From: Gammaproteobacteria bacterium | GTDB lineage: Bacteria; Pseudomonadota; Gammaproteobacteria; Ga0077536 | Assembly (NCBI GenBank): GCA_016191285.1 | Contig: JACPPA010000027.1 | Coordinates: 41,603 to 105,602 of the forward strand | Direction: 5' to 3' | Length of the DNA stretch: 64,000 nt | Shown: in pieces, positions 1 through 64,000 of the stretch | How the letters are laid out: every line of letters begins with the position of its first letter | Numbering within the stretch: the first letter of the stretch is position 1 | Notes under the pieces: model-generated | The model's input: the letters and a program-made list of their open reading frames with translations, nothing else | Database searches by the model: none | What the model was told of the DNA's origin: nothing | Program-made: the position numbers and the translations under genes

Positions 1-662
1 GATCCGTTCACGATGGGATAATTATTGGATTTGCCGTCGCCTTCGATGTGGGTCAGGAAATAACCCTGTGGACGGCGCGAGATTACCGCAACCTGCACGC
101 CGGGTTTGCCGAGCGTGATTAGTGCCTTACTGAGTTCAAGTTCCTTGCCTGCAATTGGACCATTGAGGACTTGCAGTCGACCCAAAGGCATTCCGCTGCT
201 GGGTGGTGGCGGCGCGGCGCTTGCCGCAGGGGCGCTTACCGCTCGTGGCGCAGCTGCGGCGGCATGGACCGCCGCCCCGGCATCCTGGGCGGCCTTGGCG
301 GCGGCCACCGCCGCGCTCGCCGAGCCCGGCCTGATGATCATCGTCTTTTCGAATTCTTCATCGTCAGCGGTGGCATGCTCATTGACATACTTGAGTTCAT
401 GCTTGCCAATGCCAACCACGTCGCCATCGCGCAGCGCGTGCTTTTTGATTAATTTTCCGTTGACGTAAGTTCCGTTGGTACTCCCCAGATCTTCGAGGAA
501 TGAATCGTCGAGAATCGTAATAACCAGTGCATGCTTACCGCTCACCGCTAGATTATCGATTTGGATGTCATTGTCGGGCTTGCGGCCGACTGTCATGCGT
601 TCCCGGTTTAATTGGAATTCGCCTTGAACTGCGCCGTTTAAGCTGAGTACGAGTTTACCCAT
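1..662 (-). CDS. FHA-domain protein: N-terminal FHA, Ala/Pro-rich linker, second FHA-like domain. C-terminus runs off the window.
   Basis: My own minus-strand translation from ATG 662-660 gives MGKLVLSLNGAVQGEFQLNRERMTVGRKPDNDIQIDNLAVSGKHALV...LGSTNGTYVNGKLI, which carries the FHA G-R / S-x-x-H / N-G signature. The frame stays open to nt 1. It is absent from the ORF track because there is no stop in the window. Confidence 0.8.
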   Translation of the reverse strand, partial: MGKLVLSLNGAVQGEFQLNRERMTVGRKPDNDIQIDNLAVSGKHALVITILDDSFLEDLGSTNGTYVNGKLIKKHALRDGDVVGIGKHELKYVNEHATADDEEFEKTMIIRPGSASAAVAAAKAAQDAGAAVHAAAAAPRAVSAPAASAAPPPPSSGMPLGRLQVLNGPIAGKELELSKALITLGKPGVQVAVISRRPQGYFLTHIEGDGKSNNYPIVNG

Positions 663-674
663 GGTTCTGTCCTG

Positions 675-1505
675 TCAGCTGCCCCTCGCCAAAAAGCCTT
701 GTAGTTTCGCCAACACCCCCGCGCGCCCATTTGGTGCTGCGCGGGGCCGGGCAAGAACTACGGAAATGTTGTCTTTGCCCCCACCGGCGTTCGCAAGCCG
801 CACTAATTCGTGAGCCGCCTCGGCAAGATTAGCACTATATTTACTTAGGGTTAAGCGAATTTCCTCATCATTTACCATATCATTGAGTCCGTCCGAACAA
901 AGGAGATAGATGTCGTTCGGCTCGGTCGCCAATTCTTGCACATCGATTTCGACATGCTCGTCAACGCCGAGGGCTCGAGTAACTAAATTTTTGGGTGTAT
1001 TCGCCTGCGCTTCTTCGGGGGTGAAAAATCCTCGATCGATGAGTTCTTGGACCAAGGAGTGGTCGTTCGTTACTTGTTTCAATTCCCCCGCGCGCAACAG
1101 GTAGATCCGCGAATCGCCGACGTGGGCGATGGTCACCCGATTCTGCGAAAATAACGCGACGACGATAGTGGTCCCCATGCCTTGGCATTGCGGGATTTCG
1201 TTCGCGGTTTGAAAAATATATTGGTTGGCGGTCTGGATACTTTCCTTAATCAGTCGCGATTCGATCGACGCGCCGGCGCTGCCGAGGGTGCTGAAGTGGT
1301 ACTTAGATTGCCCGTCGCGTACCCCATCCAACACGACTTTGGCGGCAATGGCGCTGGCTACTTCGCCCGCTTTGTAGCCCCCCATGCCATCGGCTACCAA
1401 GGCCAGCCCAAGTCCCGGATCGGTGACCGCGCTGTCTTCGTTATGCGGGCGCTTGCGCCCCGGATCGGAGACATTCGCGAGTTCGAGGTTAAGCCCTGCT
1501 AACAC
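675..1505 (-). CDS. PP2C-family Ser/Thr protein phosphatase
   Basis: 276 aa with GRKRPHNEDS, ADGMGG, CSDGL and GGKDNISVV motifs. GTG start. It sits 12 nt downstream of the FHA gene and 5 nt from the kinase stop. Confidence 0.9.
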   Translation of the reverse strand: MLAGLNLELANVSDPGRKRPHNEDSAVTDPGLGLALVADGMGGYKAGEVASAIAAKVVLDGVRDGQSKYHFSTLGSAGASIESRLIKESIQTANQYIFQTANEIPQCQGMGTTIVVALFSQNRVTIAHVGDSRIYLLRAGELKQVTNDHSLVQELIDRGFFTPEEAQANTPKNLVTRALGVDEHVEIDVQELATEPNDIYLLCSDGLNDMVNDEEIRLTLSKYSANLAEAAHELVRLANAGGGKDNISVVLARPRAAPNGRAGVLAKLQGFLARGS

Positions 1506-1510
1506 GGGTT

Positions 1511-4051
1511 TTATCCTCCAACCTGCTTGGCACAGGTCTGGATGTCACGGGCCATATCGGCGCCGGTCTGGTAGCGTTTGGTCACATCTTTTTGCAGGGC
1601 GCGGTTAATGATGTCCGACAAACACGGCCGTTGACGCGCGAGATCTGGCTTGAGTTCGGCGATATCTTGATGCGGTTCATTGGCAATCTTGTACATCAAC
1701 GTCGCCATCGATTCGCCGCTAAACGGTAATTTCCCGGTGACCATTTGGTACAGCATCACGCCGAGCGAAAATAAATCGGAGCGCCCATCGACCTTCTTGC
1801 CCGACAACTGTTCGGGTGACATATAGGACGGGGTGCCGAGCACCATGCCGGTCTTGGTGCGGCTCGAATCGGTAATCCGCGCAATACCGAAATCGGTTAG
1901 CTTCACCGCTTTTTTATTCGGCTCGTACATCACGTTGGCGGGCTTAATGTCGCGATGCACGACATTCGCCTTGTGTGCGTAGTCGAGCGCCAAGGCGGCT
2001 TTGAAGACAATGCCCAGGGTGATCGGCAGTGGCAGCAGCGCATCGGGTTTGGTATAGCGCACCAAATCATGGCCTTCCAAGAATTCCATCGCGATGTAGG
2101 CGAGATCATGTTCTTCTCCCGCGTCGTAAATCGTGACGATATTCGGATGCTGGAGCCGACCGGCCGTTTCGGCCTCGCGGAAAAAGCGCGTTTTAACTTC
2201 GTCGAGTTCGTCGGCTTCGAACTCCTGCGACAACGCCATAGTCTTGATCGCCACCACGCGATTGATCTTGGGATCCTTGCCCAAATACACCACGCCCATC
2301 GCGCCCTTACCGAGTTCCTTTTCGACTTCGTAGCGGCCGAGCATCGGCTTCGAAATACTGCCATCCAGGAGCATCGTGGCGCCGGCTTTGGCGCTGGCAC
2401 CGCCAATTAGCACCGTTTCCTCGAGTTGCTTGGCGCGATTAACCTTGGCCTTTATGTCACGAAAGTTGGGATTCTTATCCGCGATATATTGATAAACCGC
2501 CGCCGCCTTGTTGAACTTACGCTTGGATTCGAAGTCAGCGGCCAGGCTGTACACCGCTTGTAGCAATGATTCGTCCGCCGGGCATTTGCGAAAGTAATCA
2601 AAAGCCGTATCGAGTTCCCCTTTCTGCTGAAACTGTAATCCAAGCTGCTTATTGTTGGCCGCCGAATCCACGTCCAGACGGAGTTTGCTCGCCTCGGTCA
2701 CGAGGAAGCGCTTGGTGGTCAGCAACACATGGCCAATGGCGAGAAGACTGGCCGCAGTCATCAGCTTCAACCACATGGCCTGCGATTTCATCAGGCCTAG
2801 TTCGAGCACGATGAGCGCGACTAGAATCCCCACGCTGACGATAAACGCCTGGCCGGCCTTGAGGCGCGGCAACACCCCAATCAGATACGCGCCAACCAGC
2901 AGCAGCAAAGCGAATTCAGCAAACGCGGCCCAGCTCGGTTGCACGAAGAAATTCTGATTGAGAATGCTCGCGACCGTGTGTGCCAGAATCAGGACCGCGC
3001 CGCCCACATCACCCGTCGGCGTATGCAAATTCGAGCCGACGCCGAACGCCGTCGCGCCCAATAGAACGATCTTGTCCTTAAAATTTTCCGCTGGCACTTT
3101 GTCTTGAATGACATCGAGAAAGGAATACGTGTCGAACGGCTCGCGTTTGCCTTCGCGTTTGCCGTAGAAAAAGGTATTCATCATCAAGCGGGGATCAGTC
3201 TTAATGTTCAAATTCTTGAGCTGCACGCTATCGCCCAGGTTTACTTTAATCTCCTTGACGCCGACGTTCAGGCTTTGCGCGGCGATCATCAACGCCAATG
3301 ACGGGAAGAGATCATCGTAGAACCTGACCACCAACGGCTCGAAACGCACCGCGCCGTCGACATCGAGCGGATTTAGCAGATGTCCAATAGCTTGGGCCGG
3401 CACGCCCAGTGCGACGATTGGCGGGACGGCGGAAATTGTCGTCATCGGATCGGGCGGGGGATTTTGACCGCTCGGGTCGAGGATATTTTCTTTCGGGATC
3501 GCAAAGCGTTTGACATAGTCCGGCAACGGGGCGTCGGGATTGCCGATGGGTTCGCCGGGAACGAATTGCATGCCGAGGACGACGTTGTGCGCGTGACTGA
3601 GACTGCCGGCCAAGATCGCATCGGTATCGAGCGCCTGCTCCGCGGCTTTGATCGTTGCCGTCAGCTCCTGCCCGGCTTGGCCCGGCAGGGCGACATTAGT
3701 CAGCTGGCTCTTCACCCGTTCAATCCACGTTAGGCCGGAGTCGACCTGGGTCTCGGAGTAGAATACTGTCGAGCCAATGACCTTGGCGCCAGCGGCTTTC
3801 AGCTTGTCGACCATCTTGGCGTGGATTTCACGCGACCACGGCCAGCGGCCGATGTTTTTGATGCTCGCGTCGTCGATCGCGATAACGGCGATTTGATTGC
3901 CGGGATCACGTGTCGATAGGCGTACCCCGAGATCGTAGGCATCGCGTTCGAAACCCTCGAGCACTGCCGGGCCGCCCCACCAGGCGATTAAGAACACGAG
4001 GGTGATCGCAATACCGACGAAGCGGTCGGATTTCCAGAAGGCCTCTTTCAT
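1511..4051 (-). CDS. CHASE2 sensor-domain transmembrane Ser/Thr protein kinase
   Basis: 846 aa. The N-terminus is CHASE2-like (IAVIAIDDASIKNIGRWPWSR...), followed by a hydrophobic block. The C-terminal Hanks kinase shows GKGAMGVVY, AIK, HRDIKPANV, DFGIA and SPEQ. Confidence 0.85.
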   Translation of the reverse strand: MKEAFWKSDRFVGIAITLVFLIAWWGGPAVLEGFERDAYDLGVRLSTRDPGNQIAVIAIDDASIKNIGRWPWSREIHAKMVDKLKAAGAKVIGSTVFYSETQVDSGLTWIERVKSQLTNVALPGQAGQELTATIKAAEQALDTDAILAGSLSHAHNVVLGMQFVPGEPIGNPDAPLPDYVKRFAIPKENILDPSGQNPPPDPMTTISAVPPIVALGVPAQAIGHLLNPLDVDGAVRFEPLVVRFYDDLFPSLALMIAAQSLNVGVKEIKVNLGDSVQLKNLNIKTDPRLMMNTFFYGKREGKREPFDTYSFLDVIQDKVPAENFKDKIVLLGATAFGVGSNLHTPTGDVGGAVLILAHTVASILNQNFFVQPSWAAFAEFALLLLVGAYLIGVLPRLKAGQAFIVSVGILVALIVLELGLMKSQAMWLKLMTAASLLAIGHVLLTTKRFLVTEASKLRLDVDSAANNKQLGLQFQQKGELDTAFDYFRKCPADESLLQAVYSLAADFESKRKFNKAAAVYQYIADKNPNFRDIKAKVNRAKQLEETVLIGGASAKAGATMLLDGSISKPMLGRYEVEKELGKGAMGVVYLGKDPKINRVVAIKTMALSQEFEADELDEVKTRFFREAETAGRLQHPNIVTIYDAGEEHDLAYIAMEFLEGHDLVRYTKPDALLPLPITLGIVFKAALALDYAHKANVVHRDIKPANVMYEPNKKAVKLTDFGIARITDSSRTKTGMVLGTPSYMSPEQLSGKKVDGRSDLFSLGVMLYQMVTGKLPFSGESMATLMYKIANEPHQDIAELKPDLARQRPCLSDIINRALQKDVTKRYQTGADMARDIQTCAKQVGG

Positions 4052-4136
4052 CCCGTTGGCTCGCGGCTTCTTTTAGAGTTAATTCGAGATGTCGCCAATA
4101 GTACCTTGAAAATCCAATAACGAGTAGCTGGCGCAG

Positions 4137-4694
4137 TCAGCGTTTGCGAGGTGGTAGCGCCGCGCCGCGGCAGACTTGGGCAATCTCTTTTAACACCGCG
4201 GTTCGCGCCGCGGCGTGTTCGGCATTTGACAGGACATGTTTGGTGCCATCAGCGTCACGCGTGTAGAGATAGTGGCTGTTATCGATGTCCGCCAAGCGTG
4301 CGCGTACTTGAGCGCATTGTTTACGATGTTCGGCGAGTTCGGCCTGTGCTTTCGCGTCGAACTCGGCTTGCTCCGCGCGCTCGGTCGCGTATTCATCGAG
4401 CAGACGTGCGGTGCGCGCGGAGCGCGACGCCGCGTCATTGTCAGTGGTCGATGGCGGGCCACGGTCGACAGTCACGGGCGCGGCGTTGATGCCCTGCGGG
4501 CGATCGCCAAAATGAACTTGGCCGTGACCGTCGATCCACTTATAGATCCCCTGTGCGGCCACCTGCAAAGGTCCAACACCGAGCAAGACGAGCAACCAGA
4601 GCCGGCACGATCTTGGATAGCGTTGCCGCAGATACGGATCGTGGGTGGGAGTGCGTTGCAAGGCTTTAAGTGTCAGTCGAATTCGGACGCCCAA
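4137..4694 (-). CDS. DUF4124-domain secreted protein
   Basis: IYKWIDGHGQVHFGDRP motif after a hydrophobic signal-like segment. TTG start, so the start is uncertain. Confidence 0.6.
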   Translation of the reverse strand: MGVRIRLTLKALQRTPTHDPYLRQRYPRSCRLWLLVLLGVGPLQVAAQGIYKWIDGHGQVHFGDRPQGINAAPVTVDRGPPSTTDNDAASRSARTARLLDEYATERAEQAEFDAKAQAELAEHRKQCAQVRARLADIDNSHYLYTRDADGTKHVLSNAEHAAARTAVLKEIAQVCRGAALPPRKR

Positions 4695-4941
4695 AGTATA
4701 CGAGGCGGCGCGCGGACGATGCTATACCAGGCCTAACGATTCGTTTTAGTGGTGAGGCGCGAGCCTTTGTTGCAATCGATTGCGGGACAATCTCCGGCCT
4801 CCGATTCGGTAAACGCGCAGGTTTATGACGAGCCGGATCAGCGGCCGACCCTAAGGGTCGACGACCGCTGGATTATTTTCACGAAGGCCGCCGAGAACAG
4901 AGCACGTGCGCCGATCTGGCGTGCACGAAATATCTCATCTA

Positions 4942-5097
4942 GCCTTGGCTCCGCGCCGGAATGGAATCCGACGTCCGCTCGAGCAACGCCAGGACGGTGT
5001 ACTCGAACCGGAAGTGTGACCACCTCTGCGGAGAGAGCATGGACGCTCTTGGTGGTCCATGCCGGTGGCCGGCAGGAGCCGGTCACCGGTTTTTTTT
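4942..5097 (+). ncRNA. Candidate Rsm/Csr-family (RsmZ/RsmY-like) GGA-rich sponge sRNA
   Basis: Seven GGA motifs lie within 120 nt (4958, 4963, 4992, 5010, 5030, 5041, 5075); four are A(N)GGA. At least three can sit in small hairpin loops: cgga-ATGGAA-tccg, ctc-TGCGGA-gag, and the AGGA terminator loop. It ends in a 12-bp stem plus U8. It is convergent with fdxA, the same neighbourhood as rsmZ in Pseudomonas. The 5' end is a guess. Confidence 0.4.
5062..5097 (+). terminator. Rho-independent terminator (plus strand)
   Basis: CCGGTGGCCGGC-AGGA-GCCGGTCACCGG forms a 12-bp stem with one G-U pair, followed by TTTTTTTT. Confidence 0.8.
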
Positions 5098-5132
5098 GTT
5101 TGCCGCTATGCGCGCTTCAACGCGAACGAAGT

Positions 5133-5456
5133 TTAGCGTTCGAGATACTGCAGTTTGTCCGCGATCCCTTTCCATTCGTCCGCGTCGGGCGGAGGCTCTT
5201 TCATTTCATTGATCACCGGCCAATCCTTCGCCAGCTCGGCGTTGAGCGCTAAATACTGCTGTTCGTCATCCGTTAGATCGTCTTCCGACTTAATCGCCTC
5301 GGCCGGGCACTCTGGCTCACACAGCGTGCAATCAATGCATTCATCGGGATCGATGACGAGCATATTCGGGCCTTCGTGGAAGCAGTCGACAGGGCAGACC
5401 TCCACGCAATCGGTGTATTTGCACTTGATACAGTCGTCGGTCACTACAAAAGTCAT
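5133..5456 (-). CDS. fdxA: 7Fe ferredoxin ([3Fe-4S][4Fe-4S])
   Basis: [52 protein letters not shown] chose the internal ATG at 5456 to match the usual FdxA N-terminus. It is adjacent to mutS, as in Pseudomonas. Confidence 0.9.
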
Positions 5457-5553
5457 GATGAGTATTGGGGAATTGGTTGCAGAGGCCGGCATTATAACGA
5501 CTGCTTAGCGGCGCACCAGTGACTCCTGGCGGCGGTCGCTGCTCGATGCCGCG

Positions 5554-8139
5554 CTAGTTGCCGACCTGGGCGTGGAGCGCGTAAACGAGCTCTAAGGCCT
5601 GCTTCGGACTCAGGTTGTCCGGGTCGATTGCACTCAGCGCTTCTACCACCGGATGCACGATGCGGGGACGGACGTCATCTCTGTCCCCCCTAAGGAACGC
5701 GAGCTCGGGAGTTGGATTATCCAGCGATTGCACGTAATGCGTTGTCAATTCGGTGAGCCGTACCCGTGCACGCTCGACGACGCGGCGTGGCACTCCGGCC
5801 AACAACGCGACCGCGAGGCCGAAGCTCTGATTCGCTGGTCCATCCTTCACCTGATGAAGAAACACCACGTCGTCGCCGTGTTCGAGGGCGTCCATTCGGA
5901 CATTGGCGATCGCGGGGAGCGCCGCGGCGAGCGCCGTGAGTTCAAAGTAATGCGTGGCAAATAGGACGTAAGCACGATTTACGCCGGCAAGATGCTCAGC
6001 CGCGGCCCACGCCAACGACATGCCGTCGAAGGTACTGGTGCCGCGGCCGATTTCGTCGATTAAAACCAAACTCTCGGCGGTGGCGTGATGCAGGATATGC
6101 GCAGTTTCCGCCATTTCGACCATGAAGGTGCTGTGGCCGCGCGCAAGCTGATCGGAGGCGCCGATACGCGAGAAAATCATGTCGAGTGGACCGAACGTCG
6201 CCGCACTCGCGGGGACATAACTGCCGCAGTGGGCGAGGATCGCGATTAGCGCGGTCTGTCGCATATAGGTCGACTTACCGCCCATATTGGGGCCGGTGAT
6301 GATTAACATTCGACGTTCGGGATTGAGGATTAAATCATTCGGGACGAAGCCGCCACCGCGACCTTGTTCCACCAGCGGATGTCGACCCTGTTCGATCACG
6401 ATCCCCGGTTCCGCGCTGAATTTGGGCGCCGCGAAATTCAATGTCGCGGCGCGTTCGGCGAAGCAGGCGAACACATCGAGTTCCGCGAGGGCGGCGGCGG
6501 TGCGTTGCCAATCGGGTACGTAATGACGCAGCGTAACCAGTAGTTCGTCATACAGCGTACGTTCGCGCGCTAGCGCGCGCGCATGTGCGGTGAGGATGCG
6601 GGCCTCGAAATTTTTGAGTTCGGGAGTGATATAGCGCTCAACTCCCTTGAGGGTTTGCCGCCGGTGAAAATCGAGCGGCACGGCGTCGGCGTGCACGCGA
6701 CTTAGTTCGAGGTAATAACCGTGAATTCGATTGAATCCCACTTTTAAACTGGGCAGGCCAGTGCGTTCACGCTCACGTCGTTCGAGATCGAGCAAGAACT
6801 GATCAGCGTCGGTCGCGAGTGTGCGCAAGTCATCGAGTTCCGCATCAAAGCCAATGGCGATCATGCCGCCGTCGCGGATTAACACTGGCGGCGCGGCGAC
6901 CAGGGCGCGCCGTAGCAGCACGCAAACATCCGCGTAGTCACCGAAATTTTCGGCGATTTGTTGCACGCGCTGTGCAGCAAGCGGCAGGAGCTGGCCGGCG
7001 AGCTCGGGGAGCAACTCGAGGGTGTCGCGGAGTTGCGTCAGATCGCGCGGTCGTGCCGAACCGAGTGCGATGCGCGTCGACACCCTCTCCACATCGCAGA
7101 CCTGCTTGAGTAAATCGCGAACCGCGGGGGCCGGACCCATGAGGAGCGCGTCAACGGCGTTCAAGCGTTCGCGGAGCGCCGTGTGATCGCGCAATGGCGC
7201 GAGCAGCCAGCGGCGTAATAGTCGCCCCCCCATGCCGGTCGCCGTGGTATCCAGCAACGCGGCTAGCGTGTGCTGGGAGTTGTCGTCGGCGCTGTCGACT
7301 AGCTCGAGATGGCGCCGGGTCGCGGGGTCGAGCAATACGTTGGCGCTTCGCCGTTCGAACTGGAGCATTTGGAGATGCGGCAAATCGCCACAGAGCGTGT
7401 GCTCGCAATACAGCAGCACACAGCCCGCGGCAGCCACGGCGAGCGTCGCGTTGGTGAGCCCAAGACCGTCCAGAGTTGCCAAATTGAACAGTGCCATCAG
7501 GCGTCGTGTGGCGGCGATGCCATCGAACTGCCATTCTGGCCGGCGGCGTTGCACAGGGGCATGATCGCAACCGAGAGCCGGTTCTAGGGTGGCCGGCACT
7601 AACACTTCGGCCGGTTGCAGGCGTGCGAGTTCAGCTTCGAGCGCGGCGCGGTTGTCGAGCTCGAGAGCATTAAAGCGACCACTCGCGACATCGATCCAGG
7701 CGAGGCCGAAGCGTGTGCCATCGGTCGCGATCGCCAGGGTAATGTTCTCGCTGCGCTCTGCGAGCAGGCCTTCGTCGGTAAGCGTGCCGGGCGTTAGGAT
7801 CCGCGTGACCCGGCGCTCGACCGGACCACGGCTGGTGGCCGGATCGCCGATTTGTTCGCAGATCGCAACCGCTTCGCCGAGCTTTAATAACCGTGCGAGG
7901 TAGGACTCCGCGGCGTGCGCGGGAACACCGGCCATCGGGATCCGTTCGCCGGCGGATTCACCGCGGCTGGTCAACACGATATCGAGTAATTTCGCGGCCC
8001 GTTTGGCGTCCTCGAAGAATAGCTCGTAGAAATCTCCCATGCGATAGAACAGCAGCGATTCGGGATGGTCGGCCTTAATCCGCAGATATTGCTGCATAAC
8101 CGGCGTGTGCTGATTGTCCGTGGGGGGAGGCGCAGGCAT
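5554..8139 (-). CDS. mutS: DNA mismatch repair protein MutS
   Basis: 861 aa with [34 protein letters not shown], the Walker A motif [15 protein letters not shown], and [12 protein letters not shown]. Confidence 0.97.
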
Positions 8140-8232
8140 GCGCGGCAGTCTAATGAAGCCGCGTCGTAGCGGCTACGTGCGCGGCGCAAGCCGGGGCTTG
8201 CCGGGAAGAAAAACCGGTGAGCCGCGCGCGCT

Positions 8233-8757
8233 TTATCGCGAACTATGAGATGGCGCCGCGGGCGGTTCGGTGGTCGCTGATCCGAGCGGACGCAAGAGTT
8301 CATCGAGTGCGCTACGAAGTTCGGTGGCGCGGGAGTGCATGTCGTTAGCGGGGAGCGTGTTGCGTTCGACTTCCGCGAAGCTGTCGCGCGCGAGACGCAA
8401 TTGAATCAGACCCAGGTTGTGCCAAGCGCGGGCGTGTTTGGGGTCACGGTTAACGGCTTCGCGATACGCGCGCACCGCTAGATCGGGTCGACTGGTCCGC
8501 GCATAGATATTGGCGAGCTTGAACCACGTCTCGGCGTCACTCCCAGGCTGAGCCGCGAGCGCACTGTAATCGCGTTCGCTCGCCGCCCAATCTTGGGCGG
8601 CGTAGGCGGCCGCTGCCGCGTGTTCGAGTCCGGCCCGATCGGTTTCGACAGGCGCATCGGACACCGTCGGCCGCGGCGCGAACGCCGCACATCCGCTGAG
8701 CGCGATCAGCACCCCAACTATCATTGCTACGCGTCGATCGCGACGTTTCTGCGGCAT
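8233..8757 (-). CDS. TPR-repeat lipoprotein
   Basis: The internal ATG at 8757 gives MPQKRRDRRVAMIVGVLIALSGC with a lipobox. TPR-like repeats follow (WFKLANIYARTSRPDLAVRAYREAVNRDPKHARAWHNLG). Confidence 0.65.
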   Translation of the reverse strand: MPQKRRDRRVAMIVGVLIALSGCAAFAPRPTVSDAPVETDRAGLEHAAAAAYAAQDWAASERDYSALAAQPGSDAETWFKLANIYARTSRPDLAVRAYREAVNRDPKHARAWHNLGLIQLRLARDSFAEVERNTLPANDMHSRATELRSALDELLRPLGSATTEPPAAPSHSSR

Positions 8758-8917
8758 TTTTTTTAGGGTGGATAAGGTGTGGATGAATAGTGGGTCAGCC
8801 GCTGACCGGCGCGTAACGCGCCGGGATTTGAACTTCAGGGGCCTTGAAATCCAAGCGCCGAGGGCCCATCTTCGCGTCCGGTTCCGATTAAGCATAGGGC
8901 ATTTCACAGGTAAATCG

Positions 8918-10780
8918 ATGACTACGACAACTGACAAGCAGACCTTAGGGTTTCAATCCGAGGTTAATCAACTCCTCGATCTCGTTATCAATTCGCTGTA
9001 CAGCAATCGCGATATCTTCCTGCGTGAACTTATCTCGAACGCCTCGGACGCGATCGAAAAACTGCGCTTTAGCGCCCTGTCCGACGAAACCCTCTACGAG
9101 GGCGACGCTGAACTCGCCATTACGATCGAGTTCGATACGACCAGCAAAACCGTGACCGTCCGCGATAACGGCATTGGCATGTCGCGGGACGACGTAATCG
9201 CGCATCTCGGCACCATTGCCAAGTCGGGGACCAAGGAGTTTTTTGGCGCTTTAAGCGGCGATGCACGGACGGATTCGCAGCTCATCGGCCAATTTGGCGT
9301 CGGCTTCTATGCGGCATTTATTGTTGCCGATCGGGTTACCGTCACCTCACGTCGCGCCGGATCATCTGACACCGCCGGCGTGCGCTGGGAATCGAGCGGC
9401 AAGGGCGAGTTCACGGTCGAAGAAGTCGTGCTGCCACGCCGTGGCACTGAAGTCATTTTGCATCTCAAGGATGACGCCACGGAGTACGCGGACGCATGGC
9501 GTTTACGCGGACTCATCAAGAAGTATTCCGATCATCTCTCGACCCCGATCCGCATGCTGGAGACCGGCGAAGGCAAGACCGGATGGGAAACGGTCAATAG
9601 CGCGACCGCGTTGTGGTTGCGGAACAAGCAAGAACTAAGCGACGACGACTACAAGGGCTTTTATAAACACATCGCCCATGACTTCGAGGACCCACAAGCG
9701 TGGAGCCACTCCAAGGTCGAAGGCAAGCTCGAGTACACGACCCTGCTCTTCGTGCCGACTCGGGCTCCGTTTGATCTGTACGAACGCGATGCCAAGCACG
9801 GTATCAAGCTCTATGTGCAACGCGTCTTCATCATGGACGACGCCGAACAGTTGCTGCCGCGTTATTTGCGGTTTATTCGCGGCGTGGTTGACACCAAGGA
9901 TCTCCCGCTCAATGTGTCGCGTGAGATTTTACAGCGAAACAAGACCATCGACACCATCCGTGCGGCGTCAGTGAAAAAGATCCTAAGCCTGCTCGAGGGA
10001 TTGAGCGCCGAGGACTACGCGAAATTCTGGAAAACCTTCGGGCGCGTACTAAAAGAAGGGGTGATTGAAGATCATGCGAACCAGGAGCGGATTGCAAAGT
10101 TGCTGCGGTTTACGAGCACTTTTCAAGATAAATCCGAACCGAGCGTGTCGCTGACTGACTATTGTGCGCGCATGCAGGACGGGCAAAAGGCCATCTATTT
10201 CTTAACCGCCGAGAATTACGCGACGGCGAAGAACAGTCCGCATCTGGAAGTATTTAAGACGCGGAATATCGAAGTACTGCTGCTCACCGATCCGGTCGAC
10301 GAATGGATTTCGACCCACTTAACCACCTTTGACGAGAAGCCGCTGAAGTCGATCCTCCACGGCAAGCTCGAACTACCCGGCGATGTGGCGCCCGCGGATA
10401 GCGACGAGGAGCGCAAGCCGTCGGAATTAGTCGAGCGCATCGCGAAAACTCTGGACGGCAAAGTTAAAGCAGTGCGCGAATCGCAACGCTTGACGTCCTC
10501 TCCGGCGTGTCTGGTCGCTGACGAGTTCGACATGAGCGCCAATCTACAACGCATTCTAAAATCCGCGGGTCAGGAGGTTCCTCCGACGCAACGGGTGTTG
10601 GAAATCAACCTGAATCACCCATTATTGGCGCGCTTGGCGGCGGAAACGATGGAGGATAAGTTCGCAGCCTTGGCCTCAGTGGTCTACGAACAAGCGTTGC
10701 TCGCCGAGGGCGGGCGCTTGGACGATCCGGCGGCATTCGTGCAGCGCATAAACGAATTGTTGGTCGGCGCCGCTTCGTAA
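8918..10780 (+). CDS. htpG: Molecular chaperone HtpG (Hsp90)
   Basis: ATG at 8918 gives MTTTTDKQTLGFQSEVNQLLDLVINSLYSNRDIFLRELISNASDA. The extension upstream to 8768 has no HtpG similarity. Confidence 0.95.
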   Translation: MTTTTDKQTLGFQSEVNQLLDLVINSLYSNRDIFLRELISNASDAIEKLRFSALSDETLYEGDAELAITIEFDTTSKTVTVRDNGIGMSRDDVIAHLGTIAKSGTKEFFGALSGDARTDSQLIGQFGVGFYAAFIVADRVTVTSRRAGSSDTAGVRWESSGKGEFTVEEVVLPRRGTEVILHLKDDATEYADAWRLRGLIKKYSDHLSTPIRMLETGEGKTGWETVNSATALWLRNKQELSDDDYKGFYKHIAHDFEDPQAWSHSKVEGKLEYTTLLFVPTRAPFDLYERDAKHGIKLYVQRVFIMDDAEQLLPRYLRFIRGVVDTKDLPLNVSREILQRNKTIDTIRAASVKKILSLLEGLSAEDYAKFWKTFGRVLKEGVIEDHANQERIAKLLRFTSTFQDKSEPSVSLTDYCARMQDGQKAIYFLTAENYATAKNSPHLEVFKTRNIEVLLLTDPVDEWISTHLTTFDEKPLKSILHGKLELPGDVAPADSDEERKPSELVERIAKTLDGKVKAVRESQRLTSSPACLVADEFDMSANLQRILKSAGQEVPPTQRVLEINLNHPLLARLAAETMEDKFAALASVVYEQALLAEGGRLDDPAAFVQRINELLVGAAS

Positions 10781-10809
10781 CAGTTTCAGGGGCGCCAAGG
10801 TATGAGACA

Positions 10810-11715
10810 GTGGCGTCAACGGCACGCGCGTTAGTCCTTGAGGCCGAGGCGCGGTTTGTCGCAGCCGACCTCCACTTCGGTCATGGCACCGACAACGCAC
10901 GAGACGAAGCGGTTTTTCTGGTCTTTCATGCGCTCGGATTGCCGTTCGATTGCGACGAAGCAGCCTTGGATGTGGCGCTCCCGGTGGGCCGCGTGGCCGC
11001 CGCCGAGCGTCTCGTTCAAGCACGAATTAACACGCGGCGGCCCGCCGCATATCTCACCCAGCGGATGCGGTTTGCCGGACACGAGTTTTTCGTTGATGAG
11101 CGGGTATTGATTCCGCGCTCGCCGATCGCCGAACTCATCGCCGACGATTTCCAGCCGTGGCGCGGCGCCATACCCGTCGCGCGGATACTCGATATTGGCA
11201 CCGGTAGCGGATGCATCGCCATCGCGGCGGCGCTGGCTTATCCGACGGCGCAGGTCGATGCGACGGACATTTCAAGCGCCGCGCTCGCCGTCGCGGCACG
11301 CAATGTTGCGCACTATCAATTAAGTGCGCGTGTGCACCTTCACGCCGCGGATTTATATCCGCCAGCGCCTCCCGCGCCAAAACGCTACGATTTGATTATT
11401 GCCAACCCGCCGTATGTGCCGGCGAGCGAACGCAAAGACTTGCCGCCAGAGTATTTGCACGAGCCGGCGGTGGCGTTGTTCGCCGATGAGGATGGTTTGG
11501 CGTTGGTACGGCGGATCTTGGTCAACGCAGCCGAGTATTTGAATCCCGCGGGCCTACTCGTCATGGACACTGGCGGGAGTTGGCCGACGGTTGACCGCGA
11601 GTTTGCGTCGCTGCCGTTCACGTGGGTTGAACTCGCGCATGGCGGTGACGGAATTTGTGTTTTGAGGCGGCCAGACCTCGAAAAATTCGCGCGTGCCGCG
11701 CCGGGCTCGCGGTAG
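10810..11715 (+). CDS. prmB: Ribosomal protein uL3 N5-glutamine methyltransferase
   Basis: HFGHGTDNARDEA, RVLIPRSP, GTGSGCIA and IIANPPYV motifs. It lies directly upstream of aroC, as in E. coli. GTG start. Confidence 0.85.
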   Translation: MASTARALVLEAEARFVAADLHFGHGTDNARDEAVFLVFHALGLPFDCDEAALDVALPVGRVAAAERLVQARINTRRPAAYLTQRMRFAGHEFFVDERVLIPRSPIAELIADDFQPWRGAIPVARILDIGTGSGCIAIAAALAYPTAQVDATDISSAALAVAARNVAHYQLSARVHLHAADLYPPAPPAPKRYDLIIANPPYVPASERKDLPPEYLHEPAVALFADEDGLALVRRILVNAAEYLNPAGLLVMDTGGSWPTVDREFASLPFTWVELAHGGDGICVLRRPDLEKFARAAPGSR

Positions 11716-11727
11716 AATACCGCCATC

Positions 11728-12834
11728 ATGTCGGGTAACACTTTCGGCAAATTATTTACGGTGACCAGCGCGGGCGAGAGCCATGGTCCCGCGTATGTCG
11801 GCATCGTGGACGGGTGTCCGCCCGGTCTCGCGCTGTCGGAAGCGGATTTACAGCGCGATCTCGACCGCCGCAAGCCCGGTCAATCCCGCTATACCACCCA
11901 ACGTCGTGAAGACGATCGCGTAAACGTTTTGTCCGGCGTGTTCGAGGGGCGGACCACCGGGACACCGATCGGATTGTTAATCGAGAACACCGATCAGAAG
12001 TCCAAGGATTATCTGGCGATCGCCGACAAATTTCGACCTGGCCACGCGGATTACACCTATCGTCAAAAATATGGTCTGCGCGATCCGCGCGGGGGCGGAC
12101 GCGCATCGGCCCGCGAAACCTGCATTCGAGTCGCGGCGGCCGGTATCGCAAAAAAATATTTGCGAGAACGACTCGGCATTGAAGTACGCGGTTACCTCGC
12201 GCAACTCGGTTCAGTGGTGTTGCCGTTCGCGGACTGGGATCAAGTTGAGCAAAACCCATTTTTTTGCGCCAATGCGGTATACGTCGCCGAACTCGAACGC
12301 ACGATGGACGAACTGCGCCGCAGCGGTGACTCGATCGGCGCGCGAATCAATATCGTCGCGAGCCGCATGCCGGTGGGTTTAGGTGAACCGGTGTTCGGTC
12401 GTCTCGATGCCGAAATCGCGGCTGCGATGATGGGCATTAATGCCGTTAAAGGCGTCGAGATTGGCGACGGGTTCGCGGTGGTCGGGCAACGCGGGACAGA
12501 ACACCGAGACGAGCTGACGCCTACGGGATTTCGTTCGAACCACGCGGGTGGGATCCTCGGCGGGATTTCGAGCGGACAGGATCTCGTGGTGAGCATCGCG
12601 TTGAAACCGACGTCGAGTATTCGTCTGCCGGGTCAGACGATTGATGAGCATGGGACACCGAGCGAAATCGCAACGCTTGGCCGTCACGATCCCTGCGTTG
12701 GGATCCGTGCCACGCCAATCGCAGAGGCGATGCTCGCGCTGGTTTTAATGGACCACGTGCTAAGACATCGTGCGCAGAATGCCGATGTGCACTCGACCAC
12801 CCCCGATATTTGCGCGGCCGAGCGTCAATCGTAA
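11728..12834 (+). CDS. aroC: Chorismate synthase
   Basis: 368 aa with [40 protein letters not shown] and GRHDPCV. Confidence 0.97.
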
Positions 12835-12842
12835 GTTCCTGC

Positions 12843-13916
12843 GTGCCCGAATCCGGCGCTAATATTGCTCGCGCCGACCCTGCGGCCGCTCTGCAGGAGT
12901 TAAGTGAAGCGGTACGGGTGGCCGCCAGCGCGCGTACGCCGCTGCGAATCGTCGGCAGCGATAGCAAACAAAAATGGTGGCGGACTCGCGCGGTTTCGCG
13001 CCTGGACATGCGATCTTATCGTGGGATTGTTGCCTACGAACCTTCCGAATTGGTGCTCACCGCGCGCACCGGCACCCTGCTTGGTGAAATCGAAAACACC
13101 CTAGCCGCGAGCGGCCAGATGCTGGGTTTCGAGCCGCCGCGTACCGGCCCCGACGCGACGCTGGGCGGGGCGATCGCCGCGGGATTCGCTGGGCCGGCGC
13201 GTCCTTATCGCGGCGGCGTGCGCGATTTTATGCTGGGCGCGTCACTGCTTAACGGCGCCGGCGAAGTGCTTAAATTTGGCGGGCGTGTCATGAAGAATGT
13301 CGCGGGCTACGATGTTTCGCGCCTGGTCAGCGGTGCCTGGGGTCGCTTAGGCCCACTCCTCGAAGTGTCGTTGCGGGTAGTTCCCGCACCCGCGATCACG
13401 ACCTCGATCGCCTGGCGCTGTGAGGCAGGCGAAGCGCTCGCACGCGCCGCCGAATTTGCGCGTCAGCCGCATCCCATTACCGCGCTCGCCTACGATGGCG
13501 TCGAACTGCGCATGCGATTGGCGGGCGCCGAACGCGCGGTGGCGGAGAGTATCGCGAAGCTACAGCCCACGTTGCGTGACGACGAGGCGAACGATTGGGC
13601 GCAGTGGCGCGACTTTTCGCATCCGCATTTTTCCAATGCCGAAACGTTATGGCGCGTGGTAGTGCCGCCGGCGACTCGGTTACTCACTATCCCGGGATTC
13701 ACGTGGTGGGACTGGGGTGGCGCGCTACGCTGGGTGCGTTCAAGTGCAGTCGCCGAAGAAATCCAGGCGGCGGTCGCCCGCGTCGGCGGTCATGCATCAT
13801 GCTGGCACGAACCGCGTGCTACGGTCGGACAACTCGATCCGCTTGACGCACTGGAAGCCCGCGTCAAGCAAAGTTTCGATCCGCTGAATCTGTTCAATCC
13901 GCCGGTAGAATCCTGA
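12843..13916 (+). CDS. glcE: Glycolate oxidase FAD-binding subunit GlcE
   Basis: TPLRIVGSDSK, YRGIVAYEPSELVLTARTGT and VMKNVAGYDVSRL motifs. I prefer the GTG at 12843, 9 nt after the aroC stop, over the TTG at 12810. The start is uncertain. Confidence 0.8.
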   Translation: MPESGANIARADPAAALQELSEAVRVAASARTPLRIVGSDSKQKWWRTRAVSRLDMRSYRGIVAYEPSELVLTARTGTLLGEIENTLAASGQMLGFEPPRTGPDATLGGAIAAGFAGPARPYRGGVRDFMLGASLLNGAGEVLKFGGRVMKNVAGYDVSRLVSGAWGRLGPLLEVSLRVVPAPAITTSIAWRCEAGEALARAAEFARQPHPITALAYDGVELRMRLAGAERAVAESIAKLQPTLRDDEANDWAQWRDFSHPHFSNAETLWRVVVPPATRLLTIPGFTWWDWGGALRWVRSSAVAEEIQAAVARVGGHASCWHEPRATVGQLDPLDALEARVKQSFDPLNLFNPPVES

Positions 13917-13926
13917 CGTTCTGGTA

Positions 13927-15168
13927 ATGCGCGCGAAATTAACCGACGAAATACTCGGCAGTGCTGACGGAAAGGAAGCCGAAGCGATTTTGCGTGCTTG
14001 CGTGCATTGCGGATTTTGTAATGCGACCTGTCCGAGTTACCAAGTGGTTGGCGATGAGCGCGATGGCCCACGAGGACGCATTTACTTAATGAAAAGTTTG
14101 CTGGAAGGGTTGCCTGGTGATGCGCTAACGCAAACACACCTCGATCGTTGTCTCGGCTGTCGGGCCTGCGAAACGACGTGTCCGTCCGGGGTCCGCTATG
14201 GCCGCTTGCTGGATTTCGTTCGACCCCGCTTGGAGCAGTCCATGCGGCGTCCTGCGCGTGTGCAGTTTGTCCGCTGGTTGTTGCGTAAAATCGTGCCGAG
14301 CCGGGTGCGCTTTGGCGCCCTATTATTCGTCGGGCGCTGCTTGCGGCCGGTATTGCCTAAGTCCATTGCGCGCCTGATTCCAGAGCGCCACGCGCGCCTG
14401 GTTGTGCGTCCGCGCGTACGTGCGACGCATAATTTCGCGCTGCTCGCCGGTTGCGTGCAGCAGGTCGCGGCGCCCCAGATTAACGATGCGGCGCAGGTGG
14501 TGTTGAGCGCTTTGGAGCTTGGAATAATCGCACCCGCCAAAGCGACCGGATGTTGTGGCGCGCTCGCCCTTCATCTTGGGGCGAACGAGGAAGCGAAGGT
14601 CTGCGCTCGACGCAATATCGACGCCTGGTACCCGCTGTTGAAATCGCGGCAAATTGAAGGCGTCCTATCGGCCTCGAGCGGGTGCACGCAAATCATTAAG
14701 GACTACGGTCACTTATTGCGTGACGAACCGAATTACGCGGAACGGGCGGAAGTGATTGCCGCCGCGACCCGAGATCCGAGCGAAGTCATCGAGTGCGAGT
14801 CTTTGCGCGCACACTACGCCAACCGCAGTGGCGCAAGCTTGCGCATCGCGTTTCAATCGCCGTGTAGCTTGCAACACGGTTTGCGCATCAACGGCACGAT
14901 CGAAGCGCTGCTGGAAGCCGTTGGATGCACGCTCGCGCCTAGCCTGGAGGGACATTTATGCTGCGGTTCAGCGGGCGCTTATTCGATTCTGCAGCCGGCT
15001 ATTGCGGAGCCCTTACTCGCGCGGAAGCTCCACAATCTGGGGGCGGCTAAACCTGCGATGATTGCAACCGCCAACATCGGCTGTCAGCTACATCTCGCGA
15101 AAGATGCCACCGTACCGGTGCGGCATTGGCTGGAAATCCTCGCGGCTCGAATCGCTAAGGTAAGTTAA
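13927..15168 (+). CDS. glcF: Glycolate oxidase iron-sulfur subunit GlcF
   Basis: CVHCGFCNATCPSYQ and CLGCRACETTCPSGV clusters, plus C-terminal CCG-type repeats. Confidence 0.92.
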   Translation: MRAKLTDEILGSADGKEAEAILRACVHCGFCNATCPSYQVVGDERDGPRGRIYLMKSLLEGLPGDALTQTHLDRCLGCRACETTCPSGVRYGRLLDFVRPRLEQSMRRPARVQFVRWLLRKIVPSRVRFGALLFVGRCLRPVLPKSIARLIPERHARLVVRPRVRATHNFALLAGCVQQVAAPQINDAAQVVLSALELGIIAPAKATGCCGALALHLGANEEAKVCARRNIDAWYPLLKSRQIEGVLSASSGCTQIIKDYGHLLRDEPNYAERAEVIAAATRDPSEVIECESLRAHYANRSGASLRIAFQSPCSLQHGLRINGTIEALLEAVGCTLAPSLEGHLCCGSAGAYSILQPAIAEPLLARKLHNLGAAKPAMIATANIGCQLHLAKDATVPVRHWLEILAARIAKVS

Positions 15169-15196
15169 CGGCGAGCAGCGTTACCGCTGGCGGTAT

Positions 15197-15222
15197 TGTG
15201 GGAGCTGCTTTGAGCTTCGAAT
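15197..15222. repeat. REP-family palindromic element (degenerate copy)
   Basis: TGTGGGAGCTGCTTTGAGCTTCGAAT. It belongs to the same family as the copies at 21304 and 38872-39055 and lies between the convergent glcF and mlaA. Confidence 0.7.
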
Positions 15223-15229
15223 CTTTACG

Positions 15230-15994
15230 CTAGTAAATCTTCAGCACCGCTGCGTCCGATTTTTCTTCGTCGTAATTCTCGTAGCCTTCGCCTGGCGGAT
15301 TCCCGTCGTAAATTTTATATTCACGTTGCTGACGGTAGGCTTCGCGCACGAAGGTATAGGGATCGAGTGCGGCTTGGTCACGAATGCTGGTGGCTTCGAG
15401 CAGGTTCGCGCGGGTATTCACCGCACTTAAAACCCCAATCGGAATCGTCACGATGCTGTTAACCCAGGTTAACGGGTTAAGCGCCATGCTCGATGCCAAA
15501 TTGGGTAGATCGCGGAACGAATTTGGACCGATCACTGGCACTACCAGATAAGCACCTTCACCCATACCCCAGGTTCCGAAGGTTTGGCCGAGGTCTTCGT
15601 CATGCGACACCAAGCCAATTTTCGTCGCTGGGTCAAACAGGCCACCGACGCCAACCGTGCTGTTGACGACAAACCGACCCGTGTCGGACGCGAACTGTCC
15701 CCCCTTACCCTGGAGCAAGTCGTTCGCGATGACGTTTATATAATTAACGTTGTCAAAGAATTTAGTCACCCCAGCACGCACGGGCTCCGGTGTCACTTTG
15801 GCGTAGCCGCGGGCCACGGGCTCGAAGAAATTCCGGTCTAGCGTGTCGTTAAAGCCATAGGCTTTGCGGTTAAATCTCTCGTAGGGATCATTGGCATCGC
15901 TCGTCTCGGCAGTCTTGGGCGTAGAAGCACAGCCTGCGCCGAGTAAGCTCAAGGTCAACGCGAATACGAACGTACTATTTCTCTTATTTAGCAT
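15230..15994 (-). CDS. mlaA: MlaA/VacJ-family outer-membrane lipoprotein
   Basis: ATG at 15994 gives MLNKRNSTFVFALTLSLLGAGC with a lipobox. YERFNRKAYGFNDTLDRNFFEPVARGY is the VacJ signature. Confidence 0.85.
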   Translation of the reverse strand: MLNKRNSTFVFALTLSLLGAGCASTPKTAETSDANDPYERFNRKAYGFNDTLDRNFFEPVARGYAKVTPEPVRAGVTKFFDNVNYINVIANDLLQGKGGQFASDTGRFVVNSTVGVGGLFDPATKIGLVSHDEDLGQTFGTWGMGEGAYLVVPVIGPNSFRDLPNLASSMALNPLTWVNSIVTIPIGVLSAVNTRANLLEATSIRDQAALDPYTFVREAYRQQREYKIYDGNPPGEGYENYDEEKSDAAVLKIY

Positions 15995-16060
15995 GGTGCC
16001 GTTTCCGATGGGTTTAGCGAGATAGTCTTGTGCTTTAAGACACACGGGCGCTTAAATTCG

Positions 16061-16669
16061 TTACTTATTTGCAGCCTCGTATGATGCAACCTTAGCATTG
16101 AGTTTGGCAATAAGAGTGTCAATTCCGTTACTCCCTATAACGGCGGTGTACTCGGCGCGCTTTAGCGAAAGATCGGAGACGCCGTCAGCAACTACGTTAA
16201 TAATGCGCCACCCATCGGCTGATTTGCCCAGGGCATAGTCGAGGGTGTCTTCTTTACCATCTGGCTTAACGATGGCAGTTTTGACCAATTGCGCGTTCTT
16301 TTTGTCTTCCACGCCGCGCGTTTCAAATCGTTCGTTGCCAAACGAGCTGAAATTGTCGGCATACGTGGCGATACTGAGTTGAGTGAACACCGCGATGAAT
16401 GCTTGCTGCTTGGCCTTGTCGAGTTTCGCCCAATAGCGACCAGTGACCAGCCGTGCGATCCCGGCGAAATCAAAGGCGTCGCGCAAAACGGGCTCTAATT
16501 TCGAAGCGCGCCCTTTGTACCCCAAGGATTTTCCGTCCCGCATGGTTTCGAGTAGCGCGCTATGCAATTTCTCGACGGTGGCTTGCGGCGATGATTCAGC
16601 CGCATGGGCGGCCGGGGAACCTAGGCAGAGTGCGGCCAACCCGGCGATCAAGTAACGGTTAAAGCGCAT
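16061..16669 (-). CDS. hpnM: MlaC/Ttg2D-family periplasmic lipid-binding protein (HpnM-like)
   Basis: Signal peptide MRFNRYLIAGLAALCLGSPAAHA and a Ttg2D-like body (FDFAGIARLVTGRYW...). It lies between mlaA and hpnB. Confidence 0.6.
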   Translation of the reverse strand: MRFNRYLIAGLAALCLGSPAAHAAESSPQATVEKLHSALLETMRDGKSLGYKGRASKLEPVLRDAFDFAGIARLVTGRYWAKLDKAKQQAFIAVFTQLSIATYADNFSSFGNERFETRGVEDKKNAQLVKTAIVKPDGKEDTLDYALGKSADGWRIINVVADGVSDLSLKRAEYTAVIGSNGIDTLIAKLNAKVASYEAANK

Positions 16670-16719
16670 CGATTTCTCCTTGTGAAGGATGCCGCGAATG
16701 GACCGCGATCCTCAAAATT

Positions 16720-17871
16720 TTAATGATTGCTACCCGTCACGGCTGATGTTCTGCGGTCGTAGACCCGGTTCTTCCAGCGCGAACGCTCTCCGAACCAAAA
16801 TCTAACGGCGGAAGTCCAGGTCATCGCCAAGTATAAGAAGGCCGCGATTGGCAAACTCACCATCCACCACCAGCGGCGCCGATAATACTTCACCGTTGGC
16901 CAATAGGTCGTGAACATCAAGCACAAGGCGGCCAGCGCGGCGCCGCGGACGTAGGCGTCTTGAACACACAGGCCGAGCACTGGCACGGCGAAGAGCAGGA
17001 GCATTAAACCACTGCAAAGGATTAATAGCAGCGATGAATAGCGCAGCTGGGTGAACGCCGTCCGCGCGACCATGTTCCAGATCGAGGAGAGGTCGGGATA
17101 GGGCCGAATCGCGCGAACAGCCGTCGACAGCCCGAGCCACAACCGGCCGCCCGCGTCTTTGATCCTGCGCGCCAGGGTACAGTCGTCGATTAACGCGCCA
17201 CGCAACGCCGCGAAGCCGCCGATCGCGTGCAAGGCTTCAGTTCGAATTAACACACAGCCACCGGCCGCCGCCGCGACCCAACGGGTGGACGCATTCGTCA
17301 ACGCGAAGGGATACAGCAGTTTGAAAAAATAAATAAACGGCGGAATCAACAATGACTCCCACGCTGAAACCATCGAGAGTTTTGCCATTACCGACACCAT
17401 CGTTCGCTCTTCATCTTCTAGCTTCCGGACGAGTGCTGACAGGATCCCCGGGGCAAGTTCGATATCGGCATCGAGCAAAAGCGTATAAGAGCTTTCGACG
17501 AGTCCAAGTCCCTGGTGTAGCGCCCAGAGTTTTCCACTCCAACCCGGCTCGGGCGCGCTGCCGTAAACAATTTCCAGGGTTGCCAGATTTTCGGCACACG
17601 CCACCGCGGCAGTTCCATCGTCGCTTTGATCGTCGACCACGATGATTTTAGCCACCTGGCCTTGGGCCGCGACGCCGCGTAAGGTACGGCCTATGGAATC
17701 GGCCTCATCGCGGGCGGGAATCAACACCGAAACGCTGCTGAGATCGCATACGATGTGTCCACTGGGGAGCGCTTCGATATGTTCAGCGGTGCTCCAGGGG
17801 CGCCACGGCAGGAGCGCGATCACCAACCAAATTACCAGCGCCGCGGCGGCCAAGCTCGACCACGCGATCAT
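16720..17871 (-). CDS. hpnB: Hopene-associated family-2 glycosyltransferase HpnB
   Basis: GT2 core (VSVLIPARDEADSIGRTL..., VVDDQSDDGT, LLLDADI) plus C-terminal TM segments. It is adjacent to hpnH. I chose the ATG at 17871; the alternative is a TTG at 17922. Confidence 0.75.
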   Translation of the reverse strand: MIAWSSLAAAALVIWLVIALLPWRPWSTAEHIEALPSGHIVCDLSSVSVLIPARDEADSIGRTLRGVAAQGQVAKIIVVDDQSDDGTAAVACAENLATLEIVYGSAPEPGWSGKLWALHQGLGLVESSYTLLLDADIELAPGILSALVRKLEDEERTMVSVMAKLSMVSAWESLLIPPFIYFFKLLYPFALTNASTRWVAAAAGGCVLIRTEALHAIGGFAALRGALIDDCTLARRIKDAGGRLWLGLSTAVRAIRPYPDLSSIWNMVARTAFTQLRYSSLLLILCSGLMLLLFAVPVLGLCVQDAYVRGAALAALCLMFTTYWPTVKYYRRRWWWMVSLPIAAFLYLAMTWTSAVRFWFGERSRWKNRVYDRRTSAVTGSNH

Positions 17872-17932
17872 CGGGCGGAGCTTAACTTTATGGACGTGGG
17901 TTGGGCCGCCGGCACGGCCCAACCGCGAGGAT

Positions 17933-19063
17933 TCAAGCGACGCGCTTGGCGTTACTGCTACCGGCGGCGCTATCCGTCCGCGCGACTAAGCGTGGCTTCG
18001 CCACCGGTTCGTCCGTGTAGTGGAAGGGCACTTCGGGCGCCATGGCGCCGGTGGTGCGCGGTCCACGCAGCAATACCTTGAGTGCTTTTAGCGGATGGGT
18101 AACGGTGTCATTGACGGCCGTCGCTTCATAACCGCAGTGAACCATACAGTCGGCACATTTCGGATTAACGCCGGTCCCGTATTTCTCCCATGCCGTGTCT
18201 TCGATGAGCGACTTGAAACTGGTGGCATAGCCTTCGCCAACCAACAAATAGCACGGCTTCTGCCAGCCAAAGACGTTACGCGTTGGGTTCCCCCACGGCG
18301 TGCAGTGGTAGGTTTGATTTCCAGCCAGAAAGTCCAGATACAAGGTGGACTGATTGAAGCGCCAGCCGCGGCCTTTGCCCGTTTTGAAGAGGTCGCGGAA
18401 CAATTGCTTGCTGGAAGTACGCTTCAAAAAGACGTCTTGTCGTGGGGCTCGCTCGTAGCTGTAGCCGGGCGAGATCGTGACGCCTTCAACCCCGAGTTTC
18501 ATCATGTCATCCATGAACTGCGCGACTTCGTCGGCTGCTTCACCTTGGAACAGGGTGCAATTGACGGTAACGCGGAAGCCGCGGGCCAGCGCGATTTGAA
18601 TCACTTCGACGCACTTGTCGTAAACCCCGTCGCGACATACCGAAGCGTCGTGACGATCGCGATTACCATCGAGATGAATGGAGAAGGTTAAATAGGGCGA
18701 CGGCGTGTACTCGTCCATTTTTTTCTCGAGTAACAGCGCATTGGTGCAGAGGTAGACGAATTTCTTGCGCTCGATATAGCCCTGAACGATCTGTCGCATG
18801 TCGCGGTGAATCAGCGGTTCGCCGCCGGCAATCGAGACGATAGGCGCGCCGCATTCGTCGATGGCGGTCATGCAGTCTTCAAAGCTCAAGCGCTTGTCGA
18901 GGATATCGTCGGGATAATCAATTTTGCCGCAGCCGGCGCAGGCGAGATTACAGCGAAACAACGGCTCTAACATGAGCACTAAGGGAAAGCGTTTAACGCG
19001 CTTCAATTTCTGCGTGAGAACGTAGCGACCAACGCGATATTGCTGAATTAATGGAACGCCCAT
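17933..19063 (-). CDS. hpnH: Radical-SAM adenosylhopane synthase HpnH
   Basis: FPLVLMLEPLFRCNLACAGCGKIDYP contains the CxxxCxxC motif. 376 aa, with the typical HpnH N-terminus MGVPLIQQYRVGRYV. Confidence 0.9.
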   Translation of the reverse strand: MGVPLIQQYRVGRYVLTQKLKRVKRFPLVLMLEPLFRCNLACAGCGKIDYPDDILDKRLSFEDCMTAIDECGAPIVSIAGGEPLIHRDMRQIVQGYIERKKFVYLCTNALLLEKKMDEYTPSPYLTFSIHLDGNRDRHDASVCRDGVYDKCVEVIQIALARGFRVTVNCTLFQGEAADEVAQFMDDMMKLGVEGVTISPGYSYERAPRQDVFLKRTSSKQLFRDLFKTGKGRGWRFNQSTLYLDFLAGNQTYHCTPWGNPTRNVFGWQKPCYLLVGEGYATSFKSLIEDTAWEKYGTGVNPKCADCMVHCGYEATAVNDTVTHPLKALKVLLRGPRTTGAMAPEVPFHYTDEPVAKPRLVARTDSAAGSSNAKRVA

Positions 19064-19362
19064 TTAGGTCCCCTAGATGCTGTTAAAACCATTTAAATTT
19101 CAAGGGATTGTCATGCCAGTTAGCGGCGCATATTACGGTATTGTAACGGCAATCGGAAGGCTTAGTTGAGCGTCGCGTGGCGCAAAAATTTCGGGGCGTG
19201 GGACGCGTGGCGATCACTTTCTCTAGCAATGAAGTCGGCGCCCGCACGTGGCGTTAATCAACTGTTCAGCGAACACCAATGCAGGCTTGCAAGGCTGGGA
19301 ACGCCTATCCATAATCGATCCCCCACGATGTTACCGCAGGCCTGGTTAGCGAACGCTCCGAG

Positions 19363-21258
19363 ATGACCGAGTTCACCAATTACCCACTGCTGCAAAAGAT
19401 CGATTCGCCGCATGATCTACGCCAGCTCCCGGAATCAGCGTTAGAGCAAGTCGCTAAGGAACTACGGGCCTATTTACTGGAATCGGTGAGCAAAAGCGGC
19501 GGTCATTTTGCCGCCGGTCTCGGATCGATCGAACTTACCGTGGCATTACATTTCCTTTACGACACCCCCGAAGATCGAATCGTGTGGGATGTTGGTCATC
19601 AAGCGTATCCGCACAAGATTCTCACCGGCCGGCGCGATCGGATATCTTCGATCCGTAAATTAAATGGGCTTGCGCCGTTTCCGAAGCGCGATGAAAGCTC
19701 CTATGACACCTTCGGCGTGGGGCATTCGAGTACGTCCATCAGCGCGGCGCTCGGCATGGCCATTGCTGCCCAGCGGACGGGGAGTCACCGGCGCGCCATA
19801 GCCGTGATTGGTGACGGCGGACTGACGGCCGGCATGGCCTTCGAAGCCCTGAACCATGCCGGCGATATCGGCGCCAACCTGCTCGTGATCTTGAACGACA
19901 ACAACATGTCGATCTCGCCAAATGTCGGCGCGCTGTCGAATCGCTTTGCGCAAATATTGTCCGGCAAGTTGTACACTACGGTGCGTGAGGGCAGTAAAAA
20001 GGTGCTGTCGCAAATGCCGAGCGTGTGGGAACTCGCACGCCGTGCCGAAGAACATGTCAAGGGTCTGATTGTGCCGGGCACATTATTCGAAGAGTTCGGC
20101 TTCAATTACATTGGGCCGATTGACGGTCATCATCTGCCCACGCTGCTATCGACCTTACGCAATCTGCGTAAGCTCGAAGGGCCACAATTTCTGCACATCA
20201 TCACTAAGAAGGGCAAGGGCTACGCCCCGGCCGAAGCTGACCCAGTTAAGTATCATGGAGTTTCGCCGTTCGATCCAAAATTAGGGATTGTATCCGCGAC
20301 CAAGGTCAGCAAACCGACGTACAGCGATGTGTTCGGCGAATGGGTATGCGATATGGCCGCCATCGACGAACGTTTGGTCGCGATTACCCCAGCGATGCGC
20401 GAGGGCTCCGGGCTAGTGCGCTACGCGCGCGAATATCCCGCGCGTTATTTAGATGTCGCTATCGCAGAACAGCATGCGGTGGCGGTGGCCGCCGGGATGG
20501 CGTGCGATGGGTTAAAACCCGTAGTCGCCATCTATTCAACTTTTCTACAGCGCGCCTACGACCAGGTCGTTCACGACGTGGTGTTGCAGAAGCTGCCCGT
20601 GCTTTTCGCGCTCGACCGCGCGGGGCTGGTGGGCGCGGATGGTCCAACTCACAACGGTAGTTACGACGTGTCGTTCCTGCGCTGTCTGCCCGATCTCGTG
20701 TTAATGGCGCCCGCGGATGAAAACGAATGCCGCCAAATGTTATTTACTGGTTTTGTGCTTGGTCAGCCGGCGGCAGTGCGCTATCCGCGCGGTTCCGGCA
20801 CCGGCGTCGCGGTTGAAAAGCAGATGACCGCGCTACCCCTTGGTAAAGCGCAAATCCGGCGTCGCGGTCGCAAGCTAGCGTTGCTCGCCTTCGGCAGCAT
20901 GGTCGCGCCAGCCGAGGAGGTTGGTGAACGGATTGATGCGACGGTTGTGAACATGCGATTTATCAAACCTATTGATGAGGAGCTAATTCTCGAACTCGCA
21001 GCCAGCCACGATTTGCTGGTGACGTTGGATGAAAACGCGATCGCCGGTGGTGCTGGCGGCGCGATCGCTGAAACATTGGCAGCGCATGGCCGGGCCGTTG
21101 AACTGTTGCATATCGGGCTTCCAGATCGCGCAATCCAACACGGTTCGCGCGAGGAAATGCTAGTCGATGCTGGGCTAACGGCGATTCAGATTGAGCAAAC
21201 CTTGCGTCCGCGTTTATTGCGGCTTGATTCCCATACGCCGAGCGCTCGACTAGTCTAG
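19363..21258 (+). CDS. dxs: 1-deoxy-D-xylulose-5-phosphate synthase
   Basis: 631 aa with [35 protein letters not shown] and [18 protein letters not shown]. Confidence 0.97.
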
Positions 21259-21303
21259 GGTGCCTCTCGAGCGACGAACTTTCATAAATCGACGCATTCT
21301 TTT

Positions 21304-21328
21304 TGTGGGAGCGGCTTTAGCCGCGAAT
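21304..21328. repeat. REP-family palindromic element
   Basis: TGTGGGAGCGGCTTTAGCCGCGAAT, between the convergent dxs and the AEP transaminase gene. Confidence 0.75.
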
Positions 21329-21362
21329 GGGAGATTTCCGTTTCGTTATTTGAGCCATCGTT

Positions 21363-22451
21363 TCAATCGGCCGTCGCGATAATTTCCTCAAACGCCGCGC
21401 ACAGCCGGCCCACATCCTGGGGGCTGATGGCACCCATCATCGAGATCCTAAAGATTCCAGCGGCGAGCGTGCTTTGACCGGCGTAGATCACAAACCCGCG
21501 CGCTTTCAGCGCGTCGTGAAATTCTCCGTAACTTAAACCTTGCGGTAATTCGAATGCGTGCAGGACGCACGAAGACGCGCCCTCGCGCAGTAGCGGACGC
21601 ACGCCAAGACGAATTAATAAATGCCGAACTTGGATGATGCGCGCGCGGTAAATATCGCGTCGCGCGTGCCAACCGCCTTCCGCTGCGAGTTCACACAAGG
21701 CAGCCGCCAGCGCATAAAAGGTTTGCACCGATTGCGTGAAGGGCGTGCCGTTTTTATCCTGGTGCTCGACATAGGTTTGCAGATCAAAATAGACGGTGCG
21801 TTTGGGTGATTGAGCCGCGGCCAGCGCGTCGCGTCGCACAATGACAAAACACGTACCAGGGACGCCATGCAGGCATTTATTGGCGGTAGCCGCCACCGCC
21901 GCGATTGGCCACTGCTCAAAATTAATTTCCTCCGCGCCAAAACTGCTGACTCCATCAAGCAGCAATTCCGCGCCGTGCTCGCGGCAAAGACTCGCCAGCG
22001 GCGCGAGATCGTTGAGCCGGCCGGTGGTCGTCTCATGATGGACCACGGCGACATGGGAAATTGCCGGATCTCCCCGCACGGTTGTTCGGATACGCGTGAG
22101 ATCAAGTTCCTCCAACCAGTCGTGGCGAAGTCGCTCGTAACGAATTGTGTGACGCTCGCAGATCGCGGCGATACGCTCGCCATAGACACCGTTTTCAAGC
22201 ACCAGGACTTTGCCGGTGCGTGGCACGAAGCTAGTCAGCATGGCTTCGACCGCGGCCGTGCCAGAGCCGGTAAGCAATACCGCCGCCCAGGCGTCCGGCG
22301 GCAACTGGTAAACCGCGAGTAGGCCGCGGCGAATTTCCGCTTGGAGATCGGCGAACTCTGGCTCGCGATGGCATAGGTCGGGGCCCAGCATCGACTCGCG
22401 AACGCGATCGGTAAGCGTAACGGGACCAGGATTGAGCAAGATGGTTTTCAC
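21363..22451 (-). CDS. phnW: 2-aminoethylphosphonate:pyruvate aminotransferase (class V)
   Basis: ILLNPGPVTLTDRVRESM, LLTGSGTAAVEAM and ATANKCLHGVPGTCFVIV motifs. GTG start in a GTGA overlap with the ppd stop. Confidence 0.8.
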   Translation of the reverse strand: MKTILLNPGPVTLTDRVRESMLGPDLCHREPEFADLQAEIRRGLLAVYQLPPDAWAAVLLTGSGTAAVEAMLTSFVPRTGKVLVLENGVYGERIAAICERHTIRYERLRHDWLEELDLTRIRTTVRGDPAISHVAVVHHETTTGRLNDLAPLASLCREHGAELLLDGVSSFGAEEINFEQWPIAAVAATANKCLHGVPGTCFVIVRRDALAAAQSPKRTVYFDLQTYVEHQDKNGTPFTQSVQTFYALAAALCELAAEGGWHARRDIYRARIIQVRHLLIRLGVRPLLREGASSCVLHAFELPQGLSYGEFHDALKARGFVIYAGQSTLAAGIFRISMMGAISPQDVGRLCAAFEEIIATAD

Positions 22452-23602
22452 AAGTTCGAGCCGAGATGGAGCCGCAAACGATCCAACACTTGCACCGGTG
22501 TGATCGCGGGTCGCGGCAAATTGTCGATCGTCCCGGTCGCGATCTTTAAATGCAGAAAATTGGGTCCGTCGCGCGTCGACGGTTTTAACACTTGGCGCAG
22601 TGCTTCGATATTGTTCCCACGAATGACTCGCGTATATCCACAGGCTTTGGCGATCTCCGCGAAATCCACATTCGCCGACACGGTCGCCTGTGCGCCGGTT
22701 GAGTCGTGCGCTTCGTTATCGAGCAGCACGTGATAAAGGTTGGTTGGCCCGTAGCTGCCCACAGTCGCGAAATTACCCATGCGCATCAACGCCGCGCCGT
22801 CGCCATCAACGACGATCACGCGCAGATCCGACCGTCGCAGCGCGAGACCTAAGCCAAGACTTGAAGCGCACCCCATCGAGCCCACCATATAAAAGTGGTT
22901 TGGGCGATCCGCTGTCGCATAGAGTTCGCGGCCGGTAAATCCGGTAGTCGCGATTACGATCGAATCGTCTTTCGCCTGGACACAGATCTCGTCCAAGACC
23001 GTAGCACGACTCAGGTATGGCGCGACCGTGGCCGGCGAACCAAGCGTCTCGATGACATGACAACGGTCGCGCGCCGCGACGCTTCGATTTTCGAGCGGAC
23101 GCGATTCAACCGCGCCTTTTTGCATGATTAATGCGTACGGCCGGCGTTCCGTCGCCATGTAGTCGGTGGCTCGCGTGAGCACCGGTTCGATTTTTTCGAT
23201 AGTGTCCGGAAAAGCCTCCGATGGGATGCGCATCGTATCGAATAGCTCGGTGGTGATTTGCCCCATCAGTTCATGTTGCGGTTCGTCAGCGACCCCGGGT
23301 GCGCCGCGATGCGTGCAGATCACCAACATCGGTATGCGAAACACATACGCCAGTGACGTGAGCGGGCTAATCGCGTTGCCGAGTCCAGAATTTTGCATCA
23401 TGGCGACACCGCGTGTGCCAGCGAGAAATGCGCCAGCAACGGTCGCGACCGCATCGCCTTCGTTGGCCGATGAAATATAGGTCAATGTCGGGGAGTCGAT
23501 CACCTGGTTGATGAATGGTGTCAGAAAAGAGCACGGCACTCCGGCATAGAATTCAAACCCGTGCGCGCGGGCCCGCGTAATGAAATCAGCGGCCTTTATC
23601 AC
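22448..23602 (-). CDS. ppd: Phosphonopyruvate decarboxylase (ThDP-dependent)
   Basis: 384 aa with GFEFYAGVPCSFLTPFIN and a ThDP motif region (VVDGDGAALMRMGNFATVG...LDNEAHDSTG). Confidence 0.85.
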   Translation of the reverse strand: MIKAADFITRARAHGFEFYAGVPCSFLTPFINQVIDSPTLTYISSANEGDAVATVAGAFLAGTRGVAMMQNSGLGNAISPLTSLAYVFRIPMLVICTHRGAPGVADEPQHELMGQITTELFDTMRIPSEAFPDTIEKIEPVLTRATDYMATERRPYALIMQKGAVESRPLENRSVAARDRCHVIETLGSPATVAPYLSRATVLDEICVQAKDDSIVIATTGFTGRELYATADRPNHFYMVGSMGCASSLGLGLALRRSDLRVIVVDGDGAALMRMGNFATVGSYGPTNLYHVLLDNEAHDSTGAQATVSANVDFAEIAKACGYTRVIRGNNIEALRQVLKPSTRDGPNFLHLKIATGTIDNLPRPAITPVQVLDRLRLHLGSNL

Positions 23603-23614
23603 TGCAACTACACG

Positions 23615-25267
23615 CTAGCCGGTGAGGCCGGCGAACGAACGCGCGGGTTCCAGATCTTTGACCGAATTAACGTCCAACCAATGACCGTGGACGTACCACA
23701 CGTGCACGGGTTTGCCATTCAGCACGAGGCTGTTTAGTAGATCCGGCATTCCCAATCGGGCGAAATCTGCGCGTAATTGCAACGCGTTCAAGATGTCCTC
23801 GAACCAGCGACGCCCTTCATTTTGAATTCGAACCATGCCAATCCAACGCCCATTGGCGCGATTTCCCGCCTGGTCCGCGGTTCTAGTCAATTGCTTCAGC
23901 GTGACTGCCTGTCCCCACATCGCGCGGTCATCGGATTCACTGCAAAATGCGAAATCACCGGTTTCGTTTGGCGCCCGGCTAACACTCGAGTCCACGACGA
24001 TGGTAATCGCGGCATCGTTTTCGATCAGATCGCGCAATATGTAGCTGCGAAACAATAGATCGCCATAGGTCACGATCATATCGTCCGCGAAGCAATGCCG
24101 AGCGCACACCAAGGAGGCCAATTCGCCCGTGGTTTCATGTTCACGGTTCATCAGCAGCCGAATACCGTTCACGTCGATACTATCGGCCTTGTAGCCGGCG
24201 ACGACGGTAATGTCGTCAACGCCACGCTTTTTGAATTTATCCACGAGATGCCGCAGCAACGGCTTACCACTGATCGGCAACATGACTTTTGGCCGATCAT
24301 CGGTCAGCGTCGAGAAACCGTCGCCGCGCGATGCCGCGAGCACAATCGCCTTACTCTCAGTCCGAGTATTCGAAAAATAGCGTTCTTCCGCGGCCTCGAG
24401 TTCATCGGCGCCTTGTAATCGAAATATCTCATCAACCGTCGCGATTCGATCTTCGATTTCGATCAGCGATTGATCAGCAAAAATCTTTGCGGCTGACTGC
24501 TGCATCGCGCTGACCGCGCTGCGAATCATGTGATTGGCCCAGATCACCAAACTAATTTGGGCGCGGCGAAAGACTTCCACCGGGGTGCTGTAGTATTTCG
24601 TCGGGACGATGACCAGCGGTGCACGATTCGACCACTCTTTGGAAAACTCAAGAATTTGATCGGGCCGCGATAGCTTGCTGTGAATCAGAATCGCGTCAGC
24701 GCCGGCGCGGCGATAGGCTTCGGCGCGGCGTAGCGCCTCGCCGATATCCCAGCCTGCGATCAGGGCCTCGACGCGGGCGATGATCGAAAAATCGGGATCG
24801 TTTTGGATGTCCTTGCCGGCTGAAATCTTGCCGCTGAATTCGTTAATGTCGGCGAGCGGTTGCCGTTCACCACCGATAAAGCTGTTGGTTTTGGGAAATA
24901 TCTTGTCTTCGATGCAAACGCCCGCGATATCGCGCTGCTCAAGTTTGCGCACCAAGCGACGCATATTGTTGAAATTGCCGTAGCCGGTGTCGCCATCGAG
25001 CAAAATGGGTACCGCGGTGACATCCGACATGAATTCGAGGTTGTCGACCACCTGAGTCCAGCTCGCCTCGTTGTTATCGCGCACGCCAAATTGCGCCGAA
25101 ATGGCGAGACCGCTCGCCCAAATGCCAGAGAACCCGGCTTCCTCCACAATTCGCGCGCTAATGCCATTGTGTGCTTCGCAAATAAATTCTAGATTCGGCG
25201 ATTGCAGCAGCGCTTTTAAGCGAGTCGCTTTACGGATTCTCGGTGAACTACTGTCAGACGCGACCAT
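23615..25267 (-). CDS. pepM: Phosphoenolpyruvate mutase fused to a C-terminal nucleotidyltransferase (PntC-like) domain
   Basis: The first ~290 aa are PepM: [56 protein letters not shown] and [13 protein letters not shown]. The C-terminal ~250 aa are nucleotidyltransferase-like: [34 protein letters not shown]. Confidence 0.85.
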
Positions 25268-26000
25268 TTTGTAGCCTCGGTAGGATTTCGTGTCGAGCGC
25301 GCTCGATATCTTCCGGAAAGTCGATTTCGAGCCAGGGCAAGCCGCTAATGTCTTCGACGCCGAGTGGCACGCCGCCGGTCATGATCAGGTCGCGTAGCGC
25401 TTCTTCATACGGTGCATCAAGCAGGTCGCGCGCGACATAGCGTTCGCATTGTGCCGCTAACGCCGCTGCCCCCAGGCGATCGAATTTAAAAAAGCCGACA
25501 GACTCACCACAGTAATCATAGGCGATTCCTGGGTCGAGCTGTTTCCTAAATTCAACGATCTTGTCGGCTCGTAGGCACAACTTAACCGGCTCGTCGCCCG
25601 GTATAAAGTCGCGATCCAATAAAAAACAATTACGATGCGCGCTGCGAATGAGTCGCGTCATGATCGCGGGGTCATACAGCACGTCGGCGTCCATCAAGAT
25701 CACGTCGTCGCCAGTGTTGAGCGCAGCGCGCACCGTCCACAAACTCACCACACTCCCGCGACGATAGTCGGCATTGCGCACCGAGCTAACGTTGCTTATC
25801 CCGCAGGCATTTACCGCGCCGATAAGTTCTTCGCCTTGATAGCCGACGCACAGGGTAATTTGGGTGATGGCGTGCGCCGCGAGGATGCGTAGGTGGCGAT
25901 GAATTAGCGACTCACCGCCAAACTCGAGTAAGGCTTTGGGTCGGGCGCCGAGCGCGCCGAGTCGATTGCCGATTCCGGCCGCTAGGATAATTGCCTGCAT
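25254..26000 (-). CDS. LicC-family nucleotidyltransferase (stand-alone, PntC/LicC-like)
   Basis: [37 protein letters not shown] carries the G-x-G-x-R-L NTP-transferase signature. The ~250-aa LicC-like architecture overlaps the pepM start by 14 nt. Confidence 0.7.
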
Positions 26001-26003
26001 GGA

Positions 26004-26750
26004 TTAAGAGGCTCGTCTGCCGAAGATTTGCTTAAATCCGAAATAGGCGATCGCATCCTTCATATTTGAGACAAACCGCCGCGTTGGATTGATGTAGGTA
26101 TTGGTGAGATATTCGAGCGTTAACACCACGCGTTCTTCGCCCGCACCGAGCGCGGTCACGCGATGATAGAGTTTATCGCCATTGAACAAAACGAGCCGCC
26201 CCGGCGGCAGATCGAGGCTCAACACTTCGGTCTCTCGAATTGGATCGTTTTTATACAACTGACATTCCAAACGGCAGCTCGACTTATCGATAAGACCGAT
26301 CAACACCGTATAACGTTCGCCTTGGTAGTACGACGTATCGTAGTGATAGCCTACGTGATCTCCTTCCTCGGTGTAGTAATACAGTGCGTAGGCGTGCGGA
26401 TCGCTGTTCGGGCATACGTGCAACCGTTTTTGCGTCAGGGTTTCGAGCGTGTTGAGTAACGGCGGGGAGGCATAGAGGGCTTTAAACTCGAACGCAGCCA
26501 GATCGAGGTGAAATGCGCTGATACTGCCGCCTTTTTTGTGCCCCGGAATATAATTCCGATGGAGCTGCGGGCGGAGTTCATGGGCGCGAGTAATTAAGCG
26601 TTTCAAAACGTCGTTCGGCACGCATTGATCGATCACCACAAACTCCGCCTGGGTCGTGAACTCAGCGCGTAGGCGCTCGAGCGGTAGCCGCCGGAGGTGA
26701 TTCGCCAAGCTTGCTTCGTCGTCGCGCGTAACGCTGGCGAGGGGCGTCAT
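26004..26750 (-). CDS. Putative Fe(II)/2-oxoglutarate-dependent oxygenase-like protein
   Basis: Candidate facial triad: HxD in GYHYDTSYY plus a distal His in LVLFNGDKLYHRVT, followed by ERVVLTLEY. I prefer the ATG at 26750 because it forms an ATGA overlap with the hpnA stop. The function is not recognised beyond the fold. Confidence 0.45.
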   Translation of the reverse strand: MTPLASVTRDDEASLANHLRRLPLERLRAEFTTQAEFVVIDQCVPNDVLKRLITRAHELRPQLHRNYIPGHKKGGSISAFHLDLAAFEFKALYASPPLLNTLETLTQKRLHVCPNSDPHAYALYYYTEEGDHVGYHYDTSYYQGERYTVLIGLIDKSSCRLECQLYKNDPIRETEVLSLDLPPGRLVLFNGDKLYHRVTALGAGEERVVLTLEYLTNTYINPTRRFVSNMKDAIAYFGFKQIFGRRAS

Positions 26751-27736
26751 GATTGACCACGCGAGAACCACGCGACGGCATCGGAGATCGCGCTAGACGC
26801 GGGTCGATGGTGATAGCCCAGTTCCGACTCGGCCCGCGAGCTATCGAAAAACATGCGTTTGCGCGACATGCGCAGGCCGTCGACGGTCACCTGAGGTTCC
26901 GCGCCATCCGTTACCCATGCCCAGGCTTCGGAGAGGTAAGCAATGGGGTAAACCAGCGCGCGTGGCAGTCGAATGCGCGGCGGCGCTCGACCGCAGCATT
27001 CGGCAATGGCGGTGAGGATTTCCTTAAGACTCAAGTTCTCGCCGCCTAAAATATAGCGACGGCCAACGCTGCCGCGGTCAAACGCTAGTACGTGACCCGC
27101 GGCGACATCGTCGACATGCACAATATTGAGACCCGTATCAACATACGCCGGTATTTTATTGCGCGCGGCATCGCGAATAACGCGCCCGGTCGGCGTCGGT
27201 TTGATGTCGTAGGGTCCGATGGGAGTCGACGGATTGACGATAATGGCTGGCAGTTGGCGGGTCTGCACGAATTCGTGCACGAGCGCTTCCGCTAAAAACT
27301 TCGAACGCTTGTAATGGCCAATCATATTCGACAACTGTACCGGCGCATTTTCATCGCTTGGGCTTCCGTCGTCATGCAGACCCAAGGTTGCGACGCTGCT
27401 GGTATACACCACGCGCGTGACGCTCGCCGCGAGGGCTGCCTCCATCAAATTGCGGGTGCCGTCAACATTGCTTGCGTACAAATCGTTGGGATTGCGCGTC
27501 CACAAACGGTAGTCGGCGGCGACGTGAAACACCGCCTCGACGCCCCTGCAGGCGTCACGTAGCGAGGCCGGGTTACGCAGGTCGCCGTCCACGCATTCGA
27601 TGGCCAAGCCGCTGAGGTTGCGCCGATCGCTCCCGGGGCGCGCAATGACGCGGACCGCGTCGCCCCTGGACAATAATTGACGCACAACTGCGCTCCCAAC
27701 GAAGCCAGTGGCGCCCGTGACAAGACAGTGGGTCAA
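26747..27736 (-). CDS. hpnA: Hopanoid-associated NAD-dependent sugar epimerase/dehydratase HpnA
   Basis: The Rossmann motif VTGATGFVGSAV follows directly after the TTG at 27736, which forms a TTGA overlap with the upstream stop. SDR-type YxxxK is present (YKRSK). The track's longer ORF to 27820 overlaps the preceding gene. Confidence 0.8.
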   Translation of the reverse strand: MTHCLVTGATGFVGSAVVRQLLSRGDAVRVIARPGSDRRNLSGLAIECVDGDLRNPASLRDACRGVEAVFHVAADYRLWTRNPNDLYASNVDGTRNLMEAALAASVTRVVYTSSVATLGLHDDGSPSDENAPVQLSNMIGHYKRSKFLAEALVHEFVQTRQLPAIIVNPSTPIGPYDIKPTPTGRVIRDAARNKIPAYVDTGLNIVHVDDVAAGHVLAFDRGSVGRRYILGGENLSLKEILTAIAECCGRAPPRIRLPRALVYPIAYLSEAWAWVTDGAEPQVTVDGLRMSRKRMFFDSSRAESELGYHHRPASSAISDAVAWFSRGQS

Positions 27737-28329
27737 ACGCGTTTTTCGAGCGCGATGTATTGCGCTGCACTGGCCGCGAGAGCAATGGGCGCCCCAATCG
27801 CGGCGGCAATCAAGAACCACTCCAAGCCATTGGCCAGCGTCACCAACGGCAAACCGTAAAGGATGTCCTCCGCTTCAACTCCGCCGAGTTTCGGTTGCGC
27901 CGTCGCCGCCTTGCCGTATTGTCGCTCAACGTTGTTACGTAGTTGAAAAATCCCTGCGACCGAAATTCCGGCCAGCGCACCTAACCATAACGCGCCCGAG
28001 CCGAGTGACGTGGCGAGACCAATCCCGATGCAAAAAAAAAGTCCAACCGTGACCAGGCCGTCTGCCGCCAAATCGTAATTATGGCCGAATTTACTTGCTT
28101 GGCCGCTAAGCCGTGCCAGCTCGCCGTCGGTGTGGTCAAGGAAATTTGAAACGACGATGATCAAAGCCGCGATATCGTCGGCGCCGCCCTGCGCAAATAG
28201 CGCCGCGCCAATAACGCCCACGATTAGACGTAACGTGGTTAAATGGTTGGGCGTGACACCGCTACCACGGAGCGGAGCGACGACGATCGCGGCTAACCGT
28301 GCATCCCAAGGTTTGTAGCTTTGCGCCAT
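27733..28329 (-). CDS. CDP-alcohol phosphatidyltransferase-family membrane protein
   Basis: 198 aa, multi-TM. The family motif D-G-x2-A-R-x8-G-x3-D-x3-D appears as DHTDGELARLSGQASKFGHNYDLAAD. Confidence 0.8.
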   Translation of the reverse strand: MAQSYKPWDARLAAIVVAPLRGSGVTPNHLTTLRLIVGVIGAALFAQGGADDIAALIIVVSNFLDHTDGELARLSGQASKFGHNYDLAADGLVTVGLFFCIGIGLATSLGSGALWLGALAGISVAGIFQLRNNVERQYGKAATAQPKLGGVEAEDILYGLPLVTLANGLEWFLIAAAIGAPIALAASAAQYIALEKRV

Positions 28330-28331
28330 GG

Positions 28332-29069
28332 CTAGGCGGATTTCGTCAGTGAGGGGTGGCTATATTCGCATGGCAGCGCGGCGGCGGCACGCTTGAGGTG
28401 CTTTAATGCTGAACCGTATTGCAGCCCCAAACGTAGCAACGCGAGTAACTCCCACGGCCGCCGACCACTCGCCACGACCACTCGCCACGCCGAATGATTG
28501 GAAGGGCCGAGCGCCACCAATGCCGTGGCCGTGAGTGATGTCGTCGCCGGATCCGAAATCACGCGGAGTCCGGCGAAACCCAGACCATGGGTGCGGGCGA
28601 CAGCGGCGATCGCCGCTGATTCCATATCTACGGCCGCGCATCGGTAACGCCGGTTTAACCCTGCCTTTTCGTGCGGCATCGTGACCGGCGCCGAAACAGA
28701 GAGTCCGATGCGTTGGCGGACATTTAGATGGTTTAAGCGGGTCATGGTTTGCTCGATCCAGCGGGGATCGCAGCGATACTCGGTTTCGGTCGCGGCATCG
28801 ATCACAGAGGTATACAGAATCAAATTACCCGCCTGCAATTCAGCTTCAAGCCCACCGGCGACACCCCACGACACGAGTAGCTCAGCACCTTGCGCGACTA
28901 ATGTATTCGCAGCGGCAGTTGCGGCGGCTGATCCAATCCCACCGCACGCCACTCGCGGCCATTCGGCAACCGATCGCGCGCGCCGGCCGAGTGTCGCGGC
29001 CTCGGCGGGCATGGCGGTCACGAAGCCTATCCGCTGAAGGCGTGCGCGGTGCTCGTCGTTTGCGATCAT
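28332..29069 (-). CDS. hpnG: Hopanoid-associated nucleosidase/phosphorylase HpnG (PNP/UDP family)
   Basis: 245 aa with IGFVTAMPAEAATL, WGVAGGL and AVDMESAAIA. ATGA overlap with the sqs stop. Confidence 0.8.
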   Translation of the reverse strand: MIANDEHRARLQRIGFVTAMPAEAATLGRRARSVAEWPRVACGGIGSAAATAAANTLVAQGAELLVSWGVAGGLEAELQAGNLILYTSVIDAATETEYRCDPRWIEQTMTRLNHLNVRQRIGLSVSAPVTMPHEKAGLNRRYRCAAVDMESAAIAAVARTHGLGFAGLRVISDPATTSLTATALVALGPSNHSAWRVVVASGRRPWELLALLRLGLQYGSALKHLKRAAAALPCEYSHPSLTKSA

Positions 29070-30172
29070 GATCTGGAATGCTGAGCTTCAAGTCCTTCAA
29101 TATAGGTCGGTCCGCACGCCACAATATCGAGGCGCGGCAAGCCCCGCGACGAGACATAGAATAGTGCGCGTAACGCCGTGTTATTCGTGGCCGCAAGGCT
29201 GGTGGCGGCGATCGTTAGTTGCACTTGGCGACGAGATATTTTGACCTCTGTGCTCGATCTGAATAGTGGGTTCGTATTGATCTTGCGCAAAGTCAGTACC
29301 GCCATCCCTAATGCCCACAGGCAAAATTTTCGGATCCCAGCCTGCTCCGGCGGAATCTTCAACGTATAGCGCAAGGCATTTTGCAAATGACCGTGGGTCA
29401 CCCCGACTAGCTGTTGGATGACGGCGGCGAACTCCACGCCGCCATTGCCAGGGTTCAAGTCGCTTAGGCGAAGGCCATGATGCGCGAACTCATCTCGCGG
29501 TAACCAGCAGGCACCGCGTGCGCGGTCATCCCAAATATCCTTGAGAATATTGGTCATCTGCAGACCTTGACCGAACGAAACCGCGAGACGCATGAGTTCG
29601 TCGGCTGCGGTGCGCAAAGTTTGACAGTAGTCACAAAATAGTTCGGTTAGCATTTCGCCGACTACGCCAGCGACGTAATAGCAGTAGCGATCGAGCGCGC
29701 GTTGATCACTGACCCCCTCCAGCGTTTCTTGCCCTTGATAAAACACCATGCCGTCGAGCATCACGCGTACGCAGCGTTCAAGAGCATTGCGTTGAGTCGG
29801 ATTCAAGGAGTGTGTAATGCGCAAGACTCGATCAGCGTTGGCAATCAGATCGCGTTCGTCTGCGGAATTGTGGGCGGCTAGTTGTGGCGCAAGCTCTTGG
29901 CCAAAGTGAACTGGGCCCGCGCTGCTCTGTACAGCGCGCAAAAAAAGCGCCGAATAGTGCCGCTTGAGTTCGAATGGCAATGTCGCATCATCCTCGATCG
30001 TGTCTGCGATTCGACACAGCAAGTAAGCGTTTGCGACGGCCCGATAGAGGCCTTCGGGTAAGACTGGAATGGTTAACGCGAAGGTTCGCGAAACCCCTTG
30101 CAGGATGTGCGCTTGGTACTCGTCATCGGTAAGCGTCGAAAACCTTGCGAGCACCACAGCCTCCAAGTGCAC
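29066..30172 (-). CDS. sqs: Squalene synthase (farnesyl-diphosphate farnesyltransferase)
   Basis: 368 aa with LQGVSRTFALTIPVLPEGLYRAVANAYLLCRIADTIEDD and a second Asp-rich region (ILKDIWDD). This is the single-protein SQS type, not HpnC/D/E. Confidence 0.8.
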   Translation of the reverse strand: MHLEAVVLARFSTLTDDEYQAHILQGVSRTFALTIPVLPEGLYRAVANAYLLCRIADTIEDDATLPFELKRHYSALFLRAVQSSAGPVHFGQELAPQLAAHNSADERDLIANADRVLRITHSLNPTQRNALERCVRVMLDGMVFYQGQETLEGVSDQRALDRYCYYVAGVVGEMLTELFCDYCQTLRTAADELMRLAVSFGQGLQMTNILKDIWDDRARGACWLPRDEFAHHGLRLSDLNPGNGGVEFAAVIQQLVGVTHGHLQNALRYTLKIPPEQAGIRKFCLWALGMAVLTLRKINTNPLFRSSTEVKISRRQVQLTIAATSLAATNNTALRALFYVSSRGLPRLDIVACGPTYIEGLEAQHSRS

Positions 30173-30230
30173 ATCGATCGAGACCGCTACACGCAGCCGC
30201 CTCGTGATCTAGACAGCGCGGGAAAAAAAT

Positions 30231-30307
30231 TGGTCGGGGTGACAGGATTCGAACCTGCGACCCCTGCCTCCCGAAGGCAGTGCTCTACCAGACTGAGCTA
30301 CACCCCG
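30231..30307 (-). tRNA. tRNA-Pro (anticodon CGG)
   Basis: The reverse complement reads CGGGGTGTAGCTCAGTCTGGTAGAGCACTGCCTTCGGGAGGCAGGGGTCGCAGGTTCGAATCCTGTCACCCCGACCA. It folds as a cloverleaf with anticodon loop TTCGGGA and an encoded CCA. Confidence 0.93.
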
Positions 30308-30328
30308 ACAGATTCCGATCGATCCTAC

Positions 30329-31318
30329 CTAGAAGCTACGACTCGCGGCGAATTCCGCGAGCGCCTTCAGCGCATCTAAGTAGGGTGAAGGCTGTACCGG
30401 TGCGAGCGCTGCGTGCGCCTTAGCCGCCTCCTGCTTAGCGAGCCGCAAAGTGTAAGTGATGGCACCGGTCGATTCAATTGCCGATGTGATGTCATCCAGG
30501 TGATCGCGACCGCCTCCGCGGATGGCGGCATCGATTATCTGCGTCTGCGGCGGCGTTCCATGCCACATCGCATAGAGCAACGGCAACGTGGGTTTCCCTT
30601 CGGCGAGATCGTCCCCGAGGTTCTTGCCCAATTCGGCCTCGACGGCTTGATAATCCAAGGCATCGTCGACCAGCTGAAAGGCAGTCCCCAAGTGGCGGCC
30701 GTAAGCTGCCAATGCGCTTTCGAGCCGGACGCCGCCGGTCGCGACCACCACGCCTAATTGCGCCGCCGCTTCGAATAACTTTGCCGTTTTGAAGCGAATC
30801 GTGTCGAGATAACGCTGTTCTGAAATTGCTGGATCATGGCAATTAATGAGCTGCATGACCTCGCCTTCCGCGATGATGTTGGTGGCATCGGCCAAGATCT
30901 CTAGGACGCGTAGGTTTTGGAGTTCCACCATCATTTGAAAGGCTCTGGAATACAGGAAGTCGCCGACTAACACACTGGCTTCATTGCCCCAGATCAAATT
31001 GGCGGTTTCGCGACCGCGACGCATGCGCGAGGCATCTACTACATCGTCGTGGAGGAGCGTAGCGGTGTGGACGAGCTCGACAATGACCGCGATCTCGACA
31101 TGTTGCCGGCCGGCATAGCCTGTTGCGCGCGCCGCGAGGAGGGCCAGGGCGGGCCGCAGGCGCTTGCCGCCGCCGGCCACAATGTAGGTGCTCAGCTGGT
31201 TGATGAGTTCAACCTCGGAGTACAGTCGGCTGCCGATCAAGCGATCGACTTCCGCCATATCGCCGGCTATAAGTTGTCGCAAGGCCTCAATTTCAGGAGA
31301 TTTAACAGCGGCTCTCAA
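30329..31318 (-). CDS. ispB: Octaprenyl-diphosphate synthase
   Basis: GGKRLRPAL, LLHDDVVD and FQLVDDALD motifs. It is divergent from rplU, as in many gammaproteobacteria. Confidence 0.9.
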   Translation of the reverse strand: MRAAVKSPEIEALRQLIAGDMAEVDRLIGSRLYSEVELINQLSTYIVAGGGKRLRPALALLAARATGYAGRQHVEIAVIVELVHTATLLHDDVVDASRMRRGRETANLIWGNEASVLVGDFLYSRAFQMMVELQNLRVLEILADATNIIAEGEVMQLINCHDPAISEQRYLDTIRFKTAKLFEAAAQLGVVVATGGVRLESALAAYGRHLGTAFQLVDDALDYQAVEAELGKNLGDDLAEGKPTLPLLYAMWHGTPPQTQIIDAAIRGGGRDHLDDITSAIESTGAITYTLRLAKQEAAKAHAALAPVQPSPYLDALKALAEFAASRSF

Positions 31319-31505
31319 CGGTGGATTCCTCTATTGGCGAGCGAGACTGAACCACAATCTTGCCAATTGCGGTTGAGAAATACCATCAAACCGGCAAACC
31401 AACTCTAGAGGAGTGAGAAAGTCCACTTGTTTATCGCGGACCGGGCCCGTACAATCGCGGCCCCGTCACGCCTAACGCACGGAAAATCTGAGATTTTTAG
31501 CCTCA

Positions 31506-31820
31506 ATGCACGCAATCATTAAAACTGGCGGTAAGCAGTACCGAGTGGCCGAAGGTCAGAAACTGCGCATCGAATCTCTGCCGGTTAACCCCGGTGACGC
31601 GATCGAGCTTGATCAAGTTTTACTTGTGACTGATGCGGCTGAAACCGTGGTTGGCACACCTCATGTGACGGGCGCCAAGGTTCTCGCCACGGTGCTTGAG
31701 AACGGACGCGGCACCAAAATTCGAATCGTGAAATTCAAACGGCGTAAACATCACCGCAAACAGATGGGGCATCGCCAGAATTTCACTGAAATTGAAATTG
31801 TCAGTATTGTCAGAGGGTAA
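31506..31820 (+). CDS. rplU: 50S ribosomal protein L21
   Basis: [20 protein letters not shown]...[16 protein letters not shown]. Confidence 0.97.
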
Positions 31821-31825
31821 CGGCA

Positions 31826-32083
31826 ATGGCGCATAAGAAAGCTGGCGGTAGTACCCGTAATGGTCGCGATTCACACGCCAAACGGTTGGGTGTCAAGTGC
31901 TTTGGCGGCGAAGTTGTGAGATCTGGGAACATCATCGTGCGTCAACGCGGAACCCAATGTCATCCCGGCGCTAATGTCGACTGTGGCCGCGACCATACGC
32001 TGTTCGCAGTGGCCGACGGCAAGGTGCGATTTGAAACGAAGGGCGCCCAGAATCGAATGTATGTGAGCGTTGTGCCGGCGTAA
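31826..32083 (+). CDS. rpmA: 50S ribosomal protein L27
   Basis: [24 protein letters not shown]...IIVRQRGT. Confidence 0.97.
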
Positions 32084-32105
32084 ATTTTCCAACGCATCAC
32101 CGCGT

Positions 32106-33190
<1,085 letters not shown>

Positions 33191-33214
33191 TACAGAACTC
33201 AGCGGACGCGACTT

Positions 33215-34345
33215 ATGCCAACTTCTGAACATCGTACACGGGTCGGGCAGACCAAGCGCTGGGTCGTCAAAATTGGCTCGGCTTTGGCGACTAATCACGG
33301 TGCCGGTCTCAACCACGCCGCGATCGACGATTGGGCTAAGCAAATTGCGCGCGTTAAGGCGCAAGGCACTGATGTCGTCGTCGTCACCTCTGGCGCCGTG
33401 GCCGAAGGCGCGGTGCGTCTCGGTTGGCAGGCGCGTCCGCATTCACTCCACGAACTGCAGGCGGCGGCGGCGGTCGGACAAATGGGCTTGGTGCGTGTAT
33501 GGGATTCAGCATTTCGGATCCAGCAGCATACGGCTGCACAGATCTTGCTTACCCATGACGATGTCGCGAATCGCGAACGCTACCTTAACGCGCGCAGCAC
33601 GTTATGGACGCTGCTACAACTGGGCGTGGTACCGGTTATCAATGAAAACGACACCGTCGCGACCGATGAAATAAAGCTCGGCGATAACGACACGTTGGCC
33701 GGCCTGGTCAGCAATTTGATCGAAGCGGATTTGATGATCATCTTAACTGACCAGGATGGCTTGATGAGCGCTGACCCACGGATTGATCCCGCTGCGCGAT
33801 TAATCGAGGAAGCGGCGGCAGATGATCCGAATCTACTCAAAATCGCCGGCAGTGGCGGCGAATGGGGGCGCGGTGGGATGCGCACCAAAATTACTGCGGC
33901 CCGCCTTGCGGCGCGCTCCGCGACCTCCACCATTATTGCGCATGGACGTGCACCCGATGTGTTGCTGAAAATCGCGAGCGGCGCGGTGATGGGGACGTTG
34001 TTGGTCGCAGCTGGCGCTAAACAAACAGCGCGTAAACAGTGGCTCGCGAGTACCTTGCGCGTGCGCGGCGAACTCGTCCTGGATCGCGGCGCATGTCGGG
34101 TTCTGTGCGAACAAGGACGTAGCCTGTTGCCAGTTGGGGTGACGGAGGTACGAGGCGATTTCGTGCGCGGCGAGCTGGTGGCCTGTGTCGATGCCGATGG
34201 CAACGAAATAGCGCGCGGACTAGTGAATTACCGCGCCGCCGATATCCGCTTAATCAAAGGTGTCGCGACGAGTGCAATCGAAGCCGCGCTTGGATTTGTT
34301 CAGGAGCAAGAGTTGATTCATCGTGATAACTTAGTTATCACTTAG
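33215..34345 (+). CDS. proB: Glutamate 5-kinase
   Basis: [40 protein letters not shown] and a C-terminal PUA region. Confidence 0.95.
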
Positions 34346-34366
34346 CGCGCCGCGATGTGGCGCGCT
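34344..34366. terminator. GC-rich hairpin between the convergent proB and rpsT
   Basis: AGCGCGCC-GCGATGT-GGCGCGCT forms an 8-bp stem. Only TT follows, so terminator function is uncertain. Confidence 0.3.
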
Positions 34367-34380
34367 TTGCCCGAAGGGTT

Positions 34381-34644
34381 TTAGGCCATCGCCTTAATGC
34401 GCGCATCTAAGCGCGATTTATGGCGGGCCGCTTTATTTTTGTGGACCAACGCAGTCTTAACCATGCGGTCGATGATCGGCACCGCCGCGCTGTACGCCGC
34501 TTTCGCGGCTTCTTTATCACCGCTTTCGATCGCTTTGACAACGAGTTTAAGACGCGATCTGAACAAGGATTTGCGGCTGGCGTTGTGCAAACGGCGGCGT
34601 TCCGATTGTCGAGCGCGTTTGCGTGCTTGTGCGGTATTAGCCAA
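34381..34644 (-). CDS. rpsT: 30S ribosomal protein S20
   Basis: ANTAQARKRARQSERRRLHN. I place the start at the TTG at 34644, preceded by GGAG with a 6-nt spacer. E. coli rpsT also starts with UUG. The track's ATG at 34656 adds 4 non-conserved residues. Confidence 0.9.
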   Translation of the reverse strand: MANTAQARKRARQSERRRLHNASRKSLFRSRLKLVVKAIESGDKEAAKAAYSAAVPIIDRMVKTALVHKNKAARHKSRLDARIKAMA

Positions 34645-34774
34645 AGTGAACTCCATCGAGGATGCGTAAAACGGGCTGCGGACTATGCTATCGATTAGGG
34701 GAAATTGTCAATCCCAAGTCTTGTCCAACGTGCCGCCACTTACCACAGGGTTCCTCTATAATCGTCGCTCGAAT

Positions 34775-36358
34775 GTGGCCCCCGCATTCGTCGCAATTGA
34801 GGAACCACGCCTGAGCCGCAATTTATTGCGTTCCACCGCATTGGTGGGGCAAATGACCCTAATTTCCCGTGTCCTCGGTCTGATCCGGGATTCCGTGATT
34901 GCCACCGCTTTCGGCGCTAACCATGCAACCGACGCCTTTTTCGTGGCCTTTAAAATTCCCAACCTATTCCGCCGCCTATTTGCCGAAGGGGCGTTTTCAC
35001 AAGCCTTCGTGCCGGTTCTCGCAGGCTATCGCTCGGAGCGCCCGGCAGCCGAAGTGAAGGCCTTGATCGACGCGGTATCCGGCGCCCTCGCCGCAATCTT
35101 ATTTGGGGTCACCGTGCTCGGCGTTATCGCGGCCCCCGCCGTCATTGCGATATTCGCGCCAGGCTTTGTGCGCGACGCCGCGAATTTTGAACTCAGCGTG
35201 ACCTTGCTCCGCCTGACCTTTCCTTATCTCTTCTTTATTGCGCTGACCGCACTGCTCGCTGGGATACTCAACACCTACGGTCGCTTTGGCGTACCGGCGG
35301 TCACGCCGTCGTTGCTTAATGTCGCGCTAATTTTGAGCGCCGTGGTCCTCGCGCCACGACTTGCGCAACCGGTCTATGCGCTAGCAATTGGTGTGATGTT
35401 CGGTGGTGTCTTACAACTGGGATTGCAGATCGCAGCCGTTAAATCGGCGGGTTTACTGCCGCACCCGCGTTGGGATTGGAGTCACCCCGGTGTCAAACGC
35501 ATTTTGACTTTGATGGGGCCAGCGTTATTTGGGGTATCGGTGGCGCAGTTGAATTTTTTGATCGATACGTTGATCGCTTCGTTTTTGCGCGAAGGCAGTA
35601 TTTCCTGGCTGTATTTTTCCGATCGCTTGATGGAATTTCCGTTAGGTATTTTTGGCGTCGCGCTCGGTACGGTTATTCTTCCGAGCTTGGCCGAGCTTCA
35701 TTCGAAAAATCGACCGCGACAATTTTCCGATACACTCGATTGGGCGCTCCGCCTAGTCCTTCTGATTACTCTGCCATCGGCGGTCGGGTTAGCGGTATTA
35801 GCCGCGCCGATCTTAAGCACGCTTTTTCAGTACGGAGCCATGACCGAATTTGATGTAATGATGGCGACTAAAAGTCTCGTGACCTATGCCGGAGGCTTGA
35901 GTGGTTTTATTTTCGTAAAGGTCTTGGCGCCGGCGTTTTTCGCTCGCCAGGACACGAAAACGCCGGTGAAAGCCGGAGTCATCGCCTTGATCGCTAATGC
36001 GGTACTGAACGTCGCGTTGGTCTTTCCGCTGCAACATGCGGGGCTGGCTCTCGCCACGTCGATCGCGGCCTTTATCAATTCGGCGATTTTGTTAGCGACC
36101 CTACGCCACCTTGGCGTCTATCATCCGCGCCCCGGCTGGGGACGGTTTATGGTTCAGGTCTTTGCGGCGGCGGCAATCATGGGCACGATCTTGCACGTGA
36201 ATGCGGCGCCATTGCCCACTTGGACGGCGTGGCACGCGGGTGCCCGCGCTGCACATCTCGTGACACTCGTTATCGGCGGGTGCCTAGTGTATGGCGCTGG
36301 TTGCTTATTGTTCGGCCTTCGCAGGCGCGATGTGGCGCAACCTCGAGCGGAGATATAA
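34775..36358 (+). CDS. murJ: Lipid II flippase MurJ (MviN)
   Basis: NLLRSTALVGQMTLISRVLGLIRDSVIATAFG matches the MurJ N-terminus, and the protein has about 14 TM segments. The start is uncertain (GTG 34775 or CTG 34811). The track start at 34685 adds an unlikely extension. Confidence 0.88.
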   Translation: MAPAFVAIEEPRLSRNLLRSTALVGQMTLISRVLGLIRDSVIATAFGANHATDAFFVAFKIPNLFRRLFAEGAFSQAFVPVLAGYRSERPAAEVKALIDAVSGALAAILFGVTVLGVIAAPAVIAIFAPGFVRDAANFELSVTLLRLTFPYLFFIALTALLAGILNTYGRFGVPAVTPSLLNVALILSAVVLAPRLAQPVYALAIGVMFGGVLQLGLQIAAVKSAGLLPHPRWDWSHPGVKRILTLMGPALFGVSVAQLNFLIDTLIASFLREGSISWLYFSDRLMEFPLGIFGVALGTVILPSLAELHSKNRPRQFSDTLDWALRLVLLITLPSAVGLAVLAAPILSTLFQYGAMTEFDVMMATKSLVTYAGGLSGFIFVKVLAPAFFARQDTKTPVKAGVIALIANAVLNVALVFPLQHAGLALATSIAAFINSAILLATLRHLGVYHPRPGWGRFMVQVFAAAAIMGTILHVNAAPLPTWTAWHAGARAAHLVTLVIGGCLVYGAGCLLFGLRRRDVAQPRAEI

Positions 36359-36409
36359 TCGGTGCGTGAAGGCCAAAGTATCCCGTCACTACCCATCCAA
36401 TGAATGTCG

Positions 36410-37345
36410 ATGAGACTTATTCGAGGCGCCTATAATTTCCGCTCCGCAATGCGCGGATGCGTGGCGACCATCGGTAATTACGATGGGGTGCATCTCGGCC
36501 ATCAAGCGGTCTTACGCAAACTGCTAACTCAAGCACGCGCGCGCGGACTACCGGCCACCGTGATCGTGTTCGAACCACAACCTGCCGAATATTTCGGCGG
36601 CAGCGCAGCGCCAGCCCGCTTGTCGAGTTTGCGCGACAAATGCCATTTACTCGCCGACTGCGGTATCGATCGCTTGCTTGTTTTAAAATTCGATACGGCG
36701 CTCGCGGACTTAACCGCGGCTGAGTTCATCAAGGGCTTTCTAATCGACAAACTCGGCATTAAAGGTTTGATTGTTGGCGACGATTTTAAGTTTGGCTGTG
36801 ACCGCGGTGGCGATTATTCGACGTTGCAAAATTTCGCGGCCGAATTCGACTTTTCGCTGGAACGCGCCAGTTCGTTTCTGTCGAACGCCGAACGTACCAG
36901 CAGCACGCGGCTCCGCGCGGCGTTGCAGGCCGGTGATTTTTCCGCTGTACCGGATTTATTAGGTCACCCGTATCGAATTGTCGGCCGTGTCGTACACGGC
37001 AATGAGAACGGACGCGGGATGGGCTTCCCCACCGCGAACTTGAATTTGAATCGACGCAAACCGCCATTAAATGGAATTTTCGCCGCGCGGGTCGCTGGGT
37101 TGGCCGCGCATCCGCTCGCGGCGATTGCGTATGTCGGTACGCGGCCCATTATTGGGGGCGAAAAATTCGTGCTCGAAGTGCATATCTTCGATTATTCCGC
37201 CGATTGCTACGGTCAGCATCTTCAAGTCGAATTTCTCGCGAAAATCCGCGGTGATCTTCCGTTCACCAATTTTGATGCGTTGGCCGAGCAGATCGCGGTG
37301 GATTGCGCGCAGGCGCGTGAAATATTGAAAGCGCAACCGTGTTAG
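36410..37345 (+). CDS. ribF: Bifunctional riboflavin kinase / FMN adenylyltransferase
   Basis: MRLIRG..., TIGNYDGVHLGHQAV and GFPTANL motifs. Confidence 0.93.
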   Translation: MRLIRGAYNFRSAMRGCVATIGNYDGVHLGHQAVLRKLLTQARARGLPATVIVFEPQPAEYFGGSAAPARLSSLRDKCHLLADCGIDRLLVLKFDTALADLTAAEFIKGFLIDKLGIKGLIVGDDFKFGCDRGGDYSTLQNFAAEFDFSLERASSFLSNAERTSSTRLRAALQAGDFSAVPDLLGHPYRIVGRVVHGNENGRGMGFPTANLNLNRRKPPLNGIFAARVAGLAAHPLAAIAYVGTRPIIGGEKFVLEVHIFDYSADCYGQHLQVEFLAKIRGDLPFTNFDALAEQIAVDCAQAREILKAQPC

Positions 37346-37842
37346 TCATTAATCGGCGGACGAGTTGGCGGTGGCTCGCGGGCATGGTGATAGTGGCTGA
37401 CCAAGCAACCAAGGGCTGGGCGGCAATGGCCTTGGCGTACGGCCAGCCGCGCGCGATATTTCCGAGCTTCAACCTCACGCTGTTACACAACCAGGGCGCG
37501 GCGTTCAGCGTACTTGCCACCGCCGCGGGTTGGCAGCGTTGGGTGCTGTCCGCGCTTGCGCTGGGGGTCAGTGCCTATCTTGTAACCGTGCTCAATAGTG
37601 CGCAGACCATGTCACGCCTTTATCGCTGCGGTTTAAGCTTGATCCTCGGCGGTGCGCTCGGCAATCTGATCGATCGAGTGGTTCACGGCTACGTCGTCGA
37701 TTTTATTCAGGTTTACTACGACCATTGGTACTTTCCGGCGTTTAACCTCGCTGACTCCGCGATTACGGTAGGCGCATGCTTATTAGCCTACGAAATCCTG
37801 CTGGGGCCTGGTGCGAGCAGTGCTTTGGCTAACGATCGGTGA
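37339..37842 (+). CDS. lspA: Lipoprotein signal peptidase II
   Basis: [25 protein letters not shown] and FNLADSAI motifs. GTG start overlaps the ribF stop by 7 nt. Confidence 0.92.
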
Positions 37843-37894
37843 GTATAATGCGGGCCATCTTTCAAAATGCCCGCTGCAATACAGGCTAATTTCC

Positions 37895-38860
37895 ATGGAA
37901 ATTCATCTCGCTAATCCACGTGGATTTTGTGCTGGTGTCGACCGCGCCATCGGCATCGTTGAGCGTGCGCTTGAACTGTTTGGCGCGCCGGTCTATGTGC
38001 GGCACGAAGTGGTTCACAACAAATACGTGGTCGATGGGCTGCGTGAGAAGGGCGCAATTTTCGTTGACGAACTCGATGAGGTGCCGGATGACGCCACTGT
38101 CATCTTCAGCGCTCACGGTGTCGCCAAGGCCGTGCGTGCGGAAGCCGCACGGCGCCAGCTTCGGGTGTTTGATGCGATCTGTCCGCTGGTGACCAAGGTG
38201 CATATGGAAGTTGGGCGCTATCAACAAGAAGGTCGCGAATGCATTTTGATCGGTCACGCTGGCCACCCGGAAGTGGAAGGAACACTGGGACAATACCGCG
38301 CCAGGAAGGGGCGGGGCGGCATGTACCTCGTGGAATCAGTGGATGACGTGCGCAAACTCGAAGTCAAGGATCCAACCTTTCTTGCGTTCGTCACGCAAAC
38401 GACGTTATCGATGGACGATACTGCCGTGGTAATCGATGCACTCCGTCAGCGGTTTCCCAAAATCGTGGGACCTAAAAAGGAAGACATCTGTTATGCGACA
38501 CAAAACCGGCAGGATGCAGTAAAGCGGCTGCTGACGAACTGCGATCTCATCCTGGTGGTGGGTTCGCAAACCAGTTCGAATTCCACCCGCTTAAAAGAAA
38601 TCGCCGAGAAGCAGGGGATCGCCGCCTACCTCATCGACAACGCGGAAGAAATTCAGCGTGACTGGTTAACGGGCAAACGCAGCGTCGGCGTTACCGCGGG
38701 CGCATCCGCACCGGAAGTACTGGTTGAGCAAGTGGTTTCGCGTCTTAGGGAATGGGGTGGACAAGCGGTCAACGAAGTGCCCGGCATCAAGGAACAAGTG
38801 GTGTTCAGTTTGCCGCGCGAATTGGTGCGGGCGGCCGAGACCGAGGATCAACACGCCTAG
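37895..38860 (+). CDS. ispH: 4-hydroxy-3-methylbut-2-enyl diphosphate reductase
   Basis: ATG at 37895 gives [34 protein letters not shown] and SSNSTRL motifs are also present. Confidence 0.95.
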
Positions 38861-38871
38861 GGTGTGATTTT

Positions 38872-39055
38872 TGTGGGAGCCGCTTTAGCGGCGAACTAGC
38901 GGATCACATCAGTCATCAAAAAAGATTCGCCGCTAAAGCGGCTCCCACAAGAGGAGCATCGGGCACTGGGTTAGTATTGTGGGAGCGGATTTATCCGCGA
39001 ATCTTTTTTAGGCTTTGGCAATTGTTGAAGATTCGCCGCTAAAGCGGCTCCCACA
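38872..39055. repeat. Cluster of four REP elements in alternating orientation (BIME-like)
   Basis: 38872-38895 TGTGGGAGCCGCTTTAGCGGCGAA (forward). 38925-38949 ATTCGCCGCTAAAGCGGCTCCCACA (reverse). 38978-39002 TGTGGGAGCGGATTTATCCGCGAAT (forward). 39030-39055, reverse copy identical to the second. Confidence 0.85.
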
Positions 39056-39091
39056 AAAGCCCAAGCCACAAAAGTTAAGGGCCGCTCAGAA

Positions 39092-39556
39092 TTACTTGCA
39101 GTAATCCTTGATCTTCTGGTTCGCTTCTTTGATTCGCGCCTGACGCTCGGCGTCCGTGGCGTACACGAGTTCCTTCTTGTCATTTATATAGCGTGCGCGG
39201 TTCGAAACCGAAAGTTGCTTAAGCACGGTGTGCGCCTTGTCACAGGCCGCGCGGAGTTCTTTTTGCATTTCTGGGGTGAGGAGCGGCGCTGAATCTTTCG
39301 GCTTGGGCGGGGTCTTTTTGCCGTCGGTCGCTTTGGGCGTTCGCGGTGTCGCGTCGGCAGGCCTACTGACTTTAGGTTTCACGATGTCGGCGTGCTGGCC
39401 CGGAGGCGGTGAGGTGGAGTACGTGGTATTGCCGTCTTTATCGACCCATTTATAAATTTCAGCGTGAGCGGGCAGCGCGATCAGTAGGGAGGCCAGGAGA
39501 CCAGCCACCGGTCGTGCCGATCTCGATTTGCGTTCGCTTGGAATCAGGCGCGGCAT
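39092..39556 (-). CDS. DUF4124-domain secreted protein
   Basis: ATG at 39556 gives MPRLIPSERKSRSARPVAGLLASLLIALPAHA as a signal peptide, followed by EIYKWVDKDGNTTYS. It is a paralogue of 4137-4694. Confidence 0.6.
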   Translation of the reverse strand: MPRLIPSERKSRSARPVAGLLASLLIALPAHAEIYKWVDKDGNTTYSTSPPPGQHADIVKPKVSRPADATPRTPKATDGKKTPPKPKDSAPLLTPEMQKELRAACDKAHTVLKQLSVSNRARYINDKKELVYATDAERQARIKEANQKIKDYCK

Positions 39557-39573
39557 TGACCGGCGCACGCCAG

Positions 39574-40038
39574 TTAATTCCAGCATGTCGCAGTGGTCCC
39601 TTTTTCTGATCGATGGTCGCCCTTTGAGGTTTGTTCGAGATAACCGCACTGCGCATCGGTATAGCCGACCGTGGTCACTCGTAATGTGTAGCTCGTTGCA
39701 ATCGTTCCCGCGCCATCAATGCCGGCGATTGACGATGCGGTGTAATGACCTTCCGCGGACGGCGGGTTGGCGACGTTATACCCAACCTGCGTGAGATCGG
39801 TGGTGTAGGTGTTGTTATCGAAGTAATAGCGTTCCATGCGCGATGCCACATCGGCCAGCAAGGCCTTGGCTTCGGAGCGTTTAGCGCGCAAGACATATTG
39901 CGTATAGCTCGGATACGCGATGGCGGTGAGAATGCCGACGATCACGACCACGACCATGAGTTCGATCAAGGTCACACCGCGCTGGCGCTGTGATCGTCGA
40001 ACTCCGTTAATCGAAATTGGATTGTCGCTCATGCTCAA
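39574..40038 (-). CDS. pilE: Type IV pilin-like minor pilin PilE
   Basis: Prepilin leader and cleavage motif QRG/VTLIELMVVVVIVGILTAIAYPSY. It is the last gene of the minor-pilin operon. Confidence 0.8.
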   Translation of the reverse strand: MSMSDNPISINGVRRSQRQRGVTLIELMVVVVIVGILTAIAYPSYTQYVLRAKRSEAKALLADVASRMERYYFDNNTYTTDLTQVGYNVANPPSAEGHYTASSIAGIDGAGTIATSYTLRVTTVGYTDAQCGYLEQTSKGDHRSEKGTTATCWN

Positions 40039-40092
40039 TGCTCCGTGCTTTTAGCGCAAAACGATCGGTATTCGGGAATCGATACATCTTTA

Positions 40093-43000
40093 TTAGTTCC
40101 CGCGATATTCGCGCCAGGATATTTCGCCGTTCTTAATACCCCCTAGCGTCGTCGCGTTCGTGGTGTTGATGGCGCCGGTCGAAGACTGCGTCACCGCGGT
40201 GACTTTGCCGGGGACGTCCTGTTTCCCGATATGAATACTCGGCGTGGATGCCAAGCCGGCACCCAAGTCCACGCTGGGAATAGATTCGGTTACACCTGTC
40301 GGACAGGAATTCGCCGGGCAAGGTTGCTGGCCAAAGATCCCGGTCGGTGTGGTCGTGCCGCTTTTGAAAAACAAACCCAATAGCTTGCTAGTTCCTTCGG
40401 CCCCGCACAGGTCGGTACTGGGCGTGAACTCGGTGCCGAATACCACGCTGTCGATGACCGTTGCACGGTTGACACTGCGGCCTGCTGGTGTGTCCACCGG
40501 CGTCGCTTGATTCGCATAGTCACGTTTCCAACCACCCGCGGCCGTGATCGAACTGACGATGCCTTTGAAGGACGCATCGGGCGTGGTGCCACCGGTGGTC
40601 GATACATCGCCGTTGCTGAAGACGCGGTATTTCGTCACATCGATCAGCCCATTCCCAGCACGCGCAACGACCGTGGGTTCCGCCAAACTGGCAACGCTCC
40701 CTATGTCTTTGTTTGGATCGATGAAGCCAAACATGGTTTGCGTGGTGTTGGTCGATTTATCCGCGTTGGCGAGAAACCGCCCGGAGCCTGCGATGACCCA
40801 GCGATTGAATTGCTCATCGGTCGCGATGGCGGGCTGCGAGACGAAGGGCAAATTCACACCGCTCAAGATTGTCCCCATGGTCCATTTCGTCGGATCGCTC
40901 TTCTCTCCAAGCGAGATCCTGAAGAGCCCGCCCTTGTTAGTTGCCGTATCGCTCGGATTACCGACCGTGCCGAAATAAATGGCTTCGGCCATCATGTTGA
41001 TGTTGTAGTCCGAGACGACTGGGTCGCCGATAAAAACATCTGGTGTCGTCAACGTGAAGGTCTTCACCAGTCCCCCGGTCGCGGGGTTTCTCAAATCCGC
41101 TAAGTCGTAGGCAAAAACCTGCGCGAATTTCTGACTCGGAGCGGTACCCGATTTGTAGCTCGCGTCGGCAAGTTCAGTCGGTCCAGAGCCAAAAACGAGA
41201 TACCATTTATTAACCGTATTGCCGTTCGGCGTTTGGAAGGTCGCGACTTGCGGGAATACGGTGGTCATCTGCAAGTTGGGCGGCGAAATTTCCGCCAGCA
41301 CCGTCGGCGCCTTTTCCGGATTCGTTACGTCCATCACCACATACGCGGATTTGGTAAGCACGCGGTCAGTGGTGGTCGCCGGATTGCCGTCGGTATCGAT
41401 GATAATACCGTTACTGTCCGCGCCACCGCCGAAGCGCATGCCAGCGACGAGCAACGTACCCCATCCATTGGGATGATCGGCATCCGGGGTAAAGACCTTG
41501 GCGTCGAACGCGCGCACGGTCGCGTCCACGCCGTAGACGTGGGAGTAGTCCTTGCGCGCCGACCATTGTAGGTGTGGAAGCAGGTTTTTCGGTATATACG
41601 CCCAAATTTCGCTACCCAAGGGATGCTGAACCTCGGTTCCGCTTGGTAGGGCGCGTAGATTGAATTGCGCAGTCGCGGCGTCGAAAAACCCGCCGTTGAA
41701 CGCATGGATCATGCCGTCGTTGCCGCCGATGTACACCACCTGCCGGCGATTACGATAACGTTCGCGAAATGCACCGTAAGTCCTGTCCTGCGCCAAGAGA
41801 TCAAAGGCCTCCGCCGGGGTGGCGACGGGTACCGGCGTGGAGTTGATGATATCGCCGAGCCGCATGATGGCTGGATCGCCATTGACATTCTTTTCATTGC
41901 CACCGCCTGTATAGTCGAGCAGGCGCGGCCGGAATTGCGTTAGACCCGTGTCCAGGCCGCGCGTCCACTTCACCAACGCCTGCCCGGCACTCGCCGTATC
42001 CGCGTCCAGCCAGCGGAAATTGGCGCCGGCGAAATTAGTGTCGACAAAGTCGATCACCTCACCGGTATCGACAAAGTTATTGAGATTACTGTCAACCCAA
42101 GTAAGGATGTGGCGCCCAAGGTTGGCCGGATCGGCGAACGCGCGCTGACTGGTGATCGTGGCTTCGCTTAAGTTCGTCAGCTGCTCGCGCGCATTCCAAA
42201 TGGTCTGCAAATCGCTCAGCTCTTTAATCTGCGAACCCGAGGGCGTAAAGGTGGTTGGCGAACTGCTCGAAAAGCGCTCGATTCGCGAACGGCGCAGGGT
42301 TGTGTCGAAGAAAATTCTGACGACCGGATCGATCGTGTAATCGTCGAGCTTGCCTTTGATTCCGGCGATACTGCTGTCTTCACGGATGAAGCCACGGGGA
42401 TCGATCCACAGCGCGTGTAAGGTGCCTATCCATTTTACTTCGCCGTTCTTATCTTTCTTGAAGGGGTCGTAAACGGCTTGAAACACCGCGCCTGTTCCTT
42501 GTTGGTCATTGGCGACAACGGCCGCTGCCGTACCGGACGATACCCGTTCGATGATCCGGTCAAAAATCGTGGTGAGCGCGGCCTCGAGCGCACCCGGATT
42601 AGTCACGAAGAAGAAATTGTCCGGGATCCCATCGCCGCCCGGCACCGGGCGGCCCTTCCCATCGAGGGTGTCCCACAGCGCATTCGTGCTGGGTGTGAGA
42701 TCGCCCTTGGAGGTATCGAAGCCACCCCATTTCGCCGCATAAAAGAGCGGGGATTCCAGGAGTTTGGCGGACGGATCCGCGCCTGCGGTAAAGGTGTACG
42801 ACTGTGCGCCGGTCTGGCCGCCGCCTTCGGAAATCGCGCGGCAGTTATTGCATCCCGGCACGCCGGACGGATCTGTGGTCGGAGCGGCGGCGAAGTAGTT
42901 GCCGCCTTTAATGCCGGAGTATGCGTGAAAACCGTCCTGGGTGCTGCCACTAATTACAAACCCGAACAGTTGTCCGTTTATGGTCGATTGCGCCACGGCT

Positions 43001-45294
43001 GTGGTCGTCACGGTCAATTTGGCCGGACTGACGGTGGTGTCGAGCCGATATTCGAGGGTGCCCCATTCGTCCTGGTCGTAGTCACCGCCTTGTTGGCTGT
43101 CTTCCCAGTTGATATAGAACTTCCCGCTGAAAATTCTGCTGCCGGGTTGCGGCTCGGCATTATTGCCCGGGTCCACTTCAGTATGCGGACGGACGATTTT
43201 GAAATCGGTCAGCGCACCGGCGCCATCCAAGGCCGAATTATTAAGCGCTTCGTTGGCGTTATTACCACCCTTCCTTAAGCGATAAGCCGGCAAAATCCGA
43301 ATCACTTGGCCCGTTACCGCGTTGACGGGGACGGTAATCGTCGGCGTGGCCGTGGCGAGCGAGACTGCGAAGGTATTCACCGCTTGGGTCCCCTGGAGGT
43401 CAGGCCGGATATCGTTGGTGTGCGCCCACCAGGCTTCACCAGCCATTGCATACGAACCATGTTGCGTCGGGCCTTCAGGGCAAAGACCAAACGCCTTACC
43501 GAGGCCCGTGACGGATTTCGCGGTGCAGATCCCGTTTTGATCGCCAGGGTTCGGACCGCCAGTGATGCTGCCGACGAAATATTTATTACCGGTGATGGCT
43601 TCCCCGTCGCCGACCTTATCGGTCAGTGAGATGAAATCCGGGGTGCCGGGTAGATCAGCCGCGGTATTTTGATCATCATCGTAGGAATTCACACTGGCGT
43701 TAAAAACAATCGTGTTTAATGACGCGCAAAAATTGCTCGAGGTCAGCGGGTTCGGATTCCAACTGTCACCCCCAAGCTCCGTGATGTAGTCCGGATCCTT
43801 GCGCGCGCCGCCGCTCTGCGCGTTGGGGGTGTTGACGGCGTCGAAGGCGGTGGTGGGTGAGCGCGAGTTGCCCGCGATGGCGAGATAGCGCAGCGTTTCA
43901 AGATAAATCTCCGAGATGGGATTTCCCCAGCTCGCACAACGGCCTTCTCCCGGTCCGTTGACCGGGGGCGTGGTCACTCGCAAATCCGTCAACTGGAAGG
44001 TGCAATTATCGCCACCCGAGTCACCGCTTAGATAGGTTCCATTGTTATAGCCATACCCCCAGATGCGGACGTTGTTAAGGGTTTTAATGATCCCGGTGGT
44101 GACCGCATTATTGAACGTGCCGTCGGCGACATTGATTTCGGGTGAACTCGGATCCACCAAACTGCCAATCTTTTTACGCAATACGCCGCCCGATATATTT
44201 TTTCCGTAACTTCCCGTGATGAGGCCGAAGTTAATGCGACCGTCCACGCCGTAACGCTGCAAGAGTCCCTCGGGCTTTTTGTTGTTCCCATACGGCGAGC
44301 AGTTTTCGAGATCATCGGTCGCATCGAAAAATGTCGATTCACAGACCGCGACTCGTACAATTTGATCGCGATCGCCGACGGGGCTGGTCAGTTGCACCGA
44401 CACCGGGGGATTGCCTTGCGCGGCAAAAATACCCGATCGCGCCGGGTTATTGGAGTTGTTACCGACGCCGCCGGGCACAGTTCCGGCAAATTCACTTTGC
44501 CAGGTGCATTGCCGGCGTTCGCTGGCGCCCCATAATTGATAATTCCCTTGCACCACCCGCATCATCGGCGGCGGATCGGGCGTTGCGGTCGGAGTCGCGG
44601 TGGTGGTGCCCTGTGAACTCCCGGTGCGTTTGTACGAAATATTGCAAATGGTGATCCCTTCATCGAGGTCGTCGATGCCGTTAGCGTTGCCACCGTTTGC
44701 CCTATCGGAAGGCACGTCCGCGTAGGGCGTGAGGCTCGCGATGTCGGCGCCGTCGTAGTATTTGGCGAAACTATGCGCGTCGCCCGGCAGGTGCGCCCGT
44801 TCCAATACCGTGCTGGTTGCGGTATCTGTCGAGCGGTATCCGCCATAGAGAATCTTGCGCACGATGTCCATGCGCGTCATCGTCGCCCAGTTTAGAAAAT
44901 TACCGCTCCAGGCGCCGGCGCAATAATGTTTGTTGACGCCCGCGGTAACCGCGACGGCGTGAAAGGTCTTAGTCGCATCGAGGTTATAGCAACGGTGTGA
45001 GTGAAAGTAACCGTAGTATTCGAAGGTGTCGGTATACGTGGTCTCGATCACGCCGTCGCGATTGAGGTCCGTGTAATCGTTATAGGCCTTAAGCCAGTAC
45101 TGGTGATCGAGCGACATCGACAGCATGACGATCGGTGTGGCGGTTTGCACGGTGGCAATCGGCAGCGACGTGAAATCGGACATGAGCCGGCCCGACAAAT
45201 TGGCTTCTGCCACCCCCGACCAAAGCGCTGGCAGGAAGCCTATACTGAGCGCAATTCCGGAAACGAAACTACGAAGGGTCTTTAGCGCATTCAT
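40093..45294 (-). CDS. pilY1: PilY1-family type IV pilus tip adhesin/biogenesis factor (unusually long)
   Basis: 1733 aa with a signal peptide. The N-terminal region is PilY1-like (PIVMLSMSLDHQYWLKAYNDYTDL). The C-terminal propeller shows VVYIGGNDGMIHAFNGG and NGWGTLLVAGMRFGG. It occupies the pilX-pilY1-pilE position. Confidence 0.85.
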   Translation of the reverse strand: MNALKTLRSFVSGIALSIGFLPALWSGVAEANLSGRLMSDFTSLPIATVQTATPIVMLSMSLDHQYWLKAYNDYTDLNRDGVIETTYTDTFEYYGYFHSHRCYNLDATKTFHAVAVTAGVNKHYCAGAWSGNFLNWATMTRMDIVRKILYGGYRSTDTATSTVLERAHLPGDAHSFAKYYDGADIASLTPYADVPSDRANGGNANGIDDLDEGITICNISYKRTGSSQGTTTATPTATPDPPPMMRVVQGNYQLWGASERRQCTWQSEFAGTVPGGVGNNSNNPARSGIFAAQGNPPVSVQLTSPVGDRDQIVRVAVCESTFFDATDDLENCSPYGNNKKPEGLLQRYGVDGRINFGLITGSYGKNISGGVLRKKIGSLVDPSSPEINVADGTFNNAVTTGIIKTLNNVRIWGYGYNNGTYLSGDSGGDNCTFQLTDLRVTTPPVNGPGEGRCASWGNPISEIYLETLRYLAIAGNSRSPTTAFDAVNTPNAQSGGARKDPDYITELGGDSWNPNPLTSSNFCASLNTIVFNASVNSYDDDQNTAADLPGTPDFISLTDKVGDGEAITGNKYFVGSITGGPNPGDQNGICTAKSVTGLGKAFGLCPEGPTQHGSYAMAGEAWWAHTNDIRPDLQGTQAVNTFAVSLATATPTITVPVNAVTGQVIRILPAYRLRKGGNNANEALNNSALDGAGALTDFKIVRPHTEVDPGNNAEPQPGSRIFSGKFYINWEDSQQGGDYDQDEWGTLEYRLDTTVSPAKLTVTTTAVAQSTINGQLFGFVISGSTQDGFHAYSGIKGGNYFAAAPTTDPSGVPGCNNCRAISEGGGQTGAQSYTFTAGADPSAKLLESPLFYAAKWGGFDTSKGDLTPSTNALWDTLDGKGRPVPGGDGIPDNFFFVTNPGALEAALTTIFDRIIERVSSGTAAAVVANDQQGTGAVFQAVYDPFKKDKNGEVKWIGTLHALWIDPRGFIREDSSIAGIKGKLDDYTIDPVVRIFFDTTLRRSRIERFSSSSPTTFTPSGSQIKELSDLQTIWNAREQLTNLSEATITSQRAFADPANLGRHILTWVDSNLNNFVDTGEVIDFVDTNFAGANFRWLDADTASAGQALVKWTRGLDTGLTQFRPRLLDYTGGGNEKNVNGDPAIMRLGDIINSTPVPVATPAEAFDLLAQDRTYGAFRERYRNRRQVVYIGGNDGMIHAFNGGFFDAATAQFNLRALPSGTEVQHPLGSEIWAYIPKNLLPHLQWSARKDYSHVYGVDATVRAFDAKVFTPDADHPNGWGTLLVAGMRFGGGADSNGIIIDTDGNPATTTDRVLTKSAYVVMDVTNPEKAPTVLAEISPPNLQMTTVFPQVATFQTPNGNTVNKWYLVFGSGPTELADASYKSGTAPSQKFAQVFAYDLADLRNPATGGLVKTFTLTTPDVFIGDPVVSDYNINMMAEAIYFGTVGNPSDTATNKGGLFRISLGEKSDPTKWTMGTILSGVNLPFVSQPAIATDEQFNRWVIAGSGRFLANADKSTNTTQTMFGFIDPNKDIGSVASLAEPTVVARAGNGLIDVTKYRVFSNGDVSTTGGTTPDASFKGIVSSITAAGGWKRDYANQATPVDTPAGRSVNRATVIDSVVFGTEFTPSTDLCGAEGTSKLLGLFFKSGTTTPTGIFGQQPCPANSCPTGVTESIPSVDLGAGLASTPSIHIGKQDVPGKVTAVTQSSTGAINTTNATTLGGIKNGEISWREYRGN

Positions 45295-45321
45295 CGTTTA
45301 ATACTCCATGACCATGCGGGC

Positions 45322-45969
45322 TTAATTTTTGATGAGTACGCGAAAATCCGCGCCAGTGCGGACCTGCGCATTACCCGCCGCGCTGCCCGTTGACCGTAAA
45401 TCCAAGAACACATGGGCGTCGGCGCCTGCCGCACCAACCCCCGTGCCGATATAGCCGGAACCCTGCGCGGCGCCGGAGCCGCCAGCCAACGCGGCGCCAG
45501 TGCGCGTGACCCAGATGCTCGACACCATGTCATTGCGCCCGCCTTGGTTGGCATTGCCGAAGAAATGCATATCCTCGGCGCGCGGCGTCAAACCATCGCC
45601 ATCCGGCGCTGGTAAATCTTTAATGACGCCGTTATCGCCCATGTAGTACAACTTGCTTCCATCTTTAACGGTGACTTCGGGCGGAATCACGAAGTTCGTC
45701 GAATTGGGGACCACGCCTCCCGGAATACTTTGTGGCCAGCCGCGATAAAACACGTGATAGGAAAGCGCCGGACCTATCGCCACGCGCGGTCCGTCCGAGT
45801 TTTGGAACGCGCGCCGGTTAAGCGTGGTATTGGTCGTCATTTTTAAGTCGAGCGTGGTGGAACGCATCGCGACCACCGCAATCATGGTCATGACCAGCAA
45901 TAACACCAACGCGACGATCAGCGCGAAACCATGTTCGCTCGACGCACCGCGACTCGATATATTTCTCAT
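45322..45969 (-). CDS. pilX: Minor pilin PilX
   Basis: ATG at 45969 gives MRNISSRGASSEHG/FALIVALVLLLVMTMIAVVAMRSTTLDLKMT, the PilX N-terminal signature. Confidence 0.75.
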   Translation of the reverse strand: MRNISSRGASSEHGFALIVALVLLLVMTMIAVVAMRSTTLDLKMTTNTTLNRRAFQNSDGPRVAIGPALSYHVFYRGWPQSIPGGVVPNSTNFVIPPEVTVKDGSKLYYMGDNGVIKDLPAPDGDGLTPRAEDMHFFGNANQGGRNDMVSSIWVTRTGAALAGGSGAAQGSGYIGTGVGAAGADAHVFLDLRSTGSAAGNAQVRTGADFRVLIKN

Positions 45970-45973
45970 GACG

Positions 45974-47074
45974 CTACCCACGAATGAGATTGCGAACTTG
46001 AATGGATGAATTGATAAGCTTGCGGCGGAATTTTTGGACTGCAACGGGGGCGGTATAAGTCTCACCCGCGCCGGCCGCGCCGCCGTACAAACGGTACGTA
46101 TTGGTGTCCGGCGGCATCGTCTGGTCGCGCTCTAGATTGCGCAGGATGAGACTTAAGCGCACATCGACGACTTTGTCCCAATTATTCGCGTCGGTAATAG
46201 TCGCTGCGTTTTGGTATTGATCGGCGGTTAGATCGCCATTGGTATCGAGGCCATAGCTGACCTGCATTTGCTCAACGCCAGCGATGATGTCTTGTTGCAC
46301 GAGTGTGGCGCCGTCGGTGTCGAGCACCAGGCGGGTTAACGTCGGAATCGCATCGTCCTGCCCATCGCATACGTTGGCGGTTCCCCGATCTTGGGATGAG
46401 CACTGACGGATGAAATACACTTCAAAGTTAAAGCGCTGGTTTGAAATATAGTCGGGCGCCTCGGTGTTGGTTTGGTCACGCAGATCTTGAATGCTTCCCG
46501 CGCCGTTGGCGAACAGCGCCGCGGCGTCTTCCGCTTGGTAAATCATGCCGCGGCGGCCGATGGCGGTACGCACCATGATCTGTTTACTTAGCGGCACGAT
46601 GCTAGCCGCGGGAATATTTCTGAGACTGAATTGGGGTGGCGAAGCGTAGCGCAGGACGATCATGTCCGTGTTCGCTTGATAATCGGCATTCGGAATGCAA
46701 CTCAAGGGAGAGTTTGCCGACGTTCCGTCGAAGCCGGTGATTCCAGTCCCGCTCAACACTGGACTCGCGGCGCAATTGAGGGGGATTGCCGCGATGCCGG
46801 GGTCCACCGTCAGATCCGGACCTTTTACTCCGCCCCAGTGATCCGCAAGGCGCAAGCTGTATTCGATCTGATTGAGCGCGTACCGCGCGTTTTCATTTAA
46901 AACGTTCGTGCCCTCTTGAATTCGATAGGCCTGCTTGTTGGTGACGAACAGCTCGACGATTCCCGCAAGCAGGATCAAGCCAACCGTAATCGCGACCATC
47001 ATTTCGATGAGCGTGATGCCGCGCTGGTTGAGCAGCATGCGTCGCACGGAGGCCTCCTTAAGGAACATTTGCAT
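45974..47074 (-). CDS. pilW: Minor pilin PilW
   Basis: QRG/ITLIEMMVAITVGLILLAGIVELF. An alternative start lies at 47038. Confidence 0.75.
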   Translation of the reverse strand: MQMFLKEASVRRMLLNQRGITLIEMMVAITVGLILLAGIVELFVTNKQAYRIQEGTNVLNENARYALNQIEYSLRLADHWGGVKGPDLTVDPGIAAIPLNCAASPVLSGTGITGFDGTSANSPLSCIPNADYQANTDMIVLRYASPPQFSLRNIPAASIVPLSKQIMVRTAIGRRGMIYQAEDAAALFANGAGSIQDLRDQTNTEAPDYISNQRFNFEVYFIRQCSSQDRGTANVCDGQDDAIPTLTRLVLDTDGATLVQQDIIAGVEQMQVSYGLDTNGDLTADQYQNAATITDANNWDKVVDVRLSLILRNLERDQTMPPDTNTYRLYGGAAGAGETYTAPVAVQKFRRKLINSSIQVRNLIRG

Positions 47075-47651
47075 ACGGAATTACTCGCATCACGAGAAGC
47101 TTCATGCCGGTATCGCCGGTAACATCAGGGTTAGCGACTCGGTCTCTCCTATCGACTGCACGTTCGGTCCACGCGATTTTAATTGCGTAAACACTGCCCA
47201 GGTAGTCGCAGGCCCAGGCCGCGGGGTTACCGTCATCGGGCGTGGAATCGATGCAGACCATGCCGGCGCCGCCTGGCAAGGTATCGGCGTTTGACGCCTT
47301 GGGTTTTGTCGCGTCCGTGGTGGCGACGTTCCAGGTTACGAGGTCATAGGTCGCGAGTTGGGCCGGCGTGCAGGTGGCGTTACTACAATCGGCGGTGCTG
47401 GTAACCGGCATCGCGCCTCGAATGTTATAGAGACCAGTGTCCATGCCAGCGCCATTAGCGCGCATGCGGTCCGCCATATTTTCCGCTTGCGCGGTGGCGA
47501 TCGCGCGCAATTGCGAGCCTTGGGTGAAACGCATGCCTTTGACTTGCAGACCCGCGATGCCCAGCAACCCGATCGAAAAGATCACGATGGCAATCAGAAT
47601 TTCGAGTAGCGTGAATCCGCACTCGCGCCGGCGGCCACGTTGATTTTGCAT
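47058..47651 (-). CDS. pilV: Minor pilin PilV
   Basis: ECG/FTLLEILIAIVIFSIGLLGIAGLQ. The ATG at 47651 forms a TAATG overlap with the upstream stop. An alternative ATG lies at 47663. Confidence 0.75.
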   Translation of the reverse strand: MQNQRGRRRECGFTLLEILIAIVIFSIGLLGIAGLQVKGMRFTQGSQLRAIATAQAENMADRMRANGAGMDTGLYNIRGAMPVTSTADCSNATCTPAQLATYDLVTWNVATTDATKPKASNADTLPGGAGMVCIDSTPDDGNPAAWACDYLGSVYAIKIAWTERAVDRRDRVANPDVTGDTGMKLLVMRVIPYANVP

Positions 47652-48265
47652 TACGGCGTGCATACTAAGGCGCTGCCATTCGGTTTTTTGGTGATGACGG
47701 ACGCGCGGCCGGTGCGGCTCACCGCAAGGGCTTTGGCTTTGGTCGCGCCGCGCTGATCGCAGAGGACGAAATAGGAATTGGTGCTGGAGCAGGCGCTGCC
47801 GTTACACAGCGCCGCGCCACTTCCGTTATAGGCAATTCGCCGCACGACATCGGGAGCGCCGCGCAGGGTGTTGACGCCGGTCAAACCCGCCTGAGCAGCC
47901 ACGATGCAGTCCGCCGTTGCACCAGCGGCACAGCCATCCGCCGTACCGGACGGCGCATCGTAGACGCCGTTGTTATTGCGATCGACAAAAACCTGCCAGC
48001 CACTGTTCCAATCGATGCCGGAAGTATCGCAGGTGGTGCTGAGAGTCGAAACGCTGTTCGTCACGCAGACCACCACTGGCGCGTTTTGCTTAATCGCCTC
48101 ATTGCGCGCAAGCGCCAATGAACTGGACAGCATGTTCAACTGCGAGGTGAGACGGTTATCGAGAATGAATTGATTCAGTGCCGGTACGCCAACGCCGATC
48201 GCCACCCCGAGGACCGCGACCACGGTCATCAATTCGATAAGGGTAAAACCACGTGTGTATCGCAT
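47651..48265 (-). CDS. fimU: GspH/FimT-family minor pilin (FimU-like)
   Basis: ATG at 48265 gives MRYTRG/FTLIELMTVVAVLGVAIGVGVPALNQFI. It is the first gene of the operon. Confidence 0.7.
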   Translation of the reverse strand: MRYTRGFTLIELMTVVAVLGVAIGVGVPALNQFILDNRLTSQLNMLSSSLALARNEAIKQNAPVVVCVTNSVSTLSTTCDTSGIDWNSGWQVFVDRNNNGVYDAPSGTADGCAAGATADCIVAAQAGLTGVNTLRGAPDVVRRIAYNGSGAALCNGSACSSTNSYFVLCDQRGATKAKALAVSRTGRASVITKKPNGSALVCTP

Positions 48266-48457
48266 GCCAATGAGTATCGTCCGTGGATCGCGCCCGCGCA
48301 CCCGCCATTCAGTTGAACGGTAGGAATCGACCAACCAGCGGTCGTTAGTCTTTCTTCGCGAAGGCTTTAGGCGTGACCGCGGTCACACAATGCGATGTTC
48401 CGGTCAGCACCGTCTCGTTACCTGGACTCCGCAACGTTCCTGCGTATACTGCCCCGC

Positions 48458-48892
48458 ATGCAGGAACTCGACGCCTTGCCCGACGCCAAACAGCAGTTGG
48501 CCACTGTGTTAAATGGGCACGGAATTCTGCCCACGGTGCAACGGGTCGAAATCGCCGCCATCCTGCTCGCGCACCTTCAACATCTGTCGGCCGAGCAGGT
48601 CCTGGCTAAAGTATCCACGGCCGGATTGGCCGTCTCCAAAGCGACGATCTATAACACCTTAGGGCTGTTTGTCGAACGCGGTCTGGTCCGCGAGGTCATC
48701 GTCGATTCCACGCGAGTCTTCTACGACTCGAACACCGCGCCCCATTATCATTTTTATAATGTTGACGACGGCACCCTCACCGATGTCGCCATCGACGATG
48801 TAGTGATAGCGCGCCTGCCGTCCCCCCCGGGTGGCACAGCGGCCACCGGCGTCGATATCGTCATGCGAGTTCGGAACCAGAAATTGCAGTAG
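48458..48892 (+). CDS. Fur-family transcriptional regulator (Irr-like, no Cys pairs)
   Basis: Winged-helix region HLSAEQVLAKV...SKATIYNTLGLFVERGLV, then FYDSNTAPHYHFYNVDDGTL. The CxxC motifs typical of Fur/Zur are absent. Confidence 0.7.
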   Translation: MQELDALPDAKQQLATVLNGHGILPTVQRVEIAAILLAHLQHLSAEQVLAKVSTAGLAVSKATIYNTLGLFVERGLVREVIVDSTRVFYDSNTAPHYHFYNVDDGTLTDVAIDDVVIARLPSPPGGTAATGVDIVMRVRNQKLQ

Positions 48893-48932
48893 GTCCGGGC
48901 TAGTGCTTCGGGTATTATCCGCGGCCTATAAA

Positions 48933-49008
<76 letters not shown>

Positions 49009-49174
49009 ACGATATCAGCTAGTTACGAATAATCCTCGACTTAGTCTTCGCTCACGAGGTTTCGATTTGGTGTCAGTAACGGTGGCAGTAACGATTTAGG
49101 CAGCCGGGCGGCAATCTTAAAACCAGCAGCGCTTTAGGCCGCTAGCAATCTGCAACGATGCGTAAGGACGAGGT

Positions 49175-49405
49175 ATGAAGATCACGGTCATGGCGGTGTG
49201 GGACGACGAAGCGAAAGTCTGGGTCGCGACGAGCGACGATGTGCCAGGGCTGGTCGTCGAAGGCCCTACAGTCGAACTCCTGCGCCAAAAAGTTTTAGCT
49301 CTAATTCCCGAACTCTTGGAATTAAATGGGATGGCGCAGCCGCACGGCGCTGATCTGCCGTTGCACCTCCATTACGAAGAACAACGTACGGTCCATATCG
49401 CGTAG
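49175..49405 (+). CDS. hicB: HicB-like (DUF1902-type) antitoxin
   Basis: 76 aa: MKITVMAVWDDEAKVWVATSDDVPGLVVEGPTVELL. A good SD (AAGGACGAGG) precedes it. It ends 5 nt before hicA. Confidence 0.6.
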   Translation: MKITVMAVWDDEAKVWVATSDDVPGLVVEGPTVELLRQKVLALIPELLELNGMAQPHGADLPLHLHYEEQRTVHIA

Positions 49406-49410
49406 CCGCT

Positions 49411-49605
49411 TTGGCCGGCTATACCCGAGAACTAAAACAAGCGCTTCGTGCTGCAGGGTGCCGATTTCATCGCCAGGGGAAGGGCGACCACGAAATTTGG
49501 TATAGCCCGATGACTGATCGCTACTTTCCTGTCGATAGCGATATCAAGTCGCGACACACGGCGAACGCGGTGCTCGTACAAGCTGGATTGGCGAAGCAGT
49601 TTTAA
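49411..49605 (+). CDS. hicA: HicA-family mRNA-interferase toxin
   Basis: 64 aa: LKQALRAAGCRFHRQGKGDHEIWYSP...HTANAVLVQAGL. TTG start. Confidence 0.6.
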   Translation: MAGYTRELKQALRAAGCRFHRQGKGDHEIWYSPMTDRYFPVDSDIKSRHTANAVLVQAGLAKQF

Positions 49606-49632
49606 ATTTCGGCAAGGTTTTCGGTTGGAGGC

Positions 49633-49845
49633 CTAAGGCGATAACGGCGCAAGACTGTTGGGAGAGGGTGCCTCAAGTGAGGCATGCTGGTTAGCGTGCA
49701 AATTTGCACCCTTTACAGTTGGTCGATGCGGCGGCATATCCGCTAACTCCGCCGCCACCATCGCCCGCTGACTTTCGTTCAAATGTCGGCGATGGAGGTT
49801 GAGACTGATCACATAACCCAATGGATCGCCGCCGTCGTAGACTTT
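49633..49845 (-). pseudogene. Remnant of a ParB/Srx-like nuclease-domain gene
   Basis: Only the internal block YDGGDPLGYVISLNLHRRHLNESQRAMVAAELA is recognisable. The N-terminal ParB domain is missing and the C-terminus diverges. Confidence 0.5.
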
Positions 49846-49861
49846 TGCAACTGGGATGAGA

Positions 49862-50137
49862 ATGAGCGATACCGAGAAGGCCTTCAACATCGAAAACTGC
49901 GAGTTCGCGTTCAAGTGCCTCCGATACTGGGAAGGTCTTGAACCGACCGATAAGGACGACAAGCGCTACTGCATCGATTGCGAGCGCGAAGTGTTCTTGG
50001 TCGAAAACAAGGTGCTGTTCGAAGCGCATACGCGGCTGGGGCATTGCGTGGCGGTACACGATCCTTCGCGCAAAATTCGGGAATTTGTCCTCGGTATGCC
50101 CTACGCGAAGGACTACAGCGTTTTGAAGTGGGATTGA
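49862..50137 (+). CDS. Hypothetical small Cys-rich protein (possible zinc ribbon)
   Basis: CEFAFKC...CIDC gives a four-Cys arrangement. I do not recognise a family. Confidence 0.35.
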   Translation: MSDTEKAFNIENCEFAFKCLRYWEGLEPTDKDDKRYCIDCEREVFLVENKVLFEAHTRLGHCVAVHDPSRKIREFVLGMPYAKDYSVLKWD

Positions 50138-50226
50138 TGGGCGCTACGGTTTGGAATATTCTGATAACTCAATGAACCTGCGGTGTTGGTTCGCGCACGG
50201 CTGTTGTTGACCTGCATTCCCGACGA

Positions 50227-50757
50227 CTATAACGTCGCCAACACGCGATCCAAAAACACACGAGTCAACGCGTAGCTCCCTGGACGCTGCTCCTCGCGAG
50301 GGCCGGCGATGTTAAGTGTCGCTATGCGTTCCTCTGACAACCAAAGCGTGACGAGTGCCACGTCAGAATCAGAGTCGCAATCGACTAGGCGATATGGTTT
50401 ATCGGCTTGTTCAGCGAACTGGATAGTCGACAGCGTGCCACCCTCAACGACTCCGACGTTTAGAATCAGCGTCCCGTCGGAATCTCTGACGTTCCATTTT
50501 GTGCGTTGCGCGTACTTTGCGGAATGGGTTTCCCGTAATCGATATCGAGCGTGAATAACGCCGTCTTCGGCGCGTCGGCCTTTCGGGCACCATCCTCCAT
50601 GTTCGATCCCACTAGAAATCGCCCAATCCAGTGCGGCTCGATCAACGCCAGTTTGACCGCCCGAGAGAATAATGCTTAGGCCACGGTACGGTAAGCGATT
50701 AATGGAGGCGCACCTCGCAACTGACGAATGGAGAGCATTGCCGGAAACGCACCGCAA
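50227..50757 (-). CDS. SLOG-superfamily protein (putative molybdenum-carrier / YpsA-like family)
   Basis: IILSGGQTGVDRAALDWAISSGIEHGGWCPKGRRAEDGVI, YAQRTKWNVRDSDGTLIL and NIAGPRE motifs. TTG start, uncertain. Confidence 0.6.
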   Translation of the reverse strand: MRCVSGNALHSSVARCASINRLPYRGLSIILSGGQTGVDRAALDWAISSGIEHGGWCPKGRRAEDGVIHARYRLRETHSAKYAQRTKWNVRDSDGTLILNVGVVEGGTLSTIQFAEQADKPYRLVDCDSDSDVALVTLWLSEERIATLNIAGPREEQRPGSYALTRVFLDRVLATL

Positions 50758-50818
50758 TGTAACAGTACGTTCGAACCCACGGCGGGCAGCTCCACCTACC
50801 GTTTGGATTTTAGGGAAC

Positions 50819-50965
50819 CTCTGAATAAGTCCATCCTGGACTTATTCAGAGTACGGGAAGCAAAAAGTATGATTTTTGCTTCCCTTCATTTTCAATGGTT
50901 TGCACCCATCGAAAATGGCGGCGCTTCCCTGTGCCGCGGGAAGCTCTGCCTTTTGCAGAGCTTCC
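50819..50965 (+). repeat. Five-hairpin structured repeat, copy A
   Basis: Consecutive perfect or near-perfect hairpins at 50819-50851 (15 bp), 50855-50884 (12 bp), 50887-50917 (12 bp, one mismatch), ~50918-50937 (5 bp) and 50939-50965 (11 bp). An inverted homologue lies at 53236-53374. Confidence 0.8.
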
Positions 50966-51167
50966 TTAGACCTCGGAGCGGCGGAAATAAGTCGCCTACT
51001 TCCGCGCCCAGGGCGCCGGCGATCGTAATGAGATTCAGGGCTGCGATATTTCGTTCACCACGCTCAACGCCGCCGTAATACGCACGATCTAACCCCGCGT
51101 TGGCGGCAAAACCCTCCTGAGAGTAGCCAGCTTGCAGGCGAAGCTCCCCGATCCGCTGACCAATCAT
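50892..51167 (-). CDS. XRE-family HTH transcriptional regulator; the 3' end runs into repeat A
   Basis: MIGQRIGELRLQAGYSQEGFAANAGLDRAYYGGVERGERNIAALNLITIAGALGAEVGDLF. The last ~24 codons are encoded by repeat A and are probably not native. Confidence 0.65.
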   Translation of the reverse strand: MIGQRIGELRLQAGYSQEGFAANAGLDRAYYGGVERGERNIAALNLITIAGALGAEVGDLFPPLRGLRKLCKRQSFPRHREAPPFSMGANH

Positions 51168-51322
51168 TACCAATTGTGGATGCCGCTTTCGCACCCCGCA
51201 ACGCTAAGGGTATCCTTTTGCCGCGGCCACGGCCTATGAGGAGCATTAAAAGAAATCAAGCATCGGCACTGATCTCCAATCAGCCCTTAGCAGTTTTGAT
51301 TTTATGAACCTACGGAAGAACC

Positions 51323-51847
51323 ATGCGCCTTCTCACTCTCGCTCTCGTATTTGCCCTTATTGGATGCGGCGCGACGATTCAATCCTACGAGCACCTCAGT
51401 AACGAGACGAGACATAATTTATCGACTCATATCGGTGGCCAGGTTTTGAGAATCCAGCGCACATCAGATCTTCCGAATGCTTTCGGGAAGGCGGATATCT
51501 TCGGTGGCAAAGTCAATAACGGCTACACCGAACTATGGTATCAAGGCTTAGTTCCGGATGATCGCGTCGTTTTTCGTATCACCGAAGTCGAGACTGAATC
51601 CACCGAAACCACGATGAGCCGATACGGCAGTTCTAGGTCGACGGTCAGTGCCCAGCGCGTTGGTGACAATCTCTATGGCACGGTTACTTCGTATAGTGCT
51701 CCGAGCGGTAGTACAGAACGTTTGCCACCCAATATGACAGAGTTTGCGGTTGATCCAAATAAGAGCAAAGAATTCAGCGTCGCCGGGGTGACGGTCCGAA
51801 TTATCAATGCCACCGAAACATCGCTGTCTTATCAGCTTTTAAAGTAG
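51323..51847 (+). CDS. Hypothetical lipoprotein
   Basis: MRLLTLALVFALIGC carries a lipobox. There is no recognisable domain. It ends 7 nt before the IS66 terminal repeat. Confidence 0.5.
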   Translation: MRLLTLALVFALIGCGATIQSYEHLSNETRHNLSTHIGGQVLRIQRTSDLPNAFGKADIFGGKVNNGYTELWYQGLVPDDRVVFRITEVETESTETTMSRYGSSRSTVSAQRVGDNLYGTVTSYSAPSGSTERLPPNMTEFAVDPNKSKEFSVAGVTVRIINATETSLSYQLLK

Positions 51848-53415
51848 GCTGGTAGTAAGCGATCAACCAACCGCAATTTTTTCGGTGTGATAGCGGTGTG
51901 CATATGATCTGACGCTGGGACAGCCATGTCTTCTCTGAGCGCCACCGCCCACGGTAGCAGTGCTTCGATTTTCTCCACCGTATCCGCCGCCGGGAGTGCG
52001 TTGAAGACATGGCAGAGATAGCGATACGGCTCAAGCCCGTTCGCTTTCGCCGTCTCGATTAAGCTGTACAGATTGGCGGATGCCTGTGCACCCTTCACGG
52101 TATCCGCAAACAACCAGTTCTCGCGGCCAATCACAAACGGTCGGAGTGCATTCTCAGCGGCGTTGTTGTCGAGCGGATAATCGCCGTCCTCTAGAAAGCG
52201 CACGAGCTTCGGCCATTGCTCATTCAGGTAGTGCAGCGCTTTGCCCAGCAACGATTGGGGTGCGACGCCGTGTAGCTCGACTTCCACGCGGTGTTTGATT
52301 CGCGCCAGTAACGGCGCACTGTCACGTTGACGCAAGGCGCGGCGCGCGTTGGCCGCGAGACCTTTCGCCCGCGCCGCCACCGGGATTAAATCTTCCGCTT
52401 CAACCAACCGTCGTCGCGCCTGCGCCCAACAGCCTAAGTGACTGAGCGGTACCGTGCGCGCCACCACGTCATACACTTCATAACCGTCGGTCACCAGCAC
52501 CCCCTTGGCACCGGCATATAAATCAAGCGCGGTCTTGGCACTGCGCGACGGCGCATAGGTGAATAATCGGACCGGCGGCCCCGTGCCTGTCAGCTGTAAC
52601 CATAGATAAGACTTCGAGGTGGCGGCCCGACCGTCTTCCTTCAACACCTGCAGCTCGGTCTCGTCGCCATGCAGCACGGCGGCGTCGAACAGTCGGTCAC
52701 GCAGCAGATTAATCAACGGCGTCACCGCCTGACCCGCGCGAATAACACTGTGCGCCAAAGTGTGCCGCGCGATATCCCCGCCGAAGCGCCGCAAGATGGC
52801 CGCCTGCCGGTACAACGGCAGCGCGTCTTGGTACTTCGCGGTAATCACCCACGCCAACGCAGCCTCACTCAATTGCGACTTCGGCAGCAACCGCAACGGC
52901 CCGGGTGCCACCCGCACCCCTTGCACACAACAGGGACACGCGTACTTCACCCGCTCATGCCGAATCACCCGAATCAACGCTGGCACGATGTCCGGCTGCT
53001 CGGCCGTCTCCACACCCATCTCACGTAACACTGCGCCGTCGTGCGGACACACGCGTTCCGACGCCGGTAACTCATGCCGCACTACCATCCGCGGCAAGCC
53101 CGCATCCAAGGGTTTGCGCCCGCCACGCTTGCGCGAGTGCGACGGCACCTCCACACGCGTGGCCTCAGTCTCTGGCGCGACGCTGAGTGCCGCCCGTGCT
53201 TCCGCTTCGTTGAAGAATAAATCCGATTGCGCTAAGGAATCTCTGCAAAAGGCAGAGATTCCCGCGGCACAGGGAAGTGCCGCCATTTTCAACGGTCGCA
53301 GATCGTTGAAAATGAAGGAAAACAAAAATCGCACTTTTTGTTTTCCGTACTCTGAAAAGTCCAGGAGGGACTTCACCGCGCAAGCCATTAATACATAATT
53401 TATCGCACCGATCAC
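51832..53415 (-). pseudogene. IS66 transposase TnpC with the N-terminal region replaced
   Basis: TnpC similarity begins at DLFFNEAEA...RKRGGRKPLDAGLPR...CPHDG...KYACPCC and continues to ...EALLPW. The first ~60 codons are encoded by repeat B, and the ORF reads through the terminal repeat. Confidence 0.7.
53236..53374 (-). repeat. Five-hairpin structured repeat, copy B (inverted relative to A; outer hairpin truncated)
   Basis: The reverse complement aligns with copy A at roughly 85% identity by eye. Substitutions in stems 2, 3 and 5 are paired on both arms. Confidence 0.8.
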
Positions 53416-53419
53416 ACCG

Positions 53420-53839
53420 TCAACTGGCGCGCCGATAGCGCAACACCTGATGACCGCGCAACGCCGCTAAATCAACCCCGCACAACAACCAACGCAACTG
53501 CTCCACACTCAAGATCAGCACCGCCTCATCTGTACGCGGCCAGATAAAACGCTCACGCTCCAGTCGCTTGTAACACAACCAAAAACCATTCCGCTCCCAG
53601 CTCACTAGCTTCACTTTGTCGCGACGACGGTTGCTGAACACAAAACACGACTCACTAAACACTACCACTTTATCCGGCGCAGGCACCGCACCACCCCGGC
53701 GCTTCAGCTCATGCCGTGCCGCATATAAACGTTGCACCGAAAGACTCTGCGACGCCGCGTAACGCGCTAACGGCTCGCCACTCCGCGCGGCCGCCGCTAA
53801 ATGCTGGTGCCAATGTGATAACGGTTGACGTTTCGACAT
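53420..53839 (-). pseudogene. IS66 tnpA'-'tnpB in-frame fusion remnant
   Basis: The N-terminal ~55 aa look like IS66 Orf1 (MSKRQPLSHWHQHLAAAARSGEPLARYAASQSLSVQRLYAARHEL). The remainder matches the C-terminal two thirds of IS66 Orf2/TnpB (VFSNRRRDKVKLVSWERNGFWLCYKRLERERFIWP). Confidence 0.6.
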
Positions 53840-53924
53840 GTGCTGCGCTCCCATTTCGTACCGGAAGCGCAGACTGTGCCCCTAAACGATAGCGAACATA
53901 AGATTGGGGATTACGGTTCGCTTA

Positions 53925-53977
53925 CAACTGATTCGTAATCAGTAGGTCCGCGGTTCGACTCCGCGCGTCGGCACCAA
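53925..53977 (+). repeat. Duplicate of the 3' half of tRNA-Thr (putative attR remnant)
   Basis: It is identical over 53 bp to 48957-49009 (CAACTGATTCGTAATCAGTAGGTCCGCGGTTCGACTCCGCGCGTCGGCACCAA). The first C could also be the last base of the IS66 terminus. Confidence 0.9.
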
Positions 53978-54130
53978 AATCAACAAGTTACCCGAGTGCG
54001 AATTTCAGGCTGCCTAAGCATCGCCGGTTTTGCCGTAACGGTTCTCGCGGCAACGCTTCATCGATCAGAAAAGCCGCGCTTTCTATCATCCGGCGTGCAC
54101 CGCTCGACGTGACGCACAGCGGCAGATGCC

Positions 54131-55273
54131 TCAGAACAGCGGATAATTTGGCGTCAGTCCGAGACGATGCCGCCCATAGAGCTCGAAGGCGACATCGCGT
54201 TCGATGAAGGCGTGGGTGGCGAGCATGTTGAGGTCGCGGAAGTAGCGCTGCAGCGGCGTACCGAGGTTGAAGCTCCTCGTCCCCGCGCGCGACATCATCG
54301 CGTTGACCGCCTCGCGGCATAGGTCGGCGATATATCCAGCGCGCATTTTCAAGTCGAGCCGCGTATCGAGAGTGAACTGCCGCTGCCGCATGCATACTTC
54401 GGTGTCGGTAACCAGGCGCTCGAGCAGCATGCCGGCGGCGCGCGAGCGCGCATGCGCTTCGCCGAGATTGATGTGTACGGCCTGCTTCTGGGCGAGCACG
54501 TCTCCTCCCCAGGTCATGACCTTGTTCTGCATGAGGGTCTGGTACGCTGCCGTCGCCCCTTCGAGGCCGCCGCAGTAGACGCCCATGACTTCACAGTAGA
54601 TGAAGGGTAGCAGCGGAATGGCATACAGCGGATTGTCGTGGATCGAGTCCGTGCCGTTGAACAGCGCTTCAGCCGGGACCGAGCGGTGCTCGGGCACGAA
54701 GAGATTTTCCGTGATGACATCGTTGCTGCCGGTGCCGGCCATGCCGCTCATATGCCACACATCTTCCACCTTGACGTCCTTGATCGGGACCACGAAGGCA
54801 CGTGCGTCCGCACCGCCGGCCTTCGCGATCATGACCCAGTCGGCATGCATGATTCCCGAGCTGAAGCTCGAGCGTCCGCTGATCTCGTAGCCGCCGCGCA
54901 CCGGCTTGATGCGGACGTTCGGGGATGGCTGGATGGGCATCAGTCCAAAGGGGCGTTCGGCCCAGACTTCACGCTGAACCTGTTCTGGAAACTTGGTCAG
55001 CATCCAATTGTGTCCGATATAAAAGGCTGTGACCCAGCCCGTAGACAGACAGGCACTGCTCACCGCGCGCGTGACGCCAGCCAGTGCGTCCAGCCCCAGC
55101 TCGTGCCCGCCGAAACGCTTCGGCACCAGCATTTGCATGATCCCAGCATCGACGAGCGCGCCGATGGACTCGTCGTGAGGCCGACGCTGAGCTTCGCTGG
55201 CTTGCGCACGTGCGGCGATTCCGGGCAGTTGCGCCGCGACTTGTTCCAGTAGTATTTCTTTCGTGATCAACAC
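54131..55273 (-). CDS. Acyl-CoA-dehydrogenase-fold flavin-dependent monooxygenase (HpaH/HsaA/DszC-like oxygenase component)
   Basis: 380 aa: AQRRPHDESIGALVDAGIMQMLVPKRFGGHELG..., GGYEISGRSSFSSG. There is no obvious acyl-CoA catalytic-base context. Family-level call only. Confidence 0.6.
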   Translation of the reverse strand: MLITKEILLEQVAAQLPGIAARAQASEAQRRPHDESIGALVDAGIMQMLVPKRFGGHELGLDALAGVTRAVSSACLSTGWVTAFYIGHNWMLTKFPEQVQREVWAERPFGLMPIQPSPNVRIKPVRGGYEISGRSSFSSGIMHADWVMIAKAGGADARAFVVPIKDVKVEDVWHMSGMAGTGSNDVITENLFVPEHRSVPAEALFNGTDSIHDNPLYAIPLLPFIYCEVMGVYCGGLEGATAAYQTLMQNKVMTWGGDVLAQKQAVHINLGEAHARSRAAGMLLERLVTDTEVCMRQRQFTLDTRLDLKMRAGYIADLCREAVNAMMSRAGTRSFNLGTPLQRYFRDLNMLATHAFIERDVAFELYGRHRLGLTPNYPLF

Positions 55274-55333
55274 GGAGTGATCTCCCCTTCGATTGCAGCG
55301 CCTCTTCGATATCGAGCCGAGATTCGGTGCAGG

Positions 55334-56413
55334 TTATGCCTGTCGCTCGTGAGCACTCATCGGCAAGCTCGCCGTAGCCCGCTCTTCCTCGAGCAGCTTG
55401 TCCAGCACCCACAGCATCTTGACCGGCCCCGCATCGTTCGCAATGTTCAACAGTTTCAGATCGGGGCGTTCCTTGCGCCGCTGATGCTGCGCTTCGAGCA
55501 TGATTCGATCTTCTTCGAAAGCCTCGTCCAGCGTGCTCCCCAGCAGATCGCTCAAGCCGGGGAACTCTGTTTCCTTGCTGGCGCCCCACGAGTAGTAGTA
55601 GTCCACCGAATCATCATCGCAGGGAGTCACCGCCTGGCAGGTCCAGGTGTCCACCACCATCTGGCCGCTGGATTCGCCAACGGTGGCCGTGCCGGCGGTG
55701 AAAGCGCGGAAACGCATGATCCAGTTGCACGGCACGGTATGCTGTATATCGAGGCAGATATCCAGCTTGGCGCCTTCCGGGAAAAGATGGGCAACGGCGC
55801 CAGTGGGCGCCACCGAGCGTACCCAACACCGGGTGTTCAAACCCCGTGGCGTAATCTCGTAGTGCGATTTCATCTCGCTGTATTTGCGATCGCCGCCGAC
55901 GGTCTGTGGATGGACCCAGGCGATATGACTGAGATCCGCGAGGTTTTCTATCTCGCGGCGGTAATTGGTCTCAACGTGCATCTGGGAGGTGCGGATATTC
56001 CAATTGGGATCGTCCGGCCCGACCGCGAAGCAGATTAGCCCGGGATCAGCCTTGGCCGGGTCGCCCATCCAGACCCATACCCAATTGTCTTTCTCGACGA
56101 CCGGAAATGCCCGCACGCAGGTGCCCGCGGGGATCGTGGTCTGGCCGGGAATCTCCTCGCACACGCCGGCGCTATTGAACTTCAAGCCGTGGTACATGCA
56201 GCGCAGTCCATCGCCTTCCTTGCGGCCATGGGATAGCGCGGCCTGACGGTGCGGGCAGCGATCTTCGAACGCAATCACGCCGCCGTCCGGCTTGCGATAC
56301 AAAACGACGCGCTCGCCGGCAATCTTGCGCGCGACGATCGCCTTTCGACCCTGGTGGATCTCGTAGTCCCAGCCCGCGCAGTACCAGGCGTTCTGCAGAA
56401 AAATCTCAGCCAT
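55334..56413 (-). CDS. Rieske [2Fe-2S] non-heme-iron oxygenase, VanA/phthalate-family alpha subunit
   Basis: ATG at 56413 gives MAEIFLQNAWYCAGWDYEI. The Rieske motif is CPHRQAALSHG...CMYHGLKF. The mononuclear-iron region contains NLADLSHIAWVH. Confidence 0.8.
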   Translation of the reverse strand: MAEIFLQNAWYCAGWDYEIHQGRKAIVARKIAGERVVLYRKPDGGVIAFEDRCPHRQAALSHGRKEGDGLRCMYHGLKFNSAGVCEEIPGQTTIPAGTCVRAFPVVEKDNWVWVWMGDPAKADPGLICFAVGPDDPNWNIRTSQMHVETNYRREIENLADLSHIAWVHPQTVGGDRKYSEMKSHYEITPRGLNTRCWVRSVAPTGAVAHLFPEGAKLDICLDIQHTVPCNWIMRFRAFTAGTATVGESSGQMVVDTWTCQAVTPCDDDSVDYYYSWGASKETEFPGLSDLLGSTLDEAFEEDRIMLEAQHQRRKERPDLKLLNIANDAGPVKMLWVLDKLLEEERATASLPMSAHERQA

Positions 56414-56878
56414 TATCGACTCCTCCAGACAATTGCTTTGCCGCAAGACGTGCTTGACGCGGTGCGGCGCCTGGGATCGCATTCTGACATCCGGCGCCGC
56501 CTGTGATTCTAAACGCAGCGCGAAGGGCCGGCACCCCCTTCCGAAACCTTGCGAAAGATTAAGTGAGGGATCAATTTCACTGAAGGACGGTGACGCCAAG
56601 CGACCAGACGGTCCCACGGAGGTCGGCAGCGGGATCGACCGAACCGAGCCGGTGAGCGGAGAGCGCTATACCGTTAAGCGGTACGGGAGCGAGAAGGCGC
56701 GGTGCTTCTTGGCGTAATTCCCGGATTACATTTAAACCAATCAACCCCGATTTCGAACCGATCGTCTCTACGGACGCGGATGAAGGAGAACTGCAGGTGA
56801 TTGCTGAAGTCCTGGAAATGCTTCCTGCGTAGACTTTGGGTGCCCGGCGAGCTGGAATGCAACGACCATGCTCAGCAC

Positions 56879-56898
56879 TGATTGGTACCTACCAATCA
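56879..56898. promoter_or_regulatory. Perfect 9-2-9 inverted repeat, candidate operator
   Basis: TGATTGGTA-CC-TACCAATCA lies ~150 nt upstream of the GH13-like gene, in the divergent intergenic region. Confidence 0.35.
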
Positions 56899-57045
56899 CT
56901 CACCGGTCGGGCTCTCCACTAGAAAGGGTTTCGACGATCAATTCGGCGCGGAGCAGGGGAGAGATTATTTCCGCCTTTCGGCCGCCGGGACGAACGAGCG
57001 GTAGAATTGATGCACTAGTAAACAATCGGCGCCTATTCGATTCAG

Positions 57046-58569
57046 ATGCCTAATTTTTCAACGCCCATACGCTACCCAGCGTTGTATCAACTCAATACTC
57101 GAGTTTACCTAACCACGCGCGCGCAGGACCTGGCACGTAAGGCCACACTCGACGATATTGCCGACGGTGAACTCGATCGGCTCGCCGCGCTCGGCTTCGA
57201 CTGGGTGTGGTTGCTCGGGGTTTGGCAGTTGGGCGCCGCGAGCAGTGAGATCTCGCGAACTAATCCAGCATGGCAGGCTGAATTTCGACGTGTATTGCCC
57301 GCTGTCACTGACGCCGATATTGGCGGTTCTTGTTTTGCCATCCAGCGTTATGTGGTTAGCGCCGAATTGGGCGGCGATGAAGCTTTAGCGCGATTGCGCG
57401 CACGGCTGCAGGCGCGCGGCCTGCGTTTATTGCTAGATTTCGTGCCGAATCATACCGCGCTCGATCATCCGTGGGTCCTTGATCATCCCGAGCGCTTCGT
57501 CCACGGCAGTCGCGACGATCTCAGTCGCGCACCGGAGAATTTTTGCCGGCTGATCGGGAGCGATGATGCGTTTATTTTCGCCCATGGCCGCGACCCCAAT
57601 TTCACGGGGTGGCCAGACACCCTGCAACTCGACTATTCGAATCCCGCGACCGTAAGCGCGATGCAGGCTGAACTGCTGCACATTGCCGCACGCTGCGATG
57701 GCGTGCGTTGCGATATGGCGATGTTGGTGCTGCCGGAAGTGTTTCTGCGCACCTGGGGACGCACCATGGCAGCGTTCTGGCCCACCGCTATTGCGTCGGT
57801 GCGCGCGGCACATCCGCATTTCATGTTCATGGCTGAAGTGTATTGGGATCTCGAATGGGCGATGCAGCAACAGGGCTTCGATTACACCTACGACAAACGC
57901 CTTTACGATCGGTTACGCGCCGCATCGCCGGCTGGAATCCGCGCGCACCTCGGCGCCGGAATGGACTTTCAGGACAAACTCGTCCGGTTCTTGGAAAATC
58001 ACGATGAGCCGCGAGCGGCCGAAGTATTTCCCCGTCCCATGCAGCAGGCGGCGGCGGCGCTCGCGTACACCGTGCCCGGGTTACGCTTCTTCCACCAAGG
58101 TCAGTTGGAGGGTTATCGCCAACACCTCCCCACGCATCTGGTGCGTGGCCCGGCTGAAGAAACGGATCCCGAACTCGCGGAATTCTACGCGCGTCTGCTG
58201 CGTTGTCTGCGGACTCGTGCGCTCCGCGAAGGCCTCTGGCGCCGGTGTGAACCGCGTCCGGCGTGGGACGGTAACGCGAGTGTCGAGAATTATCTGATTC
58301 ACACGTGGACCGACGGCGACACCGCGAAGTACCTGGTTGCCGTTAACTATTCGCCGCATCAAGCGCAATGTTTTGCGCCGCTGCCGTGGCCAAGGTTTCA
58401 AGGGCCGATCATTCGTTTTCGCGACCGCTTAAGCGCCGCCATCTATGATCGCGACCGCGACGCGCTACTCATGCATGGACTGTATCTGGACTTACCCCCG
58501 TGGGGTTGTCATTTGTTTGAACTCACGCAGGGCTTAAGCGAAGGGGAGATGTGCGATGGCGTCCGATGA
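57046..58569 (+). CDS. Alpha-amylase-family (GH13-like) glycoside hydrolase
   Basis: [34 protein letters not shown] and FLENHDEPR correspond to conserved GH13 regions I-IV. Confidence 0.7.
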
Positions 58570-61216
58570 AAAGCGCCGGCTAGCGGAAATCAAAGCGGGG
58601 CGGAGCGAATGGCAAACCTGGGGACCTTATGTCAGCGAACGCGCGTGGGGCACGGTACGCGAGGACTACAGCCGCGATGGCTCGGCGTGGAGTCATCTAA
58701 CGCACGACATGGCGCGCAGCCGCGCCTATCGCTGGGGTGAGGACGGGCTCGCCGGCGTGTGCGATCGTTACCAACTGCTGTGTTTCGGGTTGGCGCTGTG
58801 GAACGGTCGCGATCCCATTCTTAAAGAGCGGGCCTTCGGTCTGGTCCCCGCGGAAGGGAACCATGGGGAAGACTTGAAAGAGTATTACTTCTATCTCGAC
58901 AGCACGCCGACCCATAGCTACATGAAGTACCTGTACAAATATCCTCAGCGTGAATATCCGTATCAAGAACTCATCGACGAGAACCAGCGGCGCGCCGGCC
59001 GCGGCGCGGAATTCGAGTTGTTGGATACCGGAATTTTCGATGAGGATCGCTACTTCGACGTCTTCGTCGAATACGCCAAGGCGGGTCCGGACGATCTGTG
59101 TATTCGCATCGAAGCCTGCAACCGGGGACCCGACGAGGCGACGCTGCATCTGCTGCCGCAGCTGTGGTTTCGCAATACCTGGTCGTGGGGCGAGGAGCGG
59201 CGACGCGCTCCGGTAATCGCGTTGGCGGAGAACGAAGGAGCGCGGTGTTTGCTGGCCGATGACCGCGCCAGCGACGGGCTCGATAATCTGCCCTTCCGCT
59301 ATCAGCTCGGGCCGCGCCGGTTATCCGGTGAAGCGGATGGCACGCCGCTCTTCACTGATAACGAAACCAATGTCGCCAAACTTTATGGCGCGGCGGAGAA
59401 CGGCCGCATCTACGTTAAAGACGCCTTCCATCGCCATGTGATCCACGGTGAGCCGGCCGTGAACCCGGCGCTTAAAGGGACGAAGTCGTGTTTGCATTAT
59501 GTGCGAGAAGTCGCGGCCGGTGCCTCGACCGTGGTGTGCTTGCGCCTCACGTCCGAAAAACTCCGCGCGCCCTTAGCCGAGGTCGACAAAATCGTCGCGC
59601 TGCGCAAACGCGAGGCCGACGAGTTTTATGCATCGATTCACCCGGCCGGCGCGAGCGAAGACGAGCGACGTATTCAGCGCCAGGCTTTTGCCGGGATGCT
59701 GTGGTCGAAACAAAATTATATTTTCGACGTTGATCGCTGGTTGAAGGGCGATAACCCCACCGCGCCACCGCCCGCGTCGCGCGCGAACATCCGCAACAAG
59801 CATTGGCGGCATCTGAACTCGATGCGCGTACTGTCGATGCCCGATAAATGGGAGTACCCCTGGTTCGCGGCGTGGGATCTCGCCTTTCACACCATTGCCA
59901 TCGCGCTGATCGACGCTGAATTCGCCAAGGAGCAGCTGTGGTTCATGCTGTTCGAGCAGTTTCAGCATCCGAATGGACAGATCCCGGCCTACGAATGGGA
60001 GTTCTCCGATCTCAATCCGCCGGTGCATCCGTGGGCCGTCTGGCGCGTCTACAACATGGATCGTATCCGCGCCGGCCACGCTGATCGCCCGTTTCTCGAA
60101 AAATGCTTTCATAAATTACTGATCAATTTTGCGTGGTGGATCAACAAGGTCGATAGCAGCGGGAACAATATTTTTGAAGGCGGATTTCTCGGTCTCGATA
60201 ACATTACGTTGTTCGATCGCTCGGAGCGCTTGCCGGGTGGCGCGGTGTTGGAACAATCCGATGCCACCGGGTGGATGGGGCTGTTCTGTCTCAGCATGAT
60301 GCGCATTGCGCTTGAACTCGCGAAGGACAATTCCACTTACGAAAGTCTCGCCACCAAATTCTTTCAACACTACATCTACGTCGGCGCGGCGATGAAGCGG
60401 ATGGGCGGGCGTAACTACAATTTATGGGACGAAGACGAGGGGTTTTTCTACGATGTATTGCGCTATCCGGACGGTAATTTCGAGAAGCTCCGCGTACGCT
60501 CGCTGGTAGGGCTCATCCCGCTGTACGCAGTAGAACGTCTGGAGACCGATTGGATCTCGAAGTACAAGGAGTTCACCACCAGCCTCAATTGGTTTCTTGA
60601 GAACCGTCAGGACCTGGTTCAACACTGCGTTAATCGGATTAAGCGTGAGGGCCAGGTCGAGACGTTGGCGCTGACCATCGTCGATCGAACGCAGCTCGAG
60701 CGCATGCTCGCGCGGCTCTGCGATCCGGAGGAGTTTCTCTCGGACTATGGTCTGCGTAGTCTGTCGAAAACCCATTTGGCGCAGCCCTTCACCCTCGGCC
60801 ATAACCAGGTCATGTACGAACCGGGGGAAGCGGACTGCAAAATCAAAGGCGGTAATTCGAATTGGCGCGGGCCGATTTGGTTCCCGACGGCCTTCTTGAT
60901 GATCGAGTCGCTGCGCAAGCTCGCCAAAGCCTACGGCTCCGACATGACGGTGACCGGCAGCGACGGCCGCCAGTGGACCATCGGCGAAATCGCCGCGACC
61001 TATGCGGATCGATTGATCGCCATTTTCGCGCGTGACGCCACTGGGAACCGCCCGGTGTATGGACATCTCGCGAAATTTCAGACCGATCCACACTGGCGTG
61101 ACTATCTGACGTTTTTCGAATACTTTCACGGCGACACCGGTGCCGGTCTCGGCGCCTCGCATCAAACCGGATGGACGGGTCTGGTCGCGTCGTTGATCGC
61201 GGAATGGCGCGAGTGA
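58556..61216 (+). CDS. GH63-like (MGH1-type) glucosidase-family protein
   Basis: 886 aa. The N-terminal block is [21 protein letters not shown]...AYRWGEDG. The C-terminal region has (alpha/alpha)6-type motifs ([26 protein letters not shown]). The start overlaps the GH13-like gene by 14 nt. Confidence 0.6.
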
Positions 61217-61277
61217 GCCGGCCGTTGTTCACGCGACAACTTCGCTCGTCGATGACCCTGGAGACTAACGAGGAACC

Positions 61278-62087
61278 ATGATGAGTTATCAACCATTGCA
61301 GGGGCAGAAAGCCTTGGTGACTGGCGCGAGTTCAGGCATCGGCGCTGGTGTGGCCGTGGCGTTGGCCGCGGCGGGCGCCGAGGTCGTGGTCAACTATGCG
61401 TCGAGTGTCGCAGGAGCTGAAAAAGTGGTCGATGAGATTCAAGCCGCGGGAGGCAAGGCGCTCGCGCTCAAGGCCGACGTTTCGAATGAAGTCGAGGTGG
61501 CGGCGATGTTCAGCGCGATGTTTGCCGCCTGCGGCACCATCGACATTCTCGTTAACAATGCCGGGTTGCAACAAGACGCCTTGTTCGAGGACATGACGCT
61601 CGCGCAGTGGAACCGGGTCATTGGCGTCAATCTAACCGGCATGTTTTTGTGCAGTCAGCTCGCCGTGCGCGAAATGCGGCGTCGCGGACCCGATCCCGCG
61701 CTGTCCAAGGCGACTGGAAAAATTATCTGTATGTCGTCCGTGCATGAGATCATTCCGTGGGCCGGACACGTGAACTATGCAGCATCGAAAGGTGGCGTGA
61801 AGCTCTTCATGCAAAGCCTCGCGCAGGAAGTCGCGCCACATCGGATCAGAGTTAACTCAGTCGGGCCGGGCGCGATTCAAACACCCATCAACCGTGCTGC
61901 CTGGGACACCCCCGAGGCCTTGCAGGCACTGTTGAAACTCATTCCGTATGGACGCATCGGGAGTCCGGAAGATATCGGCAAGGCCGCGGTCTGGCTAGCG
62001 TCTGACGACGCTGACTACGTGACTGGTCAAACTATTTTTGTTGATGGTGGCATGACGCTATATCCCGAGTTCGCGGATGGCGGTTAA
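61278..62087 (+). CDS. Short-chain dehydrogenase/reductase (glucose 1-dehydrogenase-like)
   Basis: VTGASSGIG, NNAG and the S...YAASK catalytic motif. Confidence 0.8.
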   Translation: MMSYQPLQGQKALVTGASSGIGAGVAVALAAAGAEVVVNYASSVAGAEKVVDEIQAAGGKALALKADVSNEVEVAAMFSAMFAACGTIDILVNNAGLQQDALFEDMTLAQWNRVIGVNLTGMFLCSQLAVREMRRRGPDPALSKATGKIICMSSVHEIIPWAGHVNYAASKGGVKLFMQSLAQEVAPHRIRVNSVGPGAIQTPINRAAWDTPEALQALLKLIPYGRIGSPEDIGKAAVWLASDDADYVTGQTIFVDGGMTLYPEFADGG

Positions 62088-62186
62088 ACAGTGGCAGTGT
62101 GCTGTACCTCGCGGTAGGGAAAAGCGCAGCGCCTTCCGCCGTCGTCTGTTTCGACGTAACGCTCTAAATCGCGATCGGGTTACGTC

Positions 62187-63482
62187 ATGATAATGCTGCG
62201 CGCCACCGACGATTCATTGCGCCCGCGTCCCGTTCGTCAATGGATTGCTGACAATCTCGGGCTCGCCTTGATGCTATCCATGCTCGCGTTGTTCAGCAGC
62301 AAAGCGCATGGGAATATTCCGGCCGCCATCATGGCCTTGCTCGGCTTCTATCGGCTGTGGGTGGCGCCGCGCGGCGTGACCCACGATCCCTGCGGCCGGC
62401 TCCTGCTCGCGCTCTTTGCCTGTCTTTGGATCCCCATGCTCTTGGCGCTTCCGGACGCAGTCAATCGCACGCGCGCCATTCAAACGACTATTCCGTATCT
62501 GCGTTATCTCGGGATGGGCGTTTTTGTGCTGCACGAATGCCGGCGTCCGGCGTTCTGGTCGAAACTTAATCTTGGCGCGTTCGTGATCATCACGTTCTGG
62601 TGTATTGATGCCTTGATCCAATACTTCTTAGGTCATGATCTGTTTGGGTATCCCGGGATTCCTGAAACCATCACCGGCGTGTTTTACCCTGAAATCAAGC
62701 TCGGGCACGTGACGGCGGCGCTCTCGGCGCTGTATTTCCACGGGATCTATACGTATCGCAAGCGCTGGCCTTGGGTCTGGTGTTTGATTGTCCCGTTGGT
62801 CATGGTCATTGCGCTCAGTGGCCGGCGGGCCGCGTGGATCATGTTGGCCGTGAGCATGGTTGGCTATGCCGGTTATCTATTACGCCAAGCCGGCGACCGC
62901 AAGATCTTGCAGCGTCAGCTCGCGGCGATTGGCGCAGTGCTCATCGTCGCCACGGCGTTCACGGTCGCGGGAAATCCGTCGCTTCAGTACCGGGTCAAGG
63001 TGACGCTTGGTCTATTCAGTGGCGATTACGCGACCGTCAACACCGCCACGGCCTCGCGTCTCACTGTGTGGACTACCGCGACGAATATCATCCGCGACCA
63101 TTGGGTTAACGGTATTGGCCCGCGGGGCTATCGCTTCGTCTACACCCAGTACAGCGCCGCGGACGATCCGTTTCATGTGCATGGTCAAACGCACCCGCAC
63201 CAACTCGTACTCGAAGTCCTAACCGAAACGGGTGTGATCGGCTTGGTCGGCCTCGTGCTGTTCTGTGTCATCGCAGCGCGTTTCGTGCGCACACATCGTC
63301 TAGGCAATGAGCTCTTTCCGTGGCTACTCGCTGTGATCACGGCGACTTTCCCGTTCAATACGCATATGGCGTTTTACGGCTCATATTGGTCGTCCATGAT
63401 CTGGTGGCTGATTTTGGTCGCGTTGGCGGGCGTTGTGGAGCATATGACACCGCGGCCGGAATTCAGTTACCGGCGTGGCTAG
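62187..63482 (+). CDS. O-antigen ligase / polymerase (Wzy_C) family membrane protein
   Basis: Polytopic, with ~10 or more TM segments. It carries the Wzy_C-type motif HPHQLVLEVLTETGVIGLVGLVLF. Confidence 0.6.
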   Translation: MIMLRATDDSLRPRPVRQWIADNLGLALMLSMLALFSSKAHGNIPAAIMALLGFYRLWVAPRGVTHDPCGRLLLALFACLWIPMLLALPDAVNRTRAIQTTIPYLRYLGMGVFVLHECRRPAFWSKLNLGAFVIITFWCIDALIQYFLGHDLFGYPGIPETITGVFYPEIKLGHVTAALSALYFHGIYTYRKRWPWVWCLIVPLVMVIALSGRRAAWIMLAVSMVGYAGYLLRQAGDRKILQRQLAAIGAVLIVATAFTVAGNPSLQYRVKVTLGLFSGDYATVNTATASRLTVWTTATNIIRDHWVNGIGPRGYRFVYTQYSAADDPFHVHGQTHPHQLVLEVLTETGVIGLVGLVLFCVIAARFVRTHRLGNELFPWLLAVITATFPFNTHMAFYGSYWSSMIWWLILVALAGVVEHMTPRPEFSYRRG

Positions 63483-63547
63483 TGGGCTAGTCTCGTTATG
63501 TCGGCAAGGTCACCAAGATCGCGACCTACGTGGCGTCGACGATAGCT

Positions 63548-63952
63548 TTATGCTGTTCCTACGGGTTCATAAAGGCAGTAAATCTTAGTTCGCTTCTGCC
63601 AGCCGGTTACCTTTATAGTGCGCAACCAATTCGGTAGGCTTTGATAAATTTTTCGAAACCCATCGCGAGGCCCGCAAGCCTCGGCATTCTTGAACGATCC
63701 CTGAGCGAGCACTGCTGATCCCGCGGTCCGCATGTCACCGAGCCGCGGACTGGTCACCTGTGTTGGCCGCATCACGTTGAGCGTCCGTCGCTTATAAAAA
63801 TTATTGTGCAATTCAAAGAAGGAATAAGGATCGTTGTCGCTTAATACATAAAGATTACGATAATTGCGTTCGTAAATAACCTCGAATAAACGGATCTGCG
63901 ATCGCGACGGTATGAAGCAAACAAGACCTAGCAAGACGAAATTGAGCACCAC
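63548..63952 (-). CDS. Hypothetical protein in an AT-rich segment; the frame stays open to the window edge
   Basis: GTG at 63952, but the frame continues without a stop to nt 64000 (...RWFARSF-VLNFVLLGLVCFI, signal-anchor-like). No family recognised. Confidence 0.35.
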   Translation of the reverse strand: MVLNFVLLGLVCFIPSRSQIRLFEVIYERNYRNLYVLSDNDPYSFFELHNNFYKRRTLNVMRPTQVTSPRLGDMRTAGSAVLAQGSFKNAEACGPRDGFRKIYQSLPNWLRTIKVTGWQKRTKIYCLYEPVGTA

Positions 63953-64000
63953 AAAAGAACGCGCGAACCAGCGTGAGGCGTTCGCGATGCGATTTCCCGT

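What the first reader, a model, noticed from the sequence alone, without database searches (positions are those of the whole stretch)
21363..30172. Nine-gene operon fusing hopanoid side-chain genes with a complete 2-aminoethylphosphonate activation pathway
Seen in the sequence: nine minus-strand genes run head to tail with operon-type junctions. In order these are ATGA at 29066-29069, a 2-nt gap at 28330, TTGA at 27733-27736, ATGA at 26747-26750, a 3-nt gap at 26001, a 14-nt overlap at 25254-25267, a 12-nt gap at 23603, and GTGA at 22448-22451. The gene order is sqs, hpnG, CDP-alcohol phosphatidyltransferase, hpnA, 2OG-oxygenase-like, LicC-like nucleotidyltransferase, PEP mutase-nucleotidyltransferase fusion, phosphonopyruvate decarboxylase, AEP transaminase. 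Established knowledge: PepM, Ppd and the transaminase make 2-AEP. LicC-family PntC enzymes make CMP-AEP. CDP-alcohol phosphotransferases move a phospho-alcohol from a CMP-linked donor to a hydroxyl acceptor. HpnH and HpnG build the ribosylhopane/bacteriohopanepolyol side chain. Inference: either the cell installs an AEP head group on a hopanepolyol, giving a phosphono-hopanoid, or it makes an AEP phosphonolipid that is co-regulated with hopanoids. I do not know of a described AEP-hopanoid conjugate, but I cannot search the literature from here.
Basis: partly seen in the sequence, partly recalled or inferred. Interest (0 to 1): 0.85.

Follow-up and report, generated by a model that had tools for sequence, protein, structure and literature searches.

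The report
Phosphonate head-group pathway inside hopanoid operon
Nine back-to-back genes combine hopanoid (bacterial "sterol") side-chain genes with a known but chemically unsolved pathway for an activated carbon-phosphorus head group, and the same pairing recurs in many unrelated bacteria, which makes an undescribed phosphonate-capped membrane lipid, possibly a hopanoid, directly testable.

Summary
Nine minus-strand genes (21363-30172) abut or overlap as described. Family models confirm PEP mutase-NT fusion, phosphonopyruvate decarboxylase, AEP transaminase, a PntC-like cytidylyltransferase, a hydroxylase-type 2OG oxygenase, a CDP-alcohol phosphotransferase, HpnA, an HpnG-like phosphorylase and a squalene-synthase-type enzyme.

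The phosphonate half is not new. It is the "Group 1 phosphonolipid" or "Burkholderiales_CDP-OH" cluster (Yu 2013; Li & Horsman 2022), the commonest phosphonate cluster in RefSeq. Its product has never been characterised. Four papers mention a "phosphonate-terpene" link in passing.

New here is the strength of that link. The module lies against hopanoid genes in at least five different arrangements across Gamma-, Beta- and Alphaproteobacteria and one cyanobacterium. The transferase sits between hpnG/hpnN and hpnA in 38 of the 85 loci. It stays with hpnN-hpnA where phosphonate genes are not nearby. HpnL, a core gene of stand-alone modules, is a hopanoid-associated family. Stand-alone copies also exist (Burkholderia, Cupriavidus, Nostoc).

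Most likely the operon makes CMP-(1-hydroxy-)AEP and transfers the phosphonyl head group to a membrane-lipid hydroxyl. The acceptor could be a bacteriohopanepolyol (about 0.45) or diacylglycerol (about 0.35), and this is unresolved. There is no chemical evidence for either.

The parts
29066..30172 (-). sqs: squalene-synthase-type SQS_PSY enzyme (start more likely GTG 30154)
   Evidence: PF00494 at 200 bits. The best NCBIfam hit is TIGR01559 squalene synthase at 107 bits, below its 287 cut-off. The gene is conserved at the head of the array in layout-A and layout-B loci. GGAGG lies 5 nt upstream of GTG 30154.
28332..29069 (-). hpnG-like purine-nucleoside-phosphorylase-family gene (adenosylhopane nucleosidase/phosphorylase candidate)
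   Evidence: PF01048. TIGR03468 HpnG is the best hit at 153.5 bits, below its 187 cut-off. It is the least conserved gene of the array, at 32-48% identity in non-close relatives.
27733..28329 (-). 198-aa CDP-alcohol phosphotransferase (CDPOH), the proposed head-group transferase
   Evidence: PF01066. The motif D65xxD68G69xxA72R73x8G82xxxD86xxxD90 is invariant in 16 homologues. The AF2 model has pLDDT 90.8. Its closest folds are AF2299 (TM 0.80) and IPCT-DIPPS (TM 0.73), ahead of the PIP synthases and CEPT1.
26747..27736 (-). hpnA: hopanoid-associated SDR ('sugar epimerase'), function unknown
   Evidence: TIGR03466 at 487.7 bits, above its 367.65 cut-off. Its start overlaps the CDPOH stop (TTGA). 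That tight junction is kept in all 38 layout-A loci.
26004..26750 (-). 2OG/Fe(II) hydroxylase of the BesD/HalD fold (alternative start TTG 26708)
   Evidence: PF23169 HalD at 40.7 bits. H136-x-D138...H196 and R207 are conserved in at least 95% of 50 homologues and invariant in a 24-sequence alignment. BesD has H-x-G at the aligned position. The AF2 model has pLDDT 88.9. Its closest folds are HalB/HalD/HalA/BesD and the hydroxylase homologue 7JSD, at TM about 0.7.
25254..26000 (-). Stand-alone PntC-like (LicC-family) cytidylyltransferase
   Evidence: PF12804. The best solved relative is Tde1415 PntC (6PD1), E 9.5e-16, matched over the full length. It has the motif G9-I-G-N-R...P-K. The equivalent of the PntC amine-binding Glu196 is conserved as E199, while Glu104 is Asp here (PMC6697681).
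23615..25267 (-). PEP mutase fused to a C-terminal PF12804 nucleotidyltransferase domain
   Evidence: TIGR02320 at 388 bits, above its 319.55 cut-off. The match to 1M1B has E 5e-126. The Ppm-specific motif [10 protein letters not shown] lies at residue 120. The fused NT has a conserved non-canonical loop, LAA(S/G/T)RG...(R/K)PK.
22448..23602 (-). Phosphonopyruvate decarboxylase (Ppd/AepY)
   Evidence: TIGR03297 at 438 bits, above its 312.5 cut-off.
21363..22451 (-). 2-aminoethylphosphonate aminotransferase (AEPT)
   Evidence: TIGR03301 at 408 bits, above its 360.8 cut-off.
30231..30307 (-). tRNA-Pro(CGG), marks the upstream boundary of the nine-gene array
   Evidence: Found by ARAGORN and Rfam. 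It is followed by a T-run. It is conserved between ispB and sqs in 10 of 10 loci of the window's subclade and absent from the other layouts.
30329..31318 (-). ispB-like polyprenyl diphosphate synthase, upstream neighbour
   Evidence: NF008140 at 412 bits, equal to its cut-off, and PF00348. It is syntenic in the subclade.
19363..21258 (+). dxs (isoprenoid precursor supply), convergent with the transaminase gene
   Evidence: TIGR00204 at 898 bits. dxs is adjacent to the transaminase or the module in layout A, Mycetohabitans, Pararobbsia and Roseomonas.
17933..19063 (-). hpnH, adenosylhopane synthase (radical SAM)
   Evidence: TIGR03470 at 551.6 bits, above its 225 cut-off.
16720..17922 (-). hpnB, hopene-associated glycosyltransferase (function unknown)
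   Evidence: TIGR03469 at 386.8 bits, above its 379.25 cut-off.
16061..16669 (-). hpnM (MlaC-like hopanoid-associated periplasmic protein)
   Evidence: TIGR03481 at 209 bits, above its 160 cut-off.
15230..16045 (-). MlaA/VacJ-like lipoprotein (the 'HpnS' family of the 2025-26 preprint)
   Evidence: PF04333 at 240 bits. The family is named hpnS in preprint 10.1101/2025.07.29.667474.

Best explanation
The nine genes form a composite lipid operon. Four ordinary hopanoid genes (sqs, hpnG-like, hpnA, plus hpnH/hpnB/hpnM just beyond dxs) are interleaved with six of the seven core genes of the known 'Group 1 phosphonolipid' module.

Proposed pathway:
1. PEP mutase converts PEP to phosphonopyruvate. 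Ppd converts that to phosphonoacetaldehyde, and the transaminase converts that to 2-AEP. These assignments are shown at family level.
2. The BesD/HalD-fold 2OG enzyme, which has a hydroxylase HxD...H triad, hydroxylates the small amine, probably to 1-hydroxy-2-AEP. This step is inferred.
3. The PntC-like cytidylyltransferase makes the CMP-phosphonate. This is inferred from its closest characterised relative.
4. The 198-aa CDP-alcohol phosphotransferase releases CMP and esterifies the phosphonyl group to a hydroxyl of a membrane lipid. The mechanism follows from the family. The acceptor is inferred.

I commit to the polyol side chain of a bacteriohopanepolyol, built by HpnH/HpnG (and possibly HpnA), as the most likely acceptor. 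That would give a phosphono-hopanoid such as BHT-(1-hydroxy-)AEP. The stated confidence is for the whole statement including the hopanoid acceptor. For the acceptor-neutral version (phosphonyl head group transferred to a membrane lipid, in a pathway functionally tied to hopanoids) I would give about 0.8.
For: Enzyme identities. An intact catalytic motif and the right fold for the transferase. A hydroxylase triad and fold for the oxygenase.

Linkage to hopanoid genes:
(a) In layout A the transferase lies between hpnG or hpnN and hpnA in 38 of 85 loci at 50-77% protein identity, and HpnA starts within a few nt of the transferase stop in every one.
(b) Layout B in Steroidobacteraceae runs hpnH-ispB-sqs-shc-hpnG-hpnA-CDPOH-2OG-hpnL-NT-pepM-ppd-aepT on one strand. 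In the PepM tree it forms a separate clade from layout A.
(c) In Mycetohabitans rhizoxinica and Pararobbsia the module abuts dxs-hpnN...ispH-hpnH-hpnA-hpnB-shc.
(d) In Roseomonas marmotae, an alphaproteobacterium, a rearranged module without the oxygenase is embedded in hpnN...hpnH-hpnG-shc-hpnEDC-hpnB-hpnA.
(e) In Nostocales HT-58-2, hpnH and hpnA lie 2.5 kb downstream.
(f) In two Chromatiales MAGs the transferase stays in hpnN-CDPOH-hpnA while no phosphonate gene lies within 6-10 kb.
(g) The extra core gene of stand-alone modules is a bona fide HpnL, at 320 bits against a 196 cut-off. Hopanoid researchers independently find this family enriched next to shc and absent from genomes lacking hpnH.
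(h) In published Table S7, PEP mutase and Ppd correlate with SHC presence in GTDB Gammaproteobacteria, at r = 0.43 and 0.38.
(i) 14 of 15 PLSDB replicons carrying the fusion gene also carry shc.
Against: There is no chemical evidence. No phosphorus-containing hopanoid appears in the held literature. From my own knowledge, decades of BHP surveys of Burkholderia, Nostoc and nitrifiers have not reported one.

No CDP-alcohol phosphotransferase is known to use a triterpenoid polyol as acceptor. Known acceptors are diacylglycerol, glycerol-3-P, serine and inositol-P.

The module is truly stand-alone in B. cenocepacia, B. multivorans and Cupriavidus sp. P-10, with no hpn gene within 16-18 kb. It is also stand-alone in many Steroidobacteraceae and Nostoc loci, and it is split and unlinked in Chlorogloeopsis.

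The linkage counts are not phylogenetically independent. They amount to about five events, and the published correlation is not corrected for phylogeny.

The window itself lacks shc, hpnN and hpnL. Co-localisation could reflect co-regulation or shared transport of envelope lipids rather than a shared product.
Confidence: 0.45

Rival explanations
1. The pathway up to the CMP-phosphonate is the same, but the transferase acts like a Kennedy-pathway ethanolamine phosphotransferase and puts the head group on diacylglycerol (or another glycerolipid or ceramide). The result would be a phosphonolipid analogue of phosphatidylethanolamine. Under this rival, the clustering with hopanoid genes reflects co-regulation and shared export of two envelope-toughening lipid classes, not a shared molecule.
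For: This is the published prediction for the cluster family, 'Group 1 phosphonolipids' (PMC8942020; PMC5987646). Diacylglycerol is a precedented acceptor for this enzyme superfamily, and CEPT1 and CHPT1 are detectable structural relatives. The stand-alone modules in Burkholderia and Cupriavidus and the split module in Chlorogloeopsis show that the unit works away from hpn genes. A diacylglyceryl-1-hydroxy-AEP would be an exact isomer of phosphatidylethanolamine, which could explain why nobody has seen it.
Against: Diacylglycerol is universal, yet every named carrier found here belongs to a hopanoid-producing lineage, and PepM and Ppd correlate with SHC. The transferase is nested between hpnG/hpnN and hpnA with a conserved overlapping junction, and it stays with them when the phosphonate genes are not nearby. 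The closest folds are the DIPPS and PIPS enzymes, whose acceptors are polyols, and not the diacylglycerol-using CEPT1/CHPT1. HpnL links even the stand-alone module to hopanoid biology.
Confidence: 0.35
2. The chemical logic is reversed and PIP-synthase-like. The transferase uses a CDP-activated lipid (CDP-diacylglycerol, or a CDP-activated ribosylhopane made by one of the two nucleotidyltransferases from HpnG's phosphoribosyl product) as donor. The hydroxyl of free 1-hydroxy-2-AEP is the acceptor, so the product carries a free phosphonate.
For: The nearest sequence and structural relatives after AF2299/DIPPS are PIP synthases, which use CDP-diacylglycerol and a soluble polyol phosphate. The hydroxylase would create the acceptor hydroxyl that this scheme needs. 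The presence of two nucleotidyltransferases in the core is otherwise unexplained.
Against: The Roseomonas module lacks the oxygenase but keeps the transferase, so a hydroxylated acceptor cannot be essential. The stand-alone NT is most similar to a characterised AEP cytidylyltransferase over its full length. PntC-type enzymes are enriched in phosphonate clusters precisely because they activate the phosphonate (PMC6697681).
Confidence: 0.07
3. The juxtaposition has no shared function. The phosphonate ends up on a glycan, protein or soluble metabolite. The module simply landed in, or was retained next to, a lipid gene island.
For: Most characterised bacterial AEP decorations are on glycans (PMC6697681). 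Promoter and terminator scans neither support nor exclude internal transcription units.
Against: The transferase is a six-helix integral membrane enzyme of a lipid-synthesis superfamily, not a LicD-type glycan transferase. At least five independent arrangements next to hpn genes in four bacterial classes are very unlikely by chance. The window's junctions show four overlaps and gaps of at most 12 nt.
Confidence: 0.08

Closest known systems
'Group 1 phosphonolipid' / 'Burkholderiales_CDP-OH' phosphonate gene-cluster family (Yu et al. 2013; Li & Horsman 2022, PMC8942020)
   Same: The set and order of genes match: CDP-alcohol transferase, aKG/Fe oxygenase, stand-alone PntC, Ppm-PntC fusion, Ppd and AEPT. 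Identity to the Burkholderia, Trinickia and Mycetohabitans proteins is 46-64%. The product is uncharacterised in both.
   Different: The window lacks the seventh core gene (HpnL-like, LPG_synthase_TM) anywhere in its 64 kb. Its transferase gene is separated from the rest of the module by hpnA, and the whole set is run together with sqs and hpnG in one overlapping array.
'Phosphonate-terpene' hybrid clusters noted in Nitrosococcus (GCF 731; PMC7285500, PMC8942020), acidophilic Acetobacteraceae (PMC8776678) and Pandoraea sp. ISTKB (PMC5987411)
   Same: They show physical linkage of ppm/ppd/aept with squalene and hopanoid genes. The Roseomonas example examined here (L090) carries homologues of the same transferase, HpnL, NT and fusion genes.
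   Different: Those reports are one-line antiSMASH or BiG-SCAPE remarks with no dissection, no identified transferase and no chemistry. Gene order differs: Roseomonas lacks the oxygenase and uses hpnCDE instead of sqs. I could not retrieve the Nitrosococcus locus to compare it.
IPCT-DIPPS (Archaeoglobus fulgidus, PDB 4MND) and AF2299 (4O6M)
   Same: It works alike: a cytidylyltransferase activates a small phospho-compound, and a six-helix CDP-alcohol phosphotransferase then transfers it to a polyol hydroxyl with release of CMP. These are the best sequence and structural matches for both the NT (after PntC) and the transferase.
   Different: Identity is only 20-22%. The two activities are on separate proteins here. 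The donor here would be a phosphonate (C-P) conjugate, and the acceptor a membrane lipid rather than soluble inositol phosphate.
Tde1415 / Ari1348 PntC, AEP-specific cytidylyltransferases (PMC6697681; PDB 6PD1/6PD2)
   Same: The stand-alone NT aligns over its full length (E 9.5e-16). It keeps the Arg and Lys of the GxGxR...PK loop and the Glu196 equivalent.
   Different: It has Asn in place of Thr/Ser in the loop and Asp in place of Glu104. It is not fused to the transaminase. Activity has not been tested. The Ppm-fused second NT domain has a conserved non-canonical loop.
1-hydroxy-2-AEP sphingophosphonolipid of Bacteriovorax stolpii (cited in PMC8942020)
   Same: It is the only bacterial lipid known to carry a hydroxylated AEP head group, which is the head group predicted here.
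   Different: The lipid backbone is a ceramide. According to Li & Horsman, its gene cluster belongs to a distant family, GCF 761.
Known hopanoid head-group elaboration (HpnI/HpnJ/HpnK for BHT-glucosamine and cyclitol ether; HpnO for aminotriol)
   Same: These are dedicated tailoring genes placed inside hpn clusters that act on the C35 polyol side chain made by HpnH and HpnG.
   Different: The chemistry differs (glycosyl transfer, radical SAM, transamination), and none involves phosphorus. No hpnI, hpnJ, hpnK or hpnO was seen in the window.

Membership tests
Group 1 phosphonolipid / Burkholderiales_CDP-OH cluster family | Ppm carrying the EDKxxxxxNS motif and fused to a PF12804 nucleotidyltransferase | tested here: met
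   [10 protein letters not shown] at residue 120. PF13714 plus PF12804 lie in one 550-aa ORF. TIGR02320 scores 388 against a 319.55 cut-off.
Group 1 phosphonolipid / Burkholderiales_CDP-OH cluster family | Ppd and AEPT adjacent to Ppm | tested here: met
   TIGR03297 at 438 bits and TIGR03301 at 408 bits, both above cut-off. The two genes lie directly downstream.
Group 1 phosphonolipid / Burkholderiales_CDP-OH cluster family | aKG/Fe(II) oxygenase and a second, stand-alone PntC in the core | tested here: met
   Genes at 26004-26750 and 25254-26000. They are orthologous, at 44-59% identity, to those of the Burkholderia, Trinickia and Nostoc modules.
Group 1 phosphonolipid / Burkholderiales_CDP-OH cluster family | Two 'phospholipid biosynthesis' genes: a CDP-alcohol transferase and an LPG_synthase_TM/HpnL-like protein | tested here: not met
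   The transferase is present at 27733-28329. HpnL-like is absent from the entire window (tblastn at E 1e-3 is empty) and from the window's closest subclade (L002-L009, L012). The window therefore holds six of the seven core genes.
CDP-alcohol phosphotransferase superfamily (PF01066) | Motif D1xxD2G1xxAR...G2xxxD3xxxD4 on a six-helix membrane core | tested here: met
   The motif is complete and invariant. The AF2 model has pLDDT 90.8 with helices matching AF2299 at TM 0.80.
CDP-alcohol phosphotransferase superfamily (PF01066) | Donor and acceptor identity | not testable with these tools
   No NCBIfam equivalog reaches its cut-off. The best is archaetidylinositol-phosphate synthase, at 54 bits against 180. 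Substrates need an enzyme assay.
PntC (AEP cytidylyltransferase) | GxG(T/S)Rx4-8PK loop with catalytic Arg and Lys, plus acidic residues that bind the AEP amine (Tde Glu104 and Glu196) | tested here: inconclusive
   The stand-alone NT has [14 protein letters not shown], with Asn in place of Thr/Ser. E199 is equivalent to Glu196, and D104 replaces Glu104 (PMC6697681). The fused NT has LAASRGDG...RPK, a non-canonical loop that is conserved in more than 90% of homologues.
2OG/Fe(II) oxygenase, BesD/HalD family | Double-stranded beta-helix fold with 2-His-1-carboxylate (hydroxylase) or HxG/A (halogenase) iron ligands, and a 2OG-binding Arg | tested here: met
   The fold matches HalB/HalD/BesD/7JSD at TM about 0.7. 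H136-x-D138, H196 and R207 are conserved. Asp sits where BesD has Gly, so the enzyme is the hydroxylase type and not a halogenase. Its Pfam score of 40.7 exceeds the 26 cut-off.
Hopanoid biosynthesis (hpn) gene cluster | HpnH, HpnA, HpnB and HpnM above curated cut-offs | tested here: met
   Scores against cut-offs: 551.6 / 225, 487.7 / 367.65, 386.8 / 379.25 and 209.3 / 160.1.
Hopanoid biosynthesis (hpn) gene cluster | HpnG (adenosylhopane nucleosidase/phosphorylase) | tested here: inconclusive
   TIGR03468 is the best hit but falls below its cut-off, at 153.5 against 187.1. The position between sqs and hpn genes is conserved.
Hopanoid biosynthesis (hpn) gene cluster | Squalene-hopene cyclase (shc) and the HpnN transporter in the locus | tested here: not met
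   Neither occurs in the 64-kb window. Both are present in related loci: shc in L018 and layout B, and hpnN in 18 loci. They are presumably encoded elsewhere in this genome.
Single operon | Co-directional genes with overlapping or very short junctions and no internal terminator | tested here: met
   Four start/stop overlaps, one 14-nt overlap, and gaps of 2, 3 and 12 nt. Terminator-like sites do not exceed shuffle expectation, at 16 against 13.6 +/- 4.0.
Single operon | One transcript spanning all nine genes | not testable with these tools
   This needs RT-PCR or RNA-seq. The oxygenase start ambiguity allows a gap of about 38 nt.

The most novel reading that the evidence does not exclude
The product is a phosphono-hopanoid: a bacteriohopanepolyol whose side chain is esterified to 2-AEP or 1-hydroxy-2-AEP. 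For the BHT conjugates the predicted formulae are C37H68NO6P and C37H68NO7P, with [M+H]+ at 654.4857 and 670.4806. This would be a new class of hopanoid and the first C-P-bearing triterpenoid.

It would also be the long-missing product of the most abundant phosphonate gene-cluster family in sequenced bacteria. It would assign a first function to the neighbourhood of HpnL and HpnA. Because the module occurs in at least 580 species-representative genomes, it would be a widespread and so far invisible sink of reduced phosphorus in soils, lakes and glacier-fed streams.
Probability: 0.42. Interest if true: 0.85.

Novelty: new variant of a known kind. Interest (0 to 1): 0.62.

Why it matters
Two literatures each hold half of this picture and do not cite each other on it.

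Phosphonate researchers know the seven-gene "Group 1" module as the commonest ppm neighbourhood in RefSeq: 318 of 882 neighbourhoods, present in every Burkholderia genome they analysed. They note that no phosphonolipid has ever been isolated from it.

Hopanoid researchers list HpnA, HpnB and HpnL as hopanoid-associated genes of unknown function. Their own supplementary tables show PEP mutase correlating with SHC. They also show a CDP-alcohol transferase family among the commonest shc neighbours. Their main text does not mention phosphonates.

The window and its relatives tie the two together, and they offer cultured, genetically tractable test organisms: Mycetohabitans rhizoxinica, Roseomonas marmotae, Nitrosococcus and Burkholderia.

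If the acceptor is a hopanoid, this defines a new biomarker lipid class and a new route for C-P phosphorus into membranes. If the acceptor is diacylglycerol, the 1-hydroxy-AEP lipid would be an exact isomer of phosphatidylethanolamine. That would mean routine MS1 lipidomics has been miscounting it as PE in Burkholderia and many environmental bacteria.

Tried and rejected
1. A natural CDPOH-HpnA gene fusion in MAG locus L029 (a 582-aa ORF spanning both). Rejected: the two genes are in different frames, and the long ORF is only the HpnA frame extended upstream in GC-rich DNA.

2. A halogenase function for the HalD/BesD-like protein. Rejected: it has Asp, not Gly or Ala, in the iron motif.

3. 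The idea that the fused NT domain is a decayed pseudo-domain. Not supported: its unusual loop is conserved in more than 90% of 57 homologues.

4. Promoter and terminator consensus scans across 20.9-32.2 kb. Uninformative: 3 promoter-like sites against 6.2 expected, and 16 terminator-like sites against 13.6.

5. Rfam scan for a leader or riboswitch. It found only two tRNAs.

6. A recent genomic island at the tRNA-Pro. Unlikely: GC content is flat across the region, and ispB-tRNA-sqs synteny is kept at 60-77% protein identity.

7. My first 'stand-alone' class was partly an artefact of the 10-kb flank. Pararobbsia and Nostocales HT-58-2 turned out to be hpn-adjacent. Burkholderia and Cupriavidus stayed stand-alone with 20-kb flanks.

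8. Explaining the preprint's count of 1409 CDP-alcohol transferases near shc by looking around shc in B. cenocepacia (two replicons) and C. metallidurans. None was found within 20 kb, and the supplementary rows retrieved did not show which genera contribute. Unresolved.

9. The cyanobacterial CDPOH neighbourhood (L036). Apart from an adjacent B12-radical-SAM gene, it holds only unrelated housekeeping genes.

10. Chemical-genetic data for B. cenocepacia (bioRxiv 2024.01.03.574096). Not relevant: it mentions only a PhnU-like permease.

11. Yu et al. 2013 could not be read because it is not held.

Full report
**Observation.** The nine minus-strand ORFs are at the coordinates given. Direct inspection confirms every junction:
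- four 4-nt start/stop overlaps: ATGA at 29066-29069, TTGA at 27733-27736, ATGA at 26747-26750 and GTGA at 22448-22451;
- a 14-nt overlap at 25254-25267;
- gaps of 2, 3 and 12 nt.

Three starts are inferences.
- The hpnA TTG at 27736 fits the HMM alignment and the 329-aa call in a 94%-identical relative.
- The oxygenase may start 14 codons later. The source contig's own call is 234 aa (P0121), which turns one overlap into a gap of about 38 nt.
- sqs more likely starts at GTG 30154, behind a GGAGG.

GC content is flat across the region. Consensus promoter and terminator scans do not exceed shuffle expectation, so they neither support nor contradict a single transcript.

It is followed by a T-run. 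It is conserved in that position in all ten loci of the window's subclade and absent from the other layouts. It marks the upstream edge of the array.

**Gene identities.** NCBIfam equivalog models score above their curated cut-offs for PEP mutase (388 / 320), phosphonopyruvate decarboxylase (438 / 313), AEP aminotransferase (408 / 361) and HpnA (488 / 368).
- The PEP mutase has the diagnostic EDKxxxxxNS motif ([10 protein letters not shown]). It matches the Mytilus enzyme 1M1B at E 5e-126. It carries a C-terminal PF12804 domain.
- The stand-alone nucleotidyltransferase is closest, over its full length, to Tde1415 (6PD1), a characterised AEP cytidylyltransferase. It keeps the Arg and Lys of the GxGxR...PK loop and the Glu196 equivalent. 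It has Asn in the loop and Asp in place of Glu104.
- The fused NT domain has a non-canonical loop, LAA(S/G/T)RG...(R/K)PK. It is conserved in more than 90% of 57 homologues, so it is a maintained variant and not decay.
- The 198-aa membrane protein has the complete CDP-alcohol phosphotransferase motif, invariant in 16 homologues. A confident model (pLDDT 90.8) superposes best on AF2299 and IPCT-DIPPS (TM 0.73-0.80), then on PIP synthases, and less well on CEPT1/CHPT1.
- The 'oxygenase-like' protein folds like the BesD/HalA/HalB/HalD free-amino-acid halogenases and their hydroxylase homologue 7JSD (pLDDT 88.9, TM about 0.7). It has H136-x-D138...H196 and R207, conserved across the family, where BesD has H-x-G. 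It is therefore a hydroxylase.
- HpnG (153 / 187) and squalene synthase (107 / 287) score below cut-off. They are still the best hits and are syntenic with hpn genes.

**Surroundings.** The array sits in a hopanoid and isoprenoid neighbourhood. dxs lies convergent with the transaminase. Beyond it come hpnH, hpnB, hpnM and an MlaA-like gene. An ispB-like gene lies upstream and ispH about 8 kb away. The window contains no shc, hpnN or hpnL.

**What the phosphonate half is.** It corresponds to the 'Group 1 phosphonolipid' cluster of Yu et al. 2013. [quoted passage not shown] It makes up 318 of 882 RefSeq ppm neighbourhoods and is present in all the Burkholderia genomes they analysed. It is predicted to make a 1-hydroxy-substituted phosphonate. 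[quoted passage not shown] The same cluster was drawn for lichen Nostoc, with an 'hpnL' gene in it. The window holds six of the seven core genes and lacks the HpnL-like one.

[quoted passage not shown] The earlier speculation is an antiSMASH 'phosphonate-terpene' call in N. oceani. Guzman & Vilcinskas suggest 'an undiscovered terpene-phosphonate' in acidophilic Acetobacteraceae. A Pandoraea genome paper uses the same antiSMASH label. No paper in the held library reports a phosphorus-containing hopanoid or the product of the cluster.

**Comparative genomics done here.** The transferase has more than 3600 relatives in the protein collection and relatives in at least 580 species-representative genomes. 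I scored 85 loci with the window's proteins, added annotated replicons and found these arrangements.
- **Layout A (38 loci, uncultured Gammaproteobacteria including the window).** The order is sqs-hpnG-[hpnN]-CDPOH-hpnA-[hpnL]-oxygenase-NT-pepM/NT-ppd-aepT, then dxs and hpnH. The roughly 880-aa insert in 18 loci is a bona fide HpnN (905 / 752 bits). HpnA starts within a few nucleotides of the transferase stop in all 38.
- **Layout B (four Steroidobacteraceae-type loci).** The order is hpnH-ispB-sqs-shc-hpnG-hpnA-CDPOH-oxygenase-hpnL-NT-pepM/NT-ppd-aepT-omp85, all on one strand.
- **Mycetohabitans rhizoxinica HKI 454 and Pararobbsia alpina.** The intact module is followed by dxs, an HpnN-like transporter, ispH, hpnH, hpnA, hpnB and shc.
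- **Roseomonas marmotae (Alphaproteobacteria).** A rearranged module without the oxygenase is embedded between hpnN/dxs and ispH-hpnH-hpnG-shc-hpnEDC-hpnB-hpnA.
- **Nostocales HT-58-2.** hpnH and hpnA lie 2.5 kb beyond the transaminase.
- **Two Chromatiales MAGs (L018, L029).** These have hpnN-CDPOH-hpnA followed only by unrelated housekeeping genes. In that clade the transferase therefore segregates with hopanoid genes, not with pepM.

A rough neighbour-joining tree of the PepM-NT protein puts layout A in one large clade, sister to the cyanobacterial modules. Layout B falls as a separate subclade among stand-alone Steroidobacteraceae modules. The juxtaposition therefore arose several times.

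True stand-alone modules also exist. There is no hpn gene within 16-18 kb in B. cenocepacia, B. multivorans or Cupriavidus sp. P-10. Many Steroidobacteraceae, Trinickia and Nostoc loci look stand-alone within 10 kb. Chlorogloeopsis has the module split about 300 kb apart, with neither part near hpn genes.

**Independent support for a hopanoid connection.**
- The extra gene inside stand-alone modules is a bona fide HpnL (TIGR03476, 320 / 196 bits).
- Two recent hopanoid-focused studies bear on that family. One finds it enriched next to shc, and the other finds it absent from alphaproteobacterial genomes that lack hpnH. Both state that the functions of HpnA, HpnB and HpnL are unknown. Neither mentions phosphonates.
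- In the preprint's Table S7, PEP phosphomutase (r = 0.43, p = 3e-58) and phosphonopyruvate decarboxylase (r = 0.38, p = 1e-46) are among the functions correlated with SHC presence in GTDB Gammaproteobacteria, which include Burkholderiales. This correlation is not corrected for phylogeny.
- In its Table S8, an unnamed family defined by IPR000462 (CDP-alcohol phosphatidyltransferase) occurs 1409 times within 20 ORFs of 3662 shc loci. That is more than hpnG (1398) or hpnN (1333). I could not establish which genomes or which subfamily contribute. None lies within 20 kb of shc in B. cenocepacia or C. metallidurans. This is a lead and not evidence.
- Fourteen of the fifteen PLSDB replicons with the full-length fusion gene also carry shc.

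**Mechanism.**
- *Shown at family level.* PEP is converted to phosphonopyruvate, then to phosphonoacetaldehyde, then to 2-AEP.
- *Inferred.* A hydroxylase of a fold that acts on free amino acids converts the amine to 1-hydroxy-2-AEP. This step is dispensable, because Roseomonas lacks it. A PntC-type enzyme makes the CMP conjugate. The CDP-alcohol phosphotransferase then transfers the phosphonyl group to a lipid hydroxyl and releases CMP. This is the same two-step logic as IPCT-DIPPS.
- *The acceptor.* This is the open point. I favour a bacteriohopanepolyol (0.45) over diacylglycerol (0.35). The reasons are the nested and repeatedly re-created linkage, the behaviour of the transferase when the module is broken up, the HpnL connection and the phyletic pattern. 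Against this stand the complete lack of chemical evidence, the absence of any precedent for such an acceptor, and the stand-alone modules.
- *A useful corollary.* 1-hydroxy-AEP and phosphoethanolamine have the same formula (C2H8NO4P). A diacylglyceryl-1-hydroxy-AEP would therefore be isobaric with PE, and a BHT conjugate isobaric with a hypothetical BHT-phosphoethanolamine. That may explain why ordinary MS lipidomics has never flagged the product.

**Comparison, novelty and verdict.** The cluster is a variant of a known, bioinformatically defined family. It lacks HpnL, it is split by hpnA, and it is run into a hopanoid operon. It belongs to a loosely noted class of 'phosphonate-terpene' hybrids.

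The case for a functional hopanoid link is much stronger after this analysis than in any published remark. The product of the commonest bacterial phosphonate cluster, and the roles of HpnL and HpnA, are real open questions. Cultured carriers now make them directly testable.

Interest is 0.62. The most novel surviving reading, a phosphono-hopanoid lipid class, has probability about 0.42 and would merit 0.85.

Noticed in passing
window 30231-30307 (-): A tRNA-Pro(CGG) gene lies between ispB and sqs on the operon strand and is followed by a T-run. It is conserved at this position in 10 of 10 loci of the window's subclade and absent from the other layouts.
   Followed up: yes
window 23615-25267 (-), residues ~306-330 of the PepM-NT fusion; same position in 57 homologues: The Ppm-fused nucleotidyltransferase domain has LAA(S/G/T)RG...(R/K)PK instead of the canonical GxG(T/S)R...PK glycine loop. 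The variant is conserved in more than 90% of homologues. Whether the domain is catalytic, has a different substrate, or is regulatory is unknown. It may explain why the core keeps two NTs.
   Followed up: partly
window 15230-16669 (-): An MlaA/VacJ-like lipoprotein gene and hpnM (MlaC-like) sit side by side next to hpnB and hpnH. This matches the 'hpnS-hpnM' pair proposed in a 2025-26 preprint as a hopanoid trafficking system working with HpnN.
   Followed up: partly
window 1-64000: There is no squalene-hopene cyclase, hpnN or hpnL anywhere in the window, although hpnH/A/B/G/M are present. In related loci, shc and hpnN sit inside the same array.
   Followed up: yes
L036 8341-9996, L061, L068, L076, L079-L082 (cyanobacteria): In Nostocales the transferase gene is always preceded by a B12-binding radical-SAM gene with DUF4070. 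The best hit is the PhpK-family P-methyltransferase at 82 bits, far below its cut-off, with weaker hits to HpnJ and HpnR. This holds even where the rest of the module is 300 kb away.
   Followed up: partly
L034 1528-2868 and 13 other Steroidobacteraceae-type loci: An Omp85-family outer-membrane protein gene flanks the module, upstream or downstream, in 14 loci. This hints that the product is destined for the outer membrane.
   Followed up: no
Supplementary Table S8 of bioRxiv 10.1101/2025.07.29.667474: An unnamed family '6' (IPR000462, CDP-alcohol phosphatidyltransferase) is listed 1409 times within 20 ORFs of shc. That is more than hpnG or hpnN. A CDP-alcohol-transferase/MobA-NT fusion is listed twice. 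I could not determine which genomes contribute or whether it is the subfamily studied here.
   Followed up: partly
L091 10943-12136 (Chlorogloeopsis fritschii PCC 6912): An IS605 OrfB/TnpB-like gene is inserted between the oxygenase and the NT gene of the module. Small extra ORFs separate pepM, ppd and aepT. The cyanobacterial copy looks disrupted or in flux.
   Followed up: no
window 40093-48334 (-): A type IV pilus minor-pilin operon (GspH/FimU-like, a PilV-like pilin, PilW and PilX) ends in an unusually long 1733-aa PilY1-like protein. Only its C-terminal beta-propeller matches a known family.
   Followed up: no
window 51832-56617: An IS66-family transposase (51832-53415) lies next to a Rieske/VanA-type oxygenase (55334-56617; weak SdmA-like hit at 79 bits against a 600 cut-off) and an HsaA-like flavin monooxygenase subunit (54131-55273; 240 bits against 450). 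GC skew dips sharply at 52-54 kb.
   Followed up: no
window 32106-32130 (+): A strong terminator-like hairpin (11-bp stem plus T-run) lies between the rplU-rpmA pair and obg. It is the only convincing terminator in the scanned 11 kb.
   Followed up: no
window 675-4051 (-): A PP2C-type Ser/Thr phosphatase is followed by an 846-aa protein with a C-terminal PknB-type kinase domain and a long uncharacterised N-terminal region.
   Followed up: no

Follow-up and report, generated by a model that had tools for sequence, protein, structure and literature searches.

A CDP-alcohol phosphotransferase of an aminoethylphosphonate cassette embedded in a hopanoid operon, and its candidate role in lipid head-group transfer

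The 198-residue membrane protein encoded between hpnG and hpnA in this gammaproteobacterial sequence is an ortholog of the CDP-alcohol (CDP-OH) phosphotransferase of a seven-gene 2-aminoethylphosphonate (AEP) cassette, the 'Group 1 phosphonolipid' or 'Burkholderiales_CDP-OH' cassette, described in earlier work (Yu et al. 2013, cited through Li & Horsman 2022, PMC8942020, and through PMC5987646). The lineage studied here has the AEP cassette interleaved with hopanoid (hpn) genes. We tentatively propose that the protein is the head-group transferase of an AEP lipid-tailoring pathway fused into a hopanoid operon, and that its acceptor is of the hopanepolyol type. Of 882 sequenced ppm neighbourhoods, 318, or roughly one in three, belong to this cassette (PMC8942020). 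Its function is itself a prediction: the same seven-gene core has been described with a 1-hydroxy-AEP lipid as the predicted product (PMC8942020), and a Nostoc version has been presented with a phosphonolipid scheme (PMC5987646).

Hopanoid and phosphonate genes in one operon

Within the window, by which we mean the whole 64-kb stretch of DNA analysed, nine genes form an operon in the order sqs-hpnG-transferase-hpnA-oxygenase-pntC-ppm/pntC-ppd-aepT [Table 1]. All eight junctions from the squalene synthase-like gene to the AEP transaminase gene lie between -14 and +12 nt; in order they are ATGA, a 2-nt gap, TTGA, ATGA, a 3-nt gap, a 14-nt overlap, a 12-nt gap and GTGA, the ATGA overlaps joining the sqs-like gene to hpnG and hpnA to the oxygenase gene, and the GTGA overlap joining ppd to aepT. 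On the two sides of the transferase gene, the sequence reads TAG-CC-ATG at the boundary with hpnG (the 2-nt gap) and overlaps hpnA by TTGA. The operon is translationally coupled throughout; the coupling that an earlier note on this DNA had claimed for both flanks of the transferase gene is correct and extends over all eight junctions. A division of the operon by internal promoters or terminators was considered and rejected, promoter-like and terminator-like sites being no commoner than in shuffled sequences.

Table 1. Features of the operon and of the adjoining hopanoid genes in the window
Feature	Coordinates	Strand	Remarks
Squalene/phytoene-synthase family enzyme, probable squalene synthase	29066..30172	-	operon gene 1; PF00494 E 5.5e-59
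hpnG-like hopanoid-associated nucleosidase/phosphorylase	28332..29069	-	245 aa; PF01048
CDP-alcohol phosphotransferase (CDPOH-1 clade)	27733..28329	-	198 aa; predicted CMP-(hydroxy)AEP:lipid phosphonotransferase
hpnA, hopanoid-associated SDR ('sugar epimerase')	26747..27736	-	329 aa from TTG start; TIGR03466 488 bits, cut-off 367.65
2OG/Fe(II) oxygenase, hydroxylase type, predicted AEP hydroxylase	26004..26750	-	Pfam HalD E 2.4e-10; 2OG-FeII_Oxy_3
Stand-alone PntC-type cytidylyltransferase (NT248)	25254..26000	-	248 aa; PF12804
PEP mutase (Ppm) fused to second PF12804 (LicC-like) nucleotidyltransferase	23615..25267	-	550 aa; TIGR02320 388 bits, cut-off 319.55
Phosphonopyruvate decarboxylase (Ppd)	22448..23602	-	TIGR03297 438 bits, cut-off 312.5
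2-Aminoethylphosphonate aminotransferase (AEPT)	21363..22451	-	final operon gene; TIGR03301 408 bits, cut-off 360.8
dxs	19363..21258	+	convergent with operon; at cassette/hpnH junction
hpnH, hpnB, hpnM, mlaA-like	15230..19063	-	remainder of local hopanoid cluster

The product of the first gene scored 107 bits against TIGR01559, under the cut-off of that profile, and the HpnG-like protein 153.5 bits against TIGR03468, under the cut-off of 187. From its TTG start hpnA reads MTHCLVTGATGFVG, and its match to TIGR03466 begins at profile position 2. Among 77 homologues of the oxygenase, at least 97% retain H143-x-D145...H203 and R214. T. denticola PntC (6pd1) is the best solved relative of the stand-alone cytidylyltransferase (E 9.5e-16, full length). 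Ppm carries the EDKxxxxxNS motif at residue 120 and, at residues 307 to 426, a PF12804 domain; for this C-terminal domain, LicC (1jyk) is the nearest protein of solved structure. Across dxs, HpnH (TIGR03470, 551.6 bits), HpnB (TIGR03469, 386.8 bits) and HpnM (TIGR03481, 209.3 bits) each score over their cut-offs, and the MlaA-like protein matches with an E of 3e-34.

The window contains the Ppm-nucleotidyltransferase fusion, Ppd, AEPT, a second PntC, the 2OG/Fe(II) oxygenase and the orthologous CDP-OH transferase, which is to say the same partners as the Group 1 cassette. It differs from that cassette in the insertion of hpnA between the transferase and oxygenase genes, in the position of hpnG upstream, and in missing the seventh core gene (HpnL / LPG-synthase TM), which is present in most other loci; a tblastn search of the whole window found no HpnL-like gene, and the window holds a six-gene version of the AEP cassette. 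Among the named hopanoid genes, HpnI/J/K, HpnO, HpnB, HpnA and HpnL share operon and neighbourhood with the transferase, which would likewise act on the polar end of extended hopanoids. The published hpn gene lists consulted include no CDP-alcohol phosphotransferase, in agreement with the earlier note, which had held the family to be foreign to canonical hpn sets. That note had also described the gene as wedged into an hpn cluster; the location between hpnG and hpnA stands, but the oddity does not, since the transferase is a core gene of a widespread AEP cassette.

Family and fold of the transferase

The transferase gene is an intact open reading frame with an ATG start that encodes a six-helix protein. 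Its product matches Pfam PF01066 (E 6e-17, 62.9 bits, above the gathering cut-off of 22) and is a member of the CDP-alcohol phosphatidyltransferase superfamily. Residues 65 to 90, DHTDGELARLSGQASKFGHNYDLAAD, located in helices 2 and 3, carry the superfamily signature D(x2)DG(x2)AR(x7-8)G(x3)D(x3)D in the form D65-H-T-D68-G69-E-L-A72-R73-x8-G82-x3-D86-x3-D90 (regex match from residue 65), and every motif residue is invariant across 26 family members. A family-specific loop, G139-K140...Q145...G150-F-E152-x-E154-D155, is also invariant and may bind the aminoethyl group. The earlier description of a 198-residue membrane protein with the full DG(x2)AR(x8)G(x3)D(x3)D motif is borne out, and the predicted activity is a metal-dependent transfer of a substituted phosphate from a CDP- or CMP-activated donor to an alcohol. 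The AlphaFold2 model (mean pLDDT 90.9) consists of an N-terminal helix and six long helices (residues 8-20, 27-47, 51-75, 80-104, 112-138, 153-165 and 169-197), that is, a six-transmembrane-helix core with a preceding interfacial helix. Homologues at E<=1e-3 number more than 3,600; together with the recurrence of the gene order in dozens of genomes, this places the observation well outside what chance would give. In a simple neighbour-joining (NJ) distance tree without support values, the protein groups with the cassette copies of Burkholderia, Cupriavidus and Mycetohabitans, to which it is 52 to 55% identical over 85% of the query, and apart from the CDPOH-2 paralogues.

Foremost among the relatives of known structure are AF2299 and IPCT-DIPPS of Archaeoglobus fulgidus (PDB 4o6m, 4mnd), which rank first both by sequence (E 1.5e-8) and by fold (Foldseek TM 0.80 and 0.73, respectively). 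Both use soluble CDP-alcohol donors. They share with the transferase the six-helix core, the D(x2)DG(x2)AR...G(x3)D(x3)D site and a partner cytidylyltransferase of the PF12804 type making a soluble CDP/CMP-activated head group. However, identity is only ~21%, and the protein studied here has no fused cytoplasmic domain. In place of CDP-inositol it would use a CMP-phosphonate (C-P) donor, and in place of inositol phosphate presumably a lipid acceptor. In NCBIfam it scores far below the equivalog cut-offs of these and related families (AIPS 54.1 vs 180, PIPS 34.4 vs 170, DIPPS 32.2 vs 580); the inositol-phosphate-type transferases are closest to it by fold, yet it is not a member of them. CEPT1, CHPT1 and EPT have the superfamily and the chemistry in common with the transferase but are ten-helix proteins of 380 to 400 residues with a dedicated diacylglycerol chamber, whereas the transferase, at 198 residues and six helices, belongs to another clade. 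Eukaryotic choline/ethanolamine phosphotransferases are classically credited with phosphonolipid synthesis from CMP-AEP. LicD-type phosphotransferases (PMC6697681) have the same pathway role, the attachment of the PntC/LicC product to an envelope acceptor, but they are unrelated in fold and family and transfer to glycans or teichoic acids, not to lipids.

The cassette and its neighbours in other genomes

Among loci with at least 5 kb of downstream sequence, the transferase gene was linked to those of the stand-alone cytidylyltransferase, the Ppm-nucleotidyltransferase fusion, Ppd and AEPT in 53 of 58 (~90%), and this linkage persists away from hpn genes in Steroidobacteraceae, Trinickia, Burkholderia, Cupriavidus and cyanobacteria. 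Near-obligate co-occurrence with PntC, Ppm, Ppd and AEPT marks the protein as the natural candidate for the CMP-AEP-using transferase, with CMP-(hydroxy)AEP probably its donor. Since it follows the AEP cassette with or without hopanoid genes, a reaction of CMP-(hydroxy)AEP with the hydroxyl of a lipid is well supported, but this prediction is already in the literature; the earlier note had arrived at it as well, in proposing that the protein joins a CMP-activated phosphonate to a lipid. That note had taken the donor to be CMP-AEP. A CMP-phosphonate is retained here, whereas plain CMP-AEP gives way to CMP-1-hydroxy-AEP as the more probable form, given the conserved 2OG/Fe(II) hydroxylase of the cassette; we regard the hydroxylation step itself as fairly probable.

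New here is the finding that the cassette lies within or next to genes for hopanoid side chains in four distinct settings, the gene order differing from one to the next: many gammaproteobacterial lineages, Steroidobacteraceae, Mycetohabitans and Nostocales cyanobacteria. The window and more than 50 gammaproteobacterial loci present the interleaved order hpnG or hpnN - transferase - hpnA - [hpnL] - oxygenase... - dxs - hpnH - hpnB - hpnM; dozens of genomes have the same gene order as the window, and AepTA - Dxs(-) - HpnH was seen again in dozens of loci. Two further loci (L035 and L047) read hpnH-..-sqs-shc-hpnG-hpnA-transferase-oxygenase. On Mycetohabitans pBRH01 a single contiguous block runs from hpnD-shc through to the cassette, which dxs adjoins there too. 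The order in Nostocales HT-58-2 is HpnI - rSAM - transferase - PhnY*-like - PntC - Ppm - Ppd - AEPT ... HpnH, HpnA (HpnI 365 bits, cut-off 310; HpnH 548 bits; HpnA 491 bits), and at least 5 to 10 cyanobacterial genomes are arranged in a like manner.

Across the copies surveyed, hpnA lies directly downstream of the transferase gene in 66 of 124, and 57 of 80 transferase loci have at least one hpn gene. The seventh cassette gene is a true HpnL (TIGR03476, 302.6 and 309 bits; cut-off 195.65), a family reported as missing where genomes have no hpnH (PMC12583986). Thirteen of the 14 PLSDB replicons with the transferase gene also carry shc, and no cassette genome without shc was seen in a scan that covered the top 80 of over 572 loci; CTOTU9903 and MFD09671.bin.4.222 have their shc at another place or at a distance of 18 kb. 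In B. cenocepacia, B. multivorans, Cupriavidus and many Steroidobacteraceae loci, the 10 to 20 kb around the cassette are free of hpn genes. Clustering with hpn genes is therefore not obligatory, and the proposition that the cassette is always clustered with hopanoid genes was rejected on account of the Burkholderia and Cupriavidus replicons, which have no hpn neighbours within 20 kb.

A Lehman Caves bin appeared to have kept hpnN-transferase-hpnA (locus L037) after loss of its phosphonate genes, a reading that was rejected on finding Ppm on another contig of the same bin, in a separate hpnL-oxygenase-PntC-Ppm group (L170). We note that this split still puts the transferase with hpn genes; the contigs are short, and misassembly is possible. 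The B12-radical-SAM gene directly upstream of the transferase gene in cyanobacteria was considered as the hopanoid methylase HpnP or HpnR, which would have been a further tie to hopanoids, and was rejected as such. Its best match is the PhpK-type P-methyltransferase family, the HpnJ and HpnR profiles giving 43 to 59 bits against cut-offs of ~580 to 650, and it is probably a phosphonate-tailoring methylase.

Candidate acceptors and product

In the pathway that we propose, AEP would be made by Ppm, Ppd and the aminotransferase, hydroxylated by the 2OG/Fe(II) oxygenase, probably to 1-hydroxy-AEP, and converted to CMP-(hydroxy)AEP by a PntC-type cytidylyltransferase. At the cytoplasmic face of the inner membrane, the transferase, with its Asp-bound divalent metal, would then mediate attack of a lipid hydroxyl on the phosphonate phosphorus with release of CMP. 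The acceptor would be an extended-hopanoid hydroxyl, either at the C-35 end of bacteriohopanetetrol (BHT), whose synthesis runs through HpnH and HpnG and possibly also HpnA, or on a glycosyl head group that BHT carries. The resulting phosphono-hopanoid may be exported or flipped, where these are present, by HpnL, HpnN, HpnM and MlaA-like proteins.

The embedding among hpn genes in four settings, together with HpnL as the seventh core gene, leads us to favour, with due caution, a hopanepolyol-type acceptor over diacylglycerol. It is possible, though we put this slightly more guardedly still, that the transferase esterifies (hydroxy)AEP to the polar end of bacteriohopanepolyols and so gives rise to an undescribed lipid class, the phosphono-hopanoids. 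To our knowledge, every CDP-alcohol phosphotransferase known to act on a lipid takes a diacylglycerol, ceramide-like or phosphatidyl acceptor, which counts against a hopanoid acceptor. The literature searched yielded no report of a phosphorus-containing hopanoid, and it contains a passing speculation about a 'phosphonoterpene' product. Gene clustering could also mean that two envelope lipids are regulated together, with no covalent conjugate between them.

The leading alternative, which we consider rather unlikely, is that of a conventional phosphonolipid synthase transferring CMP-(hydroxy)AEP onto sn-1,2-diacylglycerol to form a C-P analogue of phosphatidylethanolamine, in which case the hpn linkage would mean no more than that envelope-lipid genes are regulated or transferred together. 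Eukaryotic CEPT/EPT-type CDP-alcohol phosphotransferases do make AEP-diacylglycerol from CMP-AEP, CEPT1 and CHPT1 are detectable relatives of the transferase (E 1.8e-4, TM 0.63), and the cassette is complete and stand-alone in Burkholderia, Cupriavidus and many Steroidobacteraceae loci. Published work, too, predicts a phosphonolipid from the cassette ('Group 1 phosphonolipids', PMC8942020; Nostoc scheme, PMC5987646). Yet no phosphonolipid has been characterised from the cassette despite its prevalence in well-studied Burkholderia (PMC8942020), and a diacylglycerol acceptor explains neither the HpnL core gene nor the repeated hpn embedding, with its independent arrangements in two phyla. The flippase-like HpnL and the lipid-transport genes nearby point to a lipid product and speak against a soluble or non-lipid acceptor as in DIPPS, be it a sugar-phosphate, a polyprenyl-linked glycan or another envelope precursor. 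The latter reading would accord with AF2299 and IPCT-DIPPS as the best structural and sequence matches, with the resemblance of the stand-alone cytidylyltransferase to the IPCT domain (71 bits to NF041135) and with the glycosyltransferases HpnB and HpnI in the neighbourhoods; we hold it to be improbable, and the glycan-decorating PntC pathways described employ LicD-type transferases (PMC6697681), not CDP-alcohol phosphotransferases.

Slightly more improbable in our view is a reaction of reverse polarity, with CDP-diacylglycerol as the donor and the free hydroxyl of 1-hydroxy-AEP as the acceptor, as in PIP synthase with inositol phosphate, which would yield a phosphatidyl-hydroxy-AEP lipid. The hydroxylase is a conserved cassette member, and after AF2299 and DIPPS the nearest named families are the AIP/PIP synthases, whose acceptor is a small phosphorylated alcohol. 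Such a reaction would, however, leave no role for the two conserved PntC-type cytidylyltransferases, one of them nearest to AEP-specific PntC, and the top fold matches are soluble-donor enzymes. In the phosphonosphingolipid of Bacteriovorax, 1-hydroxy-AEP is linked through the phosphonate. That lipid, a precedent for 1-hydroxy-AEP in a phosphonosphingolipid (PMC8942020), likewise counts against reverse polarity. As to a housekeeping phospholipid synthase (PgsA, PssA or Pcs) placed here by chance, membership of the same Pfam superfamily would allow it, but this explanation is hardly credible and is effectively refuted by the NCBIfam scores (pgsA 24 bits vs 109.1; pssA 25.5 bits vs 107), which are below cut-off, without a Pcs match, in all 26 family members, and by fold distance (Foldseek TM ~0.45 to the solved PgsP and PSS structures vs 0.80 to AF2299). 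The position of the transferase gene in the cassette is, in addition, conserved across phyla. The protein is not of the PgsA or PssA kind.

Were the phosphono-hopanoid reading true, the widespread Group 1 cassette of Burkholderia, Nostocales, Steroidobacteraceae and many uncultured Gammaproteobacteria would be a hopanoid-tailoring module, and hpnA, hpnL and perhaps hpnB, long unassigned, would gain a pathway context, hpnA as a candidate gene for either the missing ribosylhopane-to-BHT reductase or an SDR acting on the head group, and hpnL as a candidate gene for the flippase that moves the charged product. In the hopanoid literature hpnA, hpnB and hpnL are still listed without a function (PMC12583986; bioRxiv 10.1101/2025.07.29.667474), and no product has ever been isolated from the CDP-OH cassette (PMC8942020); the transferase gene is the meeting point of these two questions. 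Phosphono-hopanoids would constitute a new, geochemically relevant lipid class, C-P bonded, resistant to phospholipases and phosphatases and built on a very stable biomarker skeleton, that would have escaped standard hopanoid work-ups and would give the organisms making hopanoids a part in phosphorus redox cycling in sea and soil. Even with diacylglycerol as the acceptor, the family would be the first bacterial CMP-phosphonate:lipid transferase defined. Carriers of the cassette include cultured, tractable hosts (Burkholderia, Mycetohabitans, Nostoc). The computed [M+H]+ values are 654.4857 for BHT-AEP and 670.4806 for BHT-hydroxy-AEP.

Sequence, fold and family placement of the transferase

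The earlier note described a 198-aa protein bearing a complete CDP-alcohol phosphotransferase motif and coupled to the genes on both sides, and these points are borne out by the reading frame, by the signature D65-x2-D68-G69-x2-A72-R73-x8-G82-x3-D86-x3-D90, by a match to PF01066 (E 6e-17, 62.9 bits, Pfam gathering score 22) and by the two junctions read in the sequence. At the first, 2 nt separate hpnG from the transferase (TAG-CC-ATG); at the second, the transferase and hpnA overlap by TTGA. The TTG start of hpnA agrees with the TIGR03466 alignment, in which profile position 2 meets residue 3. All motif residues are invariant across our alignment of 26 family sequences (A1), as is a second, family-specific block (G139-K140...Q145...G150-F-E152-x-E154-D155...Y158). 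The AlphaFold2 model obtained from A1 (mean pLDDT 90.9, pTM 0.85) has six long helices, preceded by a short N-terminal one. The protein is a member of the CDP-alcohol phosphotransferase superfamily and is predicted to work like one. Its exact sequence is recorded solely from a metagenome assembly; the nearest genome relative (94% identity, identical gene order) lies at locus L001 of a gammaproteobacterial MAG from a glacier-fed stream.

Grouping with housekeeping PgsA/PssA-type enzymes, which the earlier note had weighed, was not found: the NCBIfam scores for pgsA (24 bits, cut-off 109) and pssA (25.5, cut-off 107) and the lack of a Pcs match led us to reject a housekeeping phospholipid synthase. 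The best named families also score far under their cut-offs (archaetidylinositol-phosphate synthase 54 against 180, ClsA 38 against 240, PIP synthase 34 against 170, DIPPS 32 against 580), a pattern common to all 26 aligned members, and the transferase stands outside every named equivalog family. Among solved structures, sequence similarity ranks AF2299 foremost (E 1.5e-8), then IPCT-DIPPS, mycobacterial PIP synthase and CEPT1. Ranking by fold (TM) places AF2299 at 0.80, IPCT-DIPPS at 0.73, PIP synthases at 0.6 to 0.7, CEPT1/CHPT1 at 0.63 and PgsP/PSS at about 0.45. Both rankings therefore indicate a distinct clade, nearest to users of soluble CDP-activated head groups.

The aminoethylphosphonate cassette and the predicted donor

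The transferase gene is the third of a nine-gene operon running on the minus strand from 30172 to 21363, all of whose junctions fall between -14 and +12 nt; promoter-like and terminator-like sites within it show no excess over shuffled sequence. Beyond the operon lie a convergent dxs, then hpnH, hpnB, hpnM and an mlaA-like gene, and tblastn found no shc, hpnN or hpnL in the 64-kb window.

Features of the window and of related genome loci (L numbers)
Feature	Position	Strand	Remarks
Squalene/phytoene-synthase family gene (sqs)	operon gene 1	-	
hpnG-like	operon gene 2	-	
Transferase (CDPOH-1)	27733..28329, operon gene 3	-	198 aa, ATG start, TGA stop
hpnA	26747-27736, operon gene 4; L199:16202-17203	- (window)	488 bits, cut-off 367.65; SdmB (sterol C-4 demethylation reductase) model NF052578: 235 to 251 bits, cut-off 600
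2OG/Fe(II) oxygenase	operon gene 5	-	
NT248	operon gene 6	-	stand-alone PF12804 cytidylyltransferase
PEP mutase fusion	operon gene 7	-	fused to second PF12804 domain; 388 bits; ten-residue motif
Phosphonopyruvate decarboxylase	operon gene 8	-	438 bits
AEP aminotransferase	operon gene 9	-	408 bits
dxs	19363-21258; L162:22377-24281	+ (window)	
B12-binding radical SAM (DUF4070)	L199:4648-6285, L042:8341-9996, L070:8023-9690, 12 more loci		directly upstream of cyanobacterial transferase
HpnL-scoring seventh cassette gene	L040:11385-12422, L069:3450-4484, L054:1428-2399, L162:16442-17443		TIGR03476
CDPOH-2, gammaproteobacteria	L175, L180, L193, L214, L059/L177, L181+L020		
CDPOH-2, cyanobacteria	L055/L186, L188, L210, L185		
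846-aa protein	1511-4051	-	residues 570-842 (C-terminal ~270) match Ser/Thr protein kinase models
Very large ORF	40093-45294	-	1733 aa
IS66-family transposase	51832-53415	-	368 bits, cut-off 180
Two neighbouring oxygenase genes	54131-56617	-	

A genome-wide scan with A1 returned 321 relatives, and window neighbours were mapped by tblastn around the best 80. Among these 80 loci, PntC/Ppm/Ppd/AEPT genes accompany the transferase in 53 of the 58 having at least 5 kb downstream and at least one hpn gene is present in 57 of 80; phosphonate genes without any hpn gene were seen at 14 loci flanked by at least 5 kb on both sides, which come from cyanobacteria and Steroidobacteraceae MAGs. On replicons of Burkholderia, Cupriavidus and Mycetohabitans the order is transferase - oxygenase - HpnL - PntC - Ppm/PntC - Ppd - AEPT, a seven-gene core published as 'Burkholderiales_CDP-OH' (PMC8942020), which its authors equate with the 'Group 1 phosphonolipids' of Yu et al. 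2013. They predicted a 1-hydroxy-AEP lipid as its product and stressed that a phosphonolipid has never been characterised from it (PMC8942020), and a Nostoc version, 'hpnL' included, is drawn in PMC5987646. When 113 non-identical copies were placed in a distance tree, the window protein fell in the main clade with Burkholderiales, Steroidobacteraceae and the first cyanobacterial copies. The neighbourhoods, the published core and the tree thus mark the transferase as a core component of the aminoethylphosphonate (AEP) cassette and not a hopanoid-cluster stray; of the earlier picture of a gene wedged into an hpn cluster, the position holds and the oddity does not. By orthology and context it belongs to the predicted Group 1 AEP-cassette transferases, the window having a six-gene version that differs from the seven-gene core in lacking HpnL.

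As for the donor, among solved proteins NT248 (248 aa) most resembles Treponema denticola PntC, an AEP-specific cytidylyltransferase (6pd1; E 9.5e-16 along the full length), and next IPCT; the Ppm-fused nucleotidyltransferase domain is closest to LicC. CMP-AEP is the product of PntC enzymes (PMC6697681). At least 97% of 77 homologues keep the HxD...H triad and downstream Arg of the oxygenase, which is therefore assigned as a hydroxylase, not a halogenase; at other loci a PhnY*-like PhyH-family hydroxylase lies directly upstream of the transferase, in place of or alongside this oxygenase. PntC-like NT248, the chemistry of PntC and the hydroxylase together therefore make CMP-AEP or CMP-1-hydroxy-AEP very probably the donor, whose activated phosphorus would, by superfamily-standard chemistry, be attacked by an alcohol with release of CMP. 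The earlier proposal of a transferase for a CMP-activated phosphonate is thereby supported, plain CMP-AEP being amended to a donor that is probably hydroxylated. Such a reading of the donor has been published before.

Some genomes hold a second, divergent paralogue, about 37 to 40% identical (CDPOH-2), which immediately precedes the oxygenase or PntC gene, with CDPOH-1 remaining between hpnN and hpnA; the window holds CDPOH-1 only. The pairing of two transferases with two cytidylyltransferases hints that such organisms use two donors or else two acceptors. The cyanobacterial radical SAM gene, which overlaps the transferase start by 4 nt in L199, has PhpK-type P-methyltransferases as its closest family, suggestive of a methylated phosphonate head group. 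In the complete genome of Chlorogloeopsis fritschii PCC 6912 the radical SAM-transferase pair (L042) lies about 300 kb along the chromosome from oxygenase-PntC-Ppm-Ppd-AEPT (L182), so that linkage of the transferase to the cassette is not obligatory. Nine Nostoc loci (L203, L204, L207, L211, L212, L215, L217, L218, L191) have PntC-Ppm-Ppd-AEPT, often adjoining hpnH-hpnA, and no CDP-alcohol phosphotransferase gene within about 7 kb upstream; either the transferase lies elsewhere in these genomes or another enzyme is used instead.

Hopanoid genes and the acceptor

The cassette lies within or adjoins hopanoid side-chain genes in mutually different arrangements. The window and more than 50 gammaproteobacterial loci share sqs-hpnG-(hpnN)-transferase-hpnA-(hpnL, opposite strand)-oxygenase-...-AEPT, then dxs, hpnH, hpnB, hpnM and mlaA, and two loci (L035, L047) have hpnH-...-sqs-shc-hpnG-hpnA-transferase-oxygenase-hpnL-... 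instead. The Mycetohabitans rhizoxinica megaplasmid carries, in one unbroken run of about 22 kb, hpnD-shc-hpnG-hpnB-hpnA-hpnH-ispH-hpnM-hpnN-(two hypothetical genes)-dxs-AEPT-Ppd-Ppm-PntC-HpnL-oxygenase-transferase. A further order, that of Nostocales HT-58-2, is HpnI (365.6 bits; cut-off 310) - B12 radical SAM - transferase - PhnY*-like - PntC - Ppm - Ppd - AEPT, with HpnH (548 bits) and HpnA (491 bits) about 2.4 kb beyond. An HpnI-like gene adjoins the radical SAM-transferase pair in at least five cyanobacterial genomes, and hpnH and/or hpnA adjoin the cassette in ten cyanobacterial loci. No gene is paired more closely with the transferase than hpnA, which lies directly downstream of it in 66 of 124 copies; HpnA might, speculatively, be the ribosylhopane reductase that has long been sought, or else a head-group SDR. 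We note that dxs forms the junction between cassette and hopanoid genes in gammaproteobacterial loci, where it is convergent, and adjoins the cassette in Mycetohabitans, where it is co-directional.

The seventh cassette gene scores as a genuine HpnL (TIGR03476; 227 to 309 bits, 302.6 and 309 among them; cut-off 195.65), a family reported by hopanoid workers as enriched near shc and as missing from hpnH-less genomes (PMC12583986), and listed by them as of unknown function. The L040 copy scores as HpnL though no hpn gene lies within 10 kb, and this flippase-like family may belong to the phosphonate pathway. Also, shc is present on 13 of the 14 PLSDB replicons bearing the transferase. In two Steroidobacteraceae-type genomes whose cassette locus is without hpn genes, shc was located on a separate contig or at a distance of 18 kb, and one bin has hpnN-transferase-hpnA on a different contig from hpnL-oxygenase-PntC-Ppm.

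These linkages point to a hopanepolyol-type acceptor, an assignment we hold tentatively and with slightly more doubt than conviction; that the transferase marks an undescribed lipid class is a substantial possibility, though less than an even one. Against a hopanoid acceptor, hpn clustering is not universal, there being none within 10 to 20 kb in B. cenocepacia, B. multivorans, Cupriavidus and many Steroidobacteraceae loci. Diacylglycerol is a less probable acceptor, and other readings share the remaining probability. Alternatively, the clustering could reflect co-regulation of two envelope lipids, not one conjugate. No report of a phosphorus-containing hopanoid was found in the literature searched, where terpene-phosphonates appear only as passing remarks resting on cluster calls, for Acetobacteraceae (PMC8776678) and Nitrosococcus (PMC8942020, citing PMC7285500). 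Nor did we find there a description of the precise interleaving of hpnG/hpnN-hpnA with the cassette, or of its recurrent hpn linkage across Gammaproteobacteria, Betaproteobacteria and Cyanobacteria. The specific enzyme prediction had been made before, but the link to hopanoids is strong enough, and simple enough to examine in cultured hosts, to merit experiment.

Other genes of the window

The kinase-like match of the 846-aa protein is of the PknB/Stk1 type (301 bits, under cut-off). One of the two neighbouring oxygenase genes encodes an HsaA-like flavin-dependent monooxygenase (240 bits, under cut-off) and the other a Rieske-type protein with a weak likeness to the sterol 4-methyl oxidase SdmA (79 bits); both may participate in steroid or polycyclic-terpenoid oxidation in a hopanoid producer.

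Follow-up and report, generated by a model that had tools for sequence, protein, structure and literature searches.

Structured bacterial MITEs and repeats such as Correia/NEMIS, ERIC, RUP, BOX, SPRITE and the QMITEs have been reviewed together; transcripts of some structured MITEs act as terminators or yield sRNAs, and pairs of MITEs can mobilise the DNA that lies between them (PMC10969869). MITEPsy1 of P. syringae pv. phaseolicola 1448A, an element of 100 nt with a 4-nt duplication at CTAG/YTAA, has been attributed to the IS5-family element ISPsy2, was trapped while transposing in vivo, and is found in gene 3′ ends as well as within other transposons (Bardaji et al., 2011; PMC3189936).

The DNA analysed here, a stretch of 64,000 nucleotides of a gammaproteobacterial contig (the window), contains two inverted copies, A and B, of a short repeat (Table 1). 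For this repeat an initial annotation had offered three readings, i.e., an unrecognised structured RNA, a MITE, or the ends of a hairpin-dependent element, and of these the MITE is retained and the other two are not. The two repeats are very probably independent insertions of a 152-bp non-coding, non-autonomous MITE with termini of the IS5-group type. They combine terminal inverted repeats, 4-bp duplications that vary from copy to copy, a small non-coding size and an empty site, as in MITEs, with homologous termini and a 4-bp duplication at YTAR-like targets, as in the IS5 group.

Like Correia/NEMIS, ERIC, RUP, BOX, SPRITE and the QMITEs, the window element is small, richer in AT than its host, mostly intergenic and stably folded, whereas the termini, duplications and parent IS families of those repeats differ from its own. 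The Correia duplication, for example, is TA. Most structured bacterial MITEs have one long stem, while the window element has five hairpins in a row. The usual architecture of a MITE is a single long stem formed by the terminal repeats, as in MITEPsy1 and in a second MITE family encountered in this study (L027), and the five-hairpin core is atypical. REP/BIME/REPIN sequences, which are mobilised by RAYT Y1 enzymes, resemble the window element as intergenic arrays of short, near-perfect palindromes with paired stem changes. REPINs, however, lack both a target-site duplication and terminal inverted repeats of the DDE type, and they share a conserved 5′ motif of the GTAG type. An identity with REP/BIME/REPIN was, therefore, rejected: the window element has IS5-type terminal repeats and 4-bp duplications, and GTAG is absent from copy A.

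Two inverted copies and their insertion sites

Repeat finding in the window delineated inverted-repeat arms at 50845-50969 and 53232-53356, 125 nt long and 87% complementary, and blastn aligned copy A with copy B over 143 nt at 87.4% identity (E = 3.5e-46), which bears out the inverted pair of ~140 bp that had been annotated. Of its boundaries, the start of copy B at 53236 could be kept, whereas copy A begins 5 nt earlier, at 50814, and copy B extends to ~53376. No third copy is present in the 64-kb window (blastn), nor did nhmmer and covariance-model searches of the window and of the family loci examined reveal any other diverged copy. With the covariance model copy A scores 169 bits and is Watson-Crick in 54 of the 55 model pairs.

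The MITE is bounded by terminal inverted repeats of 11-19 bp (GGAANCTCTGA..., also given as 5′-GGAANCTCTGAAtaa...), the left one of copy A being GGAACCTCTGAATAA... and the right one ...GCAGAGCTTCC. Within the window, GGAANCTCTGAATAA occurs only at 50814 (+), 50965 (-) and 53236 (+), against a chance expectation of 0.13. The terminus GGAACCTCTGA... at 50814 has its inverse at 50965, and the same termini are present in the family copies at loci L002, L004, L005, L007 and L008. Together with the target-site duplications, these terminal repeats confirm that the element has been mobile, as was initially proposed.

Table 1. Coordinates of the two MITE copies, their hairpins and the surrounding features in the window.
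Feature	Position	Strand	Remarks
tRNA-Thr(CGT) 3′ 53 bp, left repeat	48957..49009	+	gene 48933-49008
XRE-family HTH gene split by copy A	50796..51194	-	body 50970-51194; last codons and stop 50796-50813
Left target-site duplication of copy A, TTAG	50810..50813	.	= 50966-50969
MITE copy A, full length	50814..50965	+	152 bp; 49% GC in a 58% GC window
Hairpin 1, copy A	50819..50851	+	15-bp stem; inner left terminal repeat plus its local inverted copy
Hairpin 2, copy A	50855..50884	+	12-bp stem, then TTCATTTTCA; resembles an intrinsic terminator
Hairpin 3, copy A	50887..50917	+	
Hairpin 4, copy A	50918..50937	+	GCGGCGC / CTTCCCT loop / GTGCCGC
Hairpin 5, copy A	50939..50965	+	right terminal repeat with its inverted copy, head to head
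Right target-site duplication of copy A, TTAG	50966..50969	.	= 50810-50813
Decayed IS66 tnpC	51832..53231	-	without ~65-70 N-terminal codons; internal 22-aa deletion
Target-site copy at intact (right) end of copy B	53232..53235	.	CTAA on +, TTAG in element orientation
MITE copy B	53236..53376 (end approximate)	-	right end intact; left ~12 nt lost
Hairpins 2-5, copy B	53317-53346, 53284-53314, 53264-53283, 53236-53262	-	
IS66 tnpB remnant	53420..53854	-	TnpB_IS66 profile positions 31-99 only
Right copy of 53-bp tRNA-Thr 3′-end repeat	53925..53977	+	right island boundary

Copy A had been thought to replace the 3′ end of an XRE gene. The sequence argues for an insertion instead: the displaced 3′ end (KSKR-stop) is still present beyond the element, and in-silico excision of copy A plus one TTAG restores the frame and yields an XRE protein of 80 aa ending in PPLRGLKSKR-stop, with homologues (P0002-P0004, 85-86% identical) that end in PPLRGLKAKR-stop or PPLRGLKTKR-stop. 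In a homologous contig (L011), a related, uninterrupted gene has a single CTAA at the insertion site. Copy A is, therefore, a simple insertion with duplication of TTAG, five codons (four residues and the stop) before the 3′ end of XRE, where it landed in a TTAG/CTAA and exchanged the last four residues of the protein for an element-encoded tail of 24 residues. Exact-protein look-ups found neither this XRE fusion nor the lipoprotein encoded between the two copies on record.

Copy B occupies the expected position of the 5′ end of an IS66 tnpC, and the earlier wording that it replaces this end is accurate as a description. Pfam LZ_Tnp_IS66 matches the truncated tnpC only over profile positions 25-71, and in the alignment with P0122-P0128 homology begins at QSDLFFNEAEA, immediately past the TTAG. 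The outermost ~12 nt of copy B, which comprised the left terminus and the 5′ arm of hairpin 1, are gone, and its hairpin 1 is degenerate. This situation is best explained by an insertion that was followed by a deletion: copy B would have landed in a TTAG near codon 68 of tnpC and a deletion, presumably later, would have taken its outer ~12 nt plus about 200 bp of tnpC. The adjacent tnpB remnant is possibly fused to a tnpA-like N-terminus, for which there is no domain match. The relatives L020-L023 (89% identity) diverge at 54127 and, consequently, offer no orthologous empty site for copy B.

An island of 5 kb at tRNA-Thr, decayed and bounded by a perfect 53-bp direct repeat, contains both copies, and independent Logan contigs from the same sample break at the 53-bp repeats. 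The two copies may, therefore, have arrived together with this island.

Since the copies are inverted, lie 2.26 kb apart and have hairpin-rich ends, they could also be regarded as the ends of a single 2.56-kb composite or hairpin-dependent element (IS200/IS605-, IS91- or REP/RAYT-like) or of an invertible segment; that MITE pairs are able to move the DNA between them (PMC10969869) would be in line with this. We consider this exceedingly improbable. Copy A is equipped with a pair of terminal repeats and a TTAG duplication of its own and interrupts an XRE gene that resumes on its far side, copy B has lost its outer terminus, and elsewhere the family is represented by solitary copies. Between A and B there are only gene fragments (XRE, the lipoprotein and the IS66 remnant), with no Y1/HUH transposase among them. 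Hairpin ends of the IS200/IS605 or IS91 type were rejected because each copy is self-contained, with terminal repeats and duplication, and the interior lacks such a transposase. The inversion that had been envisaged between the copies was not seen: the gene order is uninverted, with XRE colinear across copy A and tnpB-tnpC across copy B. Furthermore, the longest perfect identity between copies A and B is 19 nt, which makes them a poor substrate for homologous recombination.

Termini shared with IS5-group elements and MITEPsy1

With the whole of copy A as query, no match was obtained among plasmids (blastn, E <= 1e-3); related IS5 ends were revealed only by short-query searches at E <= 10. An annotated IS5-family IS of 1183 bp with a TTAG duplication on a plasmid of Marinobacter sp. 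M3C shares 19 of 19 terminal nt with the MITE including the TTAG (15 of 15 over the terminal sequence), and another annotated IS of this family, of 1198 bp and with a CTAG duplication, on Achromobacter pA81 shares 21 of 22 nt (18 of 19 over the terminal sequence). The right end of the L007 copy matches a decayed IS5 end on a Microbulbifer plasmid at 23 of 23 nt, while the canonical IS5 terminus agrees with that of the MITE at 14 of 19 nt. The terminal sequence GGAA..T..GAA.AAGTCC is common to the MITE, IS5 and the pA81 and M3C elements. The transposase of the pA81 IS belongs to NCBIfam transpos_IS5_4 (NF033581; 353.7 bits), and its DNA is ~70% identical to IS5/ISKpn26.

In contrast to these IS5-group elements, which are autonomous, ~1.2 kb long and encode a transposase, the MITE has no coding capacity. 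Past ~19 nt the elements that share its termini have nothing in common with it except for a palindrome at the left end of the pA81 IS, which weakly resembles hairpin 1 of the MITE. We regard them, on the basis of these comparisons, as relatives of the parent of the MITE and not as the parent itself. A tblastn search of the window and of all family loci turned up no autonomous IS5-group element with such ends, so that a true parent and any present mobility of the MITE can only be presumed. A transposase supplied in trans, presumably a DDE enzyme of the IS5 group, would bind both termini and excise or copy the element; the target, a short site of the YTAR-like type, would be cut with a 4-bp stagger for the insertion, and repair of this cut would then leave the 4-bp direct repeats.

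The termini of MITEPsy1 agree with those of the window element at 15 of 17 and 14 of 16 nt, in the same relative orientation, and both elements are tiny, devoid of ORFs, flanked by 4-nt duplications of CTAG/YTAA-type sites and located in gene 3′ ends and in other transposons. Their cores, however, are unrelated and their lengths differ (100 vs. 152 nt). MITEPsy1 folds only by pairing of its terminal repeats (-24.9 kcal/mol), whereas the window element forms five independent hairpins (-85 kcal/mol); moreover, transposition of MITEPsy1 is experimentally established, while mobility of the window element is deduced from sequence. The window element is, consequently, assigned to the same class as MITEPsy1 but to a different family. 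A third combination is found in L027, a 161-bp MITE family with the same termini, an unrelated core and the usual single-stem form. At least three MITE cores with no relation to one another, i.e., those of the window element, MITEPsy1 and the 161-bp L027 family, derive from the GGAACCTCTGA type of IS5-group terminus. That the unit might prove to be the known terminal repeat of a catalogued IS or MITE had been foreseen by the initial annotation as an outcome that would count against its own proposal, and this is essentially the outcome, the termini matching those of IS5-type elements and MITEPsy1. A literature search for the terminal sequence yielded nothing relevant.

Five hairpins across the family

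Relatives of the element were fished with the exact 19-mer CTTCCCTGTGCCGCGGGAA, which overlaps hairpin 4 of copy A. At least four other gammaproteobacterial MAGs carry family members at unrelated sites between genes, as diverged copies that are 67-76% identical and keep the hairpins. The apparent copy number is low, with two copies in the window, three, at unrelated loci, in MAG nzgw582 and single ones elsewhere; the exactness of the 19-mer restricts these counts. Of the ten genome-contig loci with the 19-mer, four were discarded as chance 19-21-mers in unrelated genomes (Luteimonas, Cohnella, Oscillospiraceae). A scan of JGI metagenomes with the 19-mer revealed at least one partial copy (L014) and two chance matches, whereas scans of viral contigs gave no matches for either the 19-mer or the hairpin-1 core and, with the terminal-repeat pattern, one locus, which carries a different MITE family. 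The family copies are 102-168 bp long and occur in every orientation: one is antisense within the 3′ end of XRE, one is within tnpC, and others lie between genes that are convergent, divergent or in tandem.

Five of the six full-length copies are flanked by 4-bp duplications (copy A and L005, TTAG; L007 and L008, TTAA; L004, TTCA), while the flanks of L002 do not match and are degenerate. TTAG and TTAA, each found twice, fit a YTAR-like target; the TTCA of L004 falls outside YTAR. A coding function was rejected: one frame is open in both window copies, yet no frame is open across the family members, and a six-frame peptide search with three copies against 5.8 billion proteins returned no protein relatives.

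Folding confirmed the five consecutive hairpins annotated in each window copy (copy A, -87.1 kcal/mol, z = -11.5; copy B, -70.5 kcal/mol, z = -8.9), and none of 200 shuffled sequences folded as well. The stem and loop differences quoted in the annotation are likewise all present, and those in the stems are compensatory, both arms being changed in four pairs. Among the 41 pairs of hairpins 2-5, these four two-sided changes between copies A and B remain Watson-Crick and two changes are one-sided, while 6 of the 32 unpaired positions differ. The loops had been said to differ more freely than the stems; family-wide, however, they are only slightly less conserved (mean pairwise identity 0.65 vs. 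0.75 for the stems).

In an alignment of only seven sequences, fitted to the structure, 17 of the 55 pairs show two-sided change and 92.7% of the cells are paired. Column-shuffled alignments gave 8.7 +/- 1.9 such pairs, none of 500 reaching the observed number, and slid controls gave 2-5. Covariation is strong across genomes in hairpins 2, 3 and 5: in L002 and L004 three consecutive T-A pairs of hairpin 3 have become A-T, and at stem position 5 of hairpin 5 all four types of pair occur among family members. The five local hairpins are, by this alignment, a conserved feature of the MITE family.

This covariation and the very stable folds could point to a functional structured RNA (an sRNA, a cis-regulatory or a terminator module), either as the element itself or as part of it; the five hairpins would then be selected as RNA, and mobility would be incidental. 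Hairpin 2 is predicted to be terminator-like in both window copies and the loops are partly conserved, in keeping with the sRNAs or terminators that MITE transcripts can yield (PMC10969869). Nevertheless, the unrecognised structured RNA of the initial annotation seems very unlikely. Rfam returned nothing at gathering thresholds except two tRNAs and, at E <= 10, only sub-threshold chance matches. An RNA under selection on a single strand would be expected to accept G·U and to exclude A·C, whereas across the family stems mismatches of the G·T type (8) do not exceed those of the A·C type (11). Both strands fold equally well (-84.9 kcal/mol for the sense and -86.8 kcal/mol for the antisense strand), and copies are found in every orientation and context, including insertions in ORFs. 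The target-site duplications and IS5-type termini, moreover, explain the distribution without an RNA function. Since G·T and A·C mismatches occur with equal frequency and neither strand has the better fold, the palindromes are probably maintained as DNA or on both strands, and not as one strand-specific RNA.

Why they are kept is a separate question, for which two answers can be considered. One is that the compensatory pattern arises without selection from intramolecular template switching at quasi-palindromes during replication, a mutation in one arm being either copied onto the other or reverted, so that stems would stay perfect with no function at all. Quasi-palindrome correction is an established mutational mechanism, and this explanation concerns only the notion of a selected structure and leaves the identification as a MITE untouched. 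It would account for stems that are nearly all Watson-Crick (320 of 354 cells), for the equal frequency of G·T and A·C intermediates and for the symmetry of the strands. A compensated change in the apical stem between two copies of the unrelated L027 family is also consistent with it. However, the triple T-A to A-T change in hairpin 3 and the four pair types in hairpin 5 need repeated events, and the eroded palindromes of L008 and of hairpin 1 of copy B indicate that correction is not automatic. We hold hairpin-templated correction, for these reasons, to be a plausible but tentative explanation. The other answer is that the hairpins may be kept by selection on transposition or persistence, e.g., through orientation-independent termination or insulation. 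The five-hairpin core would then be a selected module, either an orientation-independent terminator or insulator or a DNA array that is read by the transposition machinery or by a host protein, which we consider rather unlikely.

Implications for the family and its hosts

The element represents a new family within a familiar class of selfish DNA; it is no new RNA gene, and placing the repeat in this class keeps it from being misannotated as such a gene or as an invertible switch. Two gene calls are corrected as well, the element-encoded extensions of XRE and of IS66 tnpC being insertion artefacts. Five near-perfect palindromes that are kept over ~30% divergence provide a compact natural test of selection versus hairpin-templated mutation. 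If the core is indeed a selected module, this would explain why its stems covary and its loops are partly conserved across genomes that are ~70% identical, and the MITE family would be a natural vehicle that spreads a structured regulatory cassette. At the locus studied here, the element remodels the C-terminus of a regulator, as MITEPsy1 does in avrPphE.

The inverted repeat and its target-site duplications

The inverted repeat described in the initial annotation is real: a repeat search of the window returned two arms of 125 nt that are 87% complementary, and blastn lengthened the match to 143 nt (87.4% identity, E = 3.5e-46). Neither blastn nor nhmmer found a third copy in the 64-kb window. 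Both copies fold into five consecutive hairpins (copy A, -87.1 kcal/mol, z = -11.5; copy B, -70.5 kcal/mol, z = -8.9), which no shuffled sequence equals, and every stem and loop difference listed initially was found. In hairpins 2-5 (numbered from the left terminus), 4 of 41 pairs are altered on both sides and still Watson-Crick, 2 of 41 are altered on one side, and 6 of 32 unpaired positions differ; there are approximately 10 substitutions among 82 stem nucleotides, and the chance expectation, roughly estimated, is far below one compensated pair.

The termini and the limits of the flanking duplications are visible because relatives could be aligned, for which A and B alone are insufficient. 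A scan of one genome per species with the 19-mer CTTCCCTGTGCCGCGGGAA, common to A and B, yielded six related elements, all in gammaproteobacterial MAGs; four other loci matching the 19-mer were discarded as chance matches. Although the identity of these relatives to A and B is only 67-76%, the hairpins are kept. In the family alignment the element starts with GGAANCTCTGA and ends with its inverse, and within the window this terminal motif occurs at the three expected places only (0.13 expected by chance). The flanking 4-bp direct repeats are fixed in length and variable in sequence and are, therefore, target-site duplications. Terminal inverted repeats together with a 4-bp duplication on a 152-bp unit identify A and B as copies of a MITE, the one of the three originally proposed readings that stands; structured RNA and the ends of a hairpin-dependent mobile element are unlikely. 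No reading frame is conserved across the family members, and no Rfam match was obtained either at gathering thresholds or at E <= 10.

The member in OZ251218.1 lies beside a putative tRNA-Gly gene (read by eye), upstream of an EF-Tu-like ORF; a further perfect hairpin of 19 nt, CCTGCCTGCTGCAGGCAGG, is inserted in the 3' arm of its hairpin 1, and the 4-mers flanking the element no longer match. Of the three shortened or mosaic members, one consists of hairpin 1 with hairpins 4 and 5, and the other two retain just hairpins 4 and 5. The three nzgw582 copies have in common an additional ACCCTTSGCTTSGCG segment in the hairpin 4 loop, which together with the shortened members suggests internal deletion and modular reshuffling.

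Coordinates of the elements and neighbouring features (window positions unless a locus is named; L-numbers are loci from database scans)
Feature	Position	Strand	Remarks
Type IV pilus minor-pilin cluster (L017)	39029-48968		immediately upstream of tRNA-Thr
tRNA-Thr(CGT) region	48933-49009		
tRNA-Thr 3' 53 bp	48957-49009		perfect repeat at 53925-53977, 4.9 kb downstream
DUF1902 (HicB-like)/HicA toxin-antitoxin pair; circularly permuted YpsA (SLOG) gene	49175-49605 and 50227-50757		
Unannotated 93-aa ORF	49856-50137		no Pfam match
Displaced XRE tail	50796-50813	-	
Copy A	50814-50965	+	TTAG at 50810-13 and 50966-69
Copy B	53236-~53376	-	outer tip lost
Inverted arms	50845-50969 / 53232-53356		
Stop-free frame, copy A	50728-51078	+	
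Stop-free frame, copy B	53165-53383	-	
IS66 copy	51832-54127		heavily decayed
Only stretch shared with 89%-identical relatives	54127-56462		divergence on both sides
L002, OZ251218.1	2685-2852		
L004, Dive96_bin3.258			TTCA
L005, MAG nzgw582	1534-1635		TTAG; shortened/mosaic
L007, MAG nzgw582			TTAA
L008, MAG nzgw582			TTAA
L009, gammaproteobacterial MAG	4237-4287		partial; shortened/mosaic
L014	2965-3039		shortened/mosaic
L027 MITE (IMG/VR)	7161-7321		161 bp, GC-rich; TTAA on both sides
L027 second copy	4728-~4865		right-truncated
MITEPsy1, p1448A-A (NC_007274)	16481-16580		CTAG on both sides

Insertion sites within a tRNA-bounded island

Copy A is an insertion five codons (four residues and the stop) before the end of the XRE gene, and does not replace the 3' end of that gene as had been supposed. 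In-silico excision of 50814-50969, i.e., the element and one TTAG, converts the 100-aa XRE ORF into one of 80 aa ending in ...PPLRGLKSKR*, with the displaced tail retained. The nearest homologues in the database (85-86% identity) end in ...PPLRGLKAKR* or ...PPLRGLKTKR*, with a length of 79-81 aa in most of the 391 homologues. In L011, a metagenome contig encoding one such homologue, ...GGGCTAAAAGCGAAACGCTAA runs on without interruption and the insertion point holds one CTAA; this site and the restored reading frame therefore argue for insertion. In both copies one frame is free of stops across the whole element (translations EPLNKSILDLFRV... and GEVPPGLFRV...), which is probably a coincidence since it is closed in other family members, and which feeds spurious ORF calls and chimeric XRE and TnpC annotations.

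For copy B, the proposed replacement of the 5' end of tnpC holds in so far as 65-70 residues present upstream in homologues are missing there, but the history was probably insertion followed by deletion. In the tnpC ORF the match to Pfam LZ_Tnp_IS66 begins only at profile position 25, and that of tnpB is limited to positions 31-99 of TnpB_IS66. Aligned with the closest full-length TnpC proteins (P0122, a homologue with 75% identity, and others), homology starts at QSDLFFNEAEA, immediately following the TTAG that borders the intact end of B, and the window tnpC shows an internal gap of 22 aa. Copy B has lost its left terminal repeat (the outermost ~12 nt), with unrelated sequence in its place, and is otherwise 87% identical to A. 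The simplest history would be insertion at TTAG within tnpC and then one deletion that took the outer tip of the element and ~200 bp of tnpC. The tnpC also has a C-terminal read-through extension, and the N-terminus of the tnpB ORF is tnpA-like by eye, without a domain match.

The suggested inversion of the segment between the copies is not borne out: colinearity is retained in the XRE gene across A and in tnpB-tnpC across B, so the assembled orientation is ancestral. RecA-mediated recombination has a minimal homology requirement, and inversion by this route should be rare because the longest perfect identity between A and B is 19 nt.

Repeats of the tRNA-Thr 3' end bound an island of ~5 kb, from which an integrase is absent and which holds the hicAB-like pair, cpYpsA, the XRE gene, a lipoprotein gene, the IS66 remnant and both MITE copies. 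The remaining 59 kb of the window contain no copies; since both lie inside the island, they may have arrived together with it. Independent short-read Logan contigs of the same sample (run SRR12113392) match the window at 100% identity and terminate precisely at the tRNA repeat, within copy A and at the right-hand repeat. The upstream pilus cluster is large and includes GspH/FimT-like, PilW and PilX proteins and a 1733-aa PilY1 homologue; a gene of the Fur family also lies immediately upstream of tRNA-Thr.

Persistence of the hairpins

Compensatory change extends to the family. In an alignment of seven copies, found through the conserved 19-mer and re-aligned to a covariance model built from them, and thus fitted to structure, standard pairs make up 92.7% of pair cells and 17 of 55 pairs are changed on both sides, against 8.7 +/- 1.9 in column shuffles (0 of 500 reach 17) and 2-5 in a control with the partner slid by 1-3 columns. 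Three adjacent T-A pairs of hairpin 3 are A-T in L002 and L004, and one position of hairpin 5 shows all four pair types across the family. Although the sequences number only seven and are aligned to the structure, the evidence that it is conserved is convincing.

The pattern does not look like that of a single-strand RNA, because G·T mismatches (8) are not in excess over A·C (11), the sense and antisense strands fold equally well (-84.9 vs -86.8 kcal/mol) and every orientation relative to neighbouring genes is represented. In both A and B, hairpin 2 looks like an intrinsic terminator. In hairpins 1 and 5, a terminal repeat is paired with a local inverted copy of itself. The palindromes would appear to be preserved as DNA or on both strands, with two candidate causes: selection acting on transposition or persistence, and hairpin-templated quasi-palindrome correction.

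Affinity with IS5-group elements

With the left end of the MITE as a short blastn query against plasmids, matches fell immediately upstream of annotated IS5-family transposase genes. An IS of Marinobacter sp. M3C (1183 bp, TTAG duplication) matches at 19/19 nt including TTAG, and one on Achromobacter xylosoxidans pA81 (1198 bp, CTAG duplication) at 21/22 nt; the latter resembles the MITE in its left end, which contains a hairpin-1-like palindrome; it encodes a transposase assigned to NCBIfam transpos_IS5_4 (353.7 bits), and its DNA is ~70% identical to IS5/ISKpn26. The left end of the MITE shares 14/19 nt with the ends of canonical IS5, GGAAGGTGCGAACAAGTCC, and the end of a decayed IS5-type element on a Microbulbifer plasmid equals the right end of L007 at 23/23 nt plus TTAA. 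Judged by its termini, the window element is related to IS5-group ISs. In all four elements the likeness stops after the termini, and they are therefore cousins of the parent, not the parent itself; neither the window nor the family loci contain an IS5-type transposase.

MITEPsy1, described by Bardaji et al. (2011; PMC3189936), is a 100-nt element with 18-nt terminal repeats (GGAAGGTCTGAAAAAGCC and GTATCCTCTGAAAAAGCC) that duplicates 4 nt at CTAG or YTAA targets. It has been ascribed to the IS5-family ISPsy2, was caught transposing into sacB and is also known from an insertion within the 3' end of avrPphE. Both termini of the p1448A-A copy match those of the window element (15/17 and 14/16 nt, same relative orientation), whereas the cores are unrelated, and the fold of MITEPsy1 comes solely from pairing between its terminal repeats (-24.9 kcal/mol). 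A third core type came from a scan of viral contigs with the terminal repeat (L027, IMGVR_UViG_3300002938_000002): its termini, GGAACCTCTGAAYAATTCC, are as in the window element, but its fold is a single long hairpin (-115 kcal/mol). Another copy lies 2.4 kb from the first, and the two show a compensated change in the apical stem. As the three cores are unrelated, this IS5-group terminus class has yielded several MITE families, of which the window element is a new one. As far as our searches show, the family is previously undescribed and of a well-known kind; its five covarying hairpins in a row form an unusual core that is of some residual interest, rather than a new kind of system.
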